Shown: piece by piece, positions 1-26,581 of the stretch
How positions within the stretch are numbered: position 1 is the first letter of the stretch
How the letters are laid out: each line of letters opens with the position of its first letter
Virus genome (UHGV): UHGV-0119765
Reading direction: 5' to 3' (one strand)
Length of the DNA: 26,581 bases
DNA from: a virus
Translations under genes and position numbers: made by a program
Notes under the pieces: model-generated
What the model saw: the letters and a program-made list of their open reading frames with translations, nothing else
Databases searched by the model: none
Told to the model about the DNA's origin: nothing

Positions 1-112
1 CGTTATCAGTGCGAATGGCTGCGAACTGTGCAGGGCGATCTAACGCGGGGTGCGTTCCAAAGGTTTCGTAATCGTGAAAGAGGAAGGTAGGTTGTTTATC
101 TGTGTCTGTCAT
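1..112 (-). CDS. sbcB: Host exodeoxyribonuclease I (SbcB-like), 5' fragment running off the left edge
   Basis: Reverse-strand ATG at 112..110 translates to MTDTDKQPTFLFHDYETFGTHPALDRPAQFAAIRTDN, closely matching the N-terminus of enterobacterial exonuclease I as I remember it. The reading frame continues past position 1. Confidence 0.7.
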   Translation of the reverse strand, partial: MTDTDKQPTFLFHDYETFGTHPALDRPAQFAAIRTDN

Positions 113-293
113 TGTCTAGCATTGTCCACTGTAGTTAATTAACTGTCTGTTATAACTCGAAAAACAACCATTTTTTCACCTGAGTATGTCTACGAACGTC
201 AAATATAGTTGTTTACTGTGCGCTGTTGTCCATGTGATATTGTGTACCAGATGTGTACCAAACCATTATTTTTGAGCGTACCAAATATTATTT

Positions 294-1472
294 ATGGCTA
301 TAAGCGACACAAAACTGCGTACTATTTATGGTAAACCATATTCGGGCCCACAAGAAGTGGCTGATGCAGATGGCCTCAGCGTACGAATTTCACCGAAGGG
401 GGTCATCCAGTTCCAGTACCGCTATCGCTGGCATGGCAAGCCTAATCGCCTTGGGCTTGGTCGATACCCATCCCTGTCTTTGAAGGATGCCAGACAGATC
501 ACTGCTGACTTGCGAAAGCTCTATTTCTCAGGAACGGATCCACGCACCTATTTTGAAGAGAAGGTGGAGAACTCCATGACGGTCGCCCAGTGTCTCGACT
601 ACTGGTTCGACAACTACGTCTCTACAACTCTCAGAGAAAAGACCCAGGCACTTTACCGATCAACGGTTATGAAGCGCATGCATGACGCCTTCCCTAATCG
701 TCCGGCATCTTCTATCACGGTTAAGCAATGGGTTGACCTGCTTACCGAAGAAGAAAAAGATAATCCACGCCGAGCAAGGCAGGTGCTAAGTCAACTAAGA
801 TCAGCAATTAGTTGGTGCATGCGGCGTCAGTTGATAGATAGTTGCGCAATTATGAGCATCCAGCCAAGGGACTTCGGCTCCCGCGCTGAGGTAGGGGATC
901 GGGTACTGTCGTATCACGAACTGGCTAAGATTTGGATTGCTATTGAAAGAAGCCGTGCGTCTACGTCAAATAAGCTCCTTCATCAGATGCTTATGCTGTG
1001 GGGGGCGAGGCTCTCAGAGCTTAGGCTGGCAACAAAGACAGAATTTGACCTGCTGGAAAACGTATGGACCGTACCGAAAGAGCATAGCAAGATGGGTAAT
1101 GTTATCCGCCGTCCAATCTTCGAACAAATTAAGCCTTTCCTCGAAAAGGCCATGACAACGTACAATGATGTTCTTTTCCCTGGAGAAGACATAAACAAAC
1201 CGATCAGCATCGCTGCAGCCAACCGATTCGTAAATAGAATAAGGGGAGGGATGGATATAGGTTACTGGCGAACACATGATTTCAGAAGAACGCTTGTTAC
1301 ACGTCTGTCCGAGATGAATGTCGAGCCTCATGTTACTGAGCGAATGCTCGGTCATGAACTTGGCGGGATAATGTCCGTGTACAATAAACACGATTGGATA
1401 GAGGCTCAGCGCAAAGCGTATGAGCTTCACGCTGATAAATTGTTCTGGCACATCAGGAACATTTCTGGTTAA
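294..1472 (+). CDS. int: Tyrosine recombinase / prophage integrase (P4-like family)
   Basis: 392-aa ORF with ATG at 294. N-terminal arm-binding-type region (GLSVRISPKGVIQFQYRYRWHGK) and C-terminal catalytic signature (HDFRRT box, catalytic Tyr in MSVYNKHDW). Sits at the prophage edge next to the host gene. Confidence 0.9.
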   Translation: MAISDTKLRTIYGKPYSGPQEVADADGLSVRISPKGVIQFQYRYRWHGKPNRLGLGRYPSLSLKDARQITADLRKLYFSGTDPRTYFEEKVENSMTVAQCLDYWFDNYVSTTLREKTQALYRSTVMKRMHDAFPNRPASSITVKQWVDLLTEEEKDNPRRARQVLSQLRSAISWCMRRQLIDSCAIMSIQPRDFGSRAEVGDRVLSYHELAKIWIAIERSRASTSNKLLHQMLMLWGARLSELRLATKTEFDLLENVWTVPKEHSKMGNVIRRPIFEQIKPFLEKAMTTYNDVLFPGEDINKPISIAAANRFVNRIRGGMDIGYWRTHDFRRTLVTRLSEMNVEPHVTERMLGHELGGIMSVYNKHDWIEAQRKAYELHADKLFWHIRNISG

Positions 1473-1644
1473 CGCCACCGTTAAGAATCCACCCTTCAAC
1501 AGCTTCACGAAGGTATGATTTGGGGTGGGTTCTGACTGGCTTCGGAAATCCGTGCCGTTTGGTATAGTTCCAGATTGTCTGACGTGATGAAACACCGAGC
1601 TTGTTCATCACTTCTTTCTCAGGAATCAGGCTGGTATCGGTCAT
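1453..1644 (-). CDS. AlpA/Xis-family excisionase or transcriptional regulator
   Basis: 63-aa ORF (MTDTSLIPEKEVMNKLGVSSRQTIWNYTKRHGFPKPV...) with the AlpA-type HTH pattern. GGAG RBS 8 nt upstream of the ATG at 1644. Its 3' end overlaps the int 3' end by 20 nt (convergent). Confidence 0.75.
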   Translation of the reverse strand: MTDTSLIPEKEVMNKLGVSSRQTIWNYTKRHGFPKPVRTHPKSYLREAVEGWILNGGVNQKCS

Positions 1645-1674
1645 CTTAATTCTCCAGGCAAAAAGAAACCGCCA

Positions 1675-1842
1675 TCAGGCGGCTTGGTGTTCTTTCATTT
1701 CTTCAATTCGAATATTGGTTACGTCTGCATGTGCTATCTGCGCCCATATCATCCAGTGGTCATAGCAGTCGTTGATGTTCTCGGCTTCGATAACTCTGTT
1801 GAATGGTTCTCCATTCCATTCACCTGTAACTCGGAAGTGCAT
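1675..1842 (-). CDS. Hypothetical small protein (55 aa)
   Basis: Not in the ORF track (<60 aa). Reverse-strand ATG at 1842 is preceded by GGAGAT; translates to MHFRVTGEWNGEPFNRVIEAENINDCYDHWMIWAQIAHADVTNIRIEEMKEHQAA. Stop at 1677..1675 lies inside a hairpin followed by a U-rich tract. Confidence 0.45.
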   Translation of the reverse strand: MHFRVTGEWNGEPFNRVIEAENINDCYDHWMIWAQIAHADVTNIRIEEMKEHQAA

Positions 1843-1942
1843 TTATCATCTCCATAAAACAAAACTCGCCGTAGCGAGTTCAGATAAAAGAAATCCCCGC
1901 GAGTGCGAGGATTGTTATTCACCTTTAACGGCAAGTTGCAGG

Positions 1943-2227
1943 TTAGCCACGACCTTCCTCCTTTGGCTTGTGAATTTGTATCGTCATGCCGCTTTGAGTG
2001 GTGACTACAATGACAGAACCAGGCTGAAGGCTGTTAAGATTGAATGCTTCGTAAAACGAATCCAATGCCAGTGCTTTTTTATTCTTTCGGTTCCACCAAC
2101 GCCATCCCTTGCTACAGGCTACACTGACAATCCACTGTCCACTCCTGTAAGCCATATAAAACCAGATGAGCAAAACCTGAAGGAATGCTATCCAGTCAAT
2201 AATCGTATATTTCGCGAAGGAGTCCAT
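1943..2227 (-). CDS. Hypothetical small membrane protein (94 aa)
   Basis: ATG at 2227 overlaps the upstream stop (TGATG). Hydrophobic N-terminal segment IIDWIAFLQVLLIWFYMAY. The track ORF begins one codon earlier with GTG. Confidence 0.5.
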   Translation of the reverse strand: MDSFAKYTIIDWIAFLQVLLIWFYMAYRSGQWIVSVACSKGWRWWNRKNKKALALDSFYEAFNLNSLQPGSVIVVTTQSGMTIQIHKPKEEGRG

Positions 2228-2982
2228 CACTTCACCTCCTGCGGCGGCTCCGGTAGCAGCATCCAGTGGGTTACACCGCCAATTGGCTCATCGTCGTCGT
2301 ACTCCAATGCGGCTATATAGAACCCGTCACGACGAGAATAAGAAATCCCTGACATTACAATGCCATCCGAAACAACAATAATGTCACCCGTTTCTTCCGG
2401 CATTCGCTCACTACAGCTTATCCAACCATCCGGATTTACCGGAGTTGGTCCATCGAATTCGGGCATGTCAGGACCTTTTCTGATAGCTTTAGCCACCTCC
2501 AGCGGGTCATCGTAAAGCCAGTCGCCAGTTTGTGGGTGATTTGCTTCTGCAAGCTGCGCAGCCCATTCAAGACCATCTTTTTGACCTTGGAGATAATCAA
2601 GCGGCAACTCTTCATGATTACTTGCAGGTTCGGCACTATGAAGCATGGCAGCGCGGCAGGCGTTCCAGCCTCTTACCTCTGCAATAGCGGCAACCGCATC
2701 AACCGCGTACATGCTAAGAGGATTAGGAATTGGTTTTTCTTCCGGTACTACTGGCGCTGGAGGGGTGGCGTAGAGTGGAACTCCTCCCCCTCCACCAGAA
2801 AATTCATTGCGAGCGTTATACTCACGACCATCTGCGTCATCACGCATCCACGCCACCGGCTCTGCTTCCAGCGATGCCAGAGCAATTTCATAAGCACGGC
2901 GCTCAATATTGTCTCGCACGTCCAGGCTGCCGATTCGCTCTTTGATTTCTTTAATCAGTTCTTTGTCGGTAAAAGTGGTCAT
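2227..2982 (-). CDS. DUF551-domain phage protein
   Basis: 251-aa ORF, ATG at 2982 with AGGAG RBS. C-terminal region (WISCSERMPEETGDIIVVSDG...THWMLLPEPP) is typical of the DUF551 family of enterobacterial prophages. Confidence 0.75.
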   Translation of the reverse strand: MTTFTDKELIKEIKERIGSLDVRDNIERRAYEIALASLEAEPVAWMRDDADGREYNARNEFSGGGGGVPLYATPPAPVVPEEKPIPNPLSMYAVDAVAAIAEVRGWNACRAAMLHSAEPASNHEELPLDYLQGQKDGLEWAAQLAEANHPQTGDWLYDDPLEVAKAIRKGPDMPEFDGPTPVNPDGWISCSERMPEETGDIIVVSDGIVMSGISYSRRDGFYIAALEYDDDEPIGGVTHWMLLPEPPQEVK

Positions 2983-2983
2983 G

Positions 2984-3802
2984 TCACTCTCCTTTGATGC
3001 GAATGCCAGCGTCAGACATCATATGCAGATACTCAACTGCATCCTGAACCCATTGACCGCCAATCCCGTAATAGCGATGCGTAATGATGTCGATAGTTAC
3101 TAACGGGTCTTGTTCGATTAACTTCCGCAGAAACTCTTCCAGGTCACCAGTGCAGTGCTTGATGACAGGAGTTTTCCCAGGATGGCGAACAACAAGAAAC
3201 TGATTTCCGACTTCACGGACTTCGTTGCTTTTCAGTTCTGCAATGCGCTTCTCTGAGGCTTCCAGCTTCTCTCGCATATCGTCAACGTACTCGACCAGAG
3301 AACCGCCAGCAGGAATTTCGCACTCCTCGACCAGTTGGAAGTAGATATCAGCTGCGGCCCGTGTGTTGCTATGCCTAGCGTCGCCCATCTCACCTTCACG
3401 AAGAGCATCGCGTTCGGCGGTAAGATTGGCTATTTTGCTGTCTTTGCCTTCCAGCTCAACGCGCAGCTTCCCTACCGTTAGCGCAATATCCTCGTTCTCC
3501 TGGTCGCGGCGTTTGATGTATTGCTGGTTTCTTTCCCGTTCATCCAGTAATGCCAAGACGGTAGCCGGATTAGCTGCGGCGATGAATTCAGCATTGGCCT
3601 GCTGTTCCATTTGGAAATCTTCATCGAAACCGCTTTCAGGATGCGCTCCTTCAATTCTGCAAATGGGAAGATATCCAACAACGTCACGATGAATTAGCGC
3701 ATCATCACAATCAAATCGGCTCTCTCCATATTCGAGCGACCATACACCACACGTTGCTTTTTCTGCCTTGGCACGCAGTGCCTGATAGTCAATCTTGCTC
3801 AC
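2984..3802 (-). CDS. Ea22-like early protein
   Basis: 272-aa ORF with a GTG start at 3802 preceded by AGGAGGcaacca. Coiled-coil-rich middle and conserved termini resemble the Ead/Ea22 family of the lambdoid b2/early-left region. Confidence 0.75.
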   Translation of the reverse strand: MSKIDYQALRAKAEKATCGVWSLEYGESRFDCDDALIHRDVVGYLPICRIEGAHPESGFDEDFQMEQQANAEFIAAANPATVLALLDERERNQQYIKRRDQENEDIALTVGKLRVELEGKDSKIANLTAERDALREGEMGDARHSNTRAAADIYFQLVEECEIPAGGSLVEYVDDMREKLEASEKRIAELKSNEVREVGNQFLVVRHPGKTPVIKHCTGDLEEFLRKLIEQDPLVTIDIITHRYYGIGGQWVQDAVEYLHMMSDAGIRIKGE

Positions 3803-4043
3803 TGGTTGCCTCCTGCTTTTCTGCCTTCAACACCATGCGAGAACCATCATCCAGCTCCCACGCGATCTCACCACCTTCAGCCATGACCAGTCGCCACACC
3901 AATTGAGCAGCCTCATTGGTAACATCACGACCTGGATCATTGCCAACGCGCATACGTCCACCTTCAACATCGCGCATTTTTGCCAGCATGATAGTTTTTG
4001 ATAGCGGTGAAAAACCAAGCTGTAGTCGTGCTGAATTACTCAC
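3789..4043 (-). CDS. Hypothetical protein (84 aa)
   Basis: GTG start at 4043 overlapping the upstream stop (GTGA), preceded by AGGAGGcaacca. The track ORF (3789..4064) extends further 5' with no RBS. Confidence 0.5.
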
Positions 4044-4207
4044 TGGTTGCCTCCTTTGCGCCACGTCGCATTCAGATATCTGTTGTCGTTAACAGAACCG
4101 AAACTCTTTCTCTTAAGCAATTCCTCTCTCGATGGCATTGGCTTTACGCGTTGGCGAATAATCATTTCTGCCGGAAGAATGCCGGGATTGTATGCAAGTC
4201 CTCTCAT
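4040..4207 (-). CDS. Hypothetical small protein (55 aa)
   Basis: ATG at 4207 preceded by GAGGAA 6 nt upstream ([34 protein letters not shown]...). The longer track ORF would overlap the upstream gene by more than 140 nt. Confidence 0.4.
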
Positions 4208-4217
4208 GGTAAATTCC

Positions 4218-4514
4218 TCAGTCATTACTGATAGCGCCATAGCGTGAGCGGTAATTACGCAGGCGCGGGTCGATATATTCAGGGAAGTTGGTATATGTGG
4301 CTTTGCGGAATGGTCGGATTGATGTCTGGTAAATTCGCTCGCGTTCTTCTTTCTCTGCAAGCCATATACAATGGCGAAATTCCTTTTCCTCTTTCGTTTC
4401 CTGCGGTAGCGACATTATCCGGTCGTAGTTTTTCCTGAATTTATCCAGCACCTCCGATACGGAATTGCCGGAACAGCGGCGCGGGTCATCCGCACCATAC
4501 TGAGGCGCTGGCAT
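4218..4514 (-). CDS. Hypothetical protein (98 aa)
   Basis: ATG at 4514 with AGGAG RBS. No recognisable domain. Confidence 0.6.
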
Positions 4515-4527
4515 GATTTTCTCCTGA

Positions 4528-5034
4528 TTAAATTGCGTGAATAGCGTGACGAGGGAAGGGGAGAGTTACTGGTGCAAAGGGTATATCGTCGTCAAAATCC
4601 ATCGGAGGTTCGTTGTGTTGTGCTGGTGATGATTGCTGCTGTGGCTTCTGTGATTGCCTGCTGGCTGCTTGTTGTTTGCTGTCGCCAATGCTGCCAAGCA
4701 TTTGCATCACGCCATTAATTCCGACATGAACCTCGGTTGTGTAACGGTCTTGCCCTGACTGGTCTTTCCACTTTCTGGTTCTCAGCATTCCCTCGAAATA
4801 AATCTGATCACCTTTTTTCACATACTGCCCCACGACCTCAGCCAGTTTCCCGGATACAGCAACACGATGCCATTCAGTCAATTCCTTTTGCTCGCCAGTA
4901 TTTTTATCTCGCCATTGTTCTGACGTGGCTATTGTCAGGTTAGCGAACGCTGTTCCTGATGGTGAGTATCGAACTTCCGGGTCTTGTCCTACCCGACCAA
5001 GGATAATCACCTTATTTACGCCTCTGCTTGCCAT
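4528..5034 (-). CDS. ssb: Single-stranded DNA-binding protein
   Basis: 168 aa. OB-fold N-terminus ([36 protein letters not shown]), Gln/Pro-rich linker and acidic C-terminal tail DFDDDIPF, the hallmark of bacterial and phage SSB. Confidence 0.95.
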
Positions 5035-5742
5035 CTATGCCGCCTGTTTTAGTTCGTTAACTCTGATGTTCATTACCTGAACGCATTTAGCCTGCGCCTC
5101 CTCGTTGCCAGCCATTAATTGCCAGTCACGCTGATAACGCTCGATGAGTTTTTTCTTGTCAGTTTCTGTTGACGCATAATCGCTGAAGTCTTTCAGGATT
5201 TGTTCGCAGTCAACCGATGGAGATTTCTGGTTGGTATTTTCTGGTGATGGTTTGTTATCTGATGCTGGGATTGCCCATCCCGGCAGCGATGGAGGGGACC
5301 AGTAAAATCCTGTTCCATCCTTCAGTTTTGCCCTGTGCCACCCCTGCTTTTTATCGAGAGATGTTTGTGCGAAACCTTCCTCAAGGTTATACAGATACCG
5401 ACCGATTCCCCACTGAACGGCAGCGCGCTTCATTGCACCGGAACGACCACCTTTGACGGCTTCTACCTGCGTGTTTTCAGCAGCATCCCATTTGGTTACC
5501 CATTCGGAATCAATCTTTATTGATATGCCGCATTCAACTCCGCCGTTGTTGGGAATATCGCGGTATTCATTGCGCCATCCTGCTTTGCCACAAACATCGT
5601 CCAGGCGTTTCATGATTGCCCTGTTCGTTACATAAGCCAGCACCATAGCCCATACCTTGCCATCGCGTGTTTTACCGCTTTGCTGTATTCGCCATTCGAT
5701 ATCTTCAGGGCAGAATGGCTCATCGAATTTGTTCAAATCCAT
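5035..5742 (-). CDS. Rad52/Sak-like single-strand annealing protein
   Basis: 235 aa. Directly upstream of and abutting ssb. N-terminal region (GKTRDGKVWAMVLAYVTNRAIMKRLDDVCGKAGWRNEY...VQWGIGRYLYNL) resembles the phage Rad52-family annealing proteins. AGGTGA RBS. Confidence 0.75.
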   Translation of the reverse strand: MDLNKFDEPFCPEDIEWRIQQSGKTRDGKVWAMVLAYVTNRAIMKRLDDVCGKAGWRNEYRDIPNNGGVECGISIKIDSEWVTKWDAAENTQVEAVKGGRSGAMKRAAVQWGIGRYLYNLEEGFAQTSLDKKQGWHRAKLKDGTGFYWSPPSLPGWAIPASDNKPSPENTNQKSPSVDCEQILKDFSDYASTETDKKKLIERYQRDWQLMAGNEEAQAKCVQVMNIRVNELKQAA

Positions 5743-5841
5743 AATTCACCTCAGAATGGACACGGCCCAAGGAAATAACGCTGATTTAATACTTCGACTC
5801 GGGACAAATTAAGGCATACCCGCATTCCTTCGCGGTCGCCA

Positions 5842-6000
5842 TTATGGCGATACCAGAGAGCTTTCTGCGTGTACATGCGTCTCTGTAACTTGCTCTCCTT
5901 CACTGTGGTTGCAAGTGACATGAATATCTCCTTCGTTGCCGATTAATTCTTTTATCTGACGAATGAATTCTTCGTCTGACCAGTTATCCGTAAAACTCAT
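5842..6000 (-). CDS. Hypothetical small protein (52 aa)
   Basis: ATG at 6000 overlaps the upstream stop (ATGA coupling); MSFTDNWSDEEFIRQIKELIGNEGD... The track ORF starts 10 codons earlier. Confidence 0.4.
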   Translation of the reverse strand: MSFTDNWSDEEFIRQIKELIGNEGDIHVTCNHSEGEQVTETHVHAESSLVSP

Positions 6001-6167
6001 GGACGGCCTTGTTGTTTCAAAATATCCCAAAGCTTTTCGAGCAAACTTTTCATTCTTGGTTGTTTAAAGTCTGCTCCGGTTAAAATATTTTTTCGTGAAT
6101 GCTGTACCGATAAAATCGGGTTGAAAGGGCGAACCGATGCCGCCCCTGCAATAGCGAACTGTTGCAT
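5997..6167 (-). CDS. cIII: cIII-like small regulator (56 aa)
   Basis: ATG at 6167 with a strong AGGAG RBS. MQQFAIAG...KLWDILKQ resembles lambda CIII (MQYAIAG...RLIDILNQ) in sequence and in its position in the leftward early operon. Similarity is partial. Confidence 0.5.
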   Translation of the reverse strand: MQQFAIAGAASVRPFNPILSVQHSRKNILTGADFKQPRMKSLLEKLWDILKQQGRP

Positions 6168-6350
6168 AGGATGCTCCTTCTGTTTGATTGCATAACGAAA
6201 ACGCCTCGAGTGAAGCGTTATTGGTATGCATATAAAAAGGCCCCCACATCGGAGGGCAAAGAAGATTTCCAATAATCAGAACAAGTCGGCTCCTGTTTAG
6301 TTACGAGCGACATTGCTCACATAGCAGACTCGTAAATCTGCTATAGGCGC

Positions 6351-6509
6351 TTATTCGCATCGCATGACAACATCAAATTTTTCGAGATTACTTTGTCGCA
6401 ACAATCCTTCTTCTACTCGGTCAGCTTTTCTATAATTATCAAATTCGAAATGTTTAATTACTTCTTTTGTTTCTCGCTCTATAACTTCAACGATGTATCT
6501 CTTATTCAT
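6351..6509 (-). CDS. Hypothetical small protein (52 aa)
   Basis: Not in the ORF track. ATG at 6509 overlaps the upstream stop (TAATG) and follows AGGTGA; MNKRYIVEVIERETKEVIKHFEFDNYRKADRVEEGLLRQSNLEKFDVVMRCE. AT-rich. Confidence 0.45.
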   Translation of the reverse strand: MNKRYIVEVIERETKEVIKHFEFDNYRKADRVEEGLLRQSNLEKFDVVMRCE

Positions 6510-6778
6510 TACTCATCACCTAGGGCTTTTTTGATAGCTTCGCGAGCCTTATTAACAGCTCCATACCATTCTGGATATGTTGTCGTTGTTCTATTTTCGG
6601 CTTGCTTAAGTAATAACTGAAGTGCTTCAAGTAAATCCGGTGCAGCCATAGCCAACCTTCCATTTGCTACGGCCTCTTCTGTTTCTTTACCGGATAGGGC
6701 CATTCCCGGGTGTGAAAATAAAATTAAGCCTGCAAAATTGGCTTCTCGCCAATTTTTCCTAGTACCTTTAAATTCCAT
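6509..6778 (-). CDS. Hypothetical protein (89 aa)
   Basis: ATG at 6778 preceded by GAGG. The track ORF's GTG at 6814 sits immediately after the upstream stop with no RBS, so the ATG is preferred. Confidence 0.5.
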   Translation of the reverse strand: MEFKGTRKNWREANFAGLILFSHPGMALSGKETEEAVANGRLAMAAPDLLEALQLLLKQAENRTTTTYPEWYGAVNKAREAIKKALGDE

Positions 6779-6816
6779 GTTAGCCTCTGTTGTTATGCCA
6801 AAAATAAAGGCCACCG

Positions 6817-7017
6817 TCAGGCAGCCTTGTTATTCTGTTTACCAAGTTCTCTGGCAATCATTGCCGTAGTTCGTATTGCCCATTTATCGACATACTTCCC
6901 ATCCTCCATTACAGGAAGCATTTCTTCAGGCTTAACCATGCATTCCGATTGCAGTTTGCATCCATTGCATCGCTTGAATTGTCCACACCATTGATTTTTA
7001 TCAATAGTCGTAGTCAT
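6817..7017 (-). CDS. Hypothetical small Cys-rich protein (66 aa)
   Basis: ATG at 7017 with AGGA upstream. Four cysteines in a C-x5-C-x2-C-x5-C arrangement (CGQFKRCNGCKLQSEC) suggest a small zinc-binding protein. Confidence 0.55.
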   Translation of the reverse strand: MTTTIDKNQWCGQFKRCNGCKLQSECMVKPEEMLPVMEDGKYVDKWAIRTTAMIARELGKQNNKAA

Positions 7018-7095
7018 AAGGATAGTCCTGGTATTGCTCCATCACATCCTGCGGATGCTCTTCGAACTCTTCAAATTCTTCTTCCATATCTCACC

Positions 7096-7422
7096 TCAAA
7101 TAAGTGGTTTGCTGCCTAATTTCATTTTCTGGCGACCAACACAAGTCACACCCATTTCACTGCGTGGCTTGCTGTACCATGTGCGCTGATTCTTGCGCTC
7201 AATACGTTGCAGGTTGCTTTCAATCTGTTCGTGGTATTCAGCCAGCACCGTAAGGTCTATCGGATTCAGTGCGCTTTCTACTCGTGATTTCGGTTTGCGA
7301 TTCAGCGAGAGAATAGGGCGGTTAACTGGTTTTGCGCTTACCCCAACCAACAGGGGATTTGCTGCTTTCCATTGAGCCTGTTTCTCTGCGCGACGTTCGC
7401 GGCGGCGTGTTTGTGCATCCAT
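7096..7422 (-). CDS. N: Antitermination protein N (lambda type)
   Basis: 108-aa ORF beginning MDAQTRRRERRAEKQAQWKAANPLLVG, the arginine-rich boxB-binding motif of lambda N. Near-identical to lambda N over most of its length as I remember it. Confidence 0.95.
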   Translation of the reverse strand: MDAQTRRRERRAEKQAQWKAANPLLVGVSAKPVNRPILSLNRKPKSRVESALNPIDLTVLAEYHEQIESNLQRIERKNQRTWYSKPRSEMGVTCVGRQKMKLGSKPLI

Positions 7423-7620
7423 CTGGATTCTCCTGTCAGTTAGCTTTGGTGATTGGATGGCCGGCGCTGAACCCCGGCTTACTGGTTAGAGCGCCCGCAC
7501 TACCAGTGACGCTGTCTTGAGGCGCAGATTGGTTACTGCTTGCCATGAGCGCTGTTTATACATTGGTCGAGCATCAGCCTGCTCATTCATCCAATCCCAA
7601 AGCCTTCTGCTTTGAATGCT

Positions 7621-7651
7621 GCCCTTCTTCAGGGCTAAATTTTTAAGAGCC
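7621..7651 (-). promoter_or_regulatory. nutL site (boxA-like plus boxB hairpin)
   Basis: Reverse complement reads GCTCTTAAAAATTTAGCCCTGAAGAAGGGCA: a boxA-like element and the canonical lambda nutL boxB stem-loop GCCCTGAAGAAGGGC. Lies about 35 nt downstream of the proposed pL start and 200 nt upstream of N. Confidence 0.8.
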
Positions 7652-7690
7652 TCACCTTCAATGGTGGTCAGTGCGTCCTGCTGATGGCTA

Positions 7691-7720
7691 AATAGTACGA
7701 TTTGTACTTTATCGAGTCAA
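7691..7720 (-). promoter_or_regulatory. pL-like early-left promoter with overlapping operator palindrome
   Basis: On the minus strand: -35 TTGACT, 17-nt spacer, -10 TACTAT. An AGTAC-N5-GTACT palindrome overlaps the spacer and -10, as expected for an OL operator. Confidence 0.6.
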
Positions 7721-7783
7721 TACAAAATGTTCTAAATATAATTAGTTTTTTATAACGCTTTGTATTTAATGGGTTTATATTTT

Positions 7784-7813
7784 GGAAAAAGAAAACCCGG
7801 CGCTGAGGCCGGG
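7784..7813 (-). terminator. Rho-independent terminator ending the cI / membrane-protein transcript
   Basis: Stem CCCGGC / GCCGGG with a 6-nt loop, followed on the minus strand by UUUUCUUUUUCC. Positioned between the 7836 stop and pL, like lambda's terminator after rexB. Confidence 0.7.
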
Positions 7814-7835
7814 CTTTTAGGGCGGGTTGATGCTC

Positions 7836-8873
7836 TTAACACCCTTTAATGGGAGTTGAGATACGAGATATCATTGCTGATTCAATTATCCCACTTCTGA
7901 CTTTATAGTCACCAAAAAGAGAAATTGAATCAGAAAGTTTCATGCTTTCATAAAGAAGGTCTGTTTCGTCTTTATCTATAAAATCAGTAACAACATAAGC
8001 AGGGAAGGTATAATCAGTGCCAACCTTTTTGCAAGTTACTGTCAGCTTTCCATCTGATTTTTTAATGCCTTCAATTTCAACTTCTTCTGTAAGTTCTTTG
8101 TTGGAAAGTTTCTCACGTGGGTTTCTTATCATTTCGGCAATATCACGCTTATCTAATTCGATCTTTGCCATACCATTAAACTCTACTCTGTCAGCATCTG
8201 AGACGCCTTTCAACACCCCAACCACAGCATTTGAAGTATGGGATTGAATTCCCTCTGAAATCTCCCTCGCAGCTGCTGTGGCAGTATGAGCAGAAAGAAC
8301 TTCAACCATGCCATCTTTAAGCAGTCTCATTTGCTCAGTTTGGCTGTTGGTGTCGTTGAGGCCTTCATCAATCTCAAGTTGCTTCATTTTTTCTATATGG
8401 CGATCTTTTTGTCTCGACTTTATCAGCCAAGCCCCAGTAAGGATCAGCGATATGAGAACGAGACATATAGCTTTCTCTGTTCCAGTCATACCTTGTGTTG
8501 ACCTCTCAAATGCAACACCAAATGAATCAATTACATCCTTTATAGCAACAAGTAGGTCAGTACAGCCAGGCTCAACTTTAAAAATTATCTCAAGCTCTTT
8601 TCTATCACTGTCTTTCAAATGCTTGAGATTATCCGTTCCTCGCCTTACAAGCATAAACGCTTTATAAAGTTCGGTCTGAAACTCGCACATACCTTGAGCT
8701 AAAGAGGACGGTATCGTCCCATTATACCGGTCTGGATCACCATAAATCTTGAAACTTACGTGGTTAACAAAATCAATTTTAATGTCATTGATAGATATTT
8801 GCTGACCTTTCTGAACTCTTTCTAAAAACTCTGAAACGTCGCTTAATGATGAGATATCAATTTGATTGTCCAT
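7836..8873 (-). CDS. Unknown single-pass membrane protein at the rexAB-equivalent position (moron; candidate exclusion/defence gene)
   Basis: Long uninterrupted ORF (345 aa from the ATG at 8873; 355 aa from the alternative TTG at 8903, which overlaps the cI stop). Same strand and immediately downstream of cI. One central hydrophobic helix (KAICLVLISLILTGAWLIKS) flanked by two soluble halves. AT-richer than flanking lambda-like DNA (about 35% GC in a 60-nt sample). No family recognised. Confidence 0.8.
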   Translation of the reverse strand: MDNQIDISSLSDVSEFLERVQKGQQISINDIKIDFVNHVSFKIYGDPDRYNGTIPSSLAQGMCEFQTELYKAFMLVRRGTDNLKHLKDSDRKELEIIFKVEPGCTDLLVAIKDVIDSFGVAFERSTQGMTGTEKAICLVLISLILTGAWLIKSRQKDRHIEKMKQLEIDEGLNDTNSQTEQMRLLKDGMVEVLSAHTATAAAREISEGIQSHTSNAVVGVLKGVSDADRVEFNGMAKIELDKRDIAEMIRNPREKLSNKELTEEVEIEGIKKSDGKLTVTCKKVGTDYTFPAYVVTDFIDKDETDLLYESMKLSDSISLFGDYKVRSGIIESAMISRISTPIKGC

Positions 8874-8895
8874 ATCTTTTCTCAATGTTATTGTG

Positions 8896-9555
8896 TTAAC
8901 CAAACGTCTCTTCTGGCCACTGGCTGGCGATAACTTTCCCTACAACGGAACAGCTATCATTGCATGGGATCATTGGATATTGCGGGTTTAGTGGTTGTAG
9001 GAACACCTGACCGCTATCCCTGATCAGTTTCTTGAAGGTAAACTCGTCACCACCAAGTCTGGCTATGCAGAAATCACCTGGCTCAACAGCCTGCTCAGGG
9101 TCAACGAGAATTAACATCCCGTCAGGAAAGCTTGGCTTGGATCCTGTTGGTGCGGTCATGGAATTACCTTCAACTTCAAGCCAGAACGCACAATCACTAG
9201 CTTTTTTGGTTGTGCTGACCCATCTCTCCGCATCACCTTTGGTAAAGGTTCTAAGCTCAGGCGAGAACATCCCGGCCTGAACATGAGAAAAAACAGGGTA
9301 CTCATGTTGTTTTTTAACGGGGGCAGATGAGTATTCGCCAACAGGTGAAAATGTACCGTCGTGGTTGAATGAGACGTTATCAATACCAAGGTATTTAAAC
9401 ACCACACCAATCTCGTCAAGAGATGGATGACGAGATCCGCGCAACCAGTGACCAATTCCACCCTGCGTCATACCAAGCTCTTCAGCTAACTTCTCTTGAG
9501 TTATGCCGAGCTCTTTCATTCTGGATCTAGCCAGTTCATACCATTTCATTTTCAT
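8896..9555 (-). CDS. cI: CI-type prophage repressor (LexA/S24 peptidase fold)
   Basis: ATG at 9555 ([37 protein letters not shown]...). The C-terminal ~130 aa ([20 protein letters not shown]...[12 protein letters not shown]) match the lambda cI C-terminal domain; the N-terminal HTH domain is different. No SD upstream, consistent with a leaderless PRM transcript. The track ORF extends 54 codons further 5' without support. Confidence 0.9.
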
Positions 9556-9665
9556 ACCATTATTATTACGCTCTGTACTAAAACCATCCATGCACAAGAT
9601 GTATTTTTGTTTGCATTCTAAAAGTACATATCGTATTATTGTTTCATGGTTACTATGGAGGGCAT
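9556..9665. promoter_or_regulatory. OR region: divergent PR (cro) and PRM (cI) promoters with operator sites
   Basis: PR on the plus strand: -35 TTGCAT (9611-9616), 17-nt spacer, -10 TATTAT (9634-9639), GGAGG RBS before cro. GTAC-containing partial palindromes resemble the OL palindrome. PRM placement is tentative. Confidence 0.65.
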
Positions 9666-9881
9666 ATGAGCAACCTACGAAAATATCGAGAGTCACTGAA
9701 TATCTCTCAAACAACACTTGCTAAGGCAGTTGGATGCACACAGGGAGCTATCGGACATTGGGAATCTGGTCGTCGCTTCCCAGACCTTAAAACATGCCGT
9801 GCTCTTGTTGAGTGCCTAAACAAGTTAGGCGCAAAAGTCAGTCTTGATGACGTGTTCCCGCCGGAACACAAAGCCGCTTAA
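9666..9881 (+). CDS. cro: Cro-like XRE-family HTH regulator
   Basis: 71 aa from the ATG at 9666 with GGAGG RBS. HTH region [27 protein letters not shown]. Divergent from cI across the operator region. Confidence 0.8.
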
Positions 9882-9889
9882 GACATTCC

Positions 9890-9921
9890 CGCTCTTACAC
9901 ATCCCAGCCCTGAAAAAGGGC
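9890..9921 (+). promoter_or_regulatory. nutR site (boxA CGCTCTTAC plus boxB GCCCTGAAAAAGGGC)
   Basis: Exact lambda-type boxA and boxB directly after the cro stop. An inverted repeat GTATGCAtttatttTGCATAC follows at 9943-9966, in the lambda tR1 position. Confidence 0.85.
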
Positions 9922-10000
9922 ATCAAATTAAACCACACCTATGGTGTATGCATTTATTTGCATACATTCAATCAATTGTTATCTAAGGAAATACTTACAT

Positions 10001-10297
10001 ATGGTTCGTGCAAACAAACGCAACGAGGCACTACGAATCGAGAGTGCGTTGCTTAACAAAATCGCAATGCTTGGAACTGAGAAGACAGCGGAAGCTGTGG
10101 GAGTTGATAAGTCGCAGATCAGCAGGTGGAAGAGGGATTGGATTCCAAAGTTCTCAATGCTGCTTGCTGTTCTTGAATGGGGCGTCGTTGACGACGATAT
10201 GGCTCGATTGGCACGACAAGTTGCTTCGATTCTCACCAATAAAAAACGCTCGGTGTGCAAGACCGAGCGTTCTGATCAAATCCAGATGGAATTTTAA
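10001..10297 (+). CDS. cII: Transcriptional activator CII (lambda type)
   Basis: MVRANKRNEALRIESALLNKIAMLGTEKTAEAVGVDKSQISRWKRDWIPKFSMLLAVLEWG... is essentially lambda CII. ATG at 10001 preceded by AAGGAA. The track ORF starting at 9941 is an unsupported extension. Confidence 0.95.
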   Translation: MVRANKRNEALRIESALLNKIAMLGTEKTAEAVGVDKSQISRWKRDWIPKFSMLLAVLEWGVVDDDMARLARQVASILTNKKRSVCKTERSDQIQMEF

Positions 10298-10319
10298 CAA
10301 CATCCAACGAGGTAATTAT

Positions 10320-10592
10320 ATGCGAAACAAAGGCTTTAATCCACCTGATACACACAAAGAAGCCAAGCGCTTGCGCTTCCTTCGTTCCATTGATGAAAGA
10401 ACTCAAATCTCTTTTGTGAAAGTTGCCAGAACTGAGCTTCTGAAGGCTGAGGCGAGGGCGTTGCTCCCGTCTCTACCAAAAGAGGAGGGATATACGTTCA
10501 TTCCAAATGCATTTCTGGAAAAGCTGCTCAAAGAAGACATATCCGTAAGTCAGTTTAACGATGTTCTTAAGGTCTTTCGTCAAGGCAGGTAG
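10320..10592 (+). CDS. Hypothetical protein (90 aa) between cII and the replication genes
   Basis: ATG at 10320 with AGGT RBS (MRNKGFNPPDTHKEAKRLRFLRSIDERTQISFVKVART...). It is the in-frame C-terminal part of the 10008..10592 track ORF, whose upstream portion overlaps cII. Confidence 0.55.
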   Translation: MRNKGFNPPDTHKEAKRLRFLRSIDERTQISFVKVARTELLKAEARALLPSLPKEEGYTFIPNAFLEKLLKEDISVSQFNDVLKVFRQGR

Positions 10593-10594
10593 TT

Positions 10595-11542
10595 ATGAGC
10601 AATACAGCAAAAATCTACGATTTCAGCGCCGCACACGAGCGCAGGAGCAACAGGATGGAGAACCAGAAAACTGGTTACATTCCGTTGTACCGGAGCATTC
10701 TGAAACAGTCATGGGCGAAAGATGTTTATCTTCGCACCCTGTGGGAAAACCTTCTCCTGAATGCCGCCAGAAAGCCATACAAAGCGAATTTCAAAGGTCA
10801 TGAATGGCATCTGCAACCCGGTCAACTGGTTGTGACAGCAGCTGATTTAGGTCTTCAGTTATGCGACAGGCATGGCAAGCCGGCAAGCCGTGATCAGGTT
10901 GAGCGGATGCTTCAGGTTTTTGTGAAAGAGGGGATGATCACCATTGATGGAGAGAAGCAAAAAGGTCGTGTGATCACCATCACAAATTACCATGAATATG
11001 CTCAAAAAATGGACAATTTACCCGCACATGAAGCCGCACAAACAACCGCACATGATGCCGCACATGATGAAGCCAGTAATGGCGCGGCTTTCAGCGTACA
11101 TGCCGCACATGAAAGCGCACATGAAGCCGCACAAACAACCGCACATCATGAACAAGAAGGTATTAACAAGAATATAAATAATACCCCCCTACCCCCCAAT
11201 GGGGGAGGCGATGGGCAGGTTAAACCTGAACGTCGCAAGGCAGAACGAATCGACTACGAATCCTTCCTGAACGCCTACAACACCGAAGTCGGTGACAGAC
11301 TGCCACACGCTGTTGCGGTCAACGAGAAACGCAAACGTCGCTTGAAGAAAATCATTCCGCAACTGAAAACGCCAAACGTGGACGGTTTCAGAGCGTATGT
11401 CAGGGCGTTTGTGCATCAGGCCAAGCCGTTTTACTTCGGAGACAACGACACGGGCTGGACGGCCGATTTTGATTACCTGCTGAGGGAAGACTCGTTAACG
11501 GGAGTTCGGGAAGGGAAGTTTGCAGACAGGGGGATTGAATGA
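10595..11542 (+). CDS. Replication initiator, lambda O-like / P22 gene 18-like
   Basis: 315 aa. N-terminus [10 protein letters not shown] resembles lambda O (MTNTAKILNF). An internal iteron array and Pro/Gly linker separate the N and C domains. Immediately followed by, and translationally coupled to, a DnaB-type helicase. Confidence 0.85.
11021..11213 (+). repeat. Origin-like iteron array, AT-rich tract and C/G palindrome inside the O-like gene
   Basis: At least seven direct copies of CGCACA(T/A) (CCGCACATGA / GCGCACATGA / CCGCACAAAC) across 11021-11150, then an AT-rich run (gaacaagaaggtattaacaagaatataaataata) and CCCCCCaatGGGGG. Same architecture as ori-lambda inside O. Confidence 0.7.
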
Positions 11543-12915
11543 GACAGGATATCGAAGCGAGCGTTATCGGTGGCTTGCTGATTGGTGGATTAACACCAAC
11601 CGCCAGCGACGTTCTGGCAACGCTGGAGCCGGAAGCGTTTTCAATTCCGCTCTACCGGAAAGCCTTCGAGGTTATCCGCAAGCAGGCGAGAAACAGAAAC
11701 CTAATCGACGCGCTGATGGTTGCCGAGGCGTGCGGAGAGGAGCATTTCACGTCAATCCTGATGACCAGCAAAAACTGCCCGAGTGCCGCAAACCTGAAGG
11801 GATATGCCGGAATGGTCGCGGATAACTATCACCGCCGTCTGGTGCTGGAAATCATGGATGAAATGCGTGAACCAATTCAGAGCGGAACCATCGACGCATC
11901 GAGTCAGGCGATGGATGAGCTTGTAAAGCGTCTTTCAGCCATCAGAAAGCCCCGTGACGAGGTTAAGCCGGTACGGTTAGGGGAAATCATCACCGACTAC
12001 ACTGACACGCTTGACAGGCGCCTGAGGAACGGAGAAGAGTCAGATACCCTGAAGACCGGAATCGAAGAACTTGACGCTATCACCGGAGGGATGAATGCAG
12101 AAGACCTGGTGATTATCGCCGCTCGTCCTGGTATGGGGAAAACCGAACTGGCGCTGAAGATTGCCGAAGGCGTTGCAAGCCGCGTTATCCCTGGTTCTGA
12201 CGTTCGGCGCGGAGTGTTGATTTTCTCGATGGAAATGAGCGCATTGCAGATTGCAGAGCGAAGCATTGCCAACGCCGGGAGAATGTCGGTTAGCGTACTG
12301 CGAAATCCTGCATCGATGGATGACGAAGGCTGGGCGCGTGTTGCTAACGGCATGAGTCAGCTTGCAGATTTGGATGTATGGGTAGTCGATGCCTCGCGGT
12401 TATCGGTCGAAGAAATTCGCTCAATCGCAGAAAGGCACAAACAGGAAAATCCAAACCTGTCACTCATCATGGCGGATTATCTTGGCCTGATTGAGAAGCC
12501 GAAAGCAGACCGCAACGACCTCGCAATTGCTCACATCTCCGGAAGCATGAAGGCGATGGCGAAAGACCTGAAAACACCGGTTATTTCCCTGAGTCAGCTT
12601 TCACGCGATGTTGAGAAGCGACCAAACAAGCGCCCGACAAACGCAGATTTGCGTGATTCAGGAAGCATTGAACAGGACGCAGACTCAATCATCATGCTCT
12701 ATCGGGAAGCTGTATATGACGAGAACAGTAGCGCCGCGCCATTTGCTGAAATCATCGTGACGAAAAACCGTTTTGGCTCACTTGGTACGGTTTACCAGCG
12801 GTTCTGCAACGGACACTTTGTTGCGTGTGACCAGGATGAAGCCAGACAGATTTGCACAGCATCAAATGCACCTGCTGCGCGTGGCAGACGATATGCACAA
12901 GGGGCTGACGTATGA
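11539..12915 (+). CDS. Replicative DNA helicase, DnaB family (P22 gene 12-like)
   Basis: 458 aa. Walker [18 protein letters not shown], plus conserved DnaB motifs ([23 protein letters not shown]). ATG overlaps the O-like stop (ATGA). Confidence 0.95.
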
Positions 12916-12940
12916 CCATCTACATCACTGAGCTAATAAC

Positions 12941-12973
12941 AGGCCTGCTGGTAATCGCAGGCCTTTTTATTTG
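12941..12973 (+). terminator. tR2-like rho-independent terminator
   Basis: 8-bp GC-rich stem AGGCCTGC / GCAGGCCT with an 8-nt loop, followed by TTTTTATTT, just after the helicase stop and before the nin region. Confidence 0.75.
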
Positions 12974-13000
12974 GGGGAGAGTAATTGGAGGCTTTAAGAA

Positions 13001-13228
13001 ATGAGTTCGATGACTGAGCTTGTCCGCGCCGACTTTCAGGAGAACATTGGTCGTGCAAATCGGTACTGGTCTGCTTCCAGACTTCCGACTGGCGAGAGAC
13101 AGAAAAACGCCCCTAAGCCACGTATCTATCCGCGTGACCGCGTTCTTCGCCGGTTGGTTAAAATCGATAATGATTTTCAGTGTGACAGAATTATCCAGCA
13201 ATTAGATTTGATGACTGATGATGAATGA
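13001..13228 (+). CDS. Hypothetical protein (75 aa)
   Basis: ATG at 13001 with GGAGG RBS. First gene after the tR2-like terminator; no family recognised. Confidence 0.6.
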   Translation: MSSMTELVRADFQENIGRANRYWSASRLPTGERQKNAPKPRIYPRDRVLRRLVKIDNDFQCDRIIQQLDLMTDDE

Positions 13229-13643
13229 TTTCATTCTGCACGAAACCAATAAATCACAATTCTGGTTAGTTCTGAAACAAATCCTCTCTACCGGCAAACG
13301 CTGGCGAATCAAAATATCTGAGTACCGTGAGAAGCGTACATTGTCACAAAACAATCTGATGTGGGTGTGGAATGCAGAAATAGCCGCACAGTTATCTGCT
13401 GCTTCTGCTGAAAACTTCACGCCTGAAGAGGTTCATGAGTGGCTGAAAGATATATTTTGTCCGGCTAAAAGGGTGACGATTTTTAATATTACACGATGCG
13501 TTAAATCAACACGTCAGCTTGATATTGGAGATATGCACAAATATCTGACCGATATTGACCAGTGGGCGCATCAGAAGGGATTACGACTAACCATTCCTGA
13601 TAATTGCGAGTACCTGGATCTAAAGGAGAGGCAAGTAGAGTGA
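13218..13643 (+). CDS. ninB: NinB-family recombination protein
   Basis: 141 aa. The TLSQNNLMWVWNAEIA segment matches the NinB family signature (lambda NinB has SLDQNRKLWA). Position is consistent with the nin region. Confidence 0.75.
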   Translation: MMNDFILHETNKSQFWLVLKQILSTGKRWRIKISEYREKRTLSQNNLMWVWNAEIAAQLSAASAENFTPEEVHEWLKDIFCPAKRVTIFNITRCVKSTRQLDIGDMHKYLTDIDQWAHQKGLRLTIPDNCEYLDLKERQVE

Positions 13644-14167
13644 CTATCAAATCAAATACGCCGGCACACGACAAGGACTGCTGGCAAACGCCGCTTTGGC
13701 TTTTTGATGCACTGGATATTGAGTTTGGATTCTGGCTGGATTCGGCAGCGAGCGACAAAAATGCTCTGTGCGCTCACTGGCTAACTGAGGCCGACGACGC
13801 GCTCAATTCTGAGTGGGTAAGCCACGGTGCAATCTGGAATAACCCACCGTACAGCAATATCAGGCCGTGGGTGGAAAAAGCTGCTGAGCAGTGCATACAA
13901 CAGCGACAGACGGTAGTGATGCTTGTGCCAGAGGATATGTCAGTCGGATGGTTCAGCAAGGCTCTGGAGAGCGTTGACGAAGTTCGCATCATCACTGATG
14001 GACGGATTAATTTTATCGAACCATCGACGGGGCTGGAGAAGAAGGGAAACAGCAAAGGCTCCATGCTGCTGATTTGGCGACCGTTCATCAGTCCTCGACG
14101 GATGTTTACTACCGTATCCAAAGCGGCATTGATGGCGATCGGGCAGGGCGTCAGGAGGGCGACATGA
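13640..14167 (+). CDS. Phage-type DNA N6-adenine methyltransferase (Dam family)
   Basis: GTG start overlapping the ninB stop (GTGA), GGAGAG RBS 9 nt upstream. CWQTP...LF N-terminal motif and catalytic NPPY (IWNNPPYSN). Confidence 0.85.
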
Positions 14168-14346
14168 GACGACAGCGACGAAGTTTCACCGACATCATCT
14201 GCGAAAACTGCAAATACCTTCCAACGAAACGCTCCAGAAATAAACGCAAGCCAATTCCAAAAGAATCTGACGTAAAAACCTTCAACTACACGGCTCACCT
14301 GTGGGATATCCGGTGGCTAAGAAATCGTGCGAGGAATACAAGGTGA
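14164..14346 (+). CDS. ninE: NinE-like protein (60 aa)
   Basis: ATG overlaps the Dam stop (ATGA), [60 protein letters not shown] matches lambda NinE as I remember it. Confidence 0.8.
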
Positions 14347-14513
14347 TTGACCCAAATCGAAGTTACGAACAAGAAAGCGTCGAGCGGGCTTTAACGTGCG
14401 CTAATTGCGGTCAGAAGCTGCATGTGCTGGAAGTTCACGTATGTGAGCACTGCTGCGCAGAACTGATGAGCGATCCGAATAGCTCAATGTTCGAGGAAGA
14501 AGACGATGAATGA
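14343..14513 (+). CDS. ninF: NinF-like protein (56 aa)
   Basis: GTG start overlapping the ninE stop, GAGGAA RBS. Cys-rich [29 protein letters not shown] matches lambda NinF. Confidence 0.75.
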
Positions 14514-14973
14514 GTTAATAAATGGCAATGCCATCAAAATGACAAGCATTGAAATCGCTGAGTTGGTTGGTAAGCGTCATGACAATGTGAAACGTACCAT
14601 AATAAAAAACGGGATAAAGCACGATATTAAATATGAATATTATGAAAATAATCTAGGATTCAAAGTTAAGCGAGAGGTTTTTGTTGTTGATGCTGATGTT
14701 GCTAACGTGTTTAAGCATCAGAGAATAGCATTAAATAGATGTGCTGAGACAATAGCATTAACCACCATCGAACAATTACAAGGAGTTAAATTAATAAGGC
14801 AATATCCGGTTTTAGATAAATACCGCATAGATGGCTATGATCCTGTAAACAATATCGCCTATGAAATAGACGAGGAACAACATTTTGCGCCTCAGCATAT
14901 GGACGCGGATCGCATTCGCGAGGAAGAGATAAAATCGGCGTTAGGTTGTAAGTTTGTGCGCATTCGCGTTTAA
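14506..14973 (+). CDS. Moron: Rha-like N-terminal domain fused to a putative DUF559/Vsr-like (restriction-endonuclease-fold) C-terminal domain
   Basis: 155 aa, AT-rich (about 36% GC). N-terminus IKMTSIEIAELVGKRHDNVKR parallels the Rha-type N-terminus of the next gene. The C-terminal YRIDGYDPVNNIAYEIDEEQHF block fits the YR.D...IA.E.D...H pattern of DUF559/Vsr-like nuclease domains. Confidence 0.75.
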   Translation: MNELINGNAIKMTSIEIAELVGKRHDNVKRTIIKNGIKHDIKYEYYENNLGFKVKREVFVVDADVANVFKHQRIALNRCAETIALTTIEQLQGVKLIRQYPVLDKYRIDGYDPVNNIAYEIDEEQHFAPQHMDADRIREEEIKSALGCKFVRIRV

Positions 14974-15004
14974 GTGAATACAATTTGCAAACCGGAGAAT
15001 AGCA

Positions 15005-15730
15005 ATGAGTAATTTAATTTGTTTCTCTTCCGTTAAGATGACCAGTATCGAAATTGCCGAACTGGCAGAAAGCCGCCATAGCAATGTAAAAGTATCCATA
15101 GATAGATTGGTGAAACGTGGCGCTATCAAGCCTCCTGCATTGCAGCACACTAACATAATCAATGATTTAGGTGTTATTACCGGGAAGCGTGATTTCTACG
15201 TCTTCGAAGGCGAACAAGGTAAGCGCGACAGCATTATTGTCGTTGCCCAGTTGTCGCCGGAATTCACCGCTCGCCTTGTTGACCGCTGGATAGAGCTTGA
15301 AGAAGCTGCGGTTAATATCCCCAAAACGCTACCGGAAGCGTTGCGCCTTGCTGCTGACCTTGCTGAGCAGAAAATGCAACTGGAAAACCAGCTCGCAATT
15401 GCCGCACCTAAAGTTGAGTTTGCCGATCGCGTTGGCGAGGCCAGCGGAATTTTGATTGGAAACTTTGCAAAGGTTGTCGGTATTGGTCCAAACAAACTGT
15501 TTGCGTGGATGCGCGATCACAAAATCCTTATTGCTTCAGGTTCCCGGCGCAATGTGCCAATGCAGGAATATATGGATCGCGGCTATTTCACAGTGAAAGA
15601 AACAGCGGTCAACACAAATCACGGAATACAGATATCGTTCACCACAAAAATCACCGGGCGTGGTCAACAGTGGCTGACCAGAAAGCTGCTCGATAACGGA
15701 ATGCTGAAAGTAACAGGTGAGGCTGCTTAA
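15005..15730 (+). CDS. Phage antirepressor (Rha-type N-terminal domain plus KilA-C C-terminal domain)
   Basis: 241 aa, GGAG RBS. N-terminus VKMTSIEIAELAESRHSNVK; C-terminal region (FAKVVGIGPNKLFAWMRDHKILIASGSRRNVPMQEYMDRGYF) is characteristic of KilA-C antirepressors. Confidence 0.85.
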   Translation: MSNLICFSSVKMTSIEIAELAESRHSNVKVSIDRLVKRGAIKPPALQHTNIINDLGVITGKRDFYVFEGEQGKRDSIIVVAQLSPEFTARLVDRWIELEEAAVNIPKTLPEALRLAADLAEQKMQLENQLAIAAPKVEFADRVGEASGILIGNFAKVVGIGPNKLFAWMRDHKILIASGSRRNVPMQEYMDRGYFTVKETAVNTNHGIQISFTTKITGRGQQWLTRKLLDNGMLKVTGEAA

Positions 15731-16020
15731 TGGCTAATCTACGCAAAGAAGCACGCGGCAGAGAATGCCAGGTACGTATTTACGGCGTATGCAATGGCAA
15801 CCCTGAAACTACAGTTCTGGCACATTACCGGATGGCTGGAATTTGCGGAACGGGAATGAAGCCTGACGACCTGATCGGCGCATGGGCTTGTAGCGCGTGT
15901 CACGATGAAATCGACCGACGCACCCATAATCTCGACAACAAAGACGCCAGACTTTACCACCTCGAAGGCGTGATCAGGACGCAGGCGATACTGCTGAAGG
16001 AGGGGAAGATTAAGTCATGA
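15730..16020 (+). CDS. DUF1364-family nin-region protein (Cys-rich, 96 aa)
   Basis: ATG overlaps the antirepressor stop (TAATG). Cysteine pairs CQVRIYGVC ... CSACHD are typical of the DUF1364 proteins found next to rusA. Confidence 0.75.
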   Translation: MANLRKEARGRECQVRIYGVCNGNPETTVLAHYRMAGICGTGMKPDDLIGAWACSACHDEIDRRTHNLDNKDARLYHLEGVIRTQAILLKEGKIKS

Positions 16021-16379
16021 ACGAATATCAGTTTGTGCTTCCATACCCGCCGTCGGTGAACACCTACTGGCGAAGACGGGGAAGCCAATACTACATCAGC
16101 GATAAAGGCCAGAAATACCGAAAAGACGTTCAGCAAATCATCCGCCAACTCAAGTTAGACATTTTCACCAAATCACGACTCCGCATCAAAGTCATCGCAG
16201 ACGTTCCAGACTCCCGCCGCCGCGACCTCGACAACATCCTGAAAGGTTTACTCGATTCCCTTATCCACGCCGGATTTGCGGAAGACGACGAGCAATTCGA
16301 TGACATTCGCGTAATTCGTGGTGTGAAAGTACCAGGCGGACGGCTTGGAATAAAAATCACCGAACTGGAGAACGCATGA
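16017..16379 (+). CDS. rusA: Holliday junction resolvase RusA
   Basis: 120 aa; MNEYQFVLPYPPSVNTYW...DLDNILKGLLDSL is the RusA family signature. ATGA coupling to the upstream gene. Confidence 0.9.
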   Translation: MNEYQFVLPYPPSVNTYWRRRGSQYYISDKGQKYRKDVQQIIRQLKLDIFTKSRLRIKVIADVPDSRRRDLDNILKGLLDSLIHAGFAEDDEQFDDIRVIRGVKVPGGRLGIKITELENA

Positions 16380-16564
16380 ACGCCACAATTCAAACGATAC
16401 CAGAGCTTCTTATCCAGACACGAGGCAATCAGACCGAAGTGGCAAGGATGCTTTCCTGCGCAAGAGGAACAGTGCTCAAGTACAACCGAGACAGCAAAGG
16501 CGAGCGTCACGCAATAGTTAACGGCGTCCTGATGGTCAAACAGGGCAAGAGGGGAAGACGATGA
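16376..16564 (+). CDS. ninH: NinH-like protein
   Basis: 62 aa; TIPELLIQTRGNQTEVARMLSCARGTVLKYNRDSKGERHAIVNGVLMV parallels lambda NinH. ATGA coupling to rusA. Confidence 0.8.
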   Translation: MNATIQTIPELLIQTRGNQTEVARMLSCARGTVLKYNRDSKGERHAIVNGVLMVKQGKRGRR

Positions 16565-17184
16565 GACTCGAAAGCGTAGCTAAATTTCATTCGCCAAAAA
16601 GCCCAATGATGAGCGACTCACCACGGGCTACGGCTTCTGACTCTCTTTCCGGTACTGATGTGATGGCTGCTATGGGGATGGCGCAATCACAAGCCGGATT
16701 CGGTATGGCTGCATTCTGCGGTAAGCATGAACTCAGCCAGAACGACAAACAAAAGGCTATCAACTATCTGATGCAATTTGCACACAAGGTATCGGGGAAA
16801 TACCGTGGTGTGGCAAAGCTTGAAGGAAATACTAAGGCAAAGGTACTGCAAGTTCTCGCAACATTCGCTTATGCGGATTATTGCCGTAGTGCCGCGACGC
16901 CGGGCGCAAGATGCAGAGATTGCCACGGTACAGGCCGTGCGGTTGATATAGCAAAAACAGAGCAGTGGGGGAGAGTTGTCGAGAAAGAGTGCGGAAGATG
17001 CAAAGGCGTCGGCTATTCAAGGATGCCAGCAAGCGCAGCATATCGCGCTGTGACGATGCTAATACCAAACCTTACCCAACCCACCTGGTCACGCACTGTT
17101 AAGCCTCTGTATGACGCTCTGGTGGTGCAATGCCACAAAGAAGAGTCAATCGCAGACAACATTTTGAATGCGGTCACACGTTAG
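16561..17184 (+). CDS. Q: Late-gene antiterminator Q (lambda type)
   Basis: 207 aa beginning MRLESVAKFHSPKSPMMSDSPRATASD, with the zinc-binding CRDCHGTGR...CGRCKG region. Near-identical to lambda Q as I remember it. Confidence 0.95.
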   Translation: MRLESVAKFHSPKSPMMSDSPRATASDSLSGTDVMAAMGMAQSQAGFGMAAFCGKHELSQNDKQKAINYLMQFAHKVSGKYRGVAKLEGNTKAKVLQVLATFAYADYCRSAATPGARCRDCHGTGRAVDIAKTEQWGRVVEKECGRCKGVGYSRMPASAAYRAVTMLIPNLTQPTWSRTVKPLYDALVVQCHKEESIADNILNAVTR

Positions 17185-17226
17185 CAGCATGATTGCCACG
17201 GATGGCAACATATTAACGGCATGATA

Positions 17227-17255
17227 TTGACTTTTTGAATAAAGTTGGGTAAATT
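17227..17255 (+). promoter_or_regulatory. Late promoter pR' (with embedded qut region)
   Basis: -35 TTGACT (17227-17232), 17-nt spacer, -10 TAAATT (17250-17255), directly downstream of Q. The sequence closely matches the lambda pR' region. Confidence 0.75.
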
Positions 17256-17291
17256 TGACATCAACGATGGATAAATGCACTCGTTAAATAA

Positions 17292-17327
17292 AGCCCTGAG
17301 TTAATATCTCGGGGCTTTTTGCGTTTT
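17292..17327 (+). terminator. tR'-like intrinsic terminator close to pR'
   Basis: Stem AGCCCTGAG / CTCGGGGCT (one G-U pair), 7-nt loop, then TTTTTGCGTTTT, about 30-65 nt downstream of the predicted pR' start. Confidence 0.6.
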
Positions 17328-17618
17328 AAGCACGGCCTTTCTGAAAGCACATCAAACCAAATACCAGACAGACAAAAATAATCACCTTATCCGCTGTGGC
17401 TACGGTGCGGTGTGCTTTGCATAAAAGAAAACCAGCGCAATGGCTGGCTTCGTGAAAGCGGGTGGCATGAGGTTGCCCTAACAACCTCCTGCCGTTTTGC
17501 CCGTGCATATCGGTCACGAACAAATCTGATTACTAAACACAGTAGCCTGGATTTGTTCTATCAGTAATCGACCTTATTCCTAATTAAATAGAGCAAATCC
17601 CCTTATTGGGGGTAAGAC

Positions 17619-17942
17619 ATGAAGATGCCAGAAAAACATGACCTGTTAGCCGCCATTCTCGCGGCAAAGGAACAAGGCATCGGGGCAATCCTTGCGTTTG
17701 CAATGGCGTACCTTCGCGGCAGATATAATGGCGGTGCGTTTACAAAAACAGTAATCGACGCAACGATGTGCGCCATTATCGCCTGGTTCATTCGTGACCT
17801 TCTCGACTTCGCCGGACTAAGTAGCAATCTCGCTTATATAACGAGCGTGTTCATCGGCTACATCGGTACTGACTCGATTGGTTCGCTTATCAAACGCTTC
17901 GCTGCTAAAAAAGCCGGAGTAGAAGATGGTGGAAATCAATAA
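17619..17942 (+). CDS. S: Holin S (class I, dual-start S107/S105)
   Basis: 107 aa; [34 protein letters not shown]... matches lambda S, including the Met1-Lys2-Met3 dual-start motif. Upstream leader also matches lambda. Confidence 0.95.
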
Positions 17943-18402
17943 TCAACGTAAGGCGTTCCTCGATATGCTGGCGTGGTCAGAGGGAACTGATAACGGACGA
18001 CAGAAAACCAGAAATCATGGTTATGACGTCATTGTAGGAGGAGAGCTATTCACTGATTACTCCGATCACCCTCGCAAACTTGTCACGCTAAACCCAAAAC
18101 TCAAATCAACAGCCGCCGGGCGTTACCAGCTTCTTTCCCGTTGGTGGGATGCCTATTGTAAGCAGCTTGGCCTGAAAGACTTCTCTCCGAAAAGCCAGGA
18201 CGCTGTGGCACTGCAACAGATTAAAGAACGTGGCGCTTTACCGATGATTGATCGCGGTGATATTCGTCAGGCAATTGACCGTTGCAGCAATATCTGGGCT
18301 TCACTTCCGGGCGCTGGTTATGGTCAGTTCGAGCATAAGGCTGATAGCCTGATTGCAAAATTCAAAGAAGCGGGCGGAACGGTCAGAGAGATTGAGGTAT
18401 GA
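17926..18402 (+). CDS. R: Endolysin R (lytic transglycosylase)
   Basis: 158 aa; [39 protein letters not shown]... is near-identical to lambda R. Start overlaps the S 3' end. Confidence 0.95.
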
Positions 18403-18836
18403 GCAGAGTCACCGCGATTATCTCCGCTCTGGTTATCTGCATCATCGTCTGCCTGTTATGGTCTGTTAATCATTACCGTGATAACGCCATCGCCTACAAA
18501 GAGCAGCGAGATAAAGCCACATCCACAATCGCTGACATGCAGAAGCGTCAACGTGATGTAGCAGAACTCGACGCCAGATACACAAAGGAGCTTGCTGATG
18601 CTAACGCGACTATCGAAAGTCTCCGTGCTGATGTTTCTGCTGGTCGTAAGCGCCTGCAAGTCTCCGCCACCTGTGCAAAGTCAACGACCGGAGCCAGCAG
18701 CATGGGCGATGGAGAAATCCCAAGACTTACAGCAGATGCTGAACTCAATTATTACCGTCTCCGAAGTGGAATCGACAGGATAACCGCGCAGGTTAACTAC
18801 TTGCAGGAGTACATCAGGACGCAATGCCTTCGATGA
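18399..18836 (+). CDS. Rz: Spanin inner-membrane subunit Rz
   Basis: 145 aa; N-terminal transmembrane segment [26 protein letters not shown] followed by a coiled-coil periplasmic domain. ATGA coupling to R. Confidence 0.9.
18598..18783 (+). CDS. Rz1: Spanin outer-membrane lipoprotein Rz1 (embedded in the +1 frame of Rz)
   Basis: 61 aa from the ATG at 18598 with AAGGAG RBS 7 nt upstream. Signal peptide with lipobox LVVSAC and Pro-rich mature region ([13 protein letters not shown]). Wholly inside Rz. Confidence 0.8.
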
Positions 18837-19214
18837 TAGCGATAATTTTACTCATCATCCTTCACATCTGGCTCTGTAGACAGGGTGGTGATCACTTCTG
18901 GAGTGAATCCAGATTAAACATCTCATTGCTGATGCTTGAAGTTGAGCATCTGGCGCGCGGTAAGGGGCTGCGTTGAGATAAGAGCCAGTTCATTACAAAG
19001 CCTATCTACGGGTGGGCTTGATAATGAAACCGGAATTTATTCTGGGCAACCAGTTACGGCAGTACCGCGAAACAACCCAAGCCAGTAAGTGGGGAAATAA
19101 CACTGGCAGCCACTGAAAGATGAACCTCCTGCCTGATGGCAAAAAAGATTCTTTGTGGTGGCGGACTGATGGAAAGACATCCTAATCAAGCAACCACTCC
19201 ACAGGGTCATAATT

Positions 19215-19595
19215 ATGAACGACCAGCAAATCGAAAAAGAAATCGTTGAGAAAGGCAAAACGGCACCGCGAATCACTCCGCAGCACATCGAAGACGTGAT
19301 TAAAAGCGAGCATTACTTTACTGCTTATGATGGACGTAATGGTGCCATTTCCAGCAACGAATATTGTGGCAGGGAAAAACCAGAAGAAGGCGATCGTGAT
19401 TTATCACCATTGAAGTTGCTCACTTTCTGCGTACTGGTGCTGAAGAATGGCTTCACCGTCACCGGAGAGAGTGCCTGTGCAAGCACGGAAAACTTTGATG
19501 CAGAAATTGGTCGGAAGATTGCCCGGCAAAATGCTGTAAACAAAATCTGGATGCTCGAAGGTTACTTGCTGAAGCAGAAGCTAAGCGAACAGTAG
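19215..19595 (+). CDS. Gp49-like phage protein (126 aa)
   Basis: MNDQQIEKEIVEKGKTAPRITPQHIEDVI...FCVLVLKNGFTVTGESACASTENFDAEIGRKIARQNAVNKIWMLEGY resembles the N4 Gp49 / Sf6 gp66 family. Weak RBS. Confidence 0.6.
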   Translation: MNDQQIEKEIVEKGKTAPRITPQHIEDVIKSEHYFTAYDGRNGAISSNEYCGREKPEEGDRDLSPLKLLTFCVLVLKNGFTVTGESACASTENFDAEIGRKIARQNAVNKIWMLEGYLLKQKLSEQ

Positions 19596-19698
19596 TTATT
19601 ACAAAAGCCATTCCCTACAGAGTGGCTTTGATAATGGCTTATACCCTACACGGGATAACTTAACTGATATCCCTTTTAACGGATAAACGGAGCCAACA

Positions 19699-19941
19699 AT
19701 GGCAGAGATTATTCCCATGACTGAAGAACAGAAATTCCAGTTAGAGATTTACAAACTGGTCATGAACCAGAACGCAGCCGCAGAGGAAGCATTTCAGTTC
19801 ATTGGCACTGACGAACTGAAGCTTGAGCTATTCAAAATTCACTTCCAGTCAGGCGGCGCTAATTCGGATATCACGATCCGCACATTCGAAGCGGTGCGTA
19901 AATCTAAGGAAGCGTTAGACCTGTTCACTACCGGAGCATGA
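19699..19941 (+). CDS. Hypothetical protein (80 aa) upstream of the terminase genes
   Basis: ATG at 19699 with GGAG RBS; no family recognised. Confidence 0.6.
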   Translation: MAEIIPMTEEQKFQLEIYKLVMNQNAAAEEAFQFIGTDELKLELFKIHFQSGGANSDITIRTFEAVRKSKEALDLFTTGA

Positions 19942-19976
19942 TGCTCAACCTGAAATAACAACTAAGTGAGATGAAT

Positions 19977-20465
19977 ATGGCAGCACCAAAGGGCAACCGA
20001 TTTTGGGAGGCCCGCAGTAGTCATGGGCGAAACCCTAAATTCGAATCGCCTGAGGCGCTGTGGGCTGCTTGTTGTGAATACTTCGAGTGGGCTGATGATA
20101 ACCCGCTATGGGAGGGTAAGGTATTTTCATATCAGGGAGAAATAATTAAGGCTAATGTCCCTAAGATGCGAGCCATGACTATTTCAGGATTGTGTACCTT
20201 CCTTGATATCACCAGGCAAACATGGGGGACCTTCCGGTCAATGGAAGGTTTTTCTGACGTCACATCACGAGCGGAAGACATCATCTACGACCAGAAATTC
20301 TCTGGCGCAGCCGCTGACCTTCTCAACGCTAACATCATCGCCCGTGATTTGGGCCTCAAAGAGCAGTCGCAAGTTGAAGACGTGACACCTGATAAGGGAG
20401 ATCGCGATAAGCGACGCTCTCGTATCAAGGAGCTATTCAACCGTGGAACTGGACGCGATTCTTGA
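19977..20465 (+). CDS. Terminase small subunit (P22 gp3-like)
   Basis: 162 aa from the ATG at 19977 (GTGAG 6 nt upstream); [46 protein letters not shown] matches P22 gene 3 as I remember it. The track ORF starts two codons earlier. Confidence 0.9.
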
Positions 20466-21942
20466 TAACCTGAGCGACGAAGAGCAAATCGAATTGCTCG
20501 AGCTACTCGAAGAAGAAGAGAACTACCGTAACACACACCTGCTATATGAATTTACGCCATACAGCAAACAGCGTGAGTTCATCGACGCCGGGCATGACTA
20601 TCCAGAGCGATGTTTTATGGCTGGTAACCAGCTTGGTAAGTCATTTACTGGTGCTGCTGAAGTCGCGTTTCACCTTACAGGGCGTTATCCGGGCACAAAA
20701 GGCTATCCTGCTGATGGTAAATATGGCGGTGAGTGGAAAGGTAAGCGTTTCTATGAGCCTGTTGTCTTCTGGATTGGCGGCGAGACAAACGAGACGGTAA
20801 CCAAAACGACTCAACGCATCCTGTGCGGTCGTATTGAAGAGAATGATGAACCGGGCTACGGTTCAATACCGAAAGAGGACATCATTAGCTGGAAGAAGTC
20901 TCCTTTCTTTCCGAACCTTGTTGATCATCTTCTGGTTAAGCATCACACGGCTGATGGCGTTGAAGATGGCATTTCAATCTGCTACTTCAAGCCATACTCG
21001 CAAGGCCGTGCTCGCTGGCAGGGTGACACAATCCACGGCGTGTGGTTTGACGAAGAGCCACCATACAGCATTTATGGCGAAGGTCTTACCCGTACCAACA
21101 AATACGGGCAATTCTCAATTCTGACGTTTACCCCGCTGATGGGGATGTCTGACGTTGTTACCAAGTTCCTGAAGAATCCAAGCAAGTCGCAGAAAGTGGT
21201 CAACATGACCATCTATGACGCTGAGCACTACACCGACGAGCAGAAAGAGCAAATCATCGCATCCTATCCTGAGCATGAGAGAGAGGCGCGTGCTCGCGGT
21301 ATTCCTACGATGGGTAGCGGGCGAATCTTCCAGATACCGGAAGAGACGATTAAGTGTCAGCCGTTTGAGTGCCCTGATCACTTCTACGTAATTGGCGGGA
21401 TGGATTTCGGATGGGATCACCCGCAGGCGCAGGTTCAGCTTTGGTGGGATAAGGACGCAGACACAATCTACGTTTCACGCGTGTGGAAGGCGAAAGAAAA
21501 GACAGCCGTTCAGGCGTGGGGAGCTGTTAAATCATGGGCGCATAAAGTGCCAACCGCATGGCCTCATGACGGAAACCAGCATGAGAAGGGCGGTGGTGAG
21601 CAGCTCAAAGGGCAGTATGCAGACGCTGGATTTATGATGTTGCAGGAGCATGCGACATGGCCTGATGGCGGTAATGCTGTTGAGCCTGGCATCACTGAAT
21701 TGCGAGACATGATGCTCGATGGTCGCTTCAAAGTATTCAACACCTGTGAGCCATTCTTTGAGGAGTTCCGCCTCTATCACCGTGATGAAAACGGGAAGAT
21801 CGTCAAGCTTAACGACGACGTTCTCTCAGCCGTTCGCTATGCATACATGATGCGCCGCTTCGCCAAAATGATGCGCGACATCAAAAAACCAAAAGAGAAA
21901 AAGATACCAGCCCCAATCAGGCCCATCGCACGGAGAACTTAA
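20443..21942 (+). CDS. Terminase large subunit (P22 gp2-like)
   Basis: 499 aa from a GTG at 20443 that overlaps the small-subunit 3' end. Close match to P22 gp2 along its length. Confidence 0.95.
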
Positions 21943-24108
21943 ATGGCCGACGAAAACAGACTCAATTCCATTCTGTGTAAGTTTGACGCAGACTGGATGG
22001 CGAGCGATGAAGCCAGAACCGAGGCGACAAATGACCTGTTTTTTAGCCGAGTGTCGCAATGGGATGACTGGCTATCAAACTACACCACCCTGCAATATCG
22101 CGGACAATTCGATGTTGTTCGCCCAGTGGTCAGGAAACTGGTCGCAGAGATGCGCCGGAACCCTATCGACGTTCTCTTCCGACCCAAAGACGGCGCTAAT
22201 CCTGATGCAGCCGATGTGTTGATGGGGATGTATCGTACTGATATGCGCCATAACACGGCAAAGATTGCCGTTAACGTTGGCGTTCGTGAGCAGATAGAGT
22301 CCGGCGTTGGTGCATGGCGTCTGGTCACACAGTACGAAGACAACGACCCAACAAGCAACAATCAGGTAATCAGACGCCTGCCAATCCATGAGGCCTGCTC
22401 ACACGTCATATGGGACGCCAACAGCAAGCAGATGGATAAGAGCGACGCTAAGCACTGCACGGTGATTAACGCCTTGTCACGCAATGGCTGGAAAGAGTTC
22501 GCAGAGGATTACGGTATTGATCCGGACACCTTGCCATCTTTCCAGAATCCGAACGACACATGGCTGTTTCCGTGGGTATCGAATGATGTCGTCTACGTCG
22601 CTGAGTATTACGAGATAGAAGAGAAGAAAGAGAAGGTCTTCATCTACCGCGACCCGCTGACAGGTGAGCCGGTCAGCTATTACCAGCAGGATATTAAAGA
22701 CGTCATCGACGACCTGGCTAATCGTGGATTCATTAAGGTAGCAGAGCGCAAGGTGAAGCGTCGGCGTGTGTATAAGTCGATCATCACCTGCACACAGATA
22801 CTGAAAGACCGCGAGAAGATAGCAGGAGAGCATATTCCAATCGTTCCAGTGTATGGCGAATGGTCATTCGCTGGTGACAAGGAGTGCTACGAAGGAGTGG
22901 TAAGGCTGACGAAAGACGGTCAACGCCTTCGTAACATGATCATGTCATTCAACGCCGATATTGTTGGTCGTTCACCGAAGAAGAAACCGACCTTCTTCCC
23001 TGAGCAAATCGAAGGCTACGAATACATGTACGGTGGAAATGATGACTATCCGTACTATCTCCAGAACAGGACTGATGAAAACGGTAACGACCTGCCGATT
23101 GGTCCAATCTCCTACATGGAAAACCCTGAAGTGCCGCAAGCCAACGCTTACATGCTTGAGGCTGCCACCAACGCAGTGAAAGAGGTGGCTAGTCTTGGCG
23201 TGGATGCACAGGCAGCAAACTCTCAGGTCTCTTTCGATACCGTCAATCAACTGAACATGCGGTCAGACCTTGAGACATACGTGTTTCAGGATAACCTGGC
23301 TACCGCAATGCGGCGTGATGGCGAGATTTATGCCTCAATGGTCAATGATATTTATGACATCCCTCGTCATGTAACGCTGACACTTGAAGATGGAAGCGAG
23401 AAAGACGTTCAACTCTACGCGCAAGTTGTCGATTACCAGTCCGGTAATGTGGTCACACTCAACGACATTCGCGGTCGCTACGAGTGCTATATAGGAGTTG
23501 GACCATCCTTCCAGAGCATGAAGGAACAGAACCGCGCAGAGATTCAGGAGTTGCTAACAAAGGTTCCGCAAGGTACTCCAGAGTTCCAGATGCTGATGCT
23601 GCAATACTTCACGCTGCTTGACGGTAAAGGCGTCGAGATGATGCGAGAGTACGCGAACAAGCAACTGGTGATGATGGGGCTGAAGAAACCAGAAACACCT
23701 GAAGAGATGGAGATGGTACAACAGGCGCAACAGCAGCCGCAGCAGCCATCAGCAGAGCAAATTCAGGCGCAGGGTATCCTTCTGCAAGGTCAGGCTGAAT
23801 TGCTCAAGGCAGAGAACCAACAGGCGCAGATTCAGGTTGAAGCCGCCAAGGTTGAAGCCCAAAACCAACTCAACGCCGCGAAGATTGCGGAAATCTTCAA
23901 CAATATGGACCTCGACAAGCAGGCAGAACTGCGTGAGTACCTCAAGATCGTAGGTCAATTCCAGCAACAGCGCAGCAAAGATGCTCGTGCTAACGCTGAG
24001 CTGCTTCTTAAAGATGCAGACCAGACTCATTCACAACGCATGGATTTCGCGAATCTTATGCGTCAAGTTCAAATCCCCTCCGGCGGAGTAGCCGAGACAC
24101 CTCAATAA
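21943..24108 (+). CDS. Portal protein (P22 gp1-like)
   Basis: 721 aa, GGAG RBS; high similarity to the P22 portal across the core, with a Gln-rich C-terminal barrel region. Confidence 0.95.
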
Positions 24109-24121
24109 GAGAGAGTTAACC

Positions 24122-25033
24122 ATGGACCAAACCACCGACATTCAGGCTTCTGAAGAATTAACCCTGCCCGGCAATCATGCAGCGGCATCTGCTGATGGCT
24201 TAGTTGTCGATAATGCCAACGACAACGCAGGTCAGGAAGAAGGCTTCGAGATTGTCCTGAAAGACGATGAGAAACCAAAACAAGACCCGGCAACTAATGC
24301 TGAATTTGCCCGTCGCCGCATTGAACGCAAACGCCAGCGTGAGCTTGAGCAGCAGATGGAAGCGGTTAAGCGTGGAGAGTTGCCGGAGCACCTGCGGGTG
24401 AACCCTGAGTTACCAAAACAACCAGACCCTAACGATTATCTTTCCGAAGATGCACTGGCTAAGTACGACTATGACCAGAGCCGCGCACTGGCTGCCTTCC
24501 AGCAGGCAAACAGTGAATGGCAGATCAAGGCTATGGACGCACGAAGCCAGGCTGTCGCCGAGCAGGGTCGCAAAACTCAGGAGTTCACCCAGCAATCAGC
24601 GCAATACGTCGAGGCAGCCCGTAAGCACTACGACGCAGCGGAAAAGCTCAATATCCCTGACTATCAGGAGAAAGAGGATGCATTCATGCAACTGGTGCCG
24701 CCAGCAGTCGGTGCCGACATCATGCGCCTCTTCCCGGAGAAATCCGCCGCTCTCATGTATCACCTTGGTGCTAATCCTGAGAAAACACGCCAGTTGCTGG
24801 CGATGGACGGGCAATCCGCGCTGATTGAGCTCACTCGACTGTCAGAACGTTTAACTCTCAAGCCTCGAGCCAAGCCTGTTTCAGAAGCCCCGTTACCTGA
24901 TGAACCCATTCAGGGACACGCTGTTGCTGCAAATATTTCTGCGATTGAAAAGCAGATGGAAGCGGCAGCAAACAAAGGGGATGTAGAGGCGTACCGCAAG
25001 CTCAAGGCGCAACTGAATAAAGGAATTCGATAA
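24122..25033 (+). CDS. Scaffolding protein (P22 gp8-like)
   Basis: 303 aa, the same length as P22 gp8 and closely similar along its length. Confidence 0.9.
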
Positions 25034-26328
25034 TGGCATTAAATGAAGGTCAACTGGTCACGTATGCTCTGGATGAAATCATCGAAACCGTCCAGAACCT
25101 GACGCCAATGGCGTCCAAAGTGACAAAATACACCCCTCCGGCAGAATCCATGCAGCGTTCAAGCAACACCGTGTGGATGCCTGTTGAGCAGGAAGCGCCA
25201 ACCCAGACTGGCTGGGATTTAACTGGCAACGCAACCGGGATTCTGGAACTCTCCGTGAAGTGCAACATGGGCGATCCGGATAACGATTTCTTCGAGCTTC
25301 GTGCAGATGACCTGCGTGATGAGCGTTCTTACCGTCGCCGCATCCAGGCATCCGCCAAAAAACTGGCGAATAACATTGAGTCAGCGATTGCCAAACAGGC
25401 AACTGAAATGGGCTCGCTTGTTGTTCACGATACCCGCGCAATTGGTCCATCTACTGGCCTGTCTGGATGGGATTTTGTGTCTGATGCAGAGCGACTGATG
25501 TTCTCCCGTGAGCTAAACCGCGATATGGGCATCAGTTACTTCCTGAATCCTGACGATTACCGCAAAGCAGGCCGCAACCTGGTAGATGGTGACATCTTCG
25601 GTCGCGTTCCTGAAGAAGCGTATCGCAACGGTACTATTCAGCGTCAGATTGCTGGCTTTGATGAAATTCTTCGCTCACCGAAACTTCCGGCAGTTACCAA
25701 GTCAACCGCTACTGGTGTAACTGTTTCTGGTGCGCAGAAGTTTAAGCCGCAGGCATACACTCTTGATACCGATGGTAACAAAGAGAACGTCGACAACCGT
25801 GTTGCAACGGTGACCGTATCCTCCACCACCGGATTTAAGCGCGGCGACAAAATCAGCTTCACTGGCGTGAAATTCCTGTCTCAGATGGCGAAGAATGTGC
25901 TGACTGATGACGCGACTTTCTCAATCACCCGTGTGATCGATGGTACTCACATCGAAATCACGCCGAAGCCGATTGCGCTGGATGACGCGTCACTGACAAA
26001 AGAAGAGAAGGCTTACGCTAACGTAAACACCTCTCTTGCTAATACCACTCCGGTAAACGTTCTGAACGTGGCAACAACCACCGCTAACGTGTTCTGGGCT
26101 GATGACTCAATCCGCCTGCTGTCTCAGCCGATTCCGGTAACCCATGAACTGTTTGCTGGCATGAAAACTTCTTCCTTCAGCATTCCAGGTATTGGTGTTA
26201 ACGGCATCTTCGCAACGCAGGGTGATATCAACACTCTGTCTGGTAAGTGCCGTATTGCTGTGTGGTATTCAGCATGTGCTGTACGACCAGAGGCAATTGG
26301 TGTTGGTCTGCCTAACCAGACTGCGTGA
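25033..26328 (+). CDS. Major capsid (coat) protein (P22 gp5-like)
   Basis: 431 aa; similar to P22 coat protein throughout (for example [30 protein letters not shown]). TAATG coupling with the scaffold gene. Confidence 0.95.
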
Positions 26329-26334
26329 TAACCA

Positions 26335-26358
26335 GAGGGAGCTTCGGCTCCCTTTTTT
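26335..26358 (+). terminator. Rho-independent terminator after the coat gene
   Basis: Stem GGGAGC / GCTCCC with loop TTCG, followed by TTTTTTAT, 7 nt after the coat stop. Confidence 0.8.
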
Positions 26359-26372
26359 ATCTGGAGACAAGC

Positions 26373-26581
<209 letters not shown>

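Follow-up and report, generated by a model that had tools for sequence, protein, structure and literature searches.

The window, as the whole analysed stretch of 26,581 nt from the virus genome UHGV-0119765 is called here, opens in the bacterial gene sbcB, crosses a short junction and a spacer, and continues into int, which meets the small gene xis on the opposite strand (Table 1). The int product carries an Arm-DNA-bind_3 domain (PF13356, E 8e-18) and a Phage_integrase domain (PF00589, E 1e-16), and catalytic-type motifs (ARLSE, HDFRR, LGHE, VYNK) can be read in its sequence; no Shine–Dalgarno sequence precedes its ATG. At the amino acid level Int is 98.5–99.0 % identical to its counterparts in mEp234, HK544 and HK140, 56 % identical to Int of the Stx phage Φ24B (E 3e-171) and 23 % identical to CP4-57 IntA. 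On the NCBIfam P4-type integrase model (PRK09692) it scores 50.5 bits, below the threshold of 434. Judged by these matches, Int is a distant relative of the P4-type integrases.

Table 1. Features of the left end of the window, with the evidence for each
Feature	Position (nt)	Strand	Evidence or remark
Host-derived sbcB (exonuclease I), codon 17 onwards, cut by the window	1–66	-	Identical or near-identical to empty sites in K-12-like and EC08 genomes; Pfam RNase_T
att core CGTAATCGTGAAA	67–79		attL crossover region; sbcB strand reads TTTCACGATTACG = F-H-D-Y-(E)
Phage-borne sbcB 5' end, start codon and first 11 codons	80–112	-	In HK140/mEp234 attP, absent from empty sites
Five same-strand TTGTYYA boxes	92–98, 112–118, 122–128, 209–215, 226–232	+	Enriched in relatives
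P' arm of attL, wholly phage DNA	113–293		Candidate arm-type sites; presumably int promoter and leftward sbcB promoter
Candidate leftward promoter for rebuilt sbcB, TGGACA-N19-TATATT	202–232	-	Relaxed scan; predicted
Best sigma-70-like candidate for int promoter, TTTACT-N18-TGtGATATT	212–241	+	Relaxed scan; predicted
Candidate Int arm-type site P'1, GTGTACCAGA	242–251	+	GTAC block position-conserved in relatives
Candidate Int arm-type site P'2, GTGTACCAAA	253–262	+	11 bp from P'1
Candidate Int arm-type site P'3, GCGTACCAAA	276–285	+	23 bp from P'2, 9 bp before int ATG
int, tyrosine recombinase with N-terminal arm-binding domain	294–1472	+	392 aa; Pfam PF13356, PF00589; PHROG 1
xis, small HTH recombination directionality factor	1453–1644	-	63 aa; convergent with int; PHROG 66; homology to Φ24B Xis
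Intrinsic terminator hairpin just upstream of xis	1666–1685	-	Leftward (pL-direction) strand; 8-bp stem then CTTTTTGCCT (terminator scan)

The Xis protein matches PHROG 66, 'excisionase and transcriptional regulator' (E 1.9e-8), and is 47 % identical (E 4e-19) to the Xis of Φ24B, which has been validated experimentally and is required for excision (PMC3064807). In relatives xis is always found at the int 3' end, and the terminator before it is also annotated in HK140. A preliminary description of this DNA had int reading away from the junction and converging on an AlpA-type excisionase gene with a 20-nt overlap. The orientation and the overlap, which spans exactly 20 nt at 1453–1472, were confirmed, as was an HTH gene of excisionase type. 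The AlpA label is weak, with 17.8 bits against a cutoff of 21 on Pfam Phage_AlpA (PF05930). No NCBIfam match to Xis was obtained, and a sequence search of solved structures returned nothing below E 0.26. The identical protein is labelled AlpA family in RefSeq phage records.

The same description had likened the int–xis layout to that of P4 and CP4-57, and this comparison failed, since alpA and vis are distant from and co-directional with the respective int. In CP4-57 the order is intA (+), yfjH (-), alpA (+), with alpA 1.2 kb downstream, and in P4 vis (ORF88) shares the strand of int at a distance of 4.8 kb, unlike the convergent xis of the window. The arrangement is instead that of Φ24B and phage 86, and also of P27, in which int is inverted relative to the lambda/pL operon and xis is convergent with int and overlaps its 3' end. 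In Φ24B, int occupies 236–1405 and xis 1389–1571, an overlap of 17 nt versus 20 nt in the window. Φ24B int has a TTG start and an AGGA ribosome-binding site, whereas int in the window starts with ATG and has no Shine–Dalgarno sequence. The Φ24B module has been characterised experimentally; that of the window is known from its sequence.

The att core was located by a four-way comparison of attB (L004 and L005), attP (HK140 and mEp234), attL (the window and phage 1717) and attR (EC11), in which only the 13 bp CGTAATCGTGAAA were common to all four. This core lies inside the sbcB coding sequence and occurs once in the window. An identical 13 bp is marked in the GenBank records of phage 1717 and mEp234 (insertion duplication or type-2851 attP), and a CGTAATCGTGAAA core inside sbcB has been published for phages 2851 and Sf101 (PMC4159516). 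Phage homology begins at position 67 and is unbroken through int. The attP of the free phages HK140 and mEp234 holds everything from position 67 rightwards, including the apparent sbcB start, and the empty sites part from the window sequence right of position 79. The attR of the prophage itself lies beyond the window. In EC11, which has an identical left end, the core recurs 39.6 kb away beside dacD, marking attR, and there it is accompanied by the native sbcB start and promoter, about 39.6 kb from attL. A frameshifted HumD remnant adjoins attR in this genome. The identical sbcB junction is shared by 582 of 5426 complete E. coli genomes (~11 %).

These data bear out a prophage left junction at sbcB, as had been proposed, as well as the proposed absence of a tRNA at the junction: ARAGORN detected no tRNA or tmRNA in the window and no Rfam family was found in positions 1–2500. 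The preliminary description had further placed attL within the spacer at 113–293 and taken the sbcB upstream region as the target, so that the phage would insert into non-coding DNA and spare the host gene together with its start. An apparent sbcB start codon 181 bp from int, with repeats in between, and the absence of a tRNA from the window would be in keeping with such an account. However, the attP of HK140 and mEp234 includes that 'sbcB start' while the empty sites diverge right of 79, EC11 has the native start and promoter at attR, some 39.6 kb distant, and the published core (PMC4159516) falls inside sbcB. Upstream targeting is refuted by the four-way att comparison and retains next to no probability. 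Comparison with empty sites, which the preliminary description had itself named as a check, puts the prophage boundary at 67–79, to the left of the proposed spacer location. The spacer between the sbcB start and int does exist, measuring 181 bp rather than 180, and is entirely phage DNA. Integration inside sbcB can be regarded as established; Int recombines the 13-bp core at host sbcB codons 13–17 (F-H-D-Y-E), where the exonuclease domain begins.

The sbcB start codon in the window is the complement of 110–112, and the fragment translates to MTDTDKQPTFLFHDYETFG... with the phage-supplied N-terminus MTDTDKQPTFL in place of the host MMNDGKQQSTFL. The gene is annotated as intact in RefSeq in lysogens, with 1425 nt versus 1428 nt. 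Comparison with free phages and empty sites assigns to the phage the start codon, 11 initial codons and all DNA upstream of them. As attP carries an in-frame sbcB-like start beside the core, integration restores sbcB as an intact gene whose N-terminus derives from the phage. The native promoter is displaced to attR, so the rebuilt gene would have to use a phage-derived one. With the start codon, 11 codons and the entire promoter region coming from the phage, sbcB expression would be under phage-supplied signals in every such lysogen. Φ24B also supplies the 5' end of its target gene, at −196 from int versus −182 in the window. Replacement of the 5' end and promoter, seen also in the Φ24B clade (at argW), may be a trait of the integrase lineage. 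The idea that another species carries the phage-borne start in its native sbcB was considered and rejected: in a scan of one genome per species, the exact 23-mer was found in one E. coli lysogen only, and such an exact scan is insensitive to diverged copies of the start, which would escape it.

The spacer forms the P' arm of attL and contains three copies of a GTACCA(A/G) repeat (GTACCAG at 244–250, GTACCAA at 255–261 and GTACCAA at 278–284). The pattern KYGTACCARA occurs at just three places in the 26.6-kb window, all within 242–285, versus 0.24 expected, and 0 of 100 shuffles reached three; the clustering exceeds chance. Two further copies of GTACCAAA are present in the other attP arm, 62–78 bp beyond the core in attP and attR, as read from EC11 and the free phages, whose left ends are identical or 98 % identical to the window. 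In four relatives with Int 49–62 % identical, GTAC repeats lie at about −300, −288, −50, −39 and −16 from the int start, with a spacing of 12 | 11, 20–24. The five GTAC blocks are fully invariant in an alignment of otherwise weakly conserved DNA with 62 % mean column identity. Positional conservation was used here instead of a de novo 7-mer repeat search allowing one mismatch, which was too noisy in the AT-rich arms. The flanks of the motif shift in concert with the Int lineage, from GTACCAAA here to GTACA(G/T)AA in the relatives, and the GTACCA motif is absent from the immunity region. IHF consensus matches in attP were at chance level, with a lone one-mismatch match overlapping P'2.

The GTACCA(A/G) repeats are, from their sequence and placement, good candidates for Int arm-type sites in a 2 + 2 + 1 layout as in P4. 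The satellite phage P4, which shares the arm-binding N-domain in its integrase, has annotated arm repeats consisting of a tandem pair with 12-bp spacing in the far arm, a second tandem pair in the arm next to int and a single copy at the int start codon, the layout proposed here as well. It differs in the repeat motif (GGGGGCA), in the inverted orientation of the third proximal repeat and in its target, a tRNA-Leu 3' end. The Φ24B clade has five GTAC-type repeats at positions matching those of the window; Φ24B itself has another core, the 5' end of the tRNA-Arg gene argW as its target, and the repeat flanks GTACA(G/T)AA. The repeats could alternatively be real and conserved yet serve as promoter elements or be bound by another protein, such as the excisionase, a host factor or an int regulator. 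GTAC is a palindromic tetramer, and the repeats sit where the int promoter must be, with the mapped Φ24B transcription start falling among their equivalents. Against this, their distribution over both arms (2 + 3) and their conserved distances to the core and to int agree with the pattern of arm-type sites and with the arm repeats annotated in P4. One domain of Int is dedicated to arm binding; the motif is missing from the immunity region, and its flanks co-vary with the Int lineage. We consider a role other than Int binding unlikely. The preliminary suggestion of Int arm sites is thereby supported at the level of predicted binding, with all three copies present one position to the left of the proposed span (244–284 instead of 245–285). 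Int very probably docks on the three P' repeats and, at attR, on the two P-arm repeats. No published arm-site map for type-2851 att was found in the literature searched.

TTGTC-type repeats, described earlier at 100–150, were also found: CATTGTCTAG and CATTGTCCAC stand in tandem at 110–129, with the TTGTC repeats at 112–128. A TTGTYYA pattern, picked after inspection of the sequence, occurs six times in HK140 attP (0.2 expected), four times in a Klebsiella phage (0.34 expected) and three times in P27 (0.28 expected), always on one strand. The box at 226–231 is invariant in four relatives; TTGTYYA as such is absent from two others. These boxes may, with low confidence, be bound by the excisionase or by some other accessory protein.

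A strict scan of positions 1–2000 gave no sigma-70 promoter, and the −10/−35 elements of the candidates from a relaxed scan (Table 1) were not alignable between relatives. No lambda CII-type site (TTGC-N6-TTGC) was present in 113–293, and counts across the window were at chance level. The candidate arm sites lie 9–52 bp upstream of the int ATG, and therefore any int promoter must overlap or abut them. By position, the int promoter would overlap the arm sites. On the Φ24B sequence, the published int transcription start maps between P'2 and P'3. For that phage, Xis function, CI-independence of int and the int transcription start have been shown experimentally (PMC3064807). Autoregulation of int where its promoter overlaps attL has been established for KplE1; the same paper names P4 as a similar case and mentions negative autoregulation of P4 int (PMC2951348). 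The IntS/TorI system of KplE1 (CPS-53) resembles the predicted layout of the window module in that int points away from the junction, a promoter dedicated to it lies within attL in a region overlapped by arm-type sites, and transcription of the RDF gene is separate (PMC2951348). It differs in belonging to another integrase lineage and in targeting the argW 3' end, and autoregulation is experimental there but inferred in the window.

On these precedents (Φ24B, KplE1 and P4), int would be unreadable from pL and would have its own promoter in the P' arm, and a low level of Int in the lysogen would therefore be expected. Int probably represses its own gene through P'1–P'3. As xis is on the pL strand and preceded by an intrinsic terminator, production of Xis would have to await induction and N antitermination, which would render excision conditional. 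Lambda is similar in having a core with P and P' arm-type sites (2 + 3) and in producing Xis from pL after induction. In lambda, however, pL transcribes both xis and int, which point the same way, and sib retroregulation operates, whereas int in the window is inverted and has a predicted promoter of its own.

The recombination module does not differ from that of the type-2851 phages (the Stx2c phages 2851 and 1717, the Shigella phage Sf101, and HK140, HK544 and mEp234), with Int 98–99 % identical, Xis 100 % identical and the P' arm sequence shared. The first 1.9 kb of the window are 98–99 % identical at the nucleotide level to HK140, mEp234, Sf101 and 2851 (98.5 % for 2851). The remainder of the prophage is a different mosaic; its head genes are P22-like, and the window has no stx. 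This mosaic structure, together with the frameshifted HumD remnant near attR in EC11, might be taken to indicate a decaying, non-functional remnant in which neither the repeats nor the gene overlap would still serve a function. Such decay is very unlikely, as int and xis are full-length ORFs, the near-identical phages are viable, the core is intact, as is each of the five arm repeats, and the window carries complete early, lysis and head genes. Taken as a whole, window positions 1–1685 very probably represent the attL end of a P22-like, lambdoid prophage whose site-specific recombination system is the published type 2851.

The sbcB-inserting integration module is an already known element, and finding it here is real but ordinary; the current understanding of site-specific recombination is unchanged by it. 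The arm-site map is a small addition. Comprising 2 + 3 GTAC repeats shared with the Φ24B clade, this candidate map would explain the unusually long minimal attP of Φ24B, although the fit to P'3 being essential is qualitative. The candidate sites are also defined targets for engineering or blocking the integrase family. The sbcB site is one of the standard insertion loci for typing Stx2c prophages in E. coli O157, and the same integration module moves O-antigen-modifying genes in Shigella. Knowledge of the exact junction, with the core inside sbcB and a phage-supplied start, guards against errors in annotating prophage borders and the start of sbcB.

A further, joint reading is tentative and on balance doubtful, namely that the prophage could tune exonuclease I, a 3'–5' ssDNA exonuclease, through the phage promoter and pL read-through, combined with mutual antisense control of int and xis and with 5'-end replacement as a trait of the lineage. 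If this were so, induced, N-antiterminated pL transcripts passing xis would cross int in antisense orientation and then enter sbcB in the sense direction, and the convergent int/xis overlap could give mutual antisense control. The tuned exonuclease would be one that antagonises the prophage's own Erf/Abc-type recombination functions, and sbcB would be under phage signals in the ~11 % of complete E. coli genomes with this junction, including Stx2c O157 strains.

The left end of the prophage is shared with known chromosomes and phages. Over its first 2.4 kb the window matches several complete E. coli chromosomes at 100 % identity, and window 67-1900 has 98-99 % identity to phages HK140, mEp234, HK544, Sf101, 2851 and the Stx2c phage 1717. 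Phage homology starts at 67, not 113. Positions 67-79 match 13 bp annotated as a 'duplication due to insertion' in the GenBank record of phage 1717 and as a 'prophage attachment site (type 2851)' in that of mEp234. In a four-way comparison anchored on this 13-mer, using attL (window and 1717), attB (K-12-like genome, strain EC08), attR (strain EC11, since the attR belonging to the window falls outside it) and attP (HK140 and mEp234), attL was identical to attB left of the CGTAATCGTGAAA core and to attP right of it, with attR reciprocal. The empty-site comparison proposed in the preliminary description thus delimits an attL core, at 67-79. The spacer at 113-293, where that description had placed the crossover, is ruled out as the crossover site, as attL equals attP right of the core. 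The window holds a single copy of the core, and 582 of 5426 E. coli genomes in the complete-genome collection carry the same junction. The same core is given in the Sf101 paper (PMC4159516). Sequence identity of 98-100 % places the element in the type-2851 system, and the finding is therefore already known. The earlier statement that no tRNA lies at the junction held, with no tRNA or tmRNA detected in the window by ARAGORN and no relevant family in an Rfam scan of 1-2500.

Translation of the complement of 2-112 gives MTDTDKQPTFLFHDYETFGTHPALDRPAQFAAIRTDN, which is the N-terminal end of exonuclease I (SbcB); Pfam RNase_T matches this fragment from residue 12. Read along the sbcB strand, the core is TTT CAC GAT TAC G, encoding F-H-D-Y-(E), native residues 13-17, so the target is inside the sbcB coding sequence and not the upstream region first named. 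The DEDD exonuclease domain begins at these residues, and its first acidic D-x-E motif is located there. In EC11 the native N-terminus MMNDGKQQSTFL and native upstream region have been moved to attR, ~39.6 kb away, adjoining dacD. There (prophage region L006, 41318-41426) the displaced sbcB promoter and the 16 codons after it continue into the P arm of the phage, forming a 19-codon dead-end ORF (MMNDGKQQSTFLFHDYAQHP, then stop). Immediately upstream of this attR is a HumD-like remnant with a frameshift. The free-phage attP of HK140 (record L002, 1440-1546) holds a twin 19-codon ORF (MTDTDKQPTFLFHDYAQYP, then stop), the head of which, MTDTDKQPTFL, is the phage-borne beginning of sbcB in the lysogen. 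RefSeq calls the rebuilt gene intact (1425 nt vs 1428 nt). The att comparison and the phage-borne sbcB head together assign the 'sbcB start' at 110-112 and the whole 113-293 spacer to phage DNA, the spacer being the P' arm of attL.

Rebuilt sbcB is presumably transcribed from a phage-supplied promoter, for which a relaxed candidate is listed in the table. Leftward, pL-direction transcripts passing the terminator and xis (1453-1, minus strand) would be antisense to int and then sense into rebuilt sbcB. Given this geometry, prophage induction might raise sbcB transcription and lower int. Genes for an anti-RecBCD protein, an SSB and a Rad52/Erf-type annealing protein are also present in the EC11 prophage (L006 5938-7462, approximately window 4200-5750). 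Rewiring of the exonuclease I gene and these genes in one prophage may reflect a functional link or coincidence.

Features of the left prophage end, with GTAC-centred repeats of relatives placed relative to the int start
Feature	Position	Strand	Remark
int	294..1472	+	392 aa, ORF list
xis-like ORF	1453..1644	-	63 aa, ORF list
Repeat copy 1	244-250		GTACCAG
Repeat copy 2	255-261		GTACCAA
Repeat copy 3	278-284		GTACCAA
Best relaxed int promoter candidate	212-241		TTTACT-N18-TGtGATATT
Best relaxed candidate promoter for rebuilt sbcB	232-202	-	TGGACA-N19-TATATT
Intrinsic terminator	1685-1666		directly before xis; annotated in HK140 too
Repeats, HK140 (window's type)	P arm -301, -289; P' arm -50, -39, -16
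Repeats, Klebsiella P12620-1	P arm -302, -290; P' arm -50, -39, -15
Repeats, P27	P arm -296, -284; P' arm -52, -41, -17
Repeats, ENT39118	P arm -280, -268; P' arm -38, -27, -7

The convergent int and small excisionase-type gene were found as described, their 3' ends overlapping by exactly 20 nt. Int has the Pfam domains Arm-DNA-bind_3 (E 8e-18) and Phage_integrase (E 1e-16). For the 63-aa protein, the excisionase assignment agrees with a match to PHROG 66, 'excisionase and transcriptional regulator' (E 1.9e-8), but the AlpA label does not reach threshold (AlpA/HTH_17, 17.8 bits; cutoff 21). A 55-aa ORF (1675-1842, minus strand) between the early-left genes and xis ends at the terminator preceding xis; it has a full-length match to PHROG 676, of unknown function (E 3e-39), and its HK140 counterpart is annotated as similar to lambda p35.

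The likeness to P4 and CP4-57 did not extend to gene layout. CP4-57 has the order intA (+), yfjH (-), alpA (+), and P4 has vis on the same strand as int but 4.8 kb away from it, whereas the convergent overlap of the window is shared with Φ24B, phage 86 and P27. The Φ24B genes are at 236-1405 (int) and 1389-1571 (xis), and their products are 56 % (Int) and 47 % (Xis) identical to the window proteins. Φ24B int is inverted relative to lambda (Fogg et al., PMC3064807) and is expressed in lysogens from its own promoter independently of CI; its Int alone is unable to excise, and the excisionase is the small convergent ORF (PMC3064807). The Φ24B/P27-type attP (L016 1-236; L007) carries the first ~27 nt (5' end) of tRNA-Arg(CCT)/argW on the strand opposite int, with argW nucleotide 1 at -196 from the int start; the phage-borne sbcB start of the window is at -182. 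In the lysogen record of Klebsiella phage 1 LV-2017 (L011 231-305) the tRNA is complete and points away from int. Both clades, 2851 and Φ24B, insert at the 5' end of a target gene and supply that end at the same distance from int, possibly a new observation, and this integrase clade seems to insert at gene 5' ends, supplying the 5' end and promoter.

The GTACCA(A/G) direct repeats reported before int were confirmed. KYGTACCARA has only these three sites in 26.6 kb (0.24 expected; three reached in 0 of 100 shuffles), and two further copies, tgTGTACCAAAttGCGTACCAAAc, lie across the core in attP/attR, 62-78 bp from it. Phages with related Int proteins were then compared: Klebsiella phage P12620-1 (62 % identity), P27 and Φ24B (56 %), Klebsiella phage 1 LV-2017 (55 %) and Cronobacter phage ENT39118 (49 %). 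The table gives the GTAC-centred repeats of P12620-1, P27 and ENT39118 beside those of HK140. When the 340 bp preceding int were aligned four ways, mean column identity was 62 %, with the five GTAC blocks as fully invariant runs. Repeat flanks were lineage-specific (GTACCAAA in the window type, GTACA(G/T)AA in the other relatives), a pattern expected if an integrase and its sites evolve jointly. In P4 the arm repeats, as annotated, follow the same plan: a far-arm tandem pair (12-bp spacing), an int-proximal tandem pair and one at the int start codon. Because of the conserved layout, lineage-linked flanks, P4 plan and Int arm-binding domain, Int arm-type sites are the best reading of the GTAC repeats and, taken alone, a probable one. 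No paper mapping arm sites of this att type was found in the literature searched, and an explicit 2 + 3 map common to the 2851 and Φ24B clades may be of modest novelty. The minimal attP of Φ24B is 350-427 bp (PMC7581858), a size that would fit a requirement for the outermost repeats.

Transcription of Φ24B int starts 46 bp past the GTG formerly taken as its start codon (PMC3064807). That GTG is at record position 161, and by our mapping the transcript begins at ~207, which falls after the second proximal GTAC repeat and before the third. By analogy, the int promoter of the window would lie inside 212-285 or directly beside it; a strict scan of 1-2000 found no promoter. Int bound at the candidate sites P'1-P'3 (242-251, 253-262 and 276-285) would then repress it, as integrase autorepression has been shown for KplE1 IntS, with P4 cited as similar (PMC2951348). 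The xis gene is on the leftward early operon strand, as are N, cIII and kil. With xis behind a terminator on this strand, Xis would be made only after induction and N antitermination. No TTGC-N6-TTGC motif (CII/C1-type activator) was found near int, and one-mismatch copies across the window were at chance level. The only two perfect motifs in the window are at 10010-10023 and 16848-16861, both on the minus strand.

The TTGTC-type repeats proved to be a tandem pair, CATTGTCTAG and CATTGTCCAC, at 110-129, belonging to a looser TTGTYYA family on the same strand at 92, 112, 122, 209 and 226. With this pattern, chosen after inspection of the sequence, copies numbered 6 vs 0.2 expected in HK140, 4 vs 0.34 in the Klebsiella phage and 3 vs 0.28 in P27, with zero on the opposite strand in all three; TTGTYYA as such is absent from two relatives. 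These boxes are at most candidate binding sites for excisionase or another accessory protein. The box at 226-231 (GTYCA), ~16 bp ahead of the first arm repeat on the int-proximal side, is unchanged in 4/4 aligned relatives amid poorly conserved DNA and may belong to the int promoter or to some other protein-binding site.

Beyond the junction, the first 6 kb of the window is identical or nearly so (99.8 %) to the EC11 prophage. The tRNA-Asn/tRNA-Thr pair that follows the Q gene in EC11 (L006 19262-19417) is missing from the window. Coverage of window 5800-9000 does not exceed 78 % in any complete E. coli genome of the collection, and from ~6000 to 19600 the match to the EC11 prophage is mosaic, made up of blocks at 92-99 % and gaps.

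Follow-up and report, generated by a model that had tools for sequence, protein, structure and literature searches.

Ral, orf28 and two catalogued small-gene families in the early pL region of a lambdoid/P22-like phage, with evidence for selection on the Orf28 peptide

Introduction

What does a temperate phage keep in the first positions of its pL operon, immediately behind the antiterminator gene N? In lambdoid phages this slot often holds anti-restriction or host-takeover functions, with ral of lambda as an example. A preliminary description of the UHGV virus genome UHGV-0119765 (26,581 nucleotides; hereafter the window, meaning the whole stretch that was analysed) proposed that the slot is filled here by four small, unrecognised open reading frames (ORFs): a 66-aa protein with four cysteines, an 89-aa protein, a 52-aa protein and a 28-aa acidic peptide, the last of which was suspected of not being real owing to its overlap with the 66-aa gene. 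The lambda precedent gives the question its weight. With Ral, type IA systems modify the first strand of unmodified DNA faster, which raises phage survival (PMC12707154), and ral is conditionally essential where the host type I system is active (PMC10695390); how Ral, and Lar of the Rac prophage, work at the molecular level is described as unknown (PMC3177214). Here we ask what the four ORFs are, whether the acidic ORF encodes a protein, and which functions the cluster may carry.

Results

The coordinates, minus-strand orientation and Shine-Dalgarno sites of all four ORFs could be read from the sequence as the preliminary description had given them, including the GAGGTGA and AGGTGA sites and the TAATG coupling of the 89-aa and 52-aa genes. 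The proposed minus-strand order is N, the 28-aa ORF (orf28), the 66-aa ORF (ral), a predicted terminator, the 89-aa gene (Y8K6 family), the 52-aa gene, further predicted terminators and cIII. Upstream of the cluster, N (7096-7422, minus strand, 108 aa) matches Pfam N36 (E 1.5e-26) and PHROG 271, and its product shares ~99-100% identity with the N proteins of mEp043 and other prophages; a pattern scan placed a pL-like promoter at 7720-7692 on the same strand. The lower boundary is set by cIII (5997-6167, minus strand, 56 aa), the next recognisable pL gene, which was identified by PHROG 550 ('CIII anti-termination'; E 3.9e-22, residues 36-91 of a longer ORF) and is followed by two small genes (PHROGs 2123 and 1723); kil, a Rad52-like annealing protein, SSB and the P22-type anti-RecBCD protein Abc2 also lie downstream. 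Each of the four small ORFs is covered over its full length by a PHROG profile (E 1.5e-39, 5.4e-17, 6.7e-49 and 7.1e-19). The reading frame of each is also conserved among related phages, which had been suggested as a test of the small ORFs and which all four frames withstood; none of the four is a mere chance ORF. Of the profile searches, likewise suggested for anti-defence proteins, Pfam returned Ral (PF11058) for the 66-aa ORF, and PADLOC-DB gave no match at E up to 1 for any of the four proteins.

Signals for transcription were sought by pattern scan. Within the cluster the minus strand showed no promoter-like site, and terminator-like hairpins were found on that strand at 6798-6828 (AAGGCTGCC-TGAC-GGTGGCCTT followed by a T run, spanning the ral stop codon) and, as a pair, at 6200-6257 in the interval between the 52-aa gene and cIII. 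The first of these is also conserved in lambda, as judged from the DNA alignment. If lambda biology is taken as the guide, transcripts would initiate at pL, N would then antiterminate polymerase, and the hairpins, which we infer to be terminators, would be read through; insofar as the N-modified polymerase behaves as assumed, the four small genes would thus all be early lytic genes. An Rfam search of 5700-7900 returned no RNA families, so that the conservation of orf28 described below is not attributable to a known RNA. The whole window resembles P22-like E. coli phages (HZ41, IME10 and APC_JM3.2), the likeness being distributed in mosaic pieces, and the region is very probably the standard early-left (pL) accessory part of a temperate E. 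coli phage of mosaic, lambdoid/P22-like make-up, with expression and gene roles as proposed here.

The 66-aa ORF (6817-7017, minus strand) is ral. Its product matches Pfam PF11058 (Ral) from residue 1 to 66 on profile positions 1-66 (E 6.3e-48; 160.7 bits against a cut-off of 25), it also matches PHROG 1055, and it is identical to lambda Ral (NP_040622) at 65 of 66 residues (98%). The slot therefore holds ral itself, not novel substitutes for it; the expectation that the position behind N carries an anti-restriction function was correct, and the ORF that had been passed over as unrecognised is the very example that had been cited in its support. Within the protein, the cysteine pattern C11-x5-C17-x2-C20-x5-C26 forms the motif W-C-x5-C-x-G-C-x5-C, and its four cysteines, which are invariant in an alignment of divergent Rals, probably hold a zinc ion. 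The motif is present in 49 of the 61 full-length Ral cluster representatives, the exceptions being fusions, truncations, or sequences that are lambda-like apart from a single substitution. Family members were found in Enterobacterales only. PF11058 is the sole Pfam match of the window protein at E up to 0.1, the Lar family (PF14354) being unmatched, and the window carries no Lar gene. A search of PDB sequences with Ral gave no match, Ral structures being absent from the PDB sequence set.

Comparison with lambda extends this identity from the protein to the locus. The two Rals are alike in length, in the four cysteines, in position within the pL operon and in the overlap with orf28, and differ by one substitution (F34L in the window protein); on the lambda map ral occupies 34087-34287 and orf28 34271-34357, likewise an overlap of 17 nt. 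DNA homology to lambda runs from ~12 nt before the orf28 ATG through the post-ral hairpin, and the flanks on both sides differ. In lambda, sieB lies on the opposite strand between N and orf28, whereas in the window, as in most related loci, N abuts orf28, the orf28-ral pair adjoining N directly because sieB is absent. The end of N and the start of ral are 79 nt apart, with orf28 between them, an order that matches lambda and divergent prophages. On the other side, ral is followed by the Y8K6-family gene in the window and by ea10 in lambda. By homology, given the 98% identity to lambda Ral, the window protein would alleviate restriction: it would speed the methylation of unmodified DNA by restriction-modification enzymes of type IA (EcoKI/EcoBI class), and a larger share of phage genomes would then be modified, not cut.

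The acidic ORF (7001-7087, minus strand; MEEEFEEFEEHPQDVMEQYQDYPYDYDY) is equally an annotated gene and not an unrecognised one. All 28 residues are identical to lambda orf28 (NP_040623, lambdap47), from which the window gene differs at three nucleotides, all synonymous, with the protein unchanged, and the product matches PHROG 16060 with residues 1-28 on profile 1-28 (E 7.1e-19). Orf28 is tyrosine-rich and contains 12 acidic, no basic and 7 aromatic residues among its 28, for a net charge of ~-12. Its Shine-Dalgarno site, GAGGTGA at 7091-7097, lies 3 nt ahead of the ATG and overlaps the N stop codon (TGA, 7096-7098). At its other end it shares 17 nt (7001-7017) with ral in a different frame, as had been correctly noted, and the probable Shine-Dalgarno site of ral (AGGA, 7026-7029, 8 nt before the ral ATG) falls within orf28 codons 20-21.

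Ral loci were gathered from viral, genome and assembly collections for comparison of orf28. In nearly all of those examined, down to 52% Ral identity, an orf28-like ORF overlaps the start of ral, including beside the Ral homologues of Providencia, Leclercia, Yokenella, Erwinia and Pantoea. The most divergent Rals so accompanied (52-58% identical to lambda Ral) come from Leclercia, Yokenella, Erwinia, Pantoea and a metagenome, and at this distance the peptide core EHPxDxMxQYQDYPY(D/E)(Y/F)DY is conserved more tightly than Ral; in one such locus (L317) the peptide is identical at 23 of 28 residues, against 52% for Ral. The collection comprised 291 copies, 53 distinct nucleotide versions and 33 peptides. 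Selection statistics, limited to the 22 codons outside the ral overlap and with pN/pS calculated pairwise, indicate: (i) variable sites concentrated at the third codon position (6, 8 and 21 at positions 1, 2 and 3, respectively), and (ii) a pN/pS of 0.17 in the orf28 frame compared to 2.16 and 1.69 in the other two. Length varies by whole codons only (peptides of 22-28 aa), and nearly all of the 291 copies have GAGGTGA or AAGGTGA ahead of orf28. Judged by these substitution patterns, orf28 is a protein-coding micro-gene under strong purifying selection for its peptide, and the suspicion that it may not be real can be set aside. Its conservation is partly shared with the ral Shine-Dalgarno site and with the N-terminal codons of ral. 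One synonymous site is constrained: of 20 distinct variants, 19 have CAG at codon Q20, which fits an AGGA Shine-Dalgarno site of ral inside orf28, whereas at Q18 15 have CAA and 5 CAG.

To what extent does orf28 depend on ral? A degenerate DNA pattern for QYQDYPY(D/E) retrieved 120 viral loci, in 105 of which ral is intact. In ~10 of the other 15, ral carries an out-of-frame internal deletion between GGRCAAT repeats and orf28 is intact; the rest are contig-end cuts or point changes in the cysteine motif, together with a single locus (L286) in which the orf28-like ORF is followed directly by the terminator and preceded by an ORF that matches PF14354 (Lar). A further match to the orf28 motif (L338) was rejected as a chance match within a 312-aa gene on the opposite strand. 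Lar, or RalR, of the Rac prophage (PF14354) is reported to resemble Ral in alleviating EcoKI restriction and enhancing modification (PMC3177214), and the two are non-homologous, with 24% identity, and described as 'not related' (PMC4041452). The Lar-family gene beside orf28 (L286 and L320) scores 31.6 bits against PF14354, compared to a cut-off of 28.6, and the order Lar, orf28, terminator, with no ral, was found in 16 loci (9 viral and 7 metagenomic), the operon being of pL type and containing N-like and cIII-like genes. In this one phage lineage a Lar-family gene directly precedes the orf28-like gene. The sequence past the orf28 stop codon (GGCTGCCTAA and the hairpin) corresponds to the last ral codons and the terminator, and ral has thus apparently been deleted cleanly. 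The ral-less copies of orf28 have a pS of 0.55 and a pN of 0.03, a ratio of 0.05; selection acts on orf28 even without ral, and the peptide itself thus has a function. At least two further loci (L342 and L351) contain an orf28-like ORF but neither Ral nor Lar.

What might this function be? Judged by gene neighbourhood only, Orf28 most likely shares an early task with Ral and Lar, in counter-restriction or host takeover. We tentatively propose, more specifically, an independently selected acidic micro-protein that helps to overcome type I restriction, either as a cofactor of Ral/Lar or as a decoy for the enzyme; if true, such a role would help to explain why the mechanism of Ral and Lar has so long escaped elucidation. 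A closely related possibility, which we regard with the same reserve, is that Orf28 is a working partner in alleviation, binding Ral/Lar or directly the type I enzyme (for example, as a short DNA-like or tail-like decoy) and being required for the full effect. Consistent with partnership are the linkage of orf28, always at one place in the operon, to the mutually unrelated Ral (PF11058) and Lar (PF14354), the opposite charges of Orf28 (~-12) and Ral (~+2.5), and a mechanism for Ral/Lar that is still described as unknown (PMC3177214). However, orf28 stands alone in the two or more loci mentioned above, and the Lar-linked copies look descended from an orf28-ral unit after deletion of ral, so that the Lar link may be a historical accident. 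In addition, no phenotype has been reported: lambda orf28 is listed as a non-essential hypothetical protein, and its knock-down had no plaque phenotype in a host lacking type I restriction (PMC10695390). Dedicated studies of orf28 were not found in the literature searched. The company that orf28 keeps with two unrelated restriction-alleviation proteins is suggestive and possibly historical.

The other explanation for orf28 would dispense with a functional protein altogether: translation of orf28 would act only in cis, as a leader that opens the mRNA and supplies ribosomes and a Shine-Dalgarno site to ral. The 17-nt overlap, the synonymous constraint on AGGA at codons 20-21 (CAG in 19 of 20 variants) and the nearly constant adjacency of orf28 to ral would all be expected of a leader. 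Nonetheless, amino-acid conservation extends through codons 2-23, well away from ral, at the pN/pS of 0.17 given above, and the peptide is more conserved than Ral where Ral identity has fallen to 52-58%. The ral-less copies weigh heavily against the idea: orf28 is intact in the 16 loci without ral, at a pN/pS of 0.05, and also beside broken ral. A leader without a functional product is thus largely refuted, and we consider it improbable.

Beyond the post-ral hairpin lies the 89-aa gene (6509-6778, minus strand), which begins with ATG behind the Shine-Dalgarno site AGAGG (6784-6788). Its family assignment was read by proxy from the annotation of homologues, and we take its product to be a member of the XkdD/Y8K6 family (PF27050). 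All 81 of 81 homologues, one of them 98% identical, carry the precomputed entry PF27050 (Phage_P22_Y8K6), and PGAP labels a 98.9% identical E. coli protein 'XkdD/Y8K6 family phage-associated protein'; the prophage of that relative has the order N, ral, Y8K6, 52-aa gene, as in the window. The family N-terminus MEFKGT confirms the ATG at 6778. A 101-aa version starting from GTG at 6814 was rejected on account of this N-terminus and of the position of the GTG in the terminator stem. Invariant columns in the family are F3, K4, G5, T6 and W10, and A45, A46, P47, L49 and L50. A profile search at E up to 0.001 found 33,769 representative clusters, nearly all stand-alone proteins of ~85-110 aa and mostly with a single matched stretch. 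The AlphaFold2 (AF2) model of the 89-aa protein (pLDDT 86.6) has a helical hairpin after a sheet of three strands. Among relatives the two halves are exchanged independently, the N-terminal half being swapped and the C-terminal half constant, with AAAPDLLEAL at the junction. Compared with P22 Y8K6 and Bacillus PBSX XkdD, the window protein would, by the same proxy, be a full-length member of ~90 aa, and it carries FKGT..W and AAAPDLLEAL; its N-terminal variant has no counterpart above 62% identity in a deposited phage genome, E. coli prophages being the only place where it was found. Of 180 distinct ral contexts, 29 (including Pantoea) have a Y8K6-family gene no more than 1.3 kb downstream, and such a gene is thus one of several alternative cassettes at this position. 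The window contains no second Y8K6 gene (paralogue). A PDB sequence search with the Y8K6 profile gave a single match (E 0.3), and a literature search on XkdD returned nothing relevant.

The 52-aa gene (6351-6509, minus strand; Shine-Dalgarno site AGGTGA, 6516-6521) starts within the stop codon of the 89-aa gene (TAATG). Residues 1-52 match PHROG 6949 on profile 1-52 (E 1.5e-39), and the family is small, with 12 clusters in 5.8 billion proteins, all from Enterobacteriaceae (E. coli, Atlantibacter and Cronobacter). The deposited phages with this gene are mEp043, mEp213 and APC_JM3.2 only, and all three likewise carry it as a pair with Y8K6. The AF2 model (pLDDT 94) is beta-beta-alpha-beta; Foldseek against the PDB found no significant fold match for it (best E 0.45). 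In all loci fetched, the gene directly follows another small gene and shares its last codons. The preceding gene is usually a Y8K6 member, and in Cronobacter it is an unrelated 4-Cys mini-protein (CxxC...CxxC), which argues that the pairing is positional rather than specific.

The description of this pair as unrecognised thus holds for function, none being assigned, and fails for family, both proteins being assigned to catalogued ones (PF27050, by proxy, and PHROG 6949). NCBIfam, PADLOC and Pfam (a copy without PF27050) yielded nothing usable for the 89-aa and 52-aa proteins or for ten distant Y8K6 relatives, and neither model had a significant structural or defence-library match. Based on the models and their family distribution, the two appear to be genuine, folded early proteins that form one of several interchangeable cassettes at a mosaic slot. 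Could they act together as a complex, directed against host defences or otherwise serving host takeover? The overlap of stop and start codons (TAATG), the position of the 52-aa gene directly behind a small gene with shared last codons in every locus fetched, and the recurrence of the early-operon place beside ral in E. coli, P22-like Salmonella phages and Pantoea are all compatible with such a pair, as is the swapping of the N-terminal half of the 89-aa family against a constant C-terminal half. Set against this are the lack of likeness to known anti-defence or defence proteins in profile and fold searches, the sheer size of the Y8K6 family (33,769 clusters), most of which lacks a 52-aa gene, and the unrelated partner in Cronobacter. 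Nothing found marks either protein as anti-defence, and we consider a complex of this kind unlikely, if more plausible than the reading that follows. That the pair is instead a moron expressed from the prophage, guarding the lysogen as a toxin-antitoxin or exclusion module, is very improbable: the genes are small, paired and mosaic, and the corresponding region of relatives holds exclusion genes (sieB in lambda), but they lie in pL orientation behind a terminator-like hairpin, have neither their own promoter-like site on the minus strand nor PADLOC matches, and resemble no known toxin or antitoxin fold.

Discussion

The cluster behind N is an ordinary N-antiterminated pL accessory region, of which ral, orf28 and the two catalogued families were already known. 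What goes beyond the databases is the behaviour of orf28, which is strongly constrained, persists without ral and adjoins Lar in one lineage. Orf28 is a cheaply and directly testable lead in the best-studied of phages: a peptide more conserved than Ral that accompanies two unrelated alleviation proteins. It bears on a question that reviews call unresolved, namely by what means Ral and Lar turn type I enzymes towards de novo methylation.

Two kinds of known product invite comparison with the tentative role of Orf28 in overcoming type I restriction. The DNA mimics Ocr and ArdA are folded proteins whose acidic, B-DNA-like surface binds the type I enzyme, and Orf28 is compared with them here by composition alone. 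The T4 peptide Stp, with 26 residues, inhibits the type IC enzyme EcoprrI. Orf28 has no sequence similarity to Stp, and the two differ in charge, Stp being basic and Orf28 strongly acidic; Stp nevertheless sets the precedent for a phage peptide of fewer than 30 residues that acts on a type I restriction enzyme.

Loss and replacement of ral beside orf28

In some viral and metagenome loci, ral, the restriction-alleviation gene of the pL operon, is broken or missing next to orf28, the gene for a 28-aa acidic micro-protein that overlaps its start. In ten loci (L204, L206, L207, L210, L249, L253, L271, L296, L303 and L305), ral carries an internal, out-of-frame deletion between short GGRCAAT repeats (...CAATGGTGTGGRCAAT|ACGAAC...), and orf28 is intact in every one of them. 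The deletion occurs on several distinct haplotypes and is a recurrent or old event. In a single phage lineage (L320-L328, L344-L350 and L353), ral is precisely absent; the gene order is a Lar-family gene (PF14354), an orf28-like gene and then the ral terminator. Here Ral is replaced by Lar, a non-homologous restriction-alleviation family, at the same operon position.

The junction upstream of orf28 also differs in lambda, where sieB lies between N and orf28. The 20 nt located 5′ of lambda orf28 (TCCACTATTTAAGGTGATAT; positions 2416-2440 of the lambda locus, L002) are similar to positions 7088-7110 of the window (CCACTTATTTGAGGTGAGAT), which comprise the 3′ end of N and the Shine-Dalgarno site. 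This likeness suggests that lambda sieB would be an insertion between N and orf28, accompanied by a short duplication of the N end. In a single database protein (P0335), orf28 is fused to Ral (MEEEFEEFEEHPQDD...TTTIDTNQWC...), presumably through a frameshift within the orf28/ral overlap.

Lambda-like sequences in unrelated records

Ral copies 97-98% identical to that of lambda were found in assemblies of unrelated organisms, including Pseudoxanthomonas, Nocardioides, Shewanella, Neobacillus, Chromatium and Kitasatospora (genome-contig matches L004-L019, L022, L024, L025 and L027). Several of these copies lie on contigs of ~48.5 kb with low coverage, and the assemblies look like cases of contamination by lambda DNA. 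Similarly, MW057783.1 (H26; 48,361 bp), titled ‘Campylobacter phage CJLB-4’, was matched by the same four query pieces as lambda with equal scores and carries lambda's gene names; it is probably lambda, either wrongly labelled or present as a contaminant.

Neighbouring genes

In a Cronobacter prophage (L191), the homologue of the 52-aa gene (window 6351-6509, minus strand) is preceded not by the Y8K6-family gene but by a gene (3839-4000) for a 53-aa acidic CxxC...CxxC mini-protein (MDDEVECDVCGKG...CHECYHD...), whose C-terminal junction (...AIGEEE) is the same as in the Y8K6 case.

Elsewhere on the minus strand, the window encodes a phage SSB (4528-5034; Pfam SSB, E 1.5e-36). The acidic tip of SSB is normally C-terminal; here the canonical MDFDDDIPF is followed by 15 further residues, and the tip is therefore not C-terminal. 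The cI-like repressor ORF (8896-9717, minus strand) is listed from a GTG well upstream, which places ~50 extra N-terminal residues ahead of the recognisable HTH part; the true start is probably internal to the listed ORF. Between this gene and pL lies a 355-aa ORF (7836-8903, minus strand) with no match in Pfam or PADLOC. In lambda, rexAB occupies this position, and the ORF is a candidate for an exclusion gene, of unassigned type, that the prophage expresses.

Follow-up and report, generated by a model that had tools for sequence, protein, structure and literature searches.

A prophage cargo gene between cI and a t_imm-like terminator encodes a candidate phage-exclusion factor

In a 26,581-nucleotide stretch of the virus genome UHGV-0119765 (hereafter the window), a lambda-like prophage, the interval behind the repressor gene cI, which in lambda carries rexAB, holds a single gene whose 345-aa product is a good candidate for a new phage-exclusion factor, a function that we infer. 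In our best reading, which we hold at somewhat less than an even chance, the lysogen expresses it as an envelope protein without enzymatic activity, and it keeps out incoming phages. That the gene is a lysogen-expressed cargo gene, or moron, is highly probable, and the chances that it has an anti-phage role of any kind are about even. Exclusion specifically through the blocking of phage entry is a tentative proposal.

The gene occupies window positions 7836–8873 on the minus strand, and we judge it to be real on the basis of the open reading frame list, a match to phrog_6191 (E = 6e-116), its identity with a protein of phage mEp332, its dN/dS and the boundaries of an empty slot in a related prophage. 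Translation from the ATG at 8873 gives the 345-aa form that both GenBank (mEp332) and RefSeq annotate, and an upstream TTG extends the frame to 7836–8903 (355 aa). The TTG overlaps the cI stop codon (8896–8898) and the ATG sits 22 nt past it. The cI gene itself (8896–9591, minus strand) encodes a cI-type prophage repressor with Pfam HTH_3 and Peptidase_S24 matches, that is, an HTH and an S24 self-cleaving domain, and its sequence is identical to a RefSeq 231-aa "LexA family protein". Direct reading of the 22-nt spacer between the two genes (8874–8895, minus strand) found a weak purine-rich ribosome-binding stretch (GAGAAAAG) as its sole content, and a promoter and terminator scan of the spacer detected no promoter- or terminator-like site, the cI transcript being the presumed carrier of the cargo gene.

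Downstream of the cargo gene, a terminator scan and an alignment with lambda placed an intrinsic terminator equivalent to lambda t_imm at 7783–7817 (minus strand). Its hairpin runs along the minus strand from 7817 to 7792, with 10 bp of which 6 are G-C, followed by a T-run, and the hairpin core is identical in the alignment to that of lambda t_imm, which stands downstream of rexB. Judging from the layout, this terminator would close the cI–cargo transcript ahead of the pL-like early leftward promoter (7692–7720, minus strand), for which the promoter scan gave TTGACT (−35, at 7720), 17 nt and TACTAT, at a position that agrees with the pL annotated in mEp332. Beyond it lie the nutL boxB hairpin (GCCCTGAAGAAGGGC; 7621–7635, minus strand), identical to lambda nutL in the alignment, and, on the far side of the slot, the antiterminator gene N (7096–7422, minus strand; Pfam N36, E = 1.5e-26). 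The order along the minus strand is cI, cargo gene, t_imm-like terminator, pL, nutL and N. With the gene on the same strand directly downstream of cI, no terminator between the two and a terminator before pL, the arrangement is that of a moron, and the layout points to expression from the cI promoters and co-transcription with cI.

A close relative lacks the gene. In a prophage of E. coli MS14385, which is 98.7% identical and has the same cI, the cI stop runs directly into the terminator, a variant of the hairpin standing about 25 nt past the stop in this empty slot, and alignment with the window leaves a clean insertion of about 1.06 kb as the difference. We therefore regard the gene as a clean cargo cassette of about 1.06 kb, within which neither a promoter nor a terminator of its own was detected. 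Its GC content (38.5%; GC3 32%) contrasts with that of cI (46.8%), N (49.8%) and the whole window (48.1%). The same flanks without the gene in a close relative, together with a composition unlike those flanks, mark a dispensable insertion. An earlier note, made from the letters of the window, had placed the gene in the rexAB slot, beginning within or just after the cI stop, and had described it as AT-richer than its flanks; these claims agree with what we found, as the gene fills the interval exactly from the cI stop to t_imm, the interval is empty in the near-identical prophage, the two candidate starts overlap or closely follow the stop, and the flanks have 47–50% GC. The intrinsic terminator that the note had drawn before pL is also present, its coordinates there (7784–7813) being off by a few bases. 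Among 5426 complete E. coli genomes, 18 carry the cassette and 776 the cI allele type; elsewhere the slot behind the same cI holds nothing, small open reading frames or a BRO family protein. The cI–N interval is a recognised moron and defence site that commonly houses such cargo, rexAB and bstA included (PMC7067206, PMC8585504).

The product matches PHROG 6191, to which no function is assigned, over its full length (E = 6.3e-116, residues 1–344), as do all 77 aligned relatives; membership therefore says nothing on mechanism. With at least 755 clusters at 50% identity, PHROG 6191 is a large prophage-borne family without any characterised member, Pfam entry or solved structure, and the literature searched, by the names mEp332 and phi458 and by locus tag and accession, yielded neither a functional study nor a phenotype for any member. 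Its hosts include many Enterobacterales and extend beyond them, and plasmids are nearly without it (1 of 72,556 records). In nearly all related loci that could be evaluated, a cI-type repressor gene lies directly upstream on the same strand. The earlier note had asked whether homologues recur behind cI in other lambdoid prophages, and they do: relatives directly follow unrelated cI alleles in no fewer than four genera, including E. coli, Yersinia (76% identity) and Morganella (39%), as well as in PhiR12 phages (42%). Phage mEp332 encodes the identical protein behind a cI that differs in its DNA-binding half, and phage phi458 carries in the same slot a family member only about 17% identical. 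A second cargo site of the family is the prophage end beside dinI, in the tail-fibre/att-end region. Members occur alongside cI, N, replication and virion modules that are unrelated, and because the virion type varies among their carrier prophages (the window has a P22-like head module, others have GpJ-type tails), the family is not tied to one entry route.

These settings also bear on whether the gene serves the life cycle of its own prophage, for example through membrane tuning of the lysis–lysogeny switch, of induction or of lysis timing. A role in the transition to lytic growth has been proposed for RexA and RexB. The gene lies, by layout, on the repressor transcript, so that its level would track cI; in the second slot the family is linked to dinI, an SOS modulator; and the membrane helix and coiled coil of one relative weakly match the profile of an Rz-like spanin. 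Near-identical prophages nevertheless manage without the gene, and the unrelated cI, N, replication and virion partners are typical of dispensable cargo and not of a co-adapted regulator, so we consider a role of this kind very unlikely.

The strength of selection excludes a chance open reading frame: dN/dS was 0.04–0.08 in every domain (about 0.05), indicating purifying selection, and the family has hundreds of members. No diversifying selection or arms-race signature appeared in any domain at these values, in a test that is crude because synonymous sites are near saturation.

AlphaFold returned one confident, compact model of the protein (pLDDT 89, pTM 0.85) from an alignment of 77 sequences; an earlier run with 8 sequences had given a pLDDT of 65. 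The predicted N-terminal alpha/beta domain (aa 1–128; 8490–8873, minus strand; pLDDT mostly 85–95) is acidic (pI 4.8) and contains the best-conserved part of the family, residues 31–110, where column entropy is lowest; in the model, its beta-alpha-beta-beta-alpha-beta order hints at a ferredoxin-like fold. Kyte-Doolittle hydropathy, the alignment and conservation define a central hydrophobic helix (aa 134–152, KAICLVLISLILTGAWLIK; 8418–8474, minus strand), the presumed membrane anchor, with 17 hydrophobic residues at positions 135–151 (AICLVLISLILTGAWLI), a kink at the conserved G147 and a 97%-conserved M129 just before it. A variable linker of low confidence (aa 153–171), with the highest entropy and the most indels, leads to a predicted helical hairpin (aa 172–195 and 200–223; 8205–8360, minus strand), delimited from AlphaFold secondary structure and pLDDT. 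The C-terminal domain (aa 257–339; 7857–8105, minus strand) is modelled as an acidic OB-fold, a closed five-stranded beta-barrel in which a helix separates strand 3 from strand 4. The positions conserved in the family alignment are G, L, M and A, and no conserved catalytic motif or residues were found among them.

Searches against named families returned little. The protein had no match in Pfam, NCBIfam, PADLOC or the PDB (Pfam and PADLOC at E ≤ 1); in the PDB profile search the membrane helix and the coiled coil produced nothing beyond noise, and a fold search of BFVD returned only uncharacterised phage proteins. Among the 77 relatives, matches to Pfam and PADLOC were scattered, single and weak. 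The defence-profile search that the earlier note had suggested was thus negative for PADLOC at E ≤ 1 (PADLOC-DB v2.0.0, which covers systems described up to 2023), and its statement that the protein could be assigned to no family and resembled neither RexA nor RexB was borne out: no named family was found, BLASTP gave E ≥ 1 and hhalign probabilities stayed below 1%. The mEp332 copy is labelled "T2SS GspM containing protein" in GenBank record PV340541. The general plan of a soluble domain, one membrane helix and a second soluble domain is like that of GspL; there was no Pfam T2SSM match at E ≤ 1, and hhalign against E. coli GspM (0.4%) and GspL (1.5%) aligned the hydrophobic helix only. The GenBank label is not supported.

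Compared with lambda rexA–rexB, the cargo gene has the same position and strand within the same frame of cI stop, t_imm, pL and N, with the terminator hairpin core and nutL identical, and presumably the same expression in the lysogen. It differs in being one gene rather than two, with no sequence or profile similarity. Homology with RexA or RexB was rejected (BLASTP E ≥ 1; hhalign probability 0.8% and 0.2%), the protein having one hydrophobic segment only, whereas RexB has four membrane helices. The soluble domains of the cargo protein are acidic, in contrast to RexA, which is described as a DNA-binding protein (Adams et al. 2024, as cited in PMC12315714); an acidic OB-fold argues against nucleic-acid binding, and we disfavour RexA-like nucleic-acid sensing by this domain.

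BstA of the Salmonella prophage BTP1, an abortive-infection protein, offers a second comparison, being likewise a single-gene cargo in the cI–N interval. BstA is a defence protein of prophages in diverse Gram-negative bacteria (PMC8585504), and RNA-seq has shown that bstA and cI are co-transcribed in BTP1 (PMC7067206). A BstA-type protein, defined by its KilA-N/BRO N-terminal domain, was rejected by domain content rather than by comparison with the BstA sequence: the Pfam scan detected no domain at all at E ≤ 1, and hence none of the KilA-N or BRO type. BstA acts in the cytoplasm, at phage DNA replication sites, and the cargo protein is further set apart by its membrane-type helix and OB-fold.

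Membrane association is probable, and we infer insertion and topology from the helix. The 19-residue Kyte-Doolittle maximum is 2.09, with no second such segment in the protein, and a stretch of 17 hydrophobic residues is long enough to span the bilayer once. The segment is found at the same place in all 77 members and exceeds 1.6 in 54 of them; about 30% of relatives fall under the usual hydropathy threshold, corresponding to moderate hydrophobicity, and a rough insertion-energy sum was positive for most members. Lysine plus arginine counts flanking the helix average 2.39 and 2.51 across 138 members, a charge bias that favours no side. With a pTM of 0.85, the model places the N- and C-terminal halves confidently relative to each other, as would be expected of a compact protein in a single compartment more than of two domains with a membrane between them. 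Hydropathy supports the single-pass membrane protein with two soluble halves described beforehand; the flank charges fix no topology, and the pTM is unexpected for halves on opposite sides of a membrane.

The same features allow an abortive-infection reading, in which one polypeptide would do the work of RexA and RexB together: the N-terminal domain and/or the OB-fold would sense a phage product and the protein would oligomerise through its helix, so that the inner membrane is permeabilised or depolarised and the infected cell dies or arrests before release. The exact occupation of the rexAB position, the single hydrophobic helix with its conserved-glycine kink among several long helices, and the lack of a conserved enzymatic motif are consistent with this, and a compact, high-pTM model and modest hydrophobicity would fit a helix shielded until triggered. 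Phage defence has precedents for a sensor and a membrane effector within a single protein, Cam1 for example (PMC10808066). We consider such a mechanism rather unlikely, as neither sequence nor profile comparison relates the protein to RexA or RexB, its acidic OB-fold makes RexA-type DNA sensing unlikely, a pore could hardly be built from a single short helix per chain, and no toxicity or self-immunity partner gene is evident beside family members in related loci.

A bolder reading would make the family a new class of single-polypeptide prophage immunity proteins that couple a sensor to a membrane effector, the helix being shielded in the compact fold and released into the inner membrane on infection, thereby stopping the infection. 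The near-invariant methionine before the helix might then be a second start, and the resulting short isoform, helix plus OB-fold, would modulate the full-length protein in a way comparable to Esc, the internal-start product of sieB that protects P22 from SieB. We rate this as improbable. Natural forms of 214–215 aa starting at the conserved methionine were rejected: P0227, the one case checked from the 214-aa group, has an intact full-length frame in its contig, and its short call is therefore a gene-calling artefact. P0005 and P0043 begin at the same methionine, on contigs that are short or unchecked. A ribosome-binding signal precedes the methionine in about half of the homologues, with a median background percentile of 0.17 and no convincing enrichment.

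A role in lysogenic conversion unrelated to phages, in which an envelope protein alters host fitness, stress tolerance, surface or virulence to the benefit of the lysogen, would place the gene beside lom and bor, the lysogenic conversion genes of lambda. Many relatives do lie in the tail-fibre/att-end region by dinI, the usual conversion-gene site of lambdoid prophages, and the wide host range, through the Enterobacterales and beyond, and the several virion types suit such a role. In a DFI-seq screen of uropathogenic E. coli, UTI89_C5141 was among the promoters mildly induced inside bladder cells (PMC5404293), a signal that points the same way and is weak and indirect. The mEp332 record calls the UTI89_C5141 protein "similar" to the mEp332 copy. 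Against conversion, the protein carries no signal peptide, lipobox or outer-membrane beta-barrel signature and has no homology to known virulence or stress families (Pfam, NCBIfam), and the characterised cargo of the cI–N interval cited here, rexAB and bstA, acts against phages (PMC7067206, PMC8585504). We regard this explanation as quite unlikely.

Envelope superinfection exclusion is the explanation that we favour. A single-gene moron sitting precisely between the cI stop codon and the t_imm terminator would, by that position, share the transcript of cI in the lysogen, like rexAB in lambda. The central hydrophobic helix would anchor the product in the inner membrane; the acidic, conserved N-terminal domain would remain in the cytoplasm, because it is large and preceded by no signal peptide; and the helical hairpin and acidic OB-fold would face the periplasm, where the OB-fold may bind either an incoming phage's protein or a component that the host contributes to entry. 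Genome delivery would then be the step blocked. P22 SieA, which blocks the DNA-delivery conduit (PMC10883804), is similar in being a single prophage-expressed gene with a predicted inner-membrane product and no enzymatic motif. It is dissimilar in size and setting, with 164 aa, a place in the immI region and its own promoter, against 345 aa and two sizeable soluble domains in the cargo protein. Homology with SieA or SieB was rejected (hhalign probability 0.07% and 0.3%, respectively). Several observations run against exclusion: classical Sie proteins are only about half as large; the near-equal helix-flank charges fix no topology; the pTM of 0.85 and the modest hydrophobicity of many relatives sit poorly with a spanning helix; and there is no PADLOC, Pfam or NCBIfam match, no phenotype for any member in the papers searched and no arms-race signal, in a family whose virion types vary.

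Among the first exclusion systems to be discovered was rexAB, which came from the interval behind the lambdoid repressor gene, as BstA did more recently. Here it holds a protein from a large, unstudied family that moves between two classic prophage cargo sites. The idea of exclusion is directly testable because the identical protein is available in a laboratory phage, mEp332, and the existence of natural prophages differing only by the cassette makes testing easy. Should there be no anti-phage effect, the gene would be ordinary uncharacterised prophage cargo. If phage exclusion is its function, the family would add a widespread single-gene defence of unusual build, combining a conserved N-terminal domain, a membrane-type helix and an acidic OB-fold, and would help to account for the phage resistance conferred by common prophages.

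The cargo gene occupies window 7836-8903 on the minus strand, reading as 355 codons from a TTG or as 345 codons from the ATG at 8873; the 345-aa form is the annotated version in both GenBank (phage mEp332, which encodes an identical protein) and RefSeq. It lies directly after cI on the same strand, as had been claimed. The repressor gene (8896-9591 in RefSeq coordinates, minus strand), whose cI-type product has HTH_3 and Peptidase_S24 domains, ends in a TAA stop separated from the cargo ATG by a spacer of 22 nt. Downstream of the cargo ORF is a terminator (7817-7783, minus strand), a hairpin whose 10-bp stem contains 6 G-C pairs and precedes a T-run. The hairpin core, CCCGGCCTCAGCGCCGGGTTTT, matches the lambda terminator t_imm, which follows rexB, at every base. 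Beyond it lie a pL-like promoter (7720-7692), a nutL boxB (7621-7635) identical to that of lambda, and the N gene (7096-7422; Pfam N36). Between nutL and the N start codon, about 170 bp (window 7430-7600) are absent from lambda at the same position and include a G+C-rich inverted repeat, GCCGGGGTTCAGCGCCGGC, near 7465-7485. The cargo ORF, described earlier as AT-richer than its flanks, indeed has a GC content of 38.5% (GC3 32%) versus 46.8% for cI, 49.8% for N and 48.1% for the whole window. The finding of the earlier note is real and its descriptive elements are correct, including a terminator before pL, except that the terminator coordinates it gave (7784-7813) were a few bases off.

Among whole prophages, the nearest relative is that of E. 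coli MS14385, which shows 98.7% identity over 85% of the window and has the same cI, pL, nutL and N, with the terminator hairpin within about 25 nt after the cI stop. Pairwise alignment revealed one clean extra block in the window, at about 7829-8893, bounded precisely by the hairpin and the cI stop. A promoter and terminator scan detected neither element inside this block, a layout that points to transcription from the cI promoters, ending at t_imm; a weak internal promoter inside cI may be an alternative source of the transcript. On this layout, the gene is very probably a prophage cargo gene expressed in the lysogen.

A second mosaic cargo region was observed in the early-left operon, from cIII/kil to N (window 6290-7100 versus 6290-8546 in the MS14385 prophage); MS14385 carries here genes for a 322-aa protein labelled TolA-like, a DUF2528 protein and small ORFs, and the window carries short ORFs such as 6351-6509, 6509-6814 and 6817-7017. 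The early region is lambda-like (N, cI, cro, cII, nutL), in contrast to the late region (19971-26328), which encodes a small terminase, a large terminase (499 aa), a portal (721 aa), a scaffold (303 aa) and a coat-sized protein (431 aa); the portal and scaffolding proteins of the near-identical prophage are so annotated in RefSeq. Related prophages have tRNA-Asn and tRNA-Thr after Q, and ARAGORN detected no tRNA in the window.

The cassette was present at an identity of at least 99.7% in 18 of 5426 complete E. coli genomes, and the cI allele type of the window in 776 of the 5426. Behind this same cI, the slot between the cI stop and t_imm is empty in 14EC017 and MS14385, holds two small hypothetical ORFs in strain 109, and in E. 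coli SC477 (1574-2416 of the locus) encodes a 280-aa "BRO family protein" that may represent BstA-like defence. Phage phi458 (OP434518; 838-1884 of the locus), with essentially the same cI, encodes a 348-aa, full-length but very distant member of the PHROG 6191 family to which the cargo protein belongs (hhalign probability 100%, E = 9.5e-43, about 17% identity), indicating that two very divergent alleles share one slot. This range of occupants marks the interval as a variable cargo site, in agreement with the view of the repressor-n region as a common moron site, for example for rexAB and bstA (PMC7067206). Similarity between the window and mEp332 reaches into the C-terminal half of cI and stops before its DNA-binding half, showing that the cassette has been exchanged between immunity types.

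Homologues recur behind cI well beyond mEp332. A cI-type repressor immediately precedes the relatives in PhiR12 phages (42% identity), in Yersinia enterocolitica (76%) and in nearly all of 25 IMG/VR loci with enough upstream sequence, and with a DUF3024 gene between in Morganella (39%); they are usually also upstream of N. One member of metagenomic origin closes the early-right operon of a different prophage. Prophage ends form a second recurrent site, where the family gene lies beside dinI genes in the stretch from int or host DNA to the tail-fibre genes; examples are Enterobacter, Xenorhabdus, Rahnella and, for the Yersinia protein of 76% identity, one of its copies. This second site hints at lysogenic conversion without a link to phages, as does a weak DFI-seq signal for a UTI89 protein (PMC5404293) called similar in the mEp332 record; such a putative role seems improbable to us. 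One or two dinI genes are close to the family gene at prophage ends of Yersinia, Rahnella and Enterobacter, immediately upstream on the same strand in three second-site loci (L010, L042 and L043); in L037 they follow it at a distance of a few hundred bases.

The cargo gene is the positional counterpart of both rexAB and bstA. BLASTP and hhalign were negative against RexA and RexB, bearing out the lack of resemblance noted earlier, and the protein has no KilA-N/BRO domain (Pfam), so that its likeness to BstA is one of position only. Kinship to SieA, SieB, GspM or GspL was rejected by hhalign. The mEp332 protein goes under "conserved hypothetical protein" in EF120456 and under "T2SS GspM containing protein" in PV340541, the latter label being unsupported given the lack of relationship to GspM. 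That no named family could be assigned also held: Pfam, NCBIfam and the defence models of PADLOC gave zero matches, and the full-length match to PHROG 6191 (E = 6e-116), a family without assigned function, carries no function for the protein. A word-indexed protein search returned only 11 clusters; a profile search of 1.84 billion representatives yielded 755 proteins at E <= 1e-3 (326 at E <= 1e-10), almost all of them 310-380 aa long. All 77 aligned members belong to PHROG 6191, and no consistent Pfam, PADLOC or PDB sequence match was found among them. The family is essentially absent from plasmids (one match in 72,556 records). Pairwise dN/dS was 0.04-0.08 in each of four protein segments, indicating that every part is under purifying selection, with no arms-race signal in any domain at this crude level. 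Outside Enterobacterales, distant relatives or structural matches occur in Pasteurella phage Pmp14 (25% identity, at the genome end near a toxin-antitoxin pair) and Leptospira phage LE1 (BFVD Q6NE06, a weak full-length fold match).

AlphaFold2, run on the 77-sequence alignment, gave a confident model (mean pLDDT 89). It predicts a small alpha/beta N-domain (aa 1-125; beta-alpha-beta-beta-alpha-beta-alpha), a hydrophobic helix (aa 131-145) with a kink at G147, a variable low-confidence linker, a helical hairpin (aa 172-195 and 200-223), two short strands and a C-terminal OB-fold barrel of five strands with an inserted helix (aa 257-339). Conservation is highest at aa 31-110; G45, L86, G103, M129 and A227 are conserved in at least 90% of members, and no catalytic constellation is apparent among the conserved positions. 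The soluble parts are all acidic, and the pI of the OB-fold (4.6; family median 5.25) argues against nucleic-acid binding. M129 (codon at window 8487-8489) precedes the hydrophobic helix by five residues and shows 97% conservation in a family of 22% mean identity. Several homologues are called from the equivalent start as 214-215-aa forms; inspection of one such case showed an intact full-length frame, and upstream of M129 an SD-like signal is only weakly enriched. An internal start, as in sieB/esc of P22, is possible yet unsupported.

The central hydrophobic segment proposed earlier is present as a single segment (residues 135-151, Kyte-Doolittle 19-residue maximum 2.09), with no second one of like strength. 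Variable in sequence, it keeps its position in 77/77 members and exceeds the hydropathy threshold of 1.6 in 54. A simple insertion-energy sum, using approximate scale values, was near zero for the cargo protein and positive for most members, and positive-inside bias is absent (K+R 2.39 versus 2.51 in the two helix flanks). With a pTM of 0.85, the model fixes the relative placement of the two halves with confidence, which would be unexpected if a bilayer separated them. This compactness and the modest helix hydrophobicity would suit abortive infection via helix-mediated membrane damage, the protein being a one-protein functional analogue of RexAB. This is the main rival to the envelope block favoured below, though we consider it unlikely. 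By general principles of bacterial membrane insertion, an acidic N-domain of 130 residues that lacks a signal peptide would remain in the cytoplasm, which would put the hairpin and OB-fold in the periplasm, provided that the helix does span the membrane.

For an anti-phage role we see about an even chance. It is pointed to by the known occupants of the interval, rexAB and bstA, by the single-gene organisation without a partner, by the restriction of the family to prophages, by its mobility between cargo sites and by the strong divergence of alleles that share one slot. If it has such a role, our tentative preference is for a block at the envelope that, like that of P22 SieA, involves no enzymatic action, and in which the periplasmic OB-fold would act as the binding module. 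A candidate function in the life cycle of the prophage itself, at the switch or at lysis, appears highly improbable. The idea of exclusion or abortive infection put forward in the earlier note is reasonable, if unproven.

Collectively, the cargo gene places a family of uncharacterised genes in a prophage slot well known for cargo and defence. Many comparable candidates exist; this family stands out in being large and without any annotation, and it is immediately testable through phage mEp332 and natural isogenic prophages that lack the cassette.

Follow-up and report, generated by a model that had tools for sequence, protein, structure and literature searches.

Phage repressors that combine a C-terminal part close to that of lambda with a different N-terminal part have already been described, and the mosaic discussed here is known both in the literature and in GenBank annotation. 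PMC10742460 credits Fattah et al. with the report that homology between the CI proteins of VT2-Sa and lambda is high in the C-terminal and low in the N-terminal region, and ascribes to the same authors the cross-immunity of VT2-Sa and lambda. VT2-Sa is treated in that paper as having six 17-bp operators, on which lambda CI, not VT2-Sa CI, was tested. For epsilon34, the C-terminal domain of the repressor was found to be about 80% identical to lambda/HK97 and the N-terminal domain about 50% to L, VT2-Sa and Nil2, and an operator, WTACRAWWTGTAT, was proposed with the consensus WTAC..GTAT (PMC2629481). In addition, the Stx-phage repressor BAA2326 is 61% identical to lambda cI and has a different OR (PMC5977221). 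In the literature on mEp332 and AP005153, no paper was found on cognate repressor-operator binding of the VT2-Sakai/Nil2 immunity type.

We analyzed a stretch of 26,581 nucleotides from the UHGV virus genome UHGV-0119765 (hereafter the window), which carries integrase, early-left, replication, nin, Q, lysis and head genes. The phage is a P22-like (Lederbergvirus-type; IME10/HK620/CUS-3-like) E. coli prophage, not lambda. We are confident that the locus studied here is the lysis-lysogeny switch of this prophage, with VT2-Sakai/Nil2 immunity specificity and a mosaic self-cleaving repressor (Table 1). Its layout is that of lambda, namely N, nutL, PL/OL, Timm, an accessory gene, cI, a three-site OR, cro, nutR and cII.

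The 986-bp cI-cro segment had matches in 101 phage records. Identity was 98-99% in the P22-like coliphages vB_EcoP-683R2, 720R6, Dewey, Louie and phi458, and about 93% in Nil2, the Stx1 phage AP005153, Stx2-II, 2851 and the PA-series phages. VT2-Sakai and AP005153 differ from each other at 2 of 987 bases, and VT2-Sakai is 93.1% identical to the window. Moreover, parts of the region were found in 1411 of 5426 complete E. coli genomes, and E. coli JNQH497 carries a near-identical immunity region in a prophage adjoining the tRNA-Thr gene by proA.

The Stx phages VT2-Sakai (Sp5, AP000363), AP005153, Stx2-II, Nil2 and 2851 resemble the window in the cI-OR-cro module, in the six operators and in the joint within cI. 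Of the 219 residues of cI, 7 distinguish the Stx1 phage from the window, and all lie outside residues 1-46, which include the HTH. By contrast, N of the Stx phages is HK97-like and their cII and O are HK022-like, where N, nut and cII of the window are of lambda type; the OL of the Stx phages is 78% identical overall to that of the window, and other ORFs, without the 345-aa gene of the window, lie between their cI and OL. The P22-like coliphages 683R2, 720R6, Dewey, Louie and phi458 are closer, being arranged in the same way and 98-99% identical over cI-OR-cro-nutR-cII and N-nutL-OL-Timm.

Table 1. Features of the immunity region, in positions of the window
Feature	Position	Strand	Sequence or description
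N antiterminator, lambda-type	7096..7422	-	94% DNA identity to lambda N, aligned 7121-7451
nutL, lambda-type	7621..7651	-	boxB GCCCTGAAGAAGGGC, boxA GCTCTTAA
PL promoter candidate	7692..7720	-	TTGACT-17-TACTAT; consensus scan; overlaps OL1, touches OL2
OL1	7694..7708		AGTACgatttGTACT; perfect palindrome; overlaps PL -10 and spacer
OL2	7719..7733		AATACaaaatGTTCT; touches PL -35
OL3	7752..7766		ATAACgctttGTATT; kept compared with the Stx1 phage; AP005153 annotates three OL operators
Timm-like intrinsic terminator	7792..7817	-	terminator scan; closes the cI operon; annotated as Timm in mEp332
345-aa gene, function unassigned	7836..8873	-	rexAB slot, 22 nt downstream of cI
cI prophage repressor	8896..9555	-	219 aa + stop; HTH_3 N-terminal domain, Peptidase_S24 C-terminal domain
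cI, lambda-type part	8896..9305	-	distal linker with Ala-Gly cleavage site, and S24 oligomerization/self-cleavage domain
cI, non-lambda part	9306..9555	-	83 aa; VT2-Sakai/Nil2-type HTH_3 DNA-binding domain and proximal linker
PRM region (inferred)	9556..9590	-	TAATAA-type -10 on OR3 edge; weak -35 TGGATG abutting OR2
OR3	9565..9579		ATTACgctctGTACT; 1 mismatch to palindrome; maps to AP005153 putative operator; identical in 4/4 relatives compared
OR2	9591..9605		TGCACaagatGTATT; weakest palindrome match; maps to AP005153 putative operator
PR promoter candidate	9610..9639	+	TTTGCA-18-TATTAT; promoter scan; upstream of cro; overlaps OR1
OR1	9623..9637		AGTACatatcGTATT; overlaps PR spacer and -10
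cro	9666..9881	+	71 aa + stop; Pfam HTH_3 E=1.4e-12; GGAGGG Shine-Dalgarno
nutR, lambda-type	9890..9921	+	boxA CGCTCTTA, boxB GCCCTGAAAAAGGGC
cII, lambda-type	10001..10297	+	PRE TTGC-N6-TTGC site at 5' end, opposite strand

A joint in the linker of cI

The initial annotation had described a C-terminal domain matching lambda cI, joined inside the gene to an HTH domain that is not lambda's. The alignment with lambda bears out both halves of this description and the joint between them. By BLASTP, 134 of 136 residues of cI are identical to lambda cI, from EYPVF to the C-terminal ...PEETFG, and the first 83 residues align only weakly. The DNA comparison, drawn from the 6-11 kb part of the window, gave the same division, with 94.6% identity of 8900-9305 to lambda 37231-37636 and no homology to lambda upstream of position 9305, in 9306-9887, where the N-terminal domain, OR and cro lie. 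In a four-way alignment the number of matches to lambda rises from 12-13 to 28-30 per 30 columns at the (H/Y)EYPVF codons, and the base-level alignment places the break at 9305. The same position emerged from E. coli genomes in which the 345-aa gene and this C-terminal part accompany a lambda-type N-terminal domain; in these the match stops at query position 1706, corresponding to 9305 of the window. The joint is sharp and falls in the linker between the two domains, with about 10 residues separating it from the Ala-Gly self-cleavage site downstream. Such an abrupt jump, seen in the sliding-identity profile, rules out a uniform divergence from lambda.

In lambda cI the Ala-Gly bond is the scissile bond, a Ser/Lys dyad is catalytic and the C-terminal part provides the oligomerization surfaces. 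The cleavage site, the catalytic Ser and Lys and these surfaces all fall in the lambda-type module of the window, where the protein is identical to lambda cI across VQAGMF (Ala-Gly), EGNSM (Ser) and FKKL (Lys). Pfam recognized HTH_3 at residues 11-58 (E=8e-11) and Peptidase_S24 (PF00717) over the full profile length (E=9e-29). By its domains, cI belongs to the LexA/lambda-cI family of S24 self-cleaving repressors, and RecA-stimulated cleavage is predicted.

The N-terminal domain has its relatives elsewhere. Its identity to the lambda cI cluster P0034 is about 20%, while the 83 N-terminal residues are 96.4% identical to those of the Stx-phage cI, with differences at residues 47, 48 and 61 only; the next relatives, epsilon34, g341c and phage L, are about 54-55% identical. 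Neither the N-terminal domain nor Cro has a close relative among solved structures, as judged by a sequence search of the PDB. Using phmmer, the N-terminal domain matched lambda at E ~1e-3, the 434 repressor at E=0.27 and P22 C2 at E=0.35; Cro matched P22 C2 at E=0.006 and the 434 repressor at E ~0.1, its top match being 28tn, an unnamed "lambda repressor-like protein" (E=2e-16). As these matches to known repressors are remote or marginal HTH_3 matches, an identity of the N-terminal domain and Cro with those of 434, P22 or lambda was rejected.

One could object that there is no true joint and that the DNA-binding domain of cI simply diverged faster under diversifying selection for specificity. 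Repressor DNA-binding domains do evolve fast, and the N-terminal domains of the window and lambda are distant homologues, both HTH_3, as the phmmer match to lambda indicates. However, DNA identity passes from about 40% to about 95% within a few nucleotides, synonymous sites and the non-coding OR included, and the linker lengths differ. Moreover, homologues with the N-terminal class of the window can have a C-terminal domain only 57% identical, and those with its C-terminal domain can have N-terminal domains at 20-55%, a discordance that needs exchange and not rate variation. We consider this explanation extremely improbable and retain the joint.

The cro product is a paralogue of the N-terminal domain of cI, judging from an identity of 35% (E=5e-13) and from their HTH regions, TQGGIGHW in Cro and TQGAIGHW in cI; such near-identity would be natural for two proteins that recognize a common set of operators. 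Cro is identical at 70 of 71 residues to the Stx1-phage Cro and at 71 of 71 to the 683R2 Cro, and has no resemblance to lambda Cro. In lambda this position is taken by a protein of the lambda Cro fold, whereas Cro of the window is an all-HTH_3 repressor paralogue.

Outside this core, homology to lambda resumes. The nutL leader at 7596-7686 is 96.7% identical to lambda 35494-35583, where NutL is annotated, and the similarity ends just before OL1. OL itself (7687-7787) has no DNA homology to lambda. On the other side, nutR and cII (9888-10293) are 96.3% identical to lambda 38247-38649, beginning just past the cro stop, and at the terminator, 7788-7813 matches at 100% what follows rexB in lambda. 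The lambda-type nature proposed for N, nutL, nutR and cII agrees with these identities of 94-96.7%, and the absence of any lambda DNA homology at 7687-7787 and 9306-9887 confirms that HTH domain, cro and operators are not those of lambda.

Operators, promoters and the start of cI

Three putative operators per side are annotated in AP005153. By mapping them onto the window and adding one further site read from the sequence, we obtained six sites of 15 bp, three in OL and three in OR, with the form A(G/T/A)TAC-N5-GTA(C/T)T and overlapping PL and PR. The initial annotation had spoken of GTAC-centred palindromes: the sites are indeed palindromic, but GTAC is not at the centre, as two GTAC-containing half-sites flank a 5-bp spacer. 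A scan with the lambda-operator pattern found nothing in OL or OR and chance-level matches elsewhere. Lambda operators are 17-bp sites, TATCACCGC...GGTGATA, while those of the window are 15-bp AGTAC-N5-GTACT; the operator proposed for epsilon34, WTACRAWWTGTAT, is also of the TAC...GTA type.

Two results support the sites. A search of the 26.6 kb for the palindrome, with no more than 1 mismatch, gave 3 matches against 0.22 expected; all lie in OL or OR, and none of 100 shuffles reached 3. Furthermore, the Stx1 phage, 93% identical here, departs from the window at a single one of 61 half-site columns, but at 6 of 30 columns in the spacers and at 22 of 56 between operators (Fisher P=6e-7). OR2 and OL3 have 3 mismatches each to the palindrome, and their exact register therefore rests on conservation and on the earlier annotation; at OR2 the half-sites are kept in the Stx1 phage and the spacer varies. 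OR3 fits the palindrome as well as OR1 does, and OR2 is the poorest. Centres are 32 bp apart for OR1-OR2 and 25 bp for OL1-OL2, compared to 24 bp in lambda, so at OR a lambda-like pairwise cooperativity is not guaranteed.

A consensus promoter scan of the region did not detect PRM. Its placement follows the putative maintenance promoter of AP005153, mapped to the window, and the analogy with the lambda and mEp332 annotation. AP005153 annotates OR3 as a 17-bp site; transferred to the window it covers 9564-9580, at a distance of 9 nt from the ATG at 9555. A TAATAA -10 candidate was read from the sequence 7 nt upstream of this ATG. If the transcription start is set at the A of the 9555 ATG, OR2 is centred at -43 and OR3 at -17, close to the values of -42 and -19 that annotated coordinates give for lambda, with a similar OR2-PRM geometry. 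By this geometry, a leaderless PRM transcript starting at or near the cI ATG, as the initial annotation had suggested, is plausible. An Rfam scan of 6000-12000 at E<=0.1 gave no match.

The most plausible start of cI is the ATG at 9555, giving a protein that begins MKMKWYEL. Other in-frame ATGs are found at 9549, two codons on, and at 9591. The second ATG is preceded at a good distance by AAGGA or AAGGG in relatives and by AATGG in the window, and the choice between 9555 and 9549 is ambiguous. Databases take 9591: the 231-aa gene models (PGAP, AP005153) begin there, within OR2, and are probably over-extended. Correcting this model, which appears to start too far upstream, is one practical use of the present analysis. 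The span first delimited for cI, ending at 9665, includes OR as well as cI.

Age and spread of the mosaic

The initial annotation had taken the region for a textbook immunity-cassette swap. The core of this reading is well supported, with the amendment that the joint is shared across the immunity type and is not an event in this genome. Domain-wise identities over 120 homologues showed that the lambda-type C-terminal domain (78-97%) is found on at least four N-terminal classes, namely that of the window, classes at about 52% and about 43%, and classes at 20-30%, lambda's among them. The window's N-terminal class is also found on a C-terminal domain just 57% identical. Several classes of repressor share this C-terminal module, and calling it "lambda's domain" is a convenience of naming. 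All classes have at the junction a conserved block led by (F/Y)(E/D/N), which is a plausible substrate for homologous exchange.

We also considered whether the chimera is new, made when a lambda-immunity phage and a VT2-Sakai-type phage recently recombined in this prophage. The stretch 7788-9305, which begins at Timm and includes the 345-aa gene and the lambda-type part of cI, aligns unbroken to mEp332 at 98.6% over 1518 bp and stops exactly at the joint, and 9305 is also where similarity ends in the E. coli genomes whose N-terminal domain is lambda-type. Phage mEp332 (EF120456), which has lambda immunity, shares with the window Timm, the 345-aa gene, cI up to 9305 and lambda-type N, nutL, nutR and cII, but keeps the N-terminal domain, operators and Cro of lambda where the window has those of VT2-Sakai type. 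However, the high figure for mEp332 comes from the 345-aa gene. When the 410-bp C-terminal segment of cI is taken alone, the window matches 683R2, itself already chimeric, at 98.0%, mEp332 at 94.6%, lambda at 94.1% and the Stx1 phage at 92.4%; segment mismatch counts point to the VT2-Sakai/683R2 clade and not to mEp332 or lambda. In addition, the joint is common to all relatives of the immunity type, and cI is 99% identical to a protein cluster (clustering at 90% identity) with 1686 member sequences. A chimera formed recently in this genome was rejected on the mismatch counts, and we regard it as very unlikely.

These comparisons argue instead that the chimeric cI is old and inherited as a unit, the joint being ancestral to the VT2-Sakai/Nil2 immunity type: old, since its C-terminal part is 6% diverged from lambda DNA, and inherited and not formed here, since the C-terminal segment is closest to that of 683R2. 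Around it, close relatives vary in their flanks and in the rex slot.

A further possibility is that cI is decayed or non-functional in a cryptic prophage and that the "operators" are relics. Such decay occurs, as a VT2-Sakai deposit has an in-frame stop in cI. In the window, however, the cI, cro, N and cII ORFs are all intact and a full P22-like gene set is present; the operator half-sites are conserved, and only 2 of 136 residues have changed despite a DNA divergence of 6%, which indicates purifying selection. Modules 98-99% identical are moreover found in the phage-genome deposits 683R2, Dewey, Louie and phi458. We give this explanation almost no credence and treat cI as a functional repressor in what follows.

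Predicted working of the switch and the rexAB slot

The prophage is assigned to the VT2-Sakai/Nil2 immunity type on a DNA-binding domain 96.4% identical, a Cro with 70 of 71 identical residues and 60 of 61 identical half-site columns. Lambda immunity (imm-lambda) is not a match, as the operators, the N-terminal domain of cI and Cro are all non-lambda, and neither are imm434 and P22 c2, to which N-terminal domain and Cro have only marginal phmmer matches. Because residues 1-46 of cI are identical to those of the Stx1 phage and Cro differs at 1 residue, the same specificity is predicted, and the assignment to this group predicts homoimmunity with the clinically important Stx2a phages. The repressors of the Salmonella phages epsilon34, L and g341c share this architecture, combining an N-terminal domain of the window's family (about 54% identity) with a C-terminal domain that matches lambda/HK97 at about 80%, but these phages differ in host and, given an N-terminal identity of just about 54%, presumably in specificity.

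We propose that the HTH_3 N-terminal domain of cI binds the six 15-bp operators, shutting PL and PR. Bound at OR2, cI would activate its own promoter PRM, and OR3 would give negative autoregulation. As the C-terminal two-thirds of cI is essentially lambda cI, with domain, cleavage site and catalytic residues all but unchanged, dimerization, pairwise cooperativity and RecA-stimulated self-cleavage are expected to proceed as in lambda, and Cro would read the same operators as cI. Other parts of the machinery have changed with respect to lambda, as the operator spacings differ, rexAB is replaced and the DNA-binding domain is about 20% identical. The joint in the linker represents an old recombination at a domain boundary, common to all phages of the VT2-Sakai/Nil2 immunity type, and the module from OL to cro moves among N/cII backgrounds, lambda-type in the window and HK97/HK022-type in Stx phages. 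As a discovery this is minor, yet the locus is a clean example of how lambdoid switches evolve by modules, through linker recombination and cassette movement, and its value for annotation is to place the prophage in an immunity group and to fix operator and promoter coordinates.

Two further ideas are more speculative. With 134 of 136 residues of the C-terminal domain identical to lambda, cI could form mixed dimers or cooperative tetramers/octamers with lambda/mEp332-like repressors of co-resident prophages. If so, mixed oligomers would couple the stability and the SOS induction thresholds of heteroimmune prophages, and could underlie the partial cross-immunity of VT2-Sa and lambda that PMC10742460 attributes to Fattah et al. 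The second idea concerns the OR sites, where an OR3 that fits the palindrome as well as OR1, with OR2 as the weakest site, could give a non-Stx P22-like prophage the low-repressor "hair-trigger" behaviour proposed for Stx phages. Taken together, hetero-oligomers and a hair-trigger OR make a proposal that we find doubtful.

By its position, the 345-aa gene is part of the immunity operon and not of the hybrid repressor, and to us it poses a more interesting question than the repressor mosaic. No match was found in Pfam or PADLOC. Its AlphaFold model reached a pLDDT of 33 from the single sequence and of 60 from an alignment of 11 sequences, and a Foldseek search of the PDB with the latter gave weak OB-fold matches (E ~0.01), insufficient to name a function. 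The gene is a homologue of mEp33204 of mEp332 and falls in PHROG 6191 (unknown function). Relatives with the same arrangement differ at this slot: in 683R2 it is empty, with only about 30 bp from Timm to cI, and in phi458 it holds an unrelated 348-aa ORF, where the window has the mEp332-type gene.

Variable content of the rex slot

We compared the rex slot, the interval from Timm (the intrinsic terminator ending the cI operon) to the cI stop, with its counterparts in phages 683R2 (L003, 2968-2999) and phi458 (L005, 2726-3772). Results showed that its flanks are kept in the window, 683R2, phi458 and lambda despite differing contents: while the window carries a 345-aa gene, the slot of 683R2 is about 30 bp long, that of phi458 holds a 348-aa ORF unrelated to the window's gene, and that of lambda holds rexAB. 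These sequence comparisons mark the interval as a variable cargo site.

The 345-aa gene is a candidate exclusion or defence gene expressed from the prophage. It lies in a segment (window 7788-9305) that is 98.6% identical to the lambda-immunity phage mEp332, where its counterpart is mEp33204, and the homologues found for it form only 11 clusters (E. coli, Yersinia, Morganella). The protein was assigned to PHROG 6191, labelled there as of unknown function, and a search against Pfam and PADLOC gave no match. It contains a hydrophobic helix at about residues 131-148, and its AlphaFold model (pLDDT 60) shows a beta-barrel at the C-terminus that matches OB-folds weakly (E about 0.01).

Coordinates of the features in the window
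Feature	Position	Strand	Remark
OL operators	7694-7766		
Rex slot	7813-8894		Timm to cI stop
345-aa gene	7836-8873	-	between cI and Timm, position of rexAB in lambda
OR operators	9565-9637		
O-like replication protein gene	10595-11542	+	

Operators and the cI start

We counted the mismatches of the predicted OR and OL operators to the palindrome AGTAC-N5-GTACT. OR3, with 1 mismatch, fits the palindrome as well as OR1 does; the poorest fit in OR is OR2, with 3. The centres of OL1 and OL2 are 25 bp apart and those of OR1 and OR2 32 bp, whereas the corresponding spacing in lambda is 24 bp. Together, this order of matches and the 32-bp spacing may alter the balance of cooperativity and autoregulation, a possible behaviour that we liken to the "hair-trigger" model proposed for Stx phages (PMC5977221).

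Both PGAP and the annotation of the Stx1 phage AP005153 model cI as 231 aa (L007 15297-15992; L002 3001-3696). The ATG of this model falls inside OR2, upstream of the predicted start of the maintenance promoter PRM, and its extra 12 codons (window 9556-9591) overlap OR3; this extension is probably absent from translation of the maintenance transcript. In the proviral deposit of VT2-Sakai (L006, AP000363, 2901-3560), the shortened cI annotation is explained by an in-frame TAG at codon 30 (MT*GG); the Stx1 phage, otherwise near-identical, has CAG there.

Distribution and the O-like gene

Parts of window 7600-9900 were found in 1411 of the 5426 complete E. coli genomes compared, but the 345-aa gene in this exact combination with the hybrid cI and cro in only 7 of the 5426 (at least 99.7% identity). 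The isolates with the full combination came from humans, a fox or foxes, pigs and cattle.

The middle region of the O-like protein contains a short repeated motif rich in histidine/alanine, which, by analogy with lambda O, may correspond to iteron-bearing ori DNA within the gene.

Follow-up and report, generated by a model that had tools for sequence, protein, structure and literature searches.

The window analysed here is the whole stretch of 26,581 nucleotides taken from the virus genome UHGV-0119765. Two adjacent genes on its plus strand, gene 1 (ORF1) and gene 2 (ORF2), follow ninF (Table 1) within the lytic (nin) operon. The ninF termination codon and the start of gene 1 overlap by 8 nt (ATGAATGA), an arrangement identical to the ninF/roi overlap of phages HK97 and HK620. 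The gene order ninF-roi-ybcO-rusA-ninH-Q, in which gene 2 takes the place of roi, is the usual one for this gene, and the neighbours were confirmed by Pfam and by the HK97/HK620 annotation. No promoter or terminator signal rose above chance between positions 13000 and 17600; a moron carrying its own promoter or terminator was rejected for lack of any such signal in that segment.

Table 1. Coordinates of the features of the ninF-roi region in the window.
Feature	Position	Strand	Basis
ninF	14301..14513	+	Pfam NinF 2.1e-12; HK97 and HK620 annotation
Gene 1 (155 aa), chimeric: Rha-type winged helix, linker helix and Vsr/DUF559-like predicted nuclease	14506..14973	+	
Original roi 5' end (codons 1-32, HK620 allele) including both HTH helices; now the N-terminus of the nuclease	14506..14600	+	
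Inserted cassette, ~434 bp	14601..15034	+	breakpoint mapping; GC drop; phage matches skip it
Nuclease core (aa 97-155)	14794..14970	+	
Nuclease motif D109...E120-x-D122-E123-x-x-H126	14830-14883	+	invariance among homologues
Spacer, 31 bp, with GGAG at 14994-14997, 7 nt 5' of the roi ATG	14974..15004	+	sequence
Gene 2 = roi (241 aa); Rha-N aa 12-100, KilAC aa 127-229	15005..15730	+	Pfam, PHROG, HK97 identity
New recoded roi 5' end (MSNLICFSSV...)	15005-15034	+	HK97-type sequence from 15035

Judged by its matches, gene 2 is the long-known lambdoid gene roi of phages HK022 and HK97 and is ordinary in itself. Its product is 94.6% identical to HK97 Roi over 241 aa, the DNA from position 15035 onward has 96.5% nucleotide identity to HK97, and the protein matches PHROG 63 (6.3e-90). 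The roi region is matched in about 1600 of 5426 complete E. coli genomes; some Stx phages carry roi too. Gene 2 shares with HK97 roi its position between ninF and ybcO/rusA, an overlap of 1 nt with the gene that follows, and the combination of Rha-N and KilAC domains. It differs at its beginning, where about 20 first codons are replaced: MSNLICFSSV substitutes for the 10 residues of HK97, codons 11-21 differ at 9 nucleotides, and it has an RBS of its own, whereas HK97 roi is coupled to ninF. The function of gene 2 is putatively that of Roi, which two papers present as a protein that binds DNA and is implicated in lytic growth (PMC3430580, PMC4587872); an antirepressor role comes only from the domain name.

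The preliminary description of this DNA had taken genes 1 and 2 for tandem paralogs that share a Rha-type N-terminal module, carry different C-terminal domains and arose by domain shuffling. Much of this stands. The shared module is significant in a pairwise BLASTP comparison (E 7e-9); the Rha N-terminal profile PF09669 (cutoff 29.9 bits) gives only 24.5 bits in gene 1, over profile positions 1-24, and 22.8 bits in gene 2, over positions 1-91, and the NCBIfam Rha profile (TIGR02681) 19 bits for a cutoff of 45.95. Rha profiles match at E<=0.01 in 37 of 38 homologues of gene 1, the best at 2.2e-15. The C-terminal domains are indeed unrelated, nuclease-like in gene 1 and KilAC in gene 2, whose 241-aa product matches the KilAC/ANT profile (PF03374) at 113.2 bits against a gathering cutoff of 25.3 (9.5e-33, residues 127-229), a match that gene 1 lacks. 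Shuffling of modules is also the right frame: the same nuclease domain is found behind several N-terminal modules (see below), and KilAC at this locus follows Rha-N, Bro-N or ORF6N. What has to be abandoned is an origin by local duplication followed by divergence, since codons 1-32 of gene 1 are the original start of roi, into which a cassette recombined, and gene 2 is a known gene. A simple tandem duplication is likewise at odds with the differences between ORF1 and ORF2 at most synonymous sites of the shared stretch, and with their belonging to different alleles, the 5' end of ORF1 being 98% identical in nucleotide sequence to HK620 roi while ORF2 is of HK97 type.

On the evidence of these sequence comparisons, gene 1 is a chimera of the roi start and foreign AT-rich nuclease DNA that begins at position 14601. 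Its residues 1-32 are 100% identical to those of HK620 Roi, and the window from 14200 to 14600 is 97.5% identical to HK620 ninE-ninF-roi, an identity that ends after 14600. The breakpoints were mapped to 14600/14601 on the left and to ~15035 on the right, both at corresponding points of the Rha-N coding region. The segment enclosed is absent from HK97, HK022 and HK620, all phage matches are split in two pieces that skip it, and its GC content is 0.32-0.35 compared to ~0.5 in the flanks. It comprises the remainder of the nuclease gene with its stop codon, the 31-bp spacer with the RBS, and the replacement 5' end of roi. No repeats flanking 14601-15034 and no transposase were found; insertion of a transposon or IS was rejected, as terminal inverted repeats, a target-site duplication and a transposase are all missing.

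The interior of the cassette, 14754-14999, is 91.5% identical to mEp044-like prophages. The mEp044-like phages have the same order, a Rha-N/Vsr-like nuclease gene, a 32-bp spacer homologous to the 31-bp one, and a Roi-like gene, while empty alleles of the slot carry a single N-module/KilAC gene. The HTH motif of ORF1, KRHDNVKRTI, is of the HK620 type and differs from SRHSNVKVSI in the resident HK97-type Roi; the native nucleases of the mEp044-like phages share this recognition-helix motif. These comparisons show a double crossover between an mEp044-type unit and a nin-region roi, in which the left exchange took place after codon 32, within the shared KRHDNVKRTI motif, and the right one at ~15030-15037, within the EIAEL helix. 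As a consequence the roi start codon, the translational coupling to ninF and the HTH now head an intact 155-aa wHTH-nuclease protein, and a complete roi, with an exchanged N-terminus and an RBS of its own, follows 31 bp downstream. Note that the same junctions and a patchy spread are also expected from ordinary lambdoid mosaic recombination. The chimeric N-domain of gene 1, made of Roi helices and a donor wing, could be impaired.

The AlphaFold model of gene 1 (pLDDT 87.4) has a winged helix-turn-helix at residues 11-62, a helix at 65-92 and a nuclease domain at 97-154. Its alpha/beta core can be superimposed on Vsr-like nucleases, with 67 residues aligned to 4par and 4oq2 at 30% identity, but the Foldseek E-values to nuclease structures are weak. 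PDB sequences searched with the family profile and with the isolated nuclease domain yielded no significant relative, 3r3p included. The Pfam scores of gene 1 lie below the cutoffs both for DUF559 (19.1 bits, cutoff 20.6) and for MTES_1575 (18.8 bits, cutoff 38.2); DUF559 is matched in 32 of the 38 family members. PADLOC assigns gene 1 to the mREase_II profile (1.3e-8, single domain). The link to Vsr-like nucleases is drawn from Pfam, PADLOC and the fold comparison. Residues D109, E120, D122, E123, H126 and R138 are invariant among the 38 sequences and D135 is conserved in at least 90%; E89, D109, D122, H126 and D135 are conserved candidates for a composite E-D-x-H-D set. The best sequence-level links are to DUF559/MTES_1575 nucleases and to the Vsr-like cleavage domain of PvuRts1I/AbaSI. 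The D-x10-E-x-D-E-x-H spacing of gene 1 equals that of AbaSI D61/E72/D74/E75/H77-78, the residue equivalence being read from spacing. In PvuRts1I/AbaSI, however, the nuclease is N-terminal and accompanied by an SRA-like 5hmC-binding domain, while in gene 1 it is C-terminal without an SRA-like domain and nothing hints at a reliance on DNA modification. We infer that gene 1 encodes a predicted Mg-dependent, sequence-directed DNA endonuclease, with the winged helix expected to bind DNA and the Vsr-like domain, probably dimeric, to cut it.

Gene 1 might instead be a dead remnant, a truncated roi fragment reading into the junk of an old recombination event. The sub-threshold Pfam scores would fit this, as would the RefSeq/PGAP annotation of the carriers, where the first 96 bp are marked as an incomplete Rha-family pseudogene and the remainder is left unannotated. 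We consider it very unlikely. No stop interrupts the 155-aa frame in the window, and the ORF is intact in all three carrier genomes inspected, with 0-2 amino acid changes across three different prophage backgrounds, and the exact protein is found on 152 contigs. The fusion is in frame at homologous wHTH positions, with a pLDDT above 90 for residues 11-60, across the junction, and the C-terminal part, in which all invariant residues are kept, falls into a conserved family that numbers at least 1182 clusters (50% identity).

The cassette is rare. It was found in 5 of the 5426 complete E. coli genomes, and the stretch common to the window and the inspected carriers can be as short as ~14371-15245. 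The nuclease domain family is large. The domain nearly always sits at the C-terminal end of a small protein, and it occurs after Rha-N, Bro-N, AntA, KilA-N and homing-endonuclease-associated repeats (PF18780, 2e-13, in some members, which also have weak NUMOD-like matches). A homologue of ORF1 is also present in the RB49-like T4-type phage pEJ01, as a clean insert of ~430 bp in the slot between gene 32 and frd. It is found there in 1 of 59 closely matching RB49-like genomes; JSE has nothing between the two genes, RB49 has a 485-aa endonuclease and G2494 a different ORF. Presence/absence polymorphism of the gene, at a defined position of otherwise collinear genomes, is seen both at roi in E. 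coli and in the gene 32-frd slot of RB49-like phages. A literature search on Rha with DUF559 gave a single unrelated paper, and no experimental work on the nuclease family was found.

The neighbourhoods of the homologues bear on a reading close to the preliminary one, in which the two genes are tandem paralogous regulators on one scaffold, gene 1 being a transcription factor or antirepressor partner with a non-catalytic or accessory nuclease-like domain, and gene 2 an antirepressor acting on a heterologous repressor during lytic growth. The significant Rha-type N-terminal similarity and the strong KilAC/ANT match of gene 2 agree with it, and PGAP and PHROGs call such proteins regulators or anti-repressors. 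Moreover, the nuclease gene with a Roi-like gene at a fixed spacer recurs in the mEp044-like phages, and a second prophage group has it 44 bp downstream of a Rha gene; this recurrence could mean that the two genes work together. A strict linkage to Rha/KilAC genes holds in these two groups but fails elsewhere: homologues have no Rha or KilAC neighbour in pEJ01, in Chromatium okenii and at L025/L026, and in several relatives an unrelated 63-aa ORF takes the place of the downstream Roi-like gene. Conversely, the roi sequence of the ~1600 E. coli genomes occurs without the cassette. The N-terminal identity is accounted for by a recombination junction inside roi and not by duplication, the invariance of catalytic-type residues among 38 homologues argues against a dead nuclease domain, and the two papers on Roi give DNA binding and lytic growth, not antirepressor activity. 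A regulator pair is in our view improbable.

Considering all this, we favour, with some confidence, the reading that the locus is an ordinary lambdoid nin-region roi whose 5' end received a rare cassette by recombination, and that gene 1 is a putative homing-endonuclease-like selfish nuclease. The family as a whole appears to be a large group of free-standing genes of this selfish type. A cassette-free relative, once cut, would be repaired with the cassette-bearing copy as template, so that the cassette spreads; alternatively, the cut would simply disadvantage a rival phage.

The closest architectural parallel is provided by the EDxHD (Vsr-like) homing endonucleases, with I-Bth0305I as prototype, to which the free-standing bacteriophage Hef endonucleases were assigned (PMC3239194). 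I-Bth0305I and gene 1 have in common an N-terminal DNA-binding region and a C-terminal Vsr-like domain. The binding region of the former consists of NUMOD repeats, that of gene 1 of a Rha-type winged helix, and proteins of the gene 1 type are much smaller (145-165 aa) and involve no intron or intein; the link is structural only, as the PDB searches gave no sequence-level match. Seg and mob are the free-standing homing endonuclease genes of T4-type phages, SegG being encoded next to gene 32. The pEJ01 homologue likewise lies just downstream of gene 32, in the slot that is empty or filled by other endonucleases in sister phages, but seg and mob products have GIY-YIG and HNH folds, unlike the Vsr-like fold of the gene 1 family.

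A more specific and doubtful proposal is that the nuclease homes by means of a DNA-binding domain borrowed from the gene that it targets, roi. Clerget and Boccard reportedly described in 1996 that Roi binds a site inside roi; a text search of the literature for Roi binding within roi gave no match. Combined with the HK620-type HTH of gene 1, such a site suggests that the enzyme would be brought to a cassette-free HK620-type roi, which it would then cut. The cassette would be copied in through the two flanking Rha-N coding segments acting as homology arms. The host gene would stay functional without an intron or intein, the nuclease taking over the start and the HTH of roi, and the recoded N-terminus, with its different HK97-type recognition helix, could also make the carrier immune. 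Since members of the family are not always found beside Rha or Roi genes, no single target gene is implied for the family.

Gene 1 could also be a non-mobile, domesticated nuclease employed in phage-phage conflict or superinfection exclusion, aimed by its borrowed Roi-type HTH at rival lambdoid phages, or acting on host DNA. A documented precedent is Odn (Gp88) of the Vibrio phage ICP1, a chimeric nuclease that took its DNA-binding domain from the DNA-binding protein of its target (PMC8263062). Like gene 1, Odn is a phage chimera with a DNA-binding domain taken from the protein of another element, and both come from the shuffling of homing-endonuclease-type genes. They differ in their parts, a T5orf172/GIY-YIG-type nuclease with RepA_N in Odn and a Vsr-like domain with the Roi HTH in gene 1, and in that the target of Odn (the PLE origin) is proven, while DNA binding by gene 1 is predicted only. 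Exclusion is also compatible with the identity of the ORF1 HTH helices to HK620-type Roi, unlike those of the resident Roi, and with a restriction-type nuclease as best PADLOC match. Against it, the gene lies in the lytic nin operon and is not a lysogeny-expressed moron with its own promoter, and neither defence-system neighbours nor a system-level PADLOC match were seen; a known defence system was rejected because PADLOC returned a single-domain profile of a methyl-directed restriction enzyme and no system. The insertion of the pEJ01 homologue in a slot used by other endonuclease genes of related phages points rather to selfish mobility. We regard exclusion as less probable than a selfish nuclease, though a stronger candidate than the other alternatives weighed here.

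The family unites a Vsr-like nuclease with the interchangeable DNA-binding modules of antirepressor-like proteins, and its members have been labelled in databases as "Rha family transcriptional regulator", "hypothetical protein" or pseudogene. The cassette enters while leaving the coding region alive: through recombination in the common N-terminal module, the gene is both split and restored. Should these proteins prove to be active in homing or exclusion, the compact wHTH-Vsr architecture would join the known types of homing endonuclease, and they would help to explain the mosaic junctions that temperate phages, among them Stx phages with roi, have in antirepressor-like genes.

The window is a lambdoid, P22/HK620-like prophage whose closest whole-window phages are HZ41, IME10 and HK544. 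The gene order around genes 1 and 2 is that of a classical nin region: replication gene O, a DnaB-type helicase gene, an ORF at the NinB position, a Dam methyltransferase gene, ninE and ninF precede gene 1, and gene 2 is followed by ybcO (DUF1364), rusA, ninH and Q. The ORF at the NinB position has no Pfam match at E ≤ 0.001 and overlaps by 40 nt the upstream end of the longest Dam methyltransferase ORF (13604-14167, TTG start). Both adjacent ORFs are at the positions given in a preliminary description and carry the N-terminal motifs from which it regarded them as tandem Rha-type paralogs. BLASTP of the two proteins confirmed the shared N-terminus (39% identity across ~70 residues, E = 7e-9), with similarity absent past residue 64/70. 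The proposed KilAC/ANT domain of the 241-aa protein scores strongly (113 bits), and the Rha match of this protein is full-length but sub-threshold. The Rha match of the 155-aa protein is short and sub-threshold, and its C-terminal half gives weak DUF559 and MTES_1575 matches.

Coordinates of the features discussed in the text (+, strand)
Feature	Location	Strand	Remarks
Gene 1	window 14506..14973	+	ORF, 155 aa
Gene 2	window 15005..15730	+	ORF, 241 aa
Cassette	window 14601-15034		rest of gene 1, stop codon, 31-bp spacer, new roi 5' end
ORF at NinB position	window 13218-13643		141 aa
Winged helix	gene 1 residues 11-62		AlphaFold model
Long helix	gene 1 residues 65-92		AlphaFold model
Alpha/beta domain	gene 1 residues 97-154		AlphaFold model
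PGAP 96-bp feature	L029 2557-2652; L030 2557-2652; L028 6057-6152		cassette carriers; = window 14506-14601
HNH endonuclease gene	L030 4068-4592		E. coli MB46 prophage
Short roi and ORF6N/KilAC gene	L028 6556-7577		E. coli VTB97022v
Gene 32-frd slot	L004 2915-3500; also L010, L011, L012		RB49-like phages
Rha-family and nuclease genes	L013-L017 2600-3983		E. coli prophage group
HNH_3 genes	L021-L023 1102-2919; L007 6329-6823		mEp044-like prophages

Gene 2 is recognizable as roi from its similarity to HK97, which reaches 96.5% at the DNA level from position 15035 on and 94.6% at the protein level. The gene is named in HK022, HK97, HK620 and many Stx phages, and its region is matched in ~1600 of 5426 complete E. 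coli genomes. Where PMC3430580 and PMC4587872 cite Clerget & Boccard 1996, Roi is presented as a protein that binds DNA and is implicated in lytic growth; "antirepressor" is a label taken from its domain, not a demonstrated activity.

Comparison with other phages shows gene 1 to be an in-frame fusion of the first 32 codons of roi to a Rha-N/Vsr-like nuclease gene. All phage records matching this region do so in two pieces that skip ~500 bp. HK620 ninE-ninF-roi is 97.5% identical to window 14200-14600, the identity stopping abruptly past 14600 (roi codon 32), and identity to HK97-type roi starts at 15035. Over residues 1-32, gene 1 matches HK620 Roi exactly, and it uses the normal roi start, with an 8-nt overlap with the ninF stop. 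The intervening 434 bp have a GC content of 0.32-0.35 versus ~0.5 in the flanks. In the spacer, GGAG lies 7 nt ahead of the ATG of the new roi end, whose MSNLICFSSV replaces the original 10 residues; codons 11-21 differ from HK97 at 9 nucleotides, synonymous except for one Val-to-Ala change. The cassette split roi and rebuilt it. Neither terminal repeats nor target duplications were found at the cassette, and a scan of 13000-17600 for promoters and terminators gave no signal above chance. The preliminary interpretation thus stands for module shuffling and falls for local paralogy, as roi ends of HK620 and HK97 type are joined here to foreign nuclease sequence, and for a novel antirepressor, as gene 2 is a named gene.

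The cassette, which is rare and intact, occurs in several prophage backgrounds. Of 5426 complete E. coli genomes, just 5 have the arrangement (99.1-99.5% identity). The three carriers inspected are different prophages with differing replication genes, and the stretch they have in common with the window is as short as ~14371-15245. The 155-aa frame is intact in all three (0-2 amino-acid changes), and the exact protein is found in 152 contigs of E. coli, Salmonella Kentucky and E. ruysiae. RefSeq/PGAP confines its annotation of gene 1 to the first 96 bp, called a pseudogene ("Rha family transcriptional regulator, incomplete"), and gives the nuclease part no annotation. In VTB97022v, roi ends early at codon 84, downstream of the same cassette. 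Next comes an ORF6N/KilAC gene (256 aa), homologous in its KilAC part to the window's roi, which makes ORF6N the third N-terminal module that this locus combines with the same C-terminal domain. The MB46 prophage has a 174-aa HNH endonuclease gene between its ybcO and rusA homologues, absent from the window (matching junction near 16017), a further case in the nin region of an endonuclease gene that is either present or absent.

The predicted fold and the conserved residues of the gene 1 protein are those of an active Vsr-like nuclease. In an alignment of 38 homologues (42-75% identity to gene 1), E81, E89, Q90, D109, G110, Y111, N116, Y119, E120, D122, E123, H126 and R138 are invariant; Rha is matched by 37 of these sequences and DUF559 by 32. 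The PADLOC methyl-directed restriction enzyme profile matches residues 106-155 (1.3e-8), and the AlphaFold model has a pLDDT of 87.4. The spacing of D109/E120/D122/E123/H126 equals that of AbaSI D61/E72/D74/E75/H77-78, from which their equivalence is deduced; D61A and E75A each destroy AbaSI activity. Sequence-only searches of the PDB gave no significant match.

At 50% identity, the proteins with the nuclease domain (E ≤ 1e-3) form at least 1182 clusters; they are 75-411 aa long and nearly always have the domain at their extreme C-terminus. Among its N-terminal partners are Rha-N, Bro-N, AntA, KilA-N (weak), homing-endonuclease-associated repeats (PF18780, 2e-13) and NUMOD-like matches (weak); the domain also occurs alone. 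RB49-like T4-type phages differ in the slot that separates gene 32 (Pfam gp32) from frd: JSE has nothing there, RB49 a 485-aa endonuclease and G2494 a 109-aa ORF. A gene 1 homologue occupies this slot only in pEJ01 (1 of 59 closely matching genomes), as a clean insert of ~430 bp with an early promoter on one side and the next RBS on the other; GTATAAT(A/G)CAC lies on either side. Other members lie in prophages, adjoining a Rha gene or NinB, and one lies near toxin-antitoxin and transposase genes of the Chromatium okenii chromosome. In one E. coli prophage group (L013-L017), a Rha-family gene of 269-289 aa comes first and, 44 bp downstream, a 160-aa nuclease gene that adjoins the large terminase gene, an order opposite to that in the window. 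The sporadic, site-specific presence/absence pattern is that of free-standing homing endonuclease genes. The EDxHD homing endonuclease I-Bth0305I (PMC3239194) has the same architecture, an N-terminal DNA binder and a C-terminal Vsr-like nuclease.

Phage mEp044 and related prophages carry a nuclease gene and, 32 bp downstream of it, either a Roi-like Rha-N/KilAC gene with 37% identity to gene 2 or an unrelated ORF of 63 aa. This ORF (MDLYLVVAHLKN...) replaces the Roi-like gene in L006, L008, L009 and L021, with the 32-bp spacer kept. The C-terminal domain of the mEp044 nuclease is the same as that of gene 1 (78.6% identical), prophages of this kind are 91.5% identical to window 14754-14999, and the new roi N-terminus resembles the mEp044-like start MSDLMVFDGV. 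Both cassette junctions are at homologous positions of the Rha-N coding sequence, the left one within KRHDNVKRTI, a motif common to HK620 Roi and native nucleases, and the right one within the EIAEL helix. The simplest history is a double crossover between a nin-region roi and a two-gene unit (nuclease and Roi-like). "Empty" alleles of the mEp044-like slot have a single gene (Rha-N/KilAC, Bro-N/KilAC or Rha-N/other), and "filled" ones have Bro-N or Rha-N fused to the nuclease, then Rha-N with KilAC or another domain. From this comparison the movable piece looks like "nuclease domain, stop, spacer, Rha-N module", apparently placed at the boundary between the N- and C-modules of an antirepressor-like gene. 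Close to this slot, mEp044-like prophages have extra HNH_3 endonuclease genes (605 aa and 164 aa), suggesting that their replication region serves endonuclease genes in general as a landing zone.

We infer that the gene 1 product would cut DNA, its winged helix selecting the sites, and that the gene may be selfish and of the homing type or may act as a weapon on rival phages, as Odn does (PMC8263062). A homing step is hypothetical because the same junctions would arise if shared Rha-N modules recombined in the ordinary mosaic way. Both HTH helices of gene 1 have the exact sequence of HK620-type Roi, whereas the resident roi is of HK97 type (KRHDNVKRTI versus SRHSNVKVSI). Roi reportedly binds a site inside its own gene. 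If so, cassette-free roi genes might be the targets of the nuclease, the two flanking Rha-N segments providing homology for repair, a scheme that we consider improbable. The notable part of this locus is a mis-annotated, uncharacterised wHTH/Vsr-like nuclease cassette.
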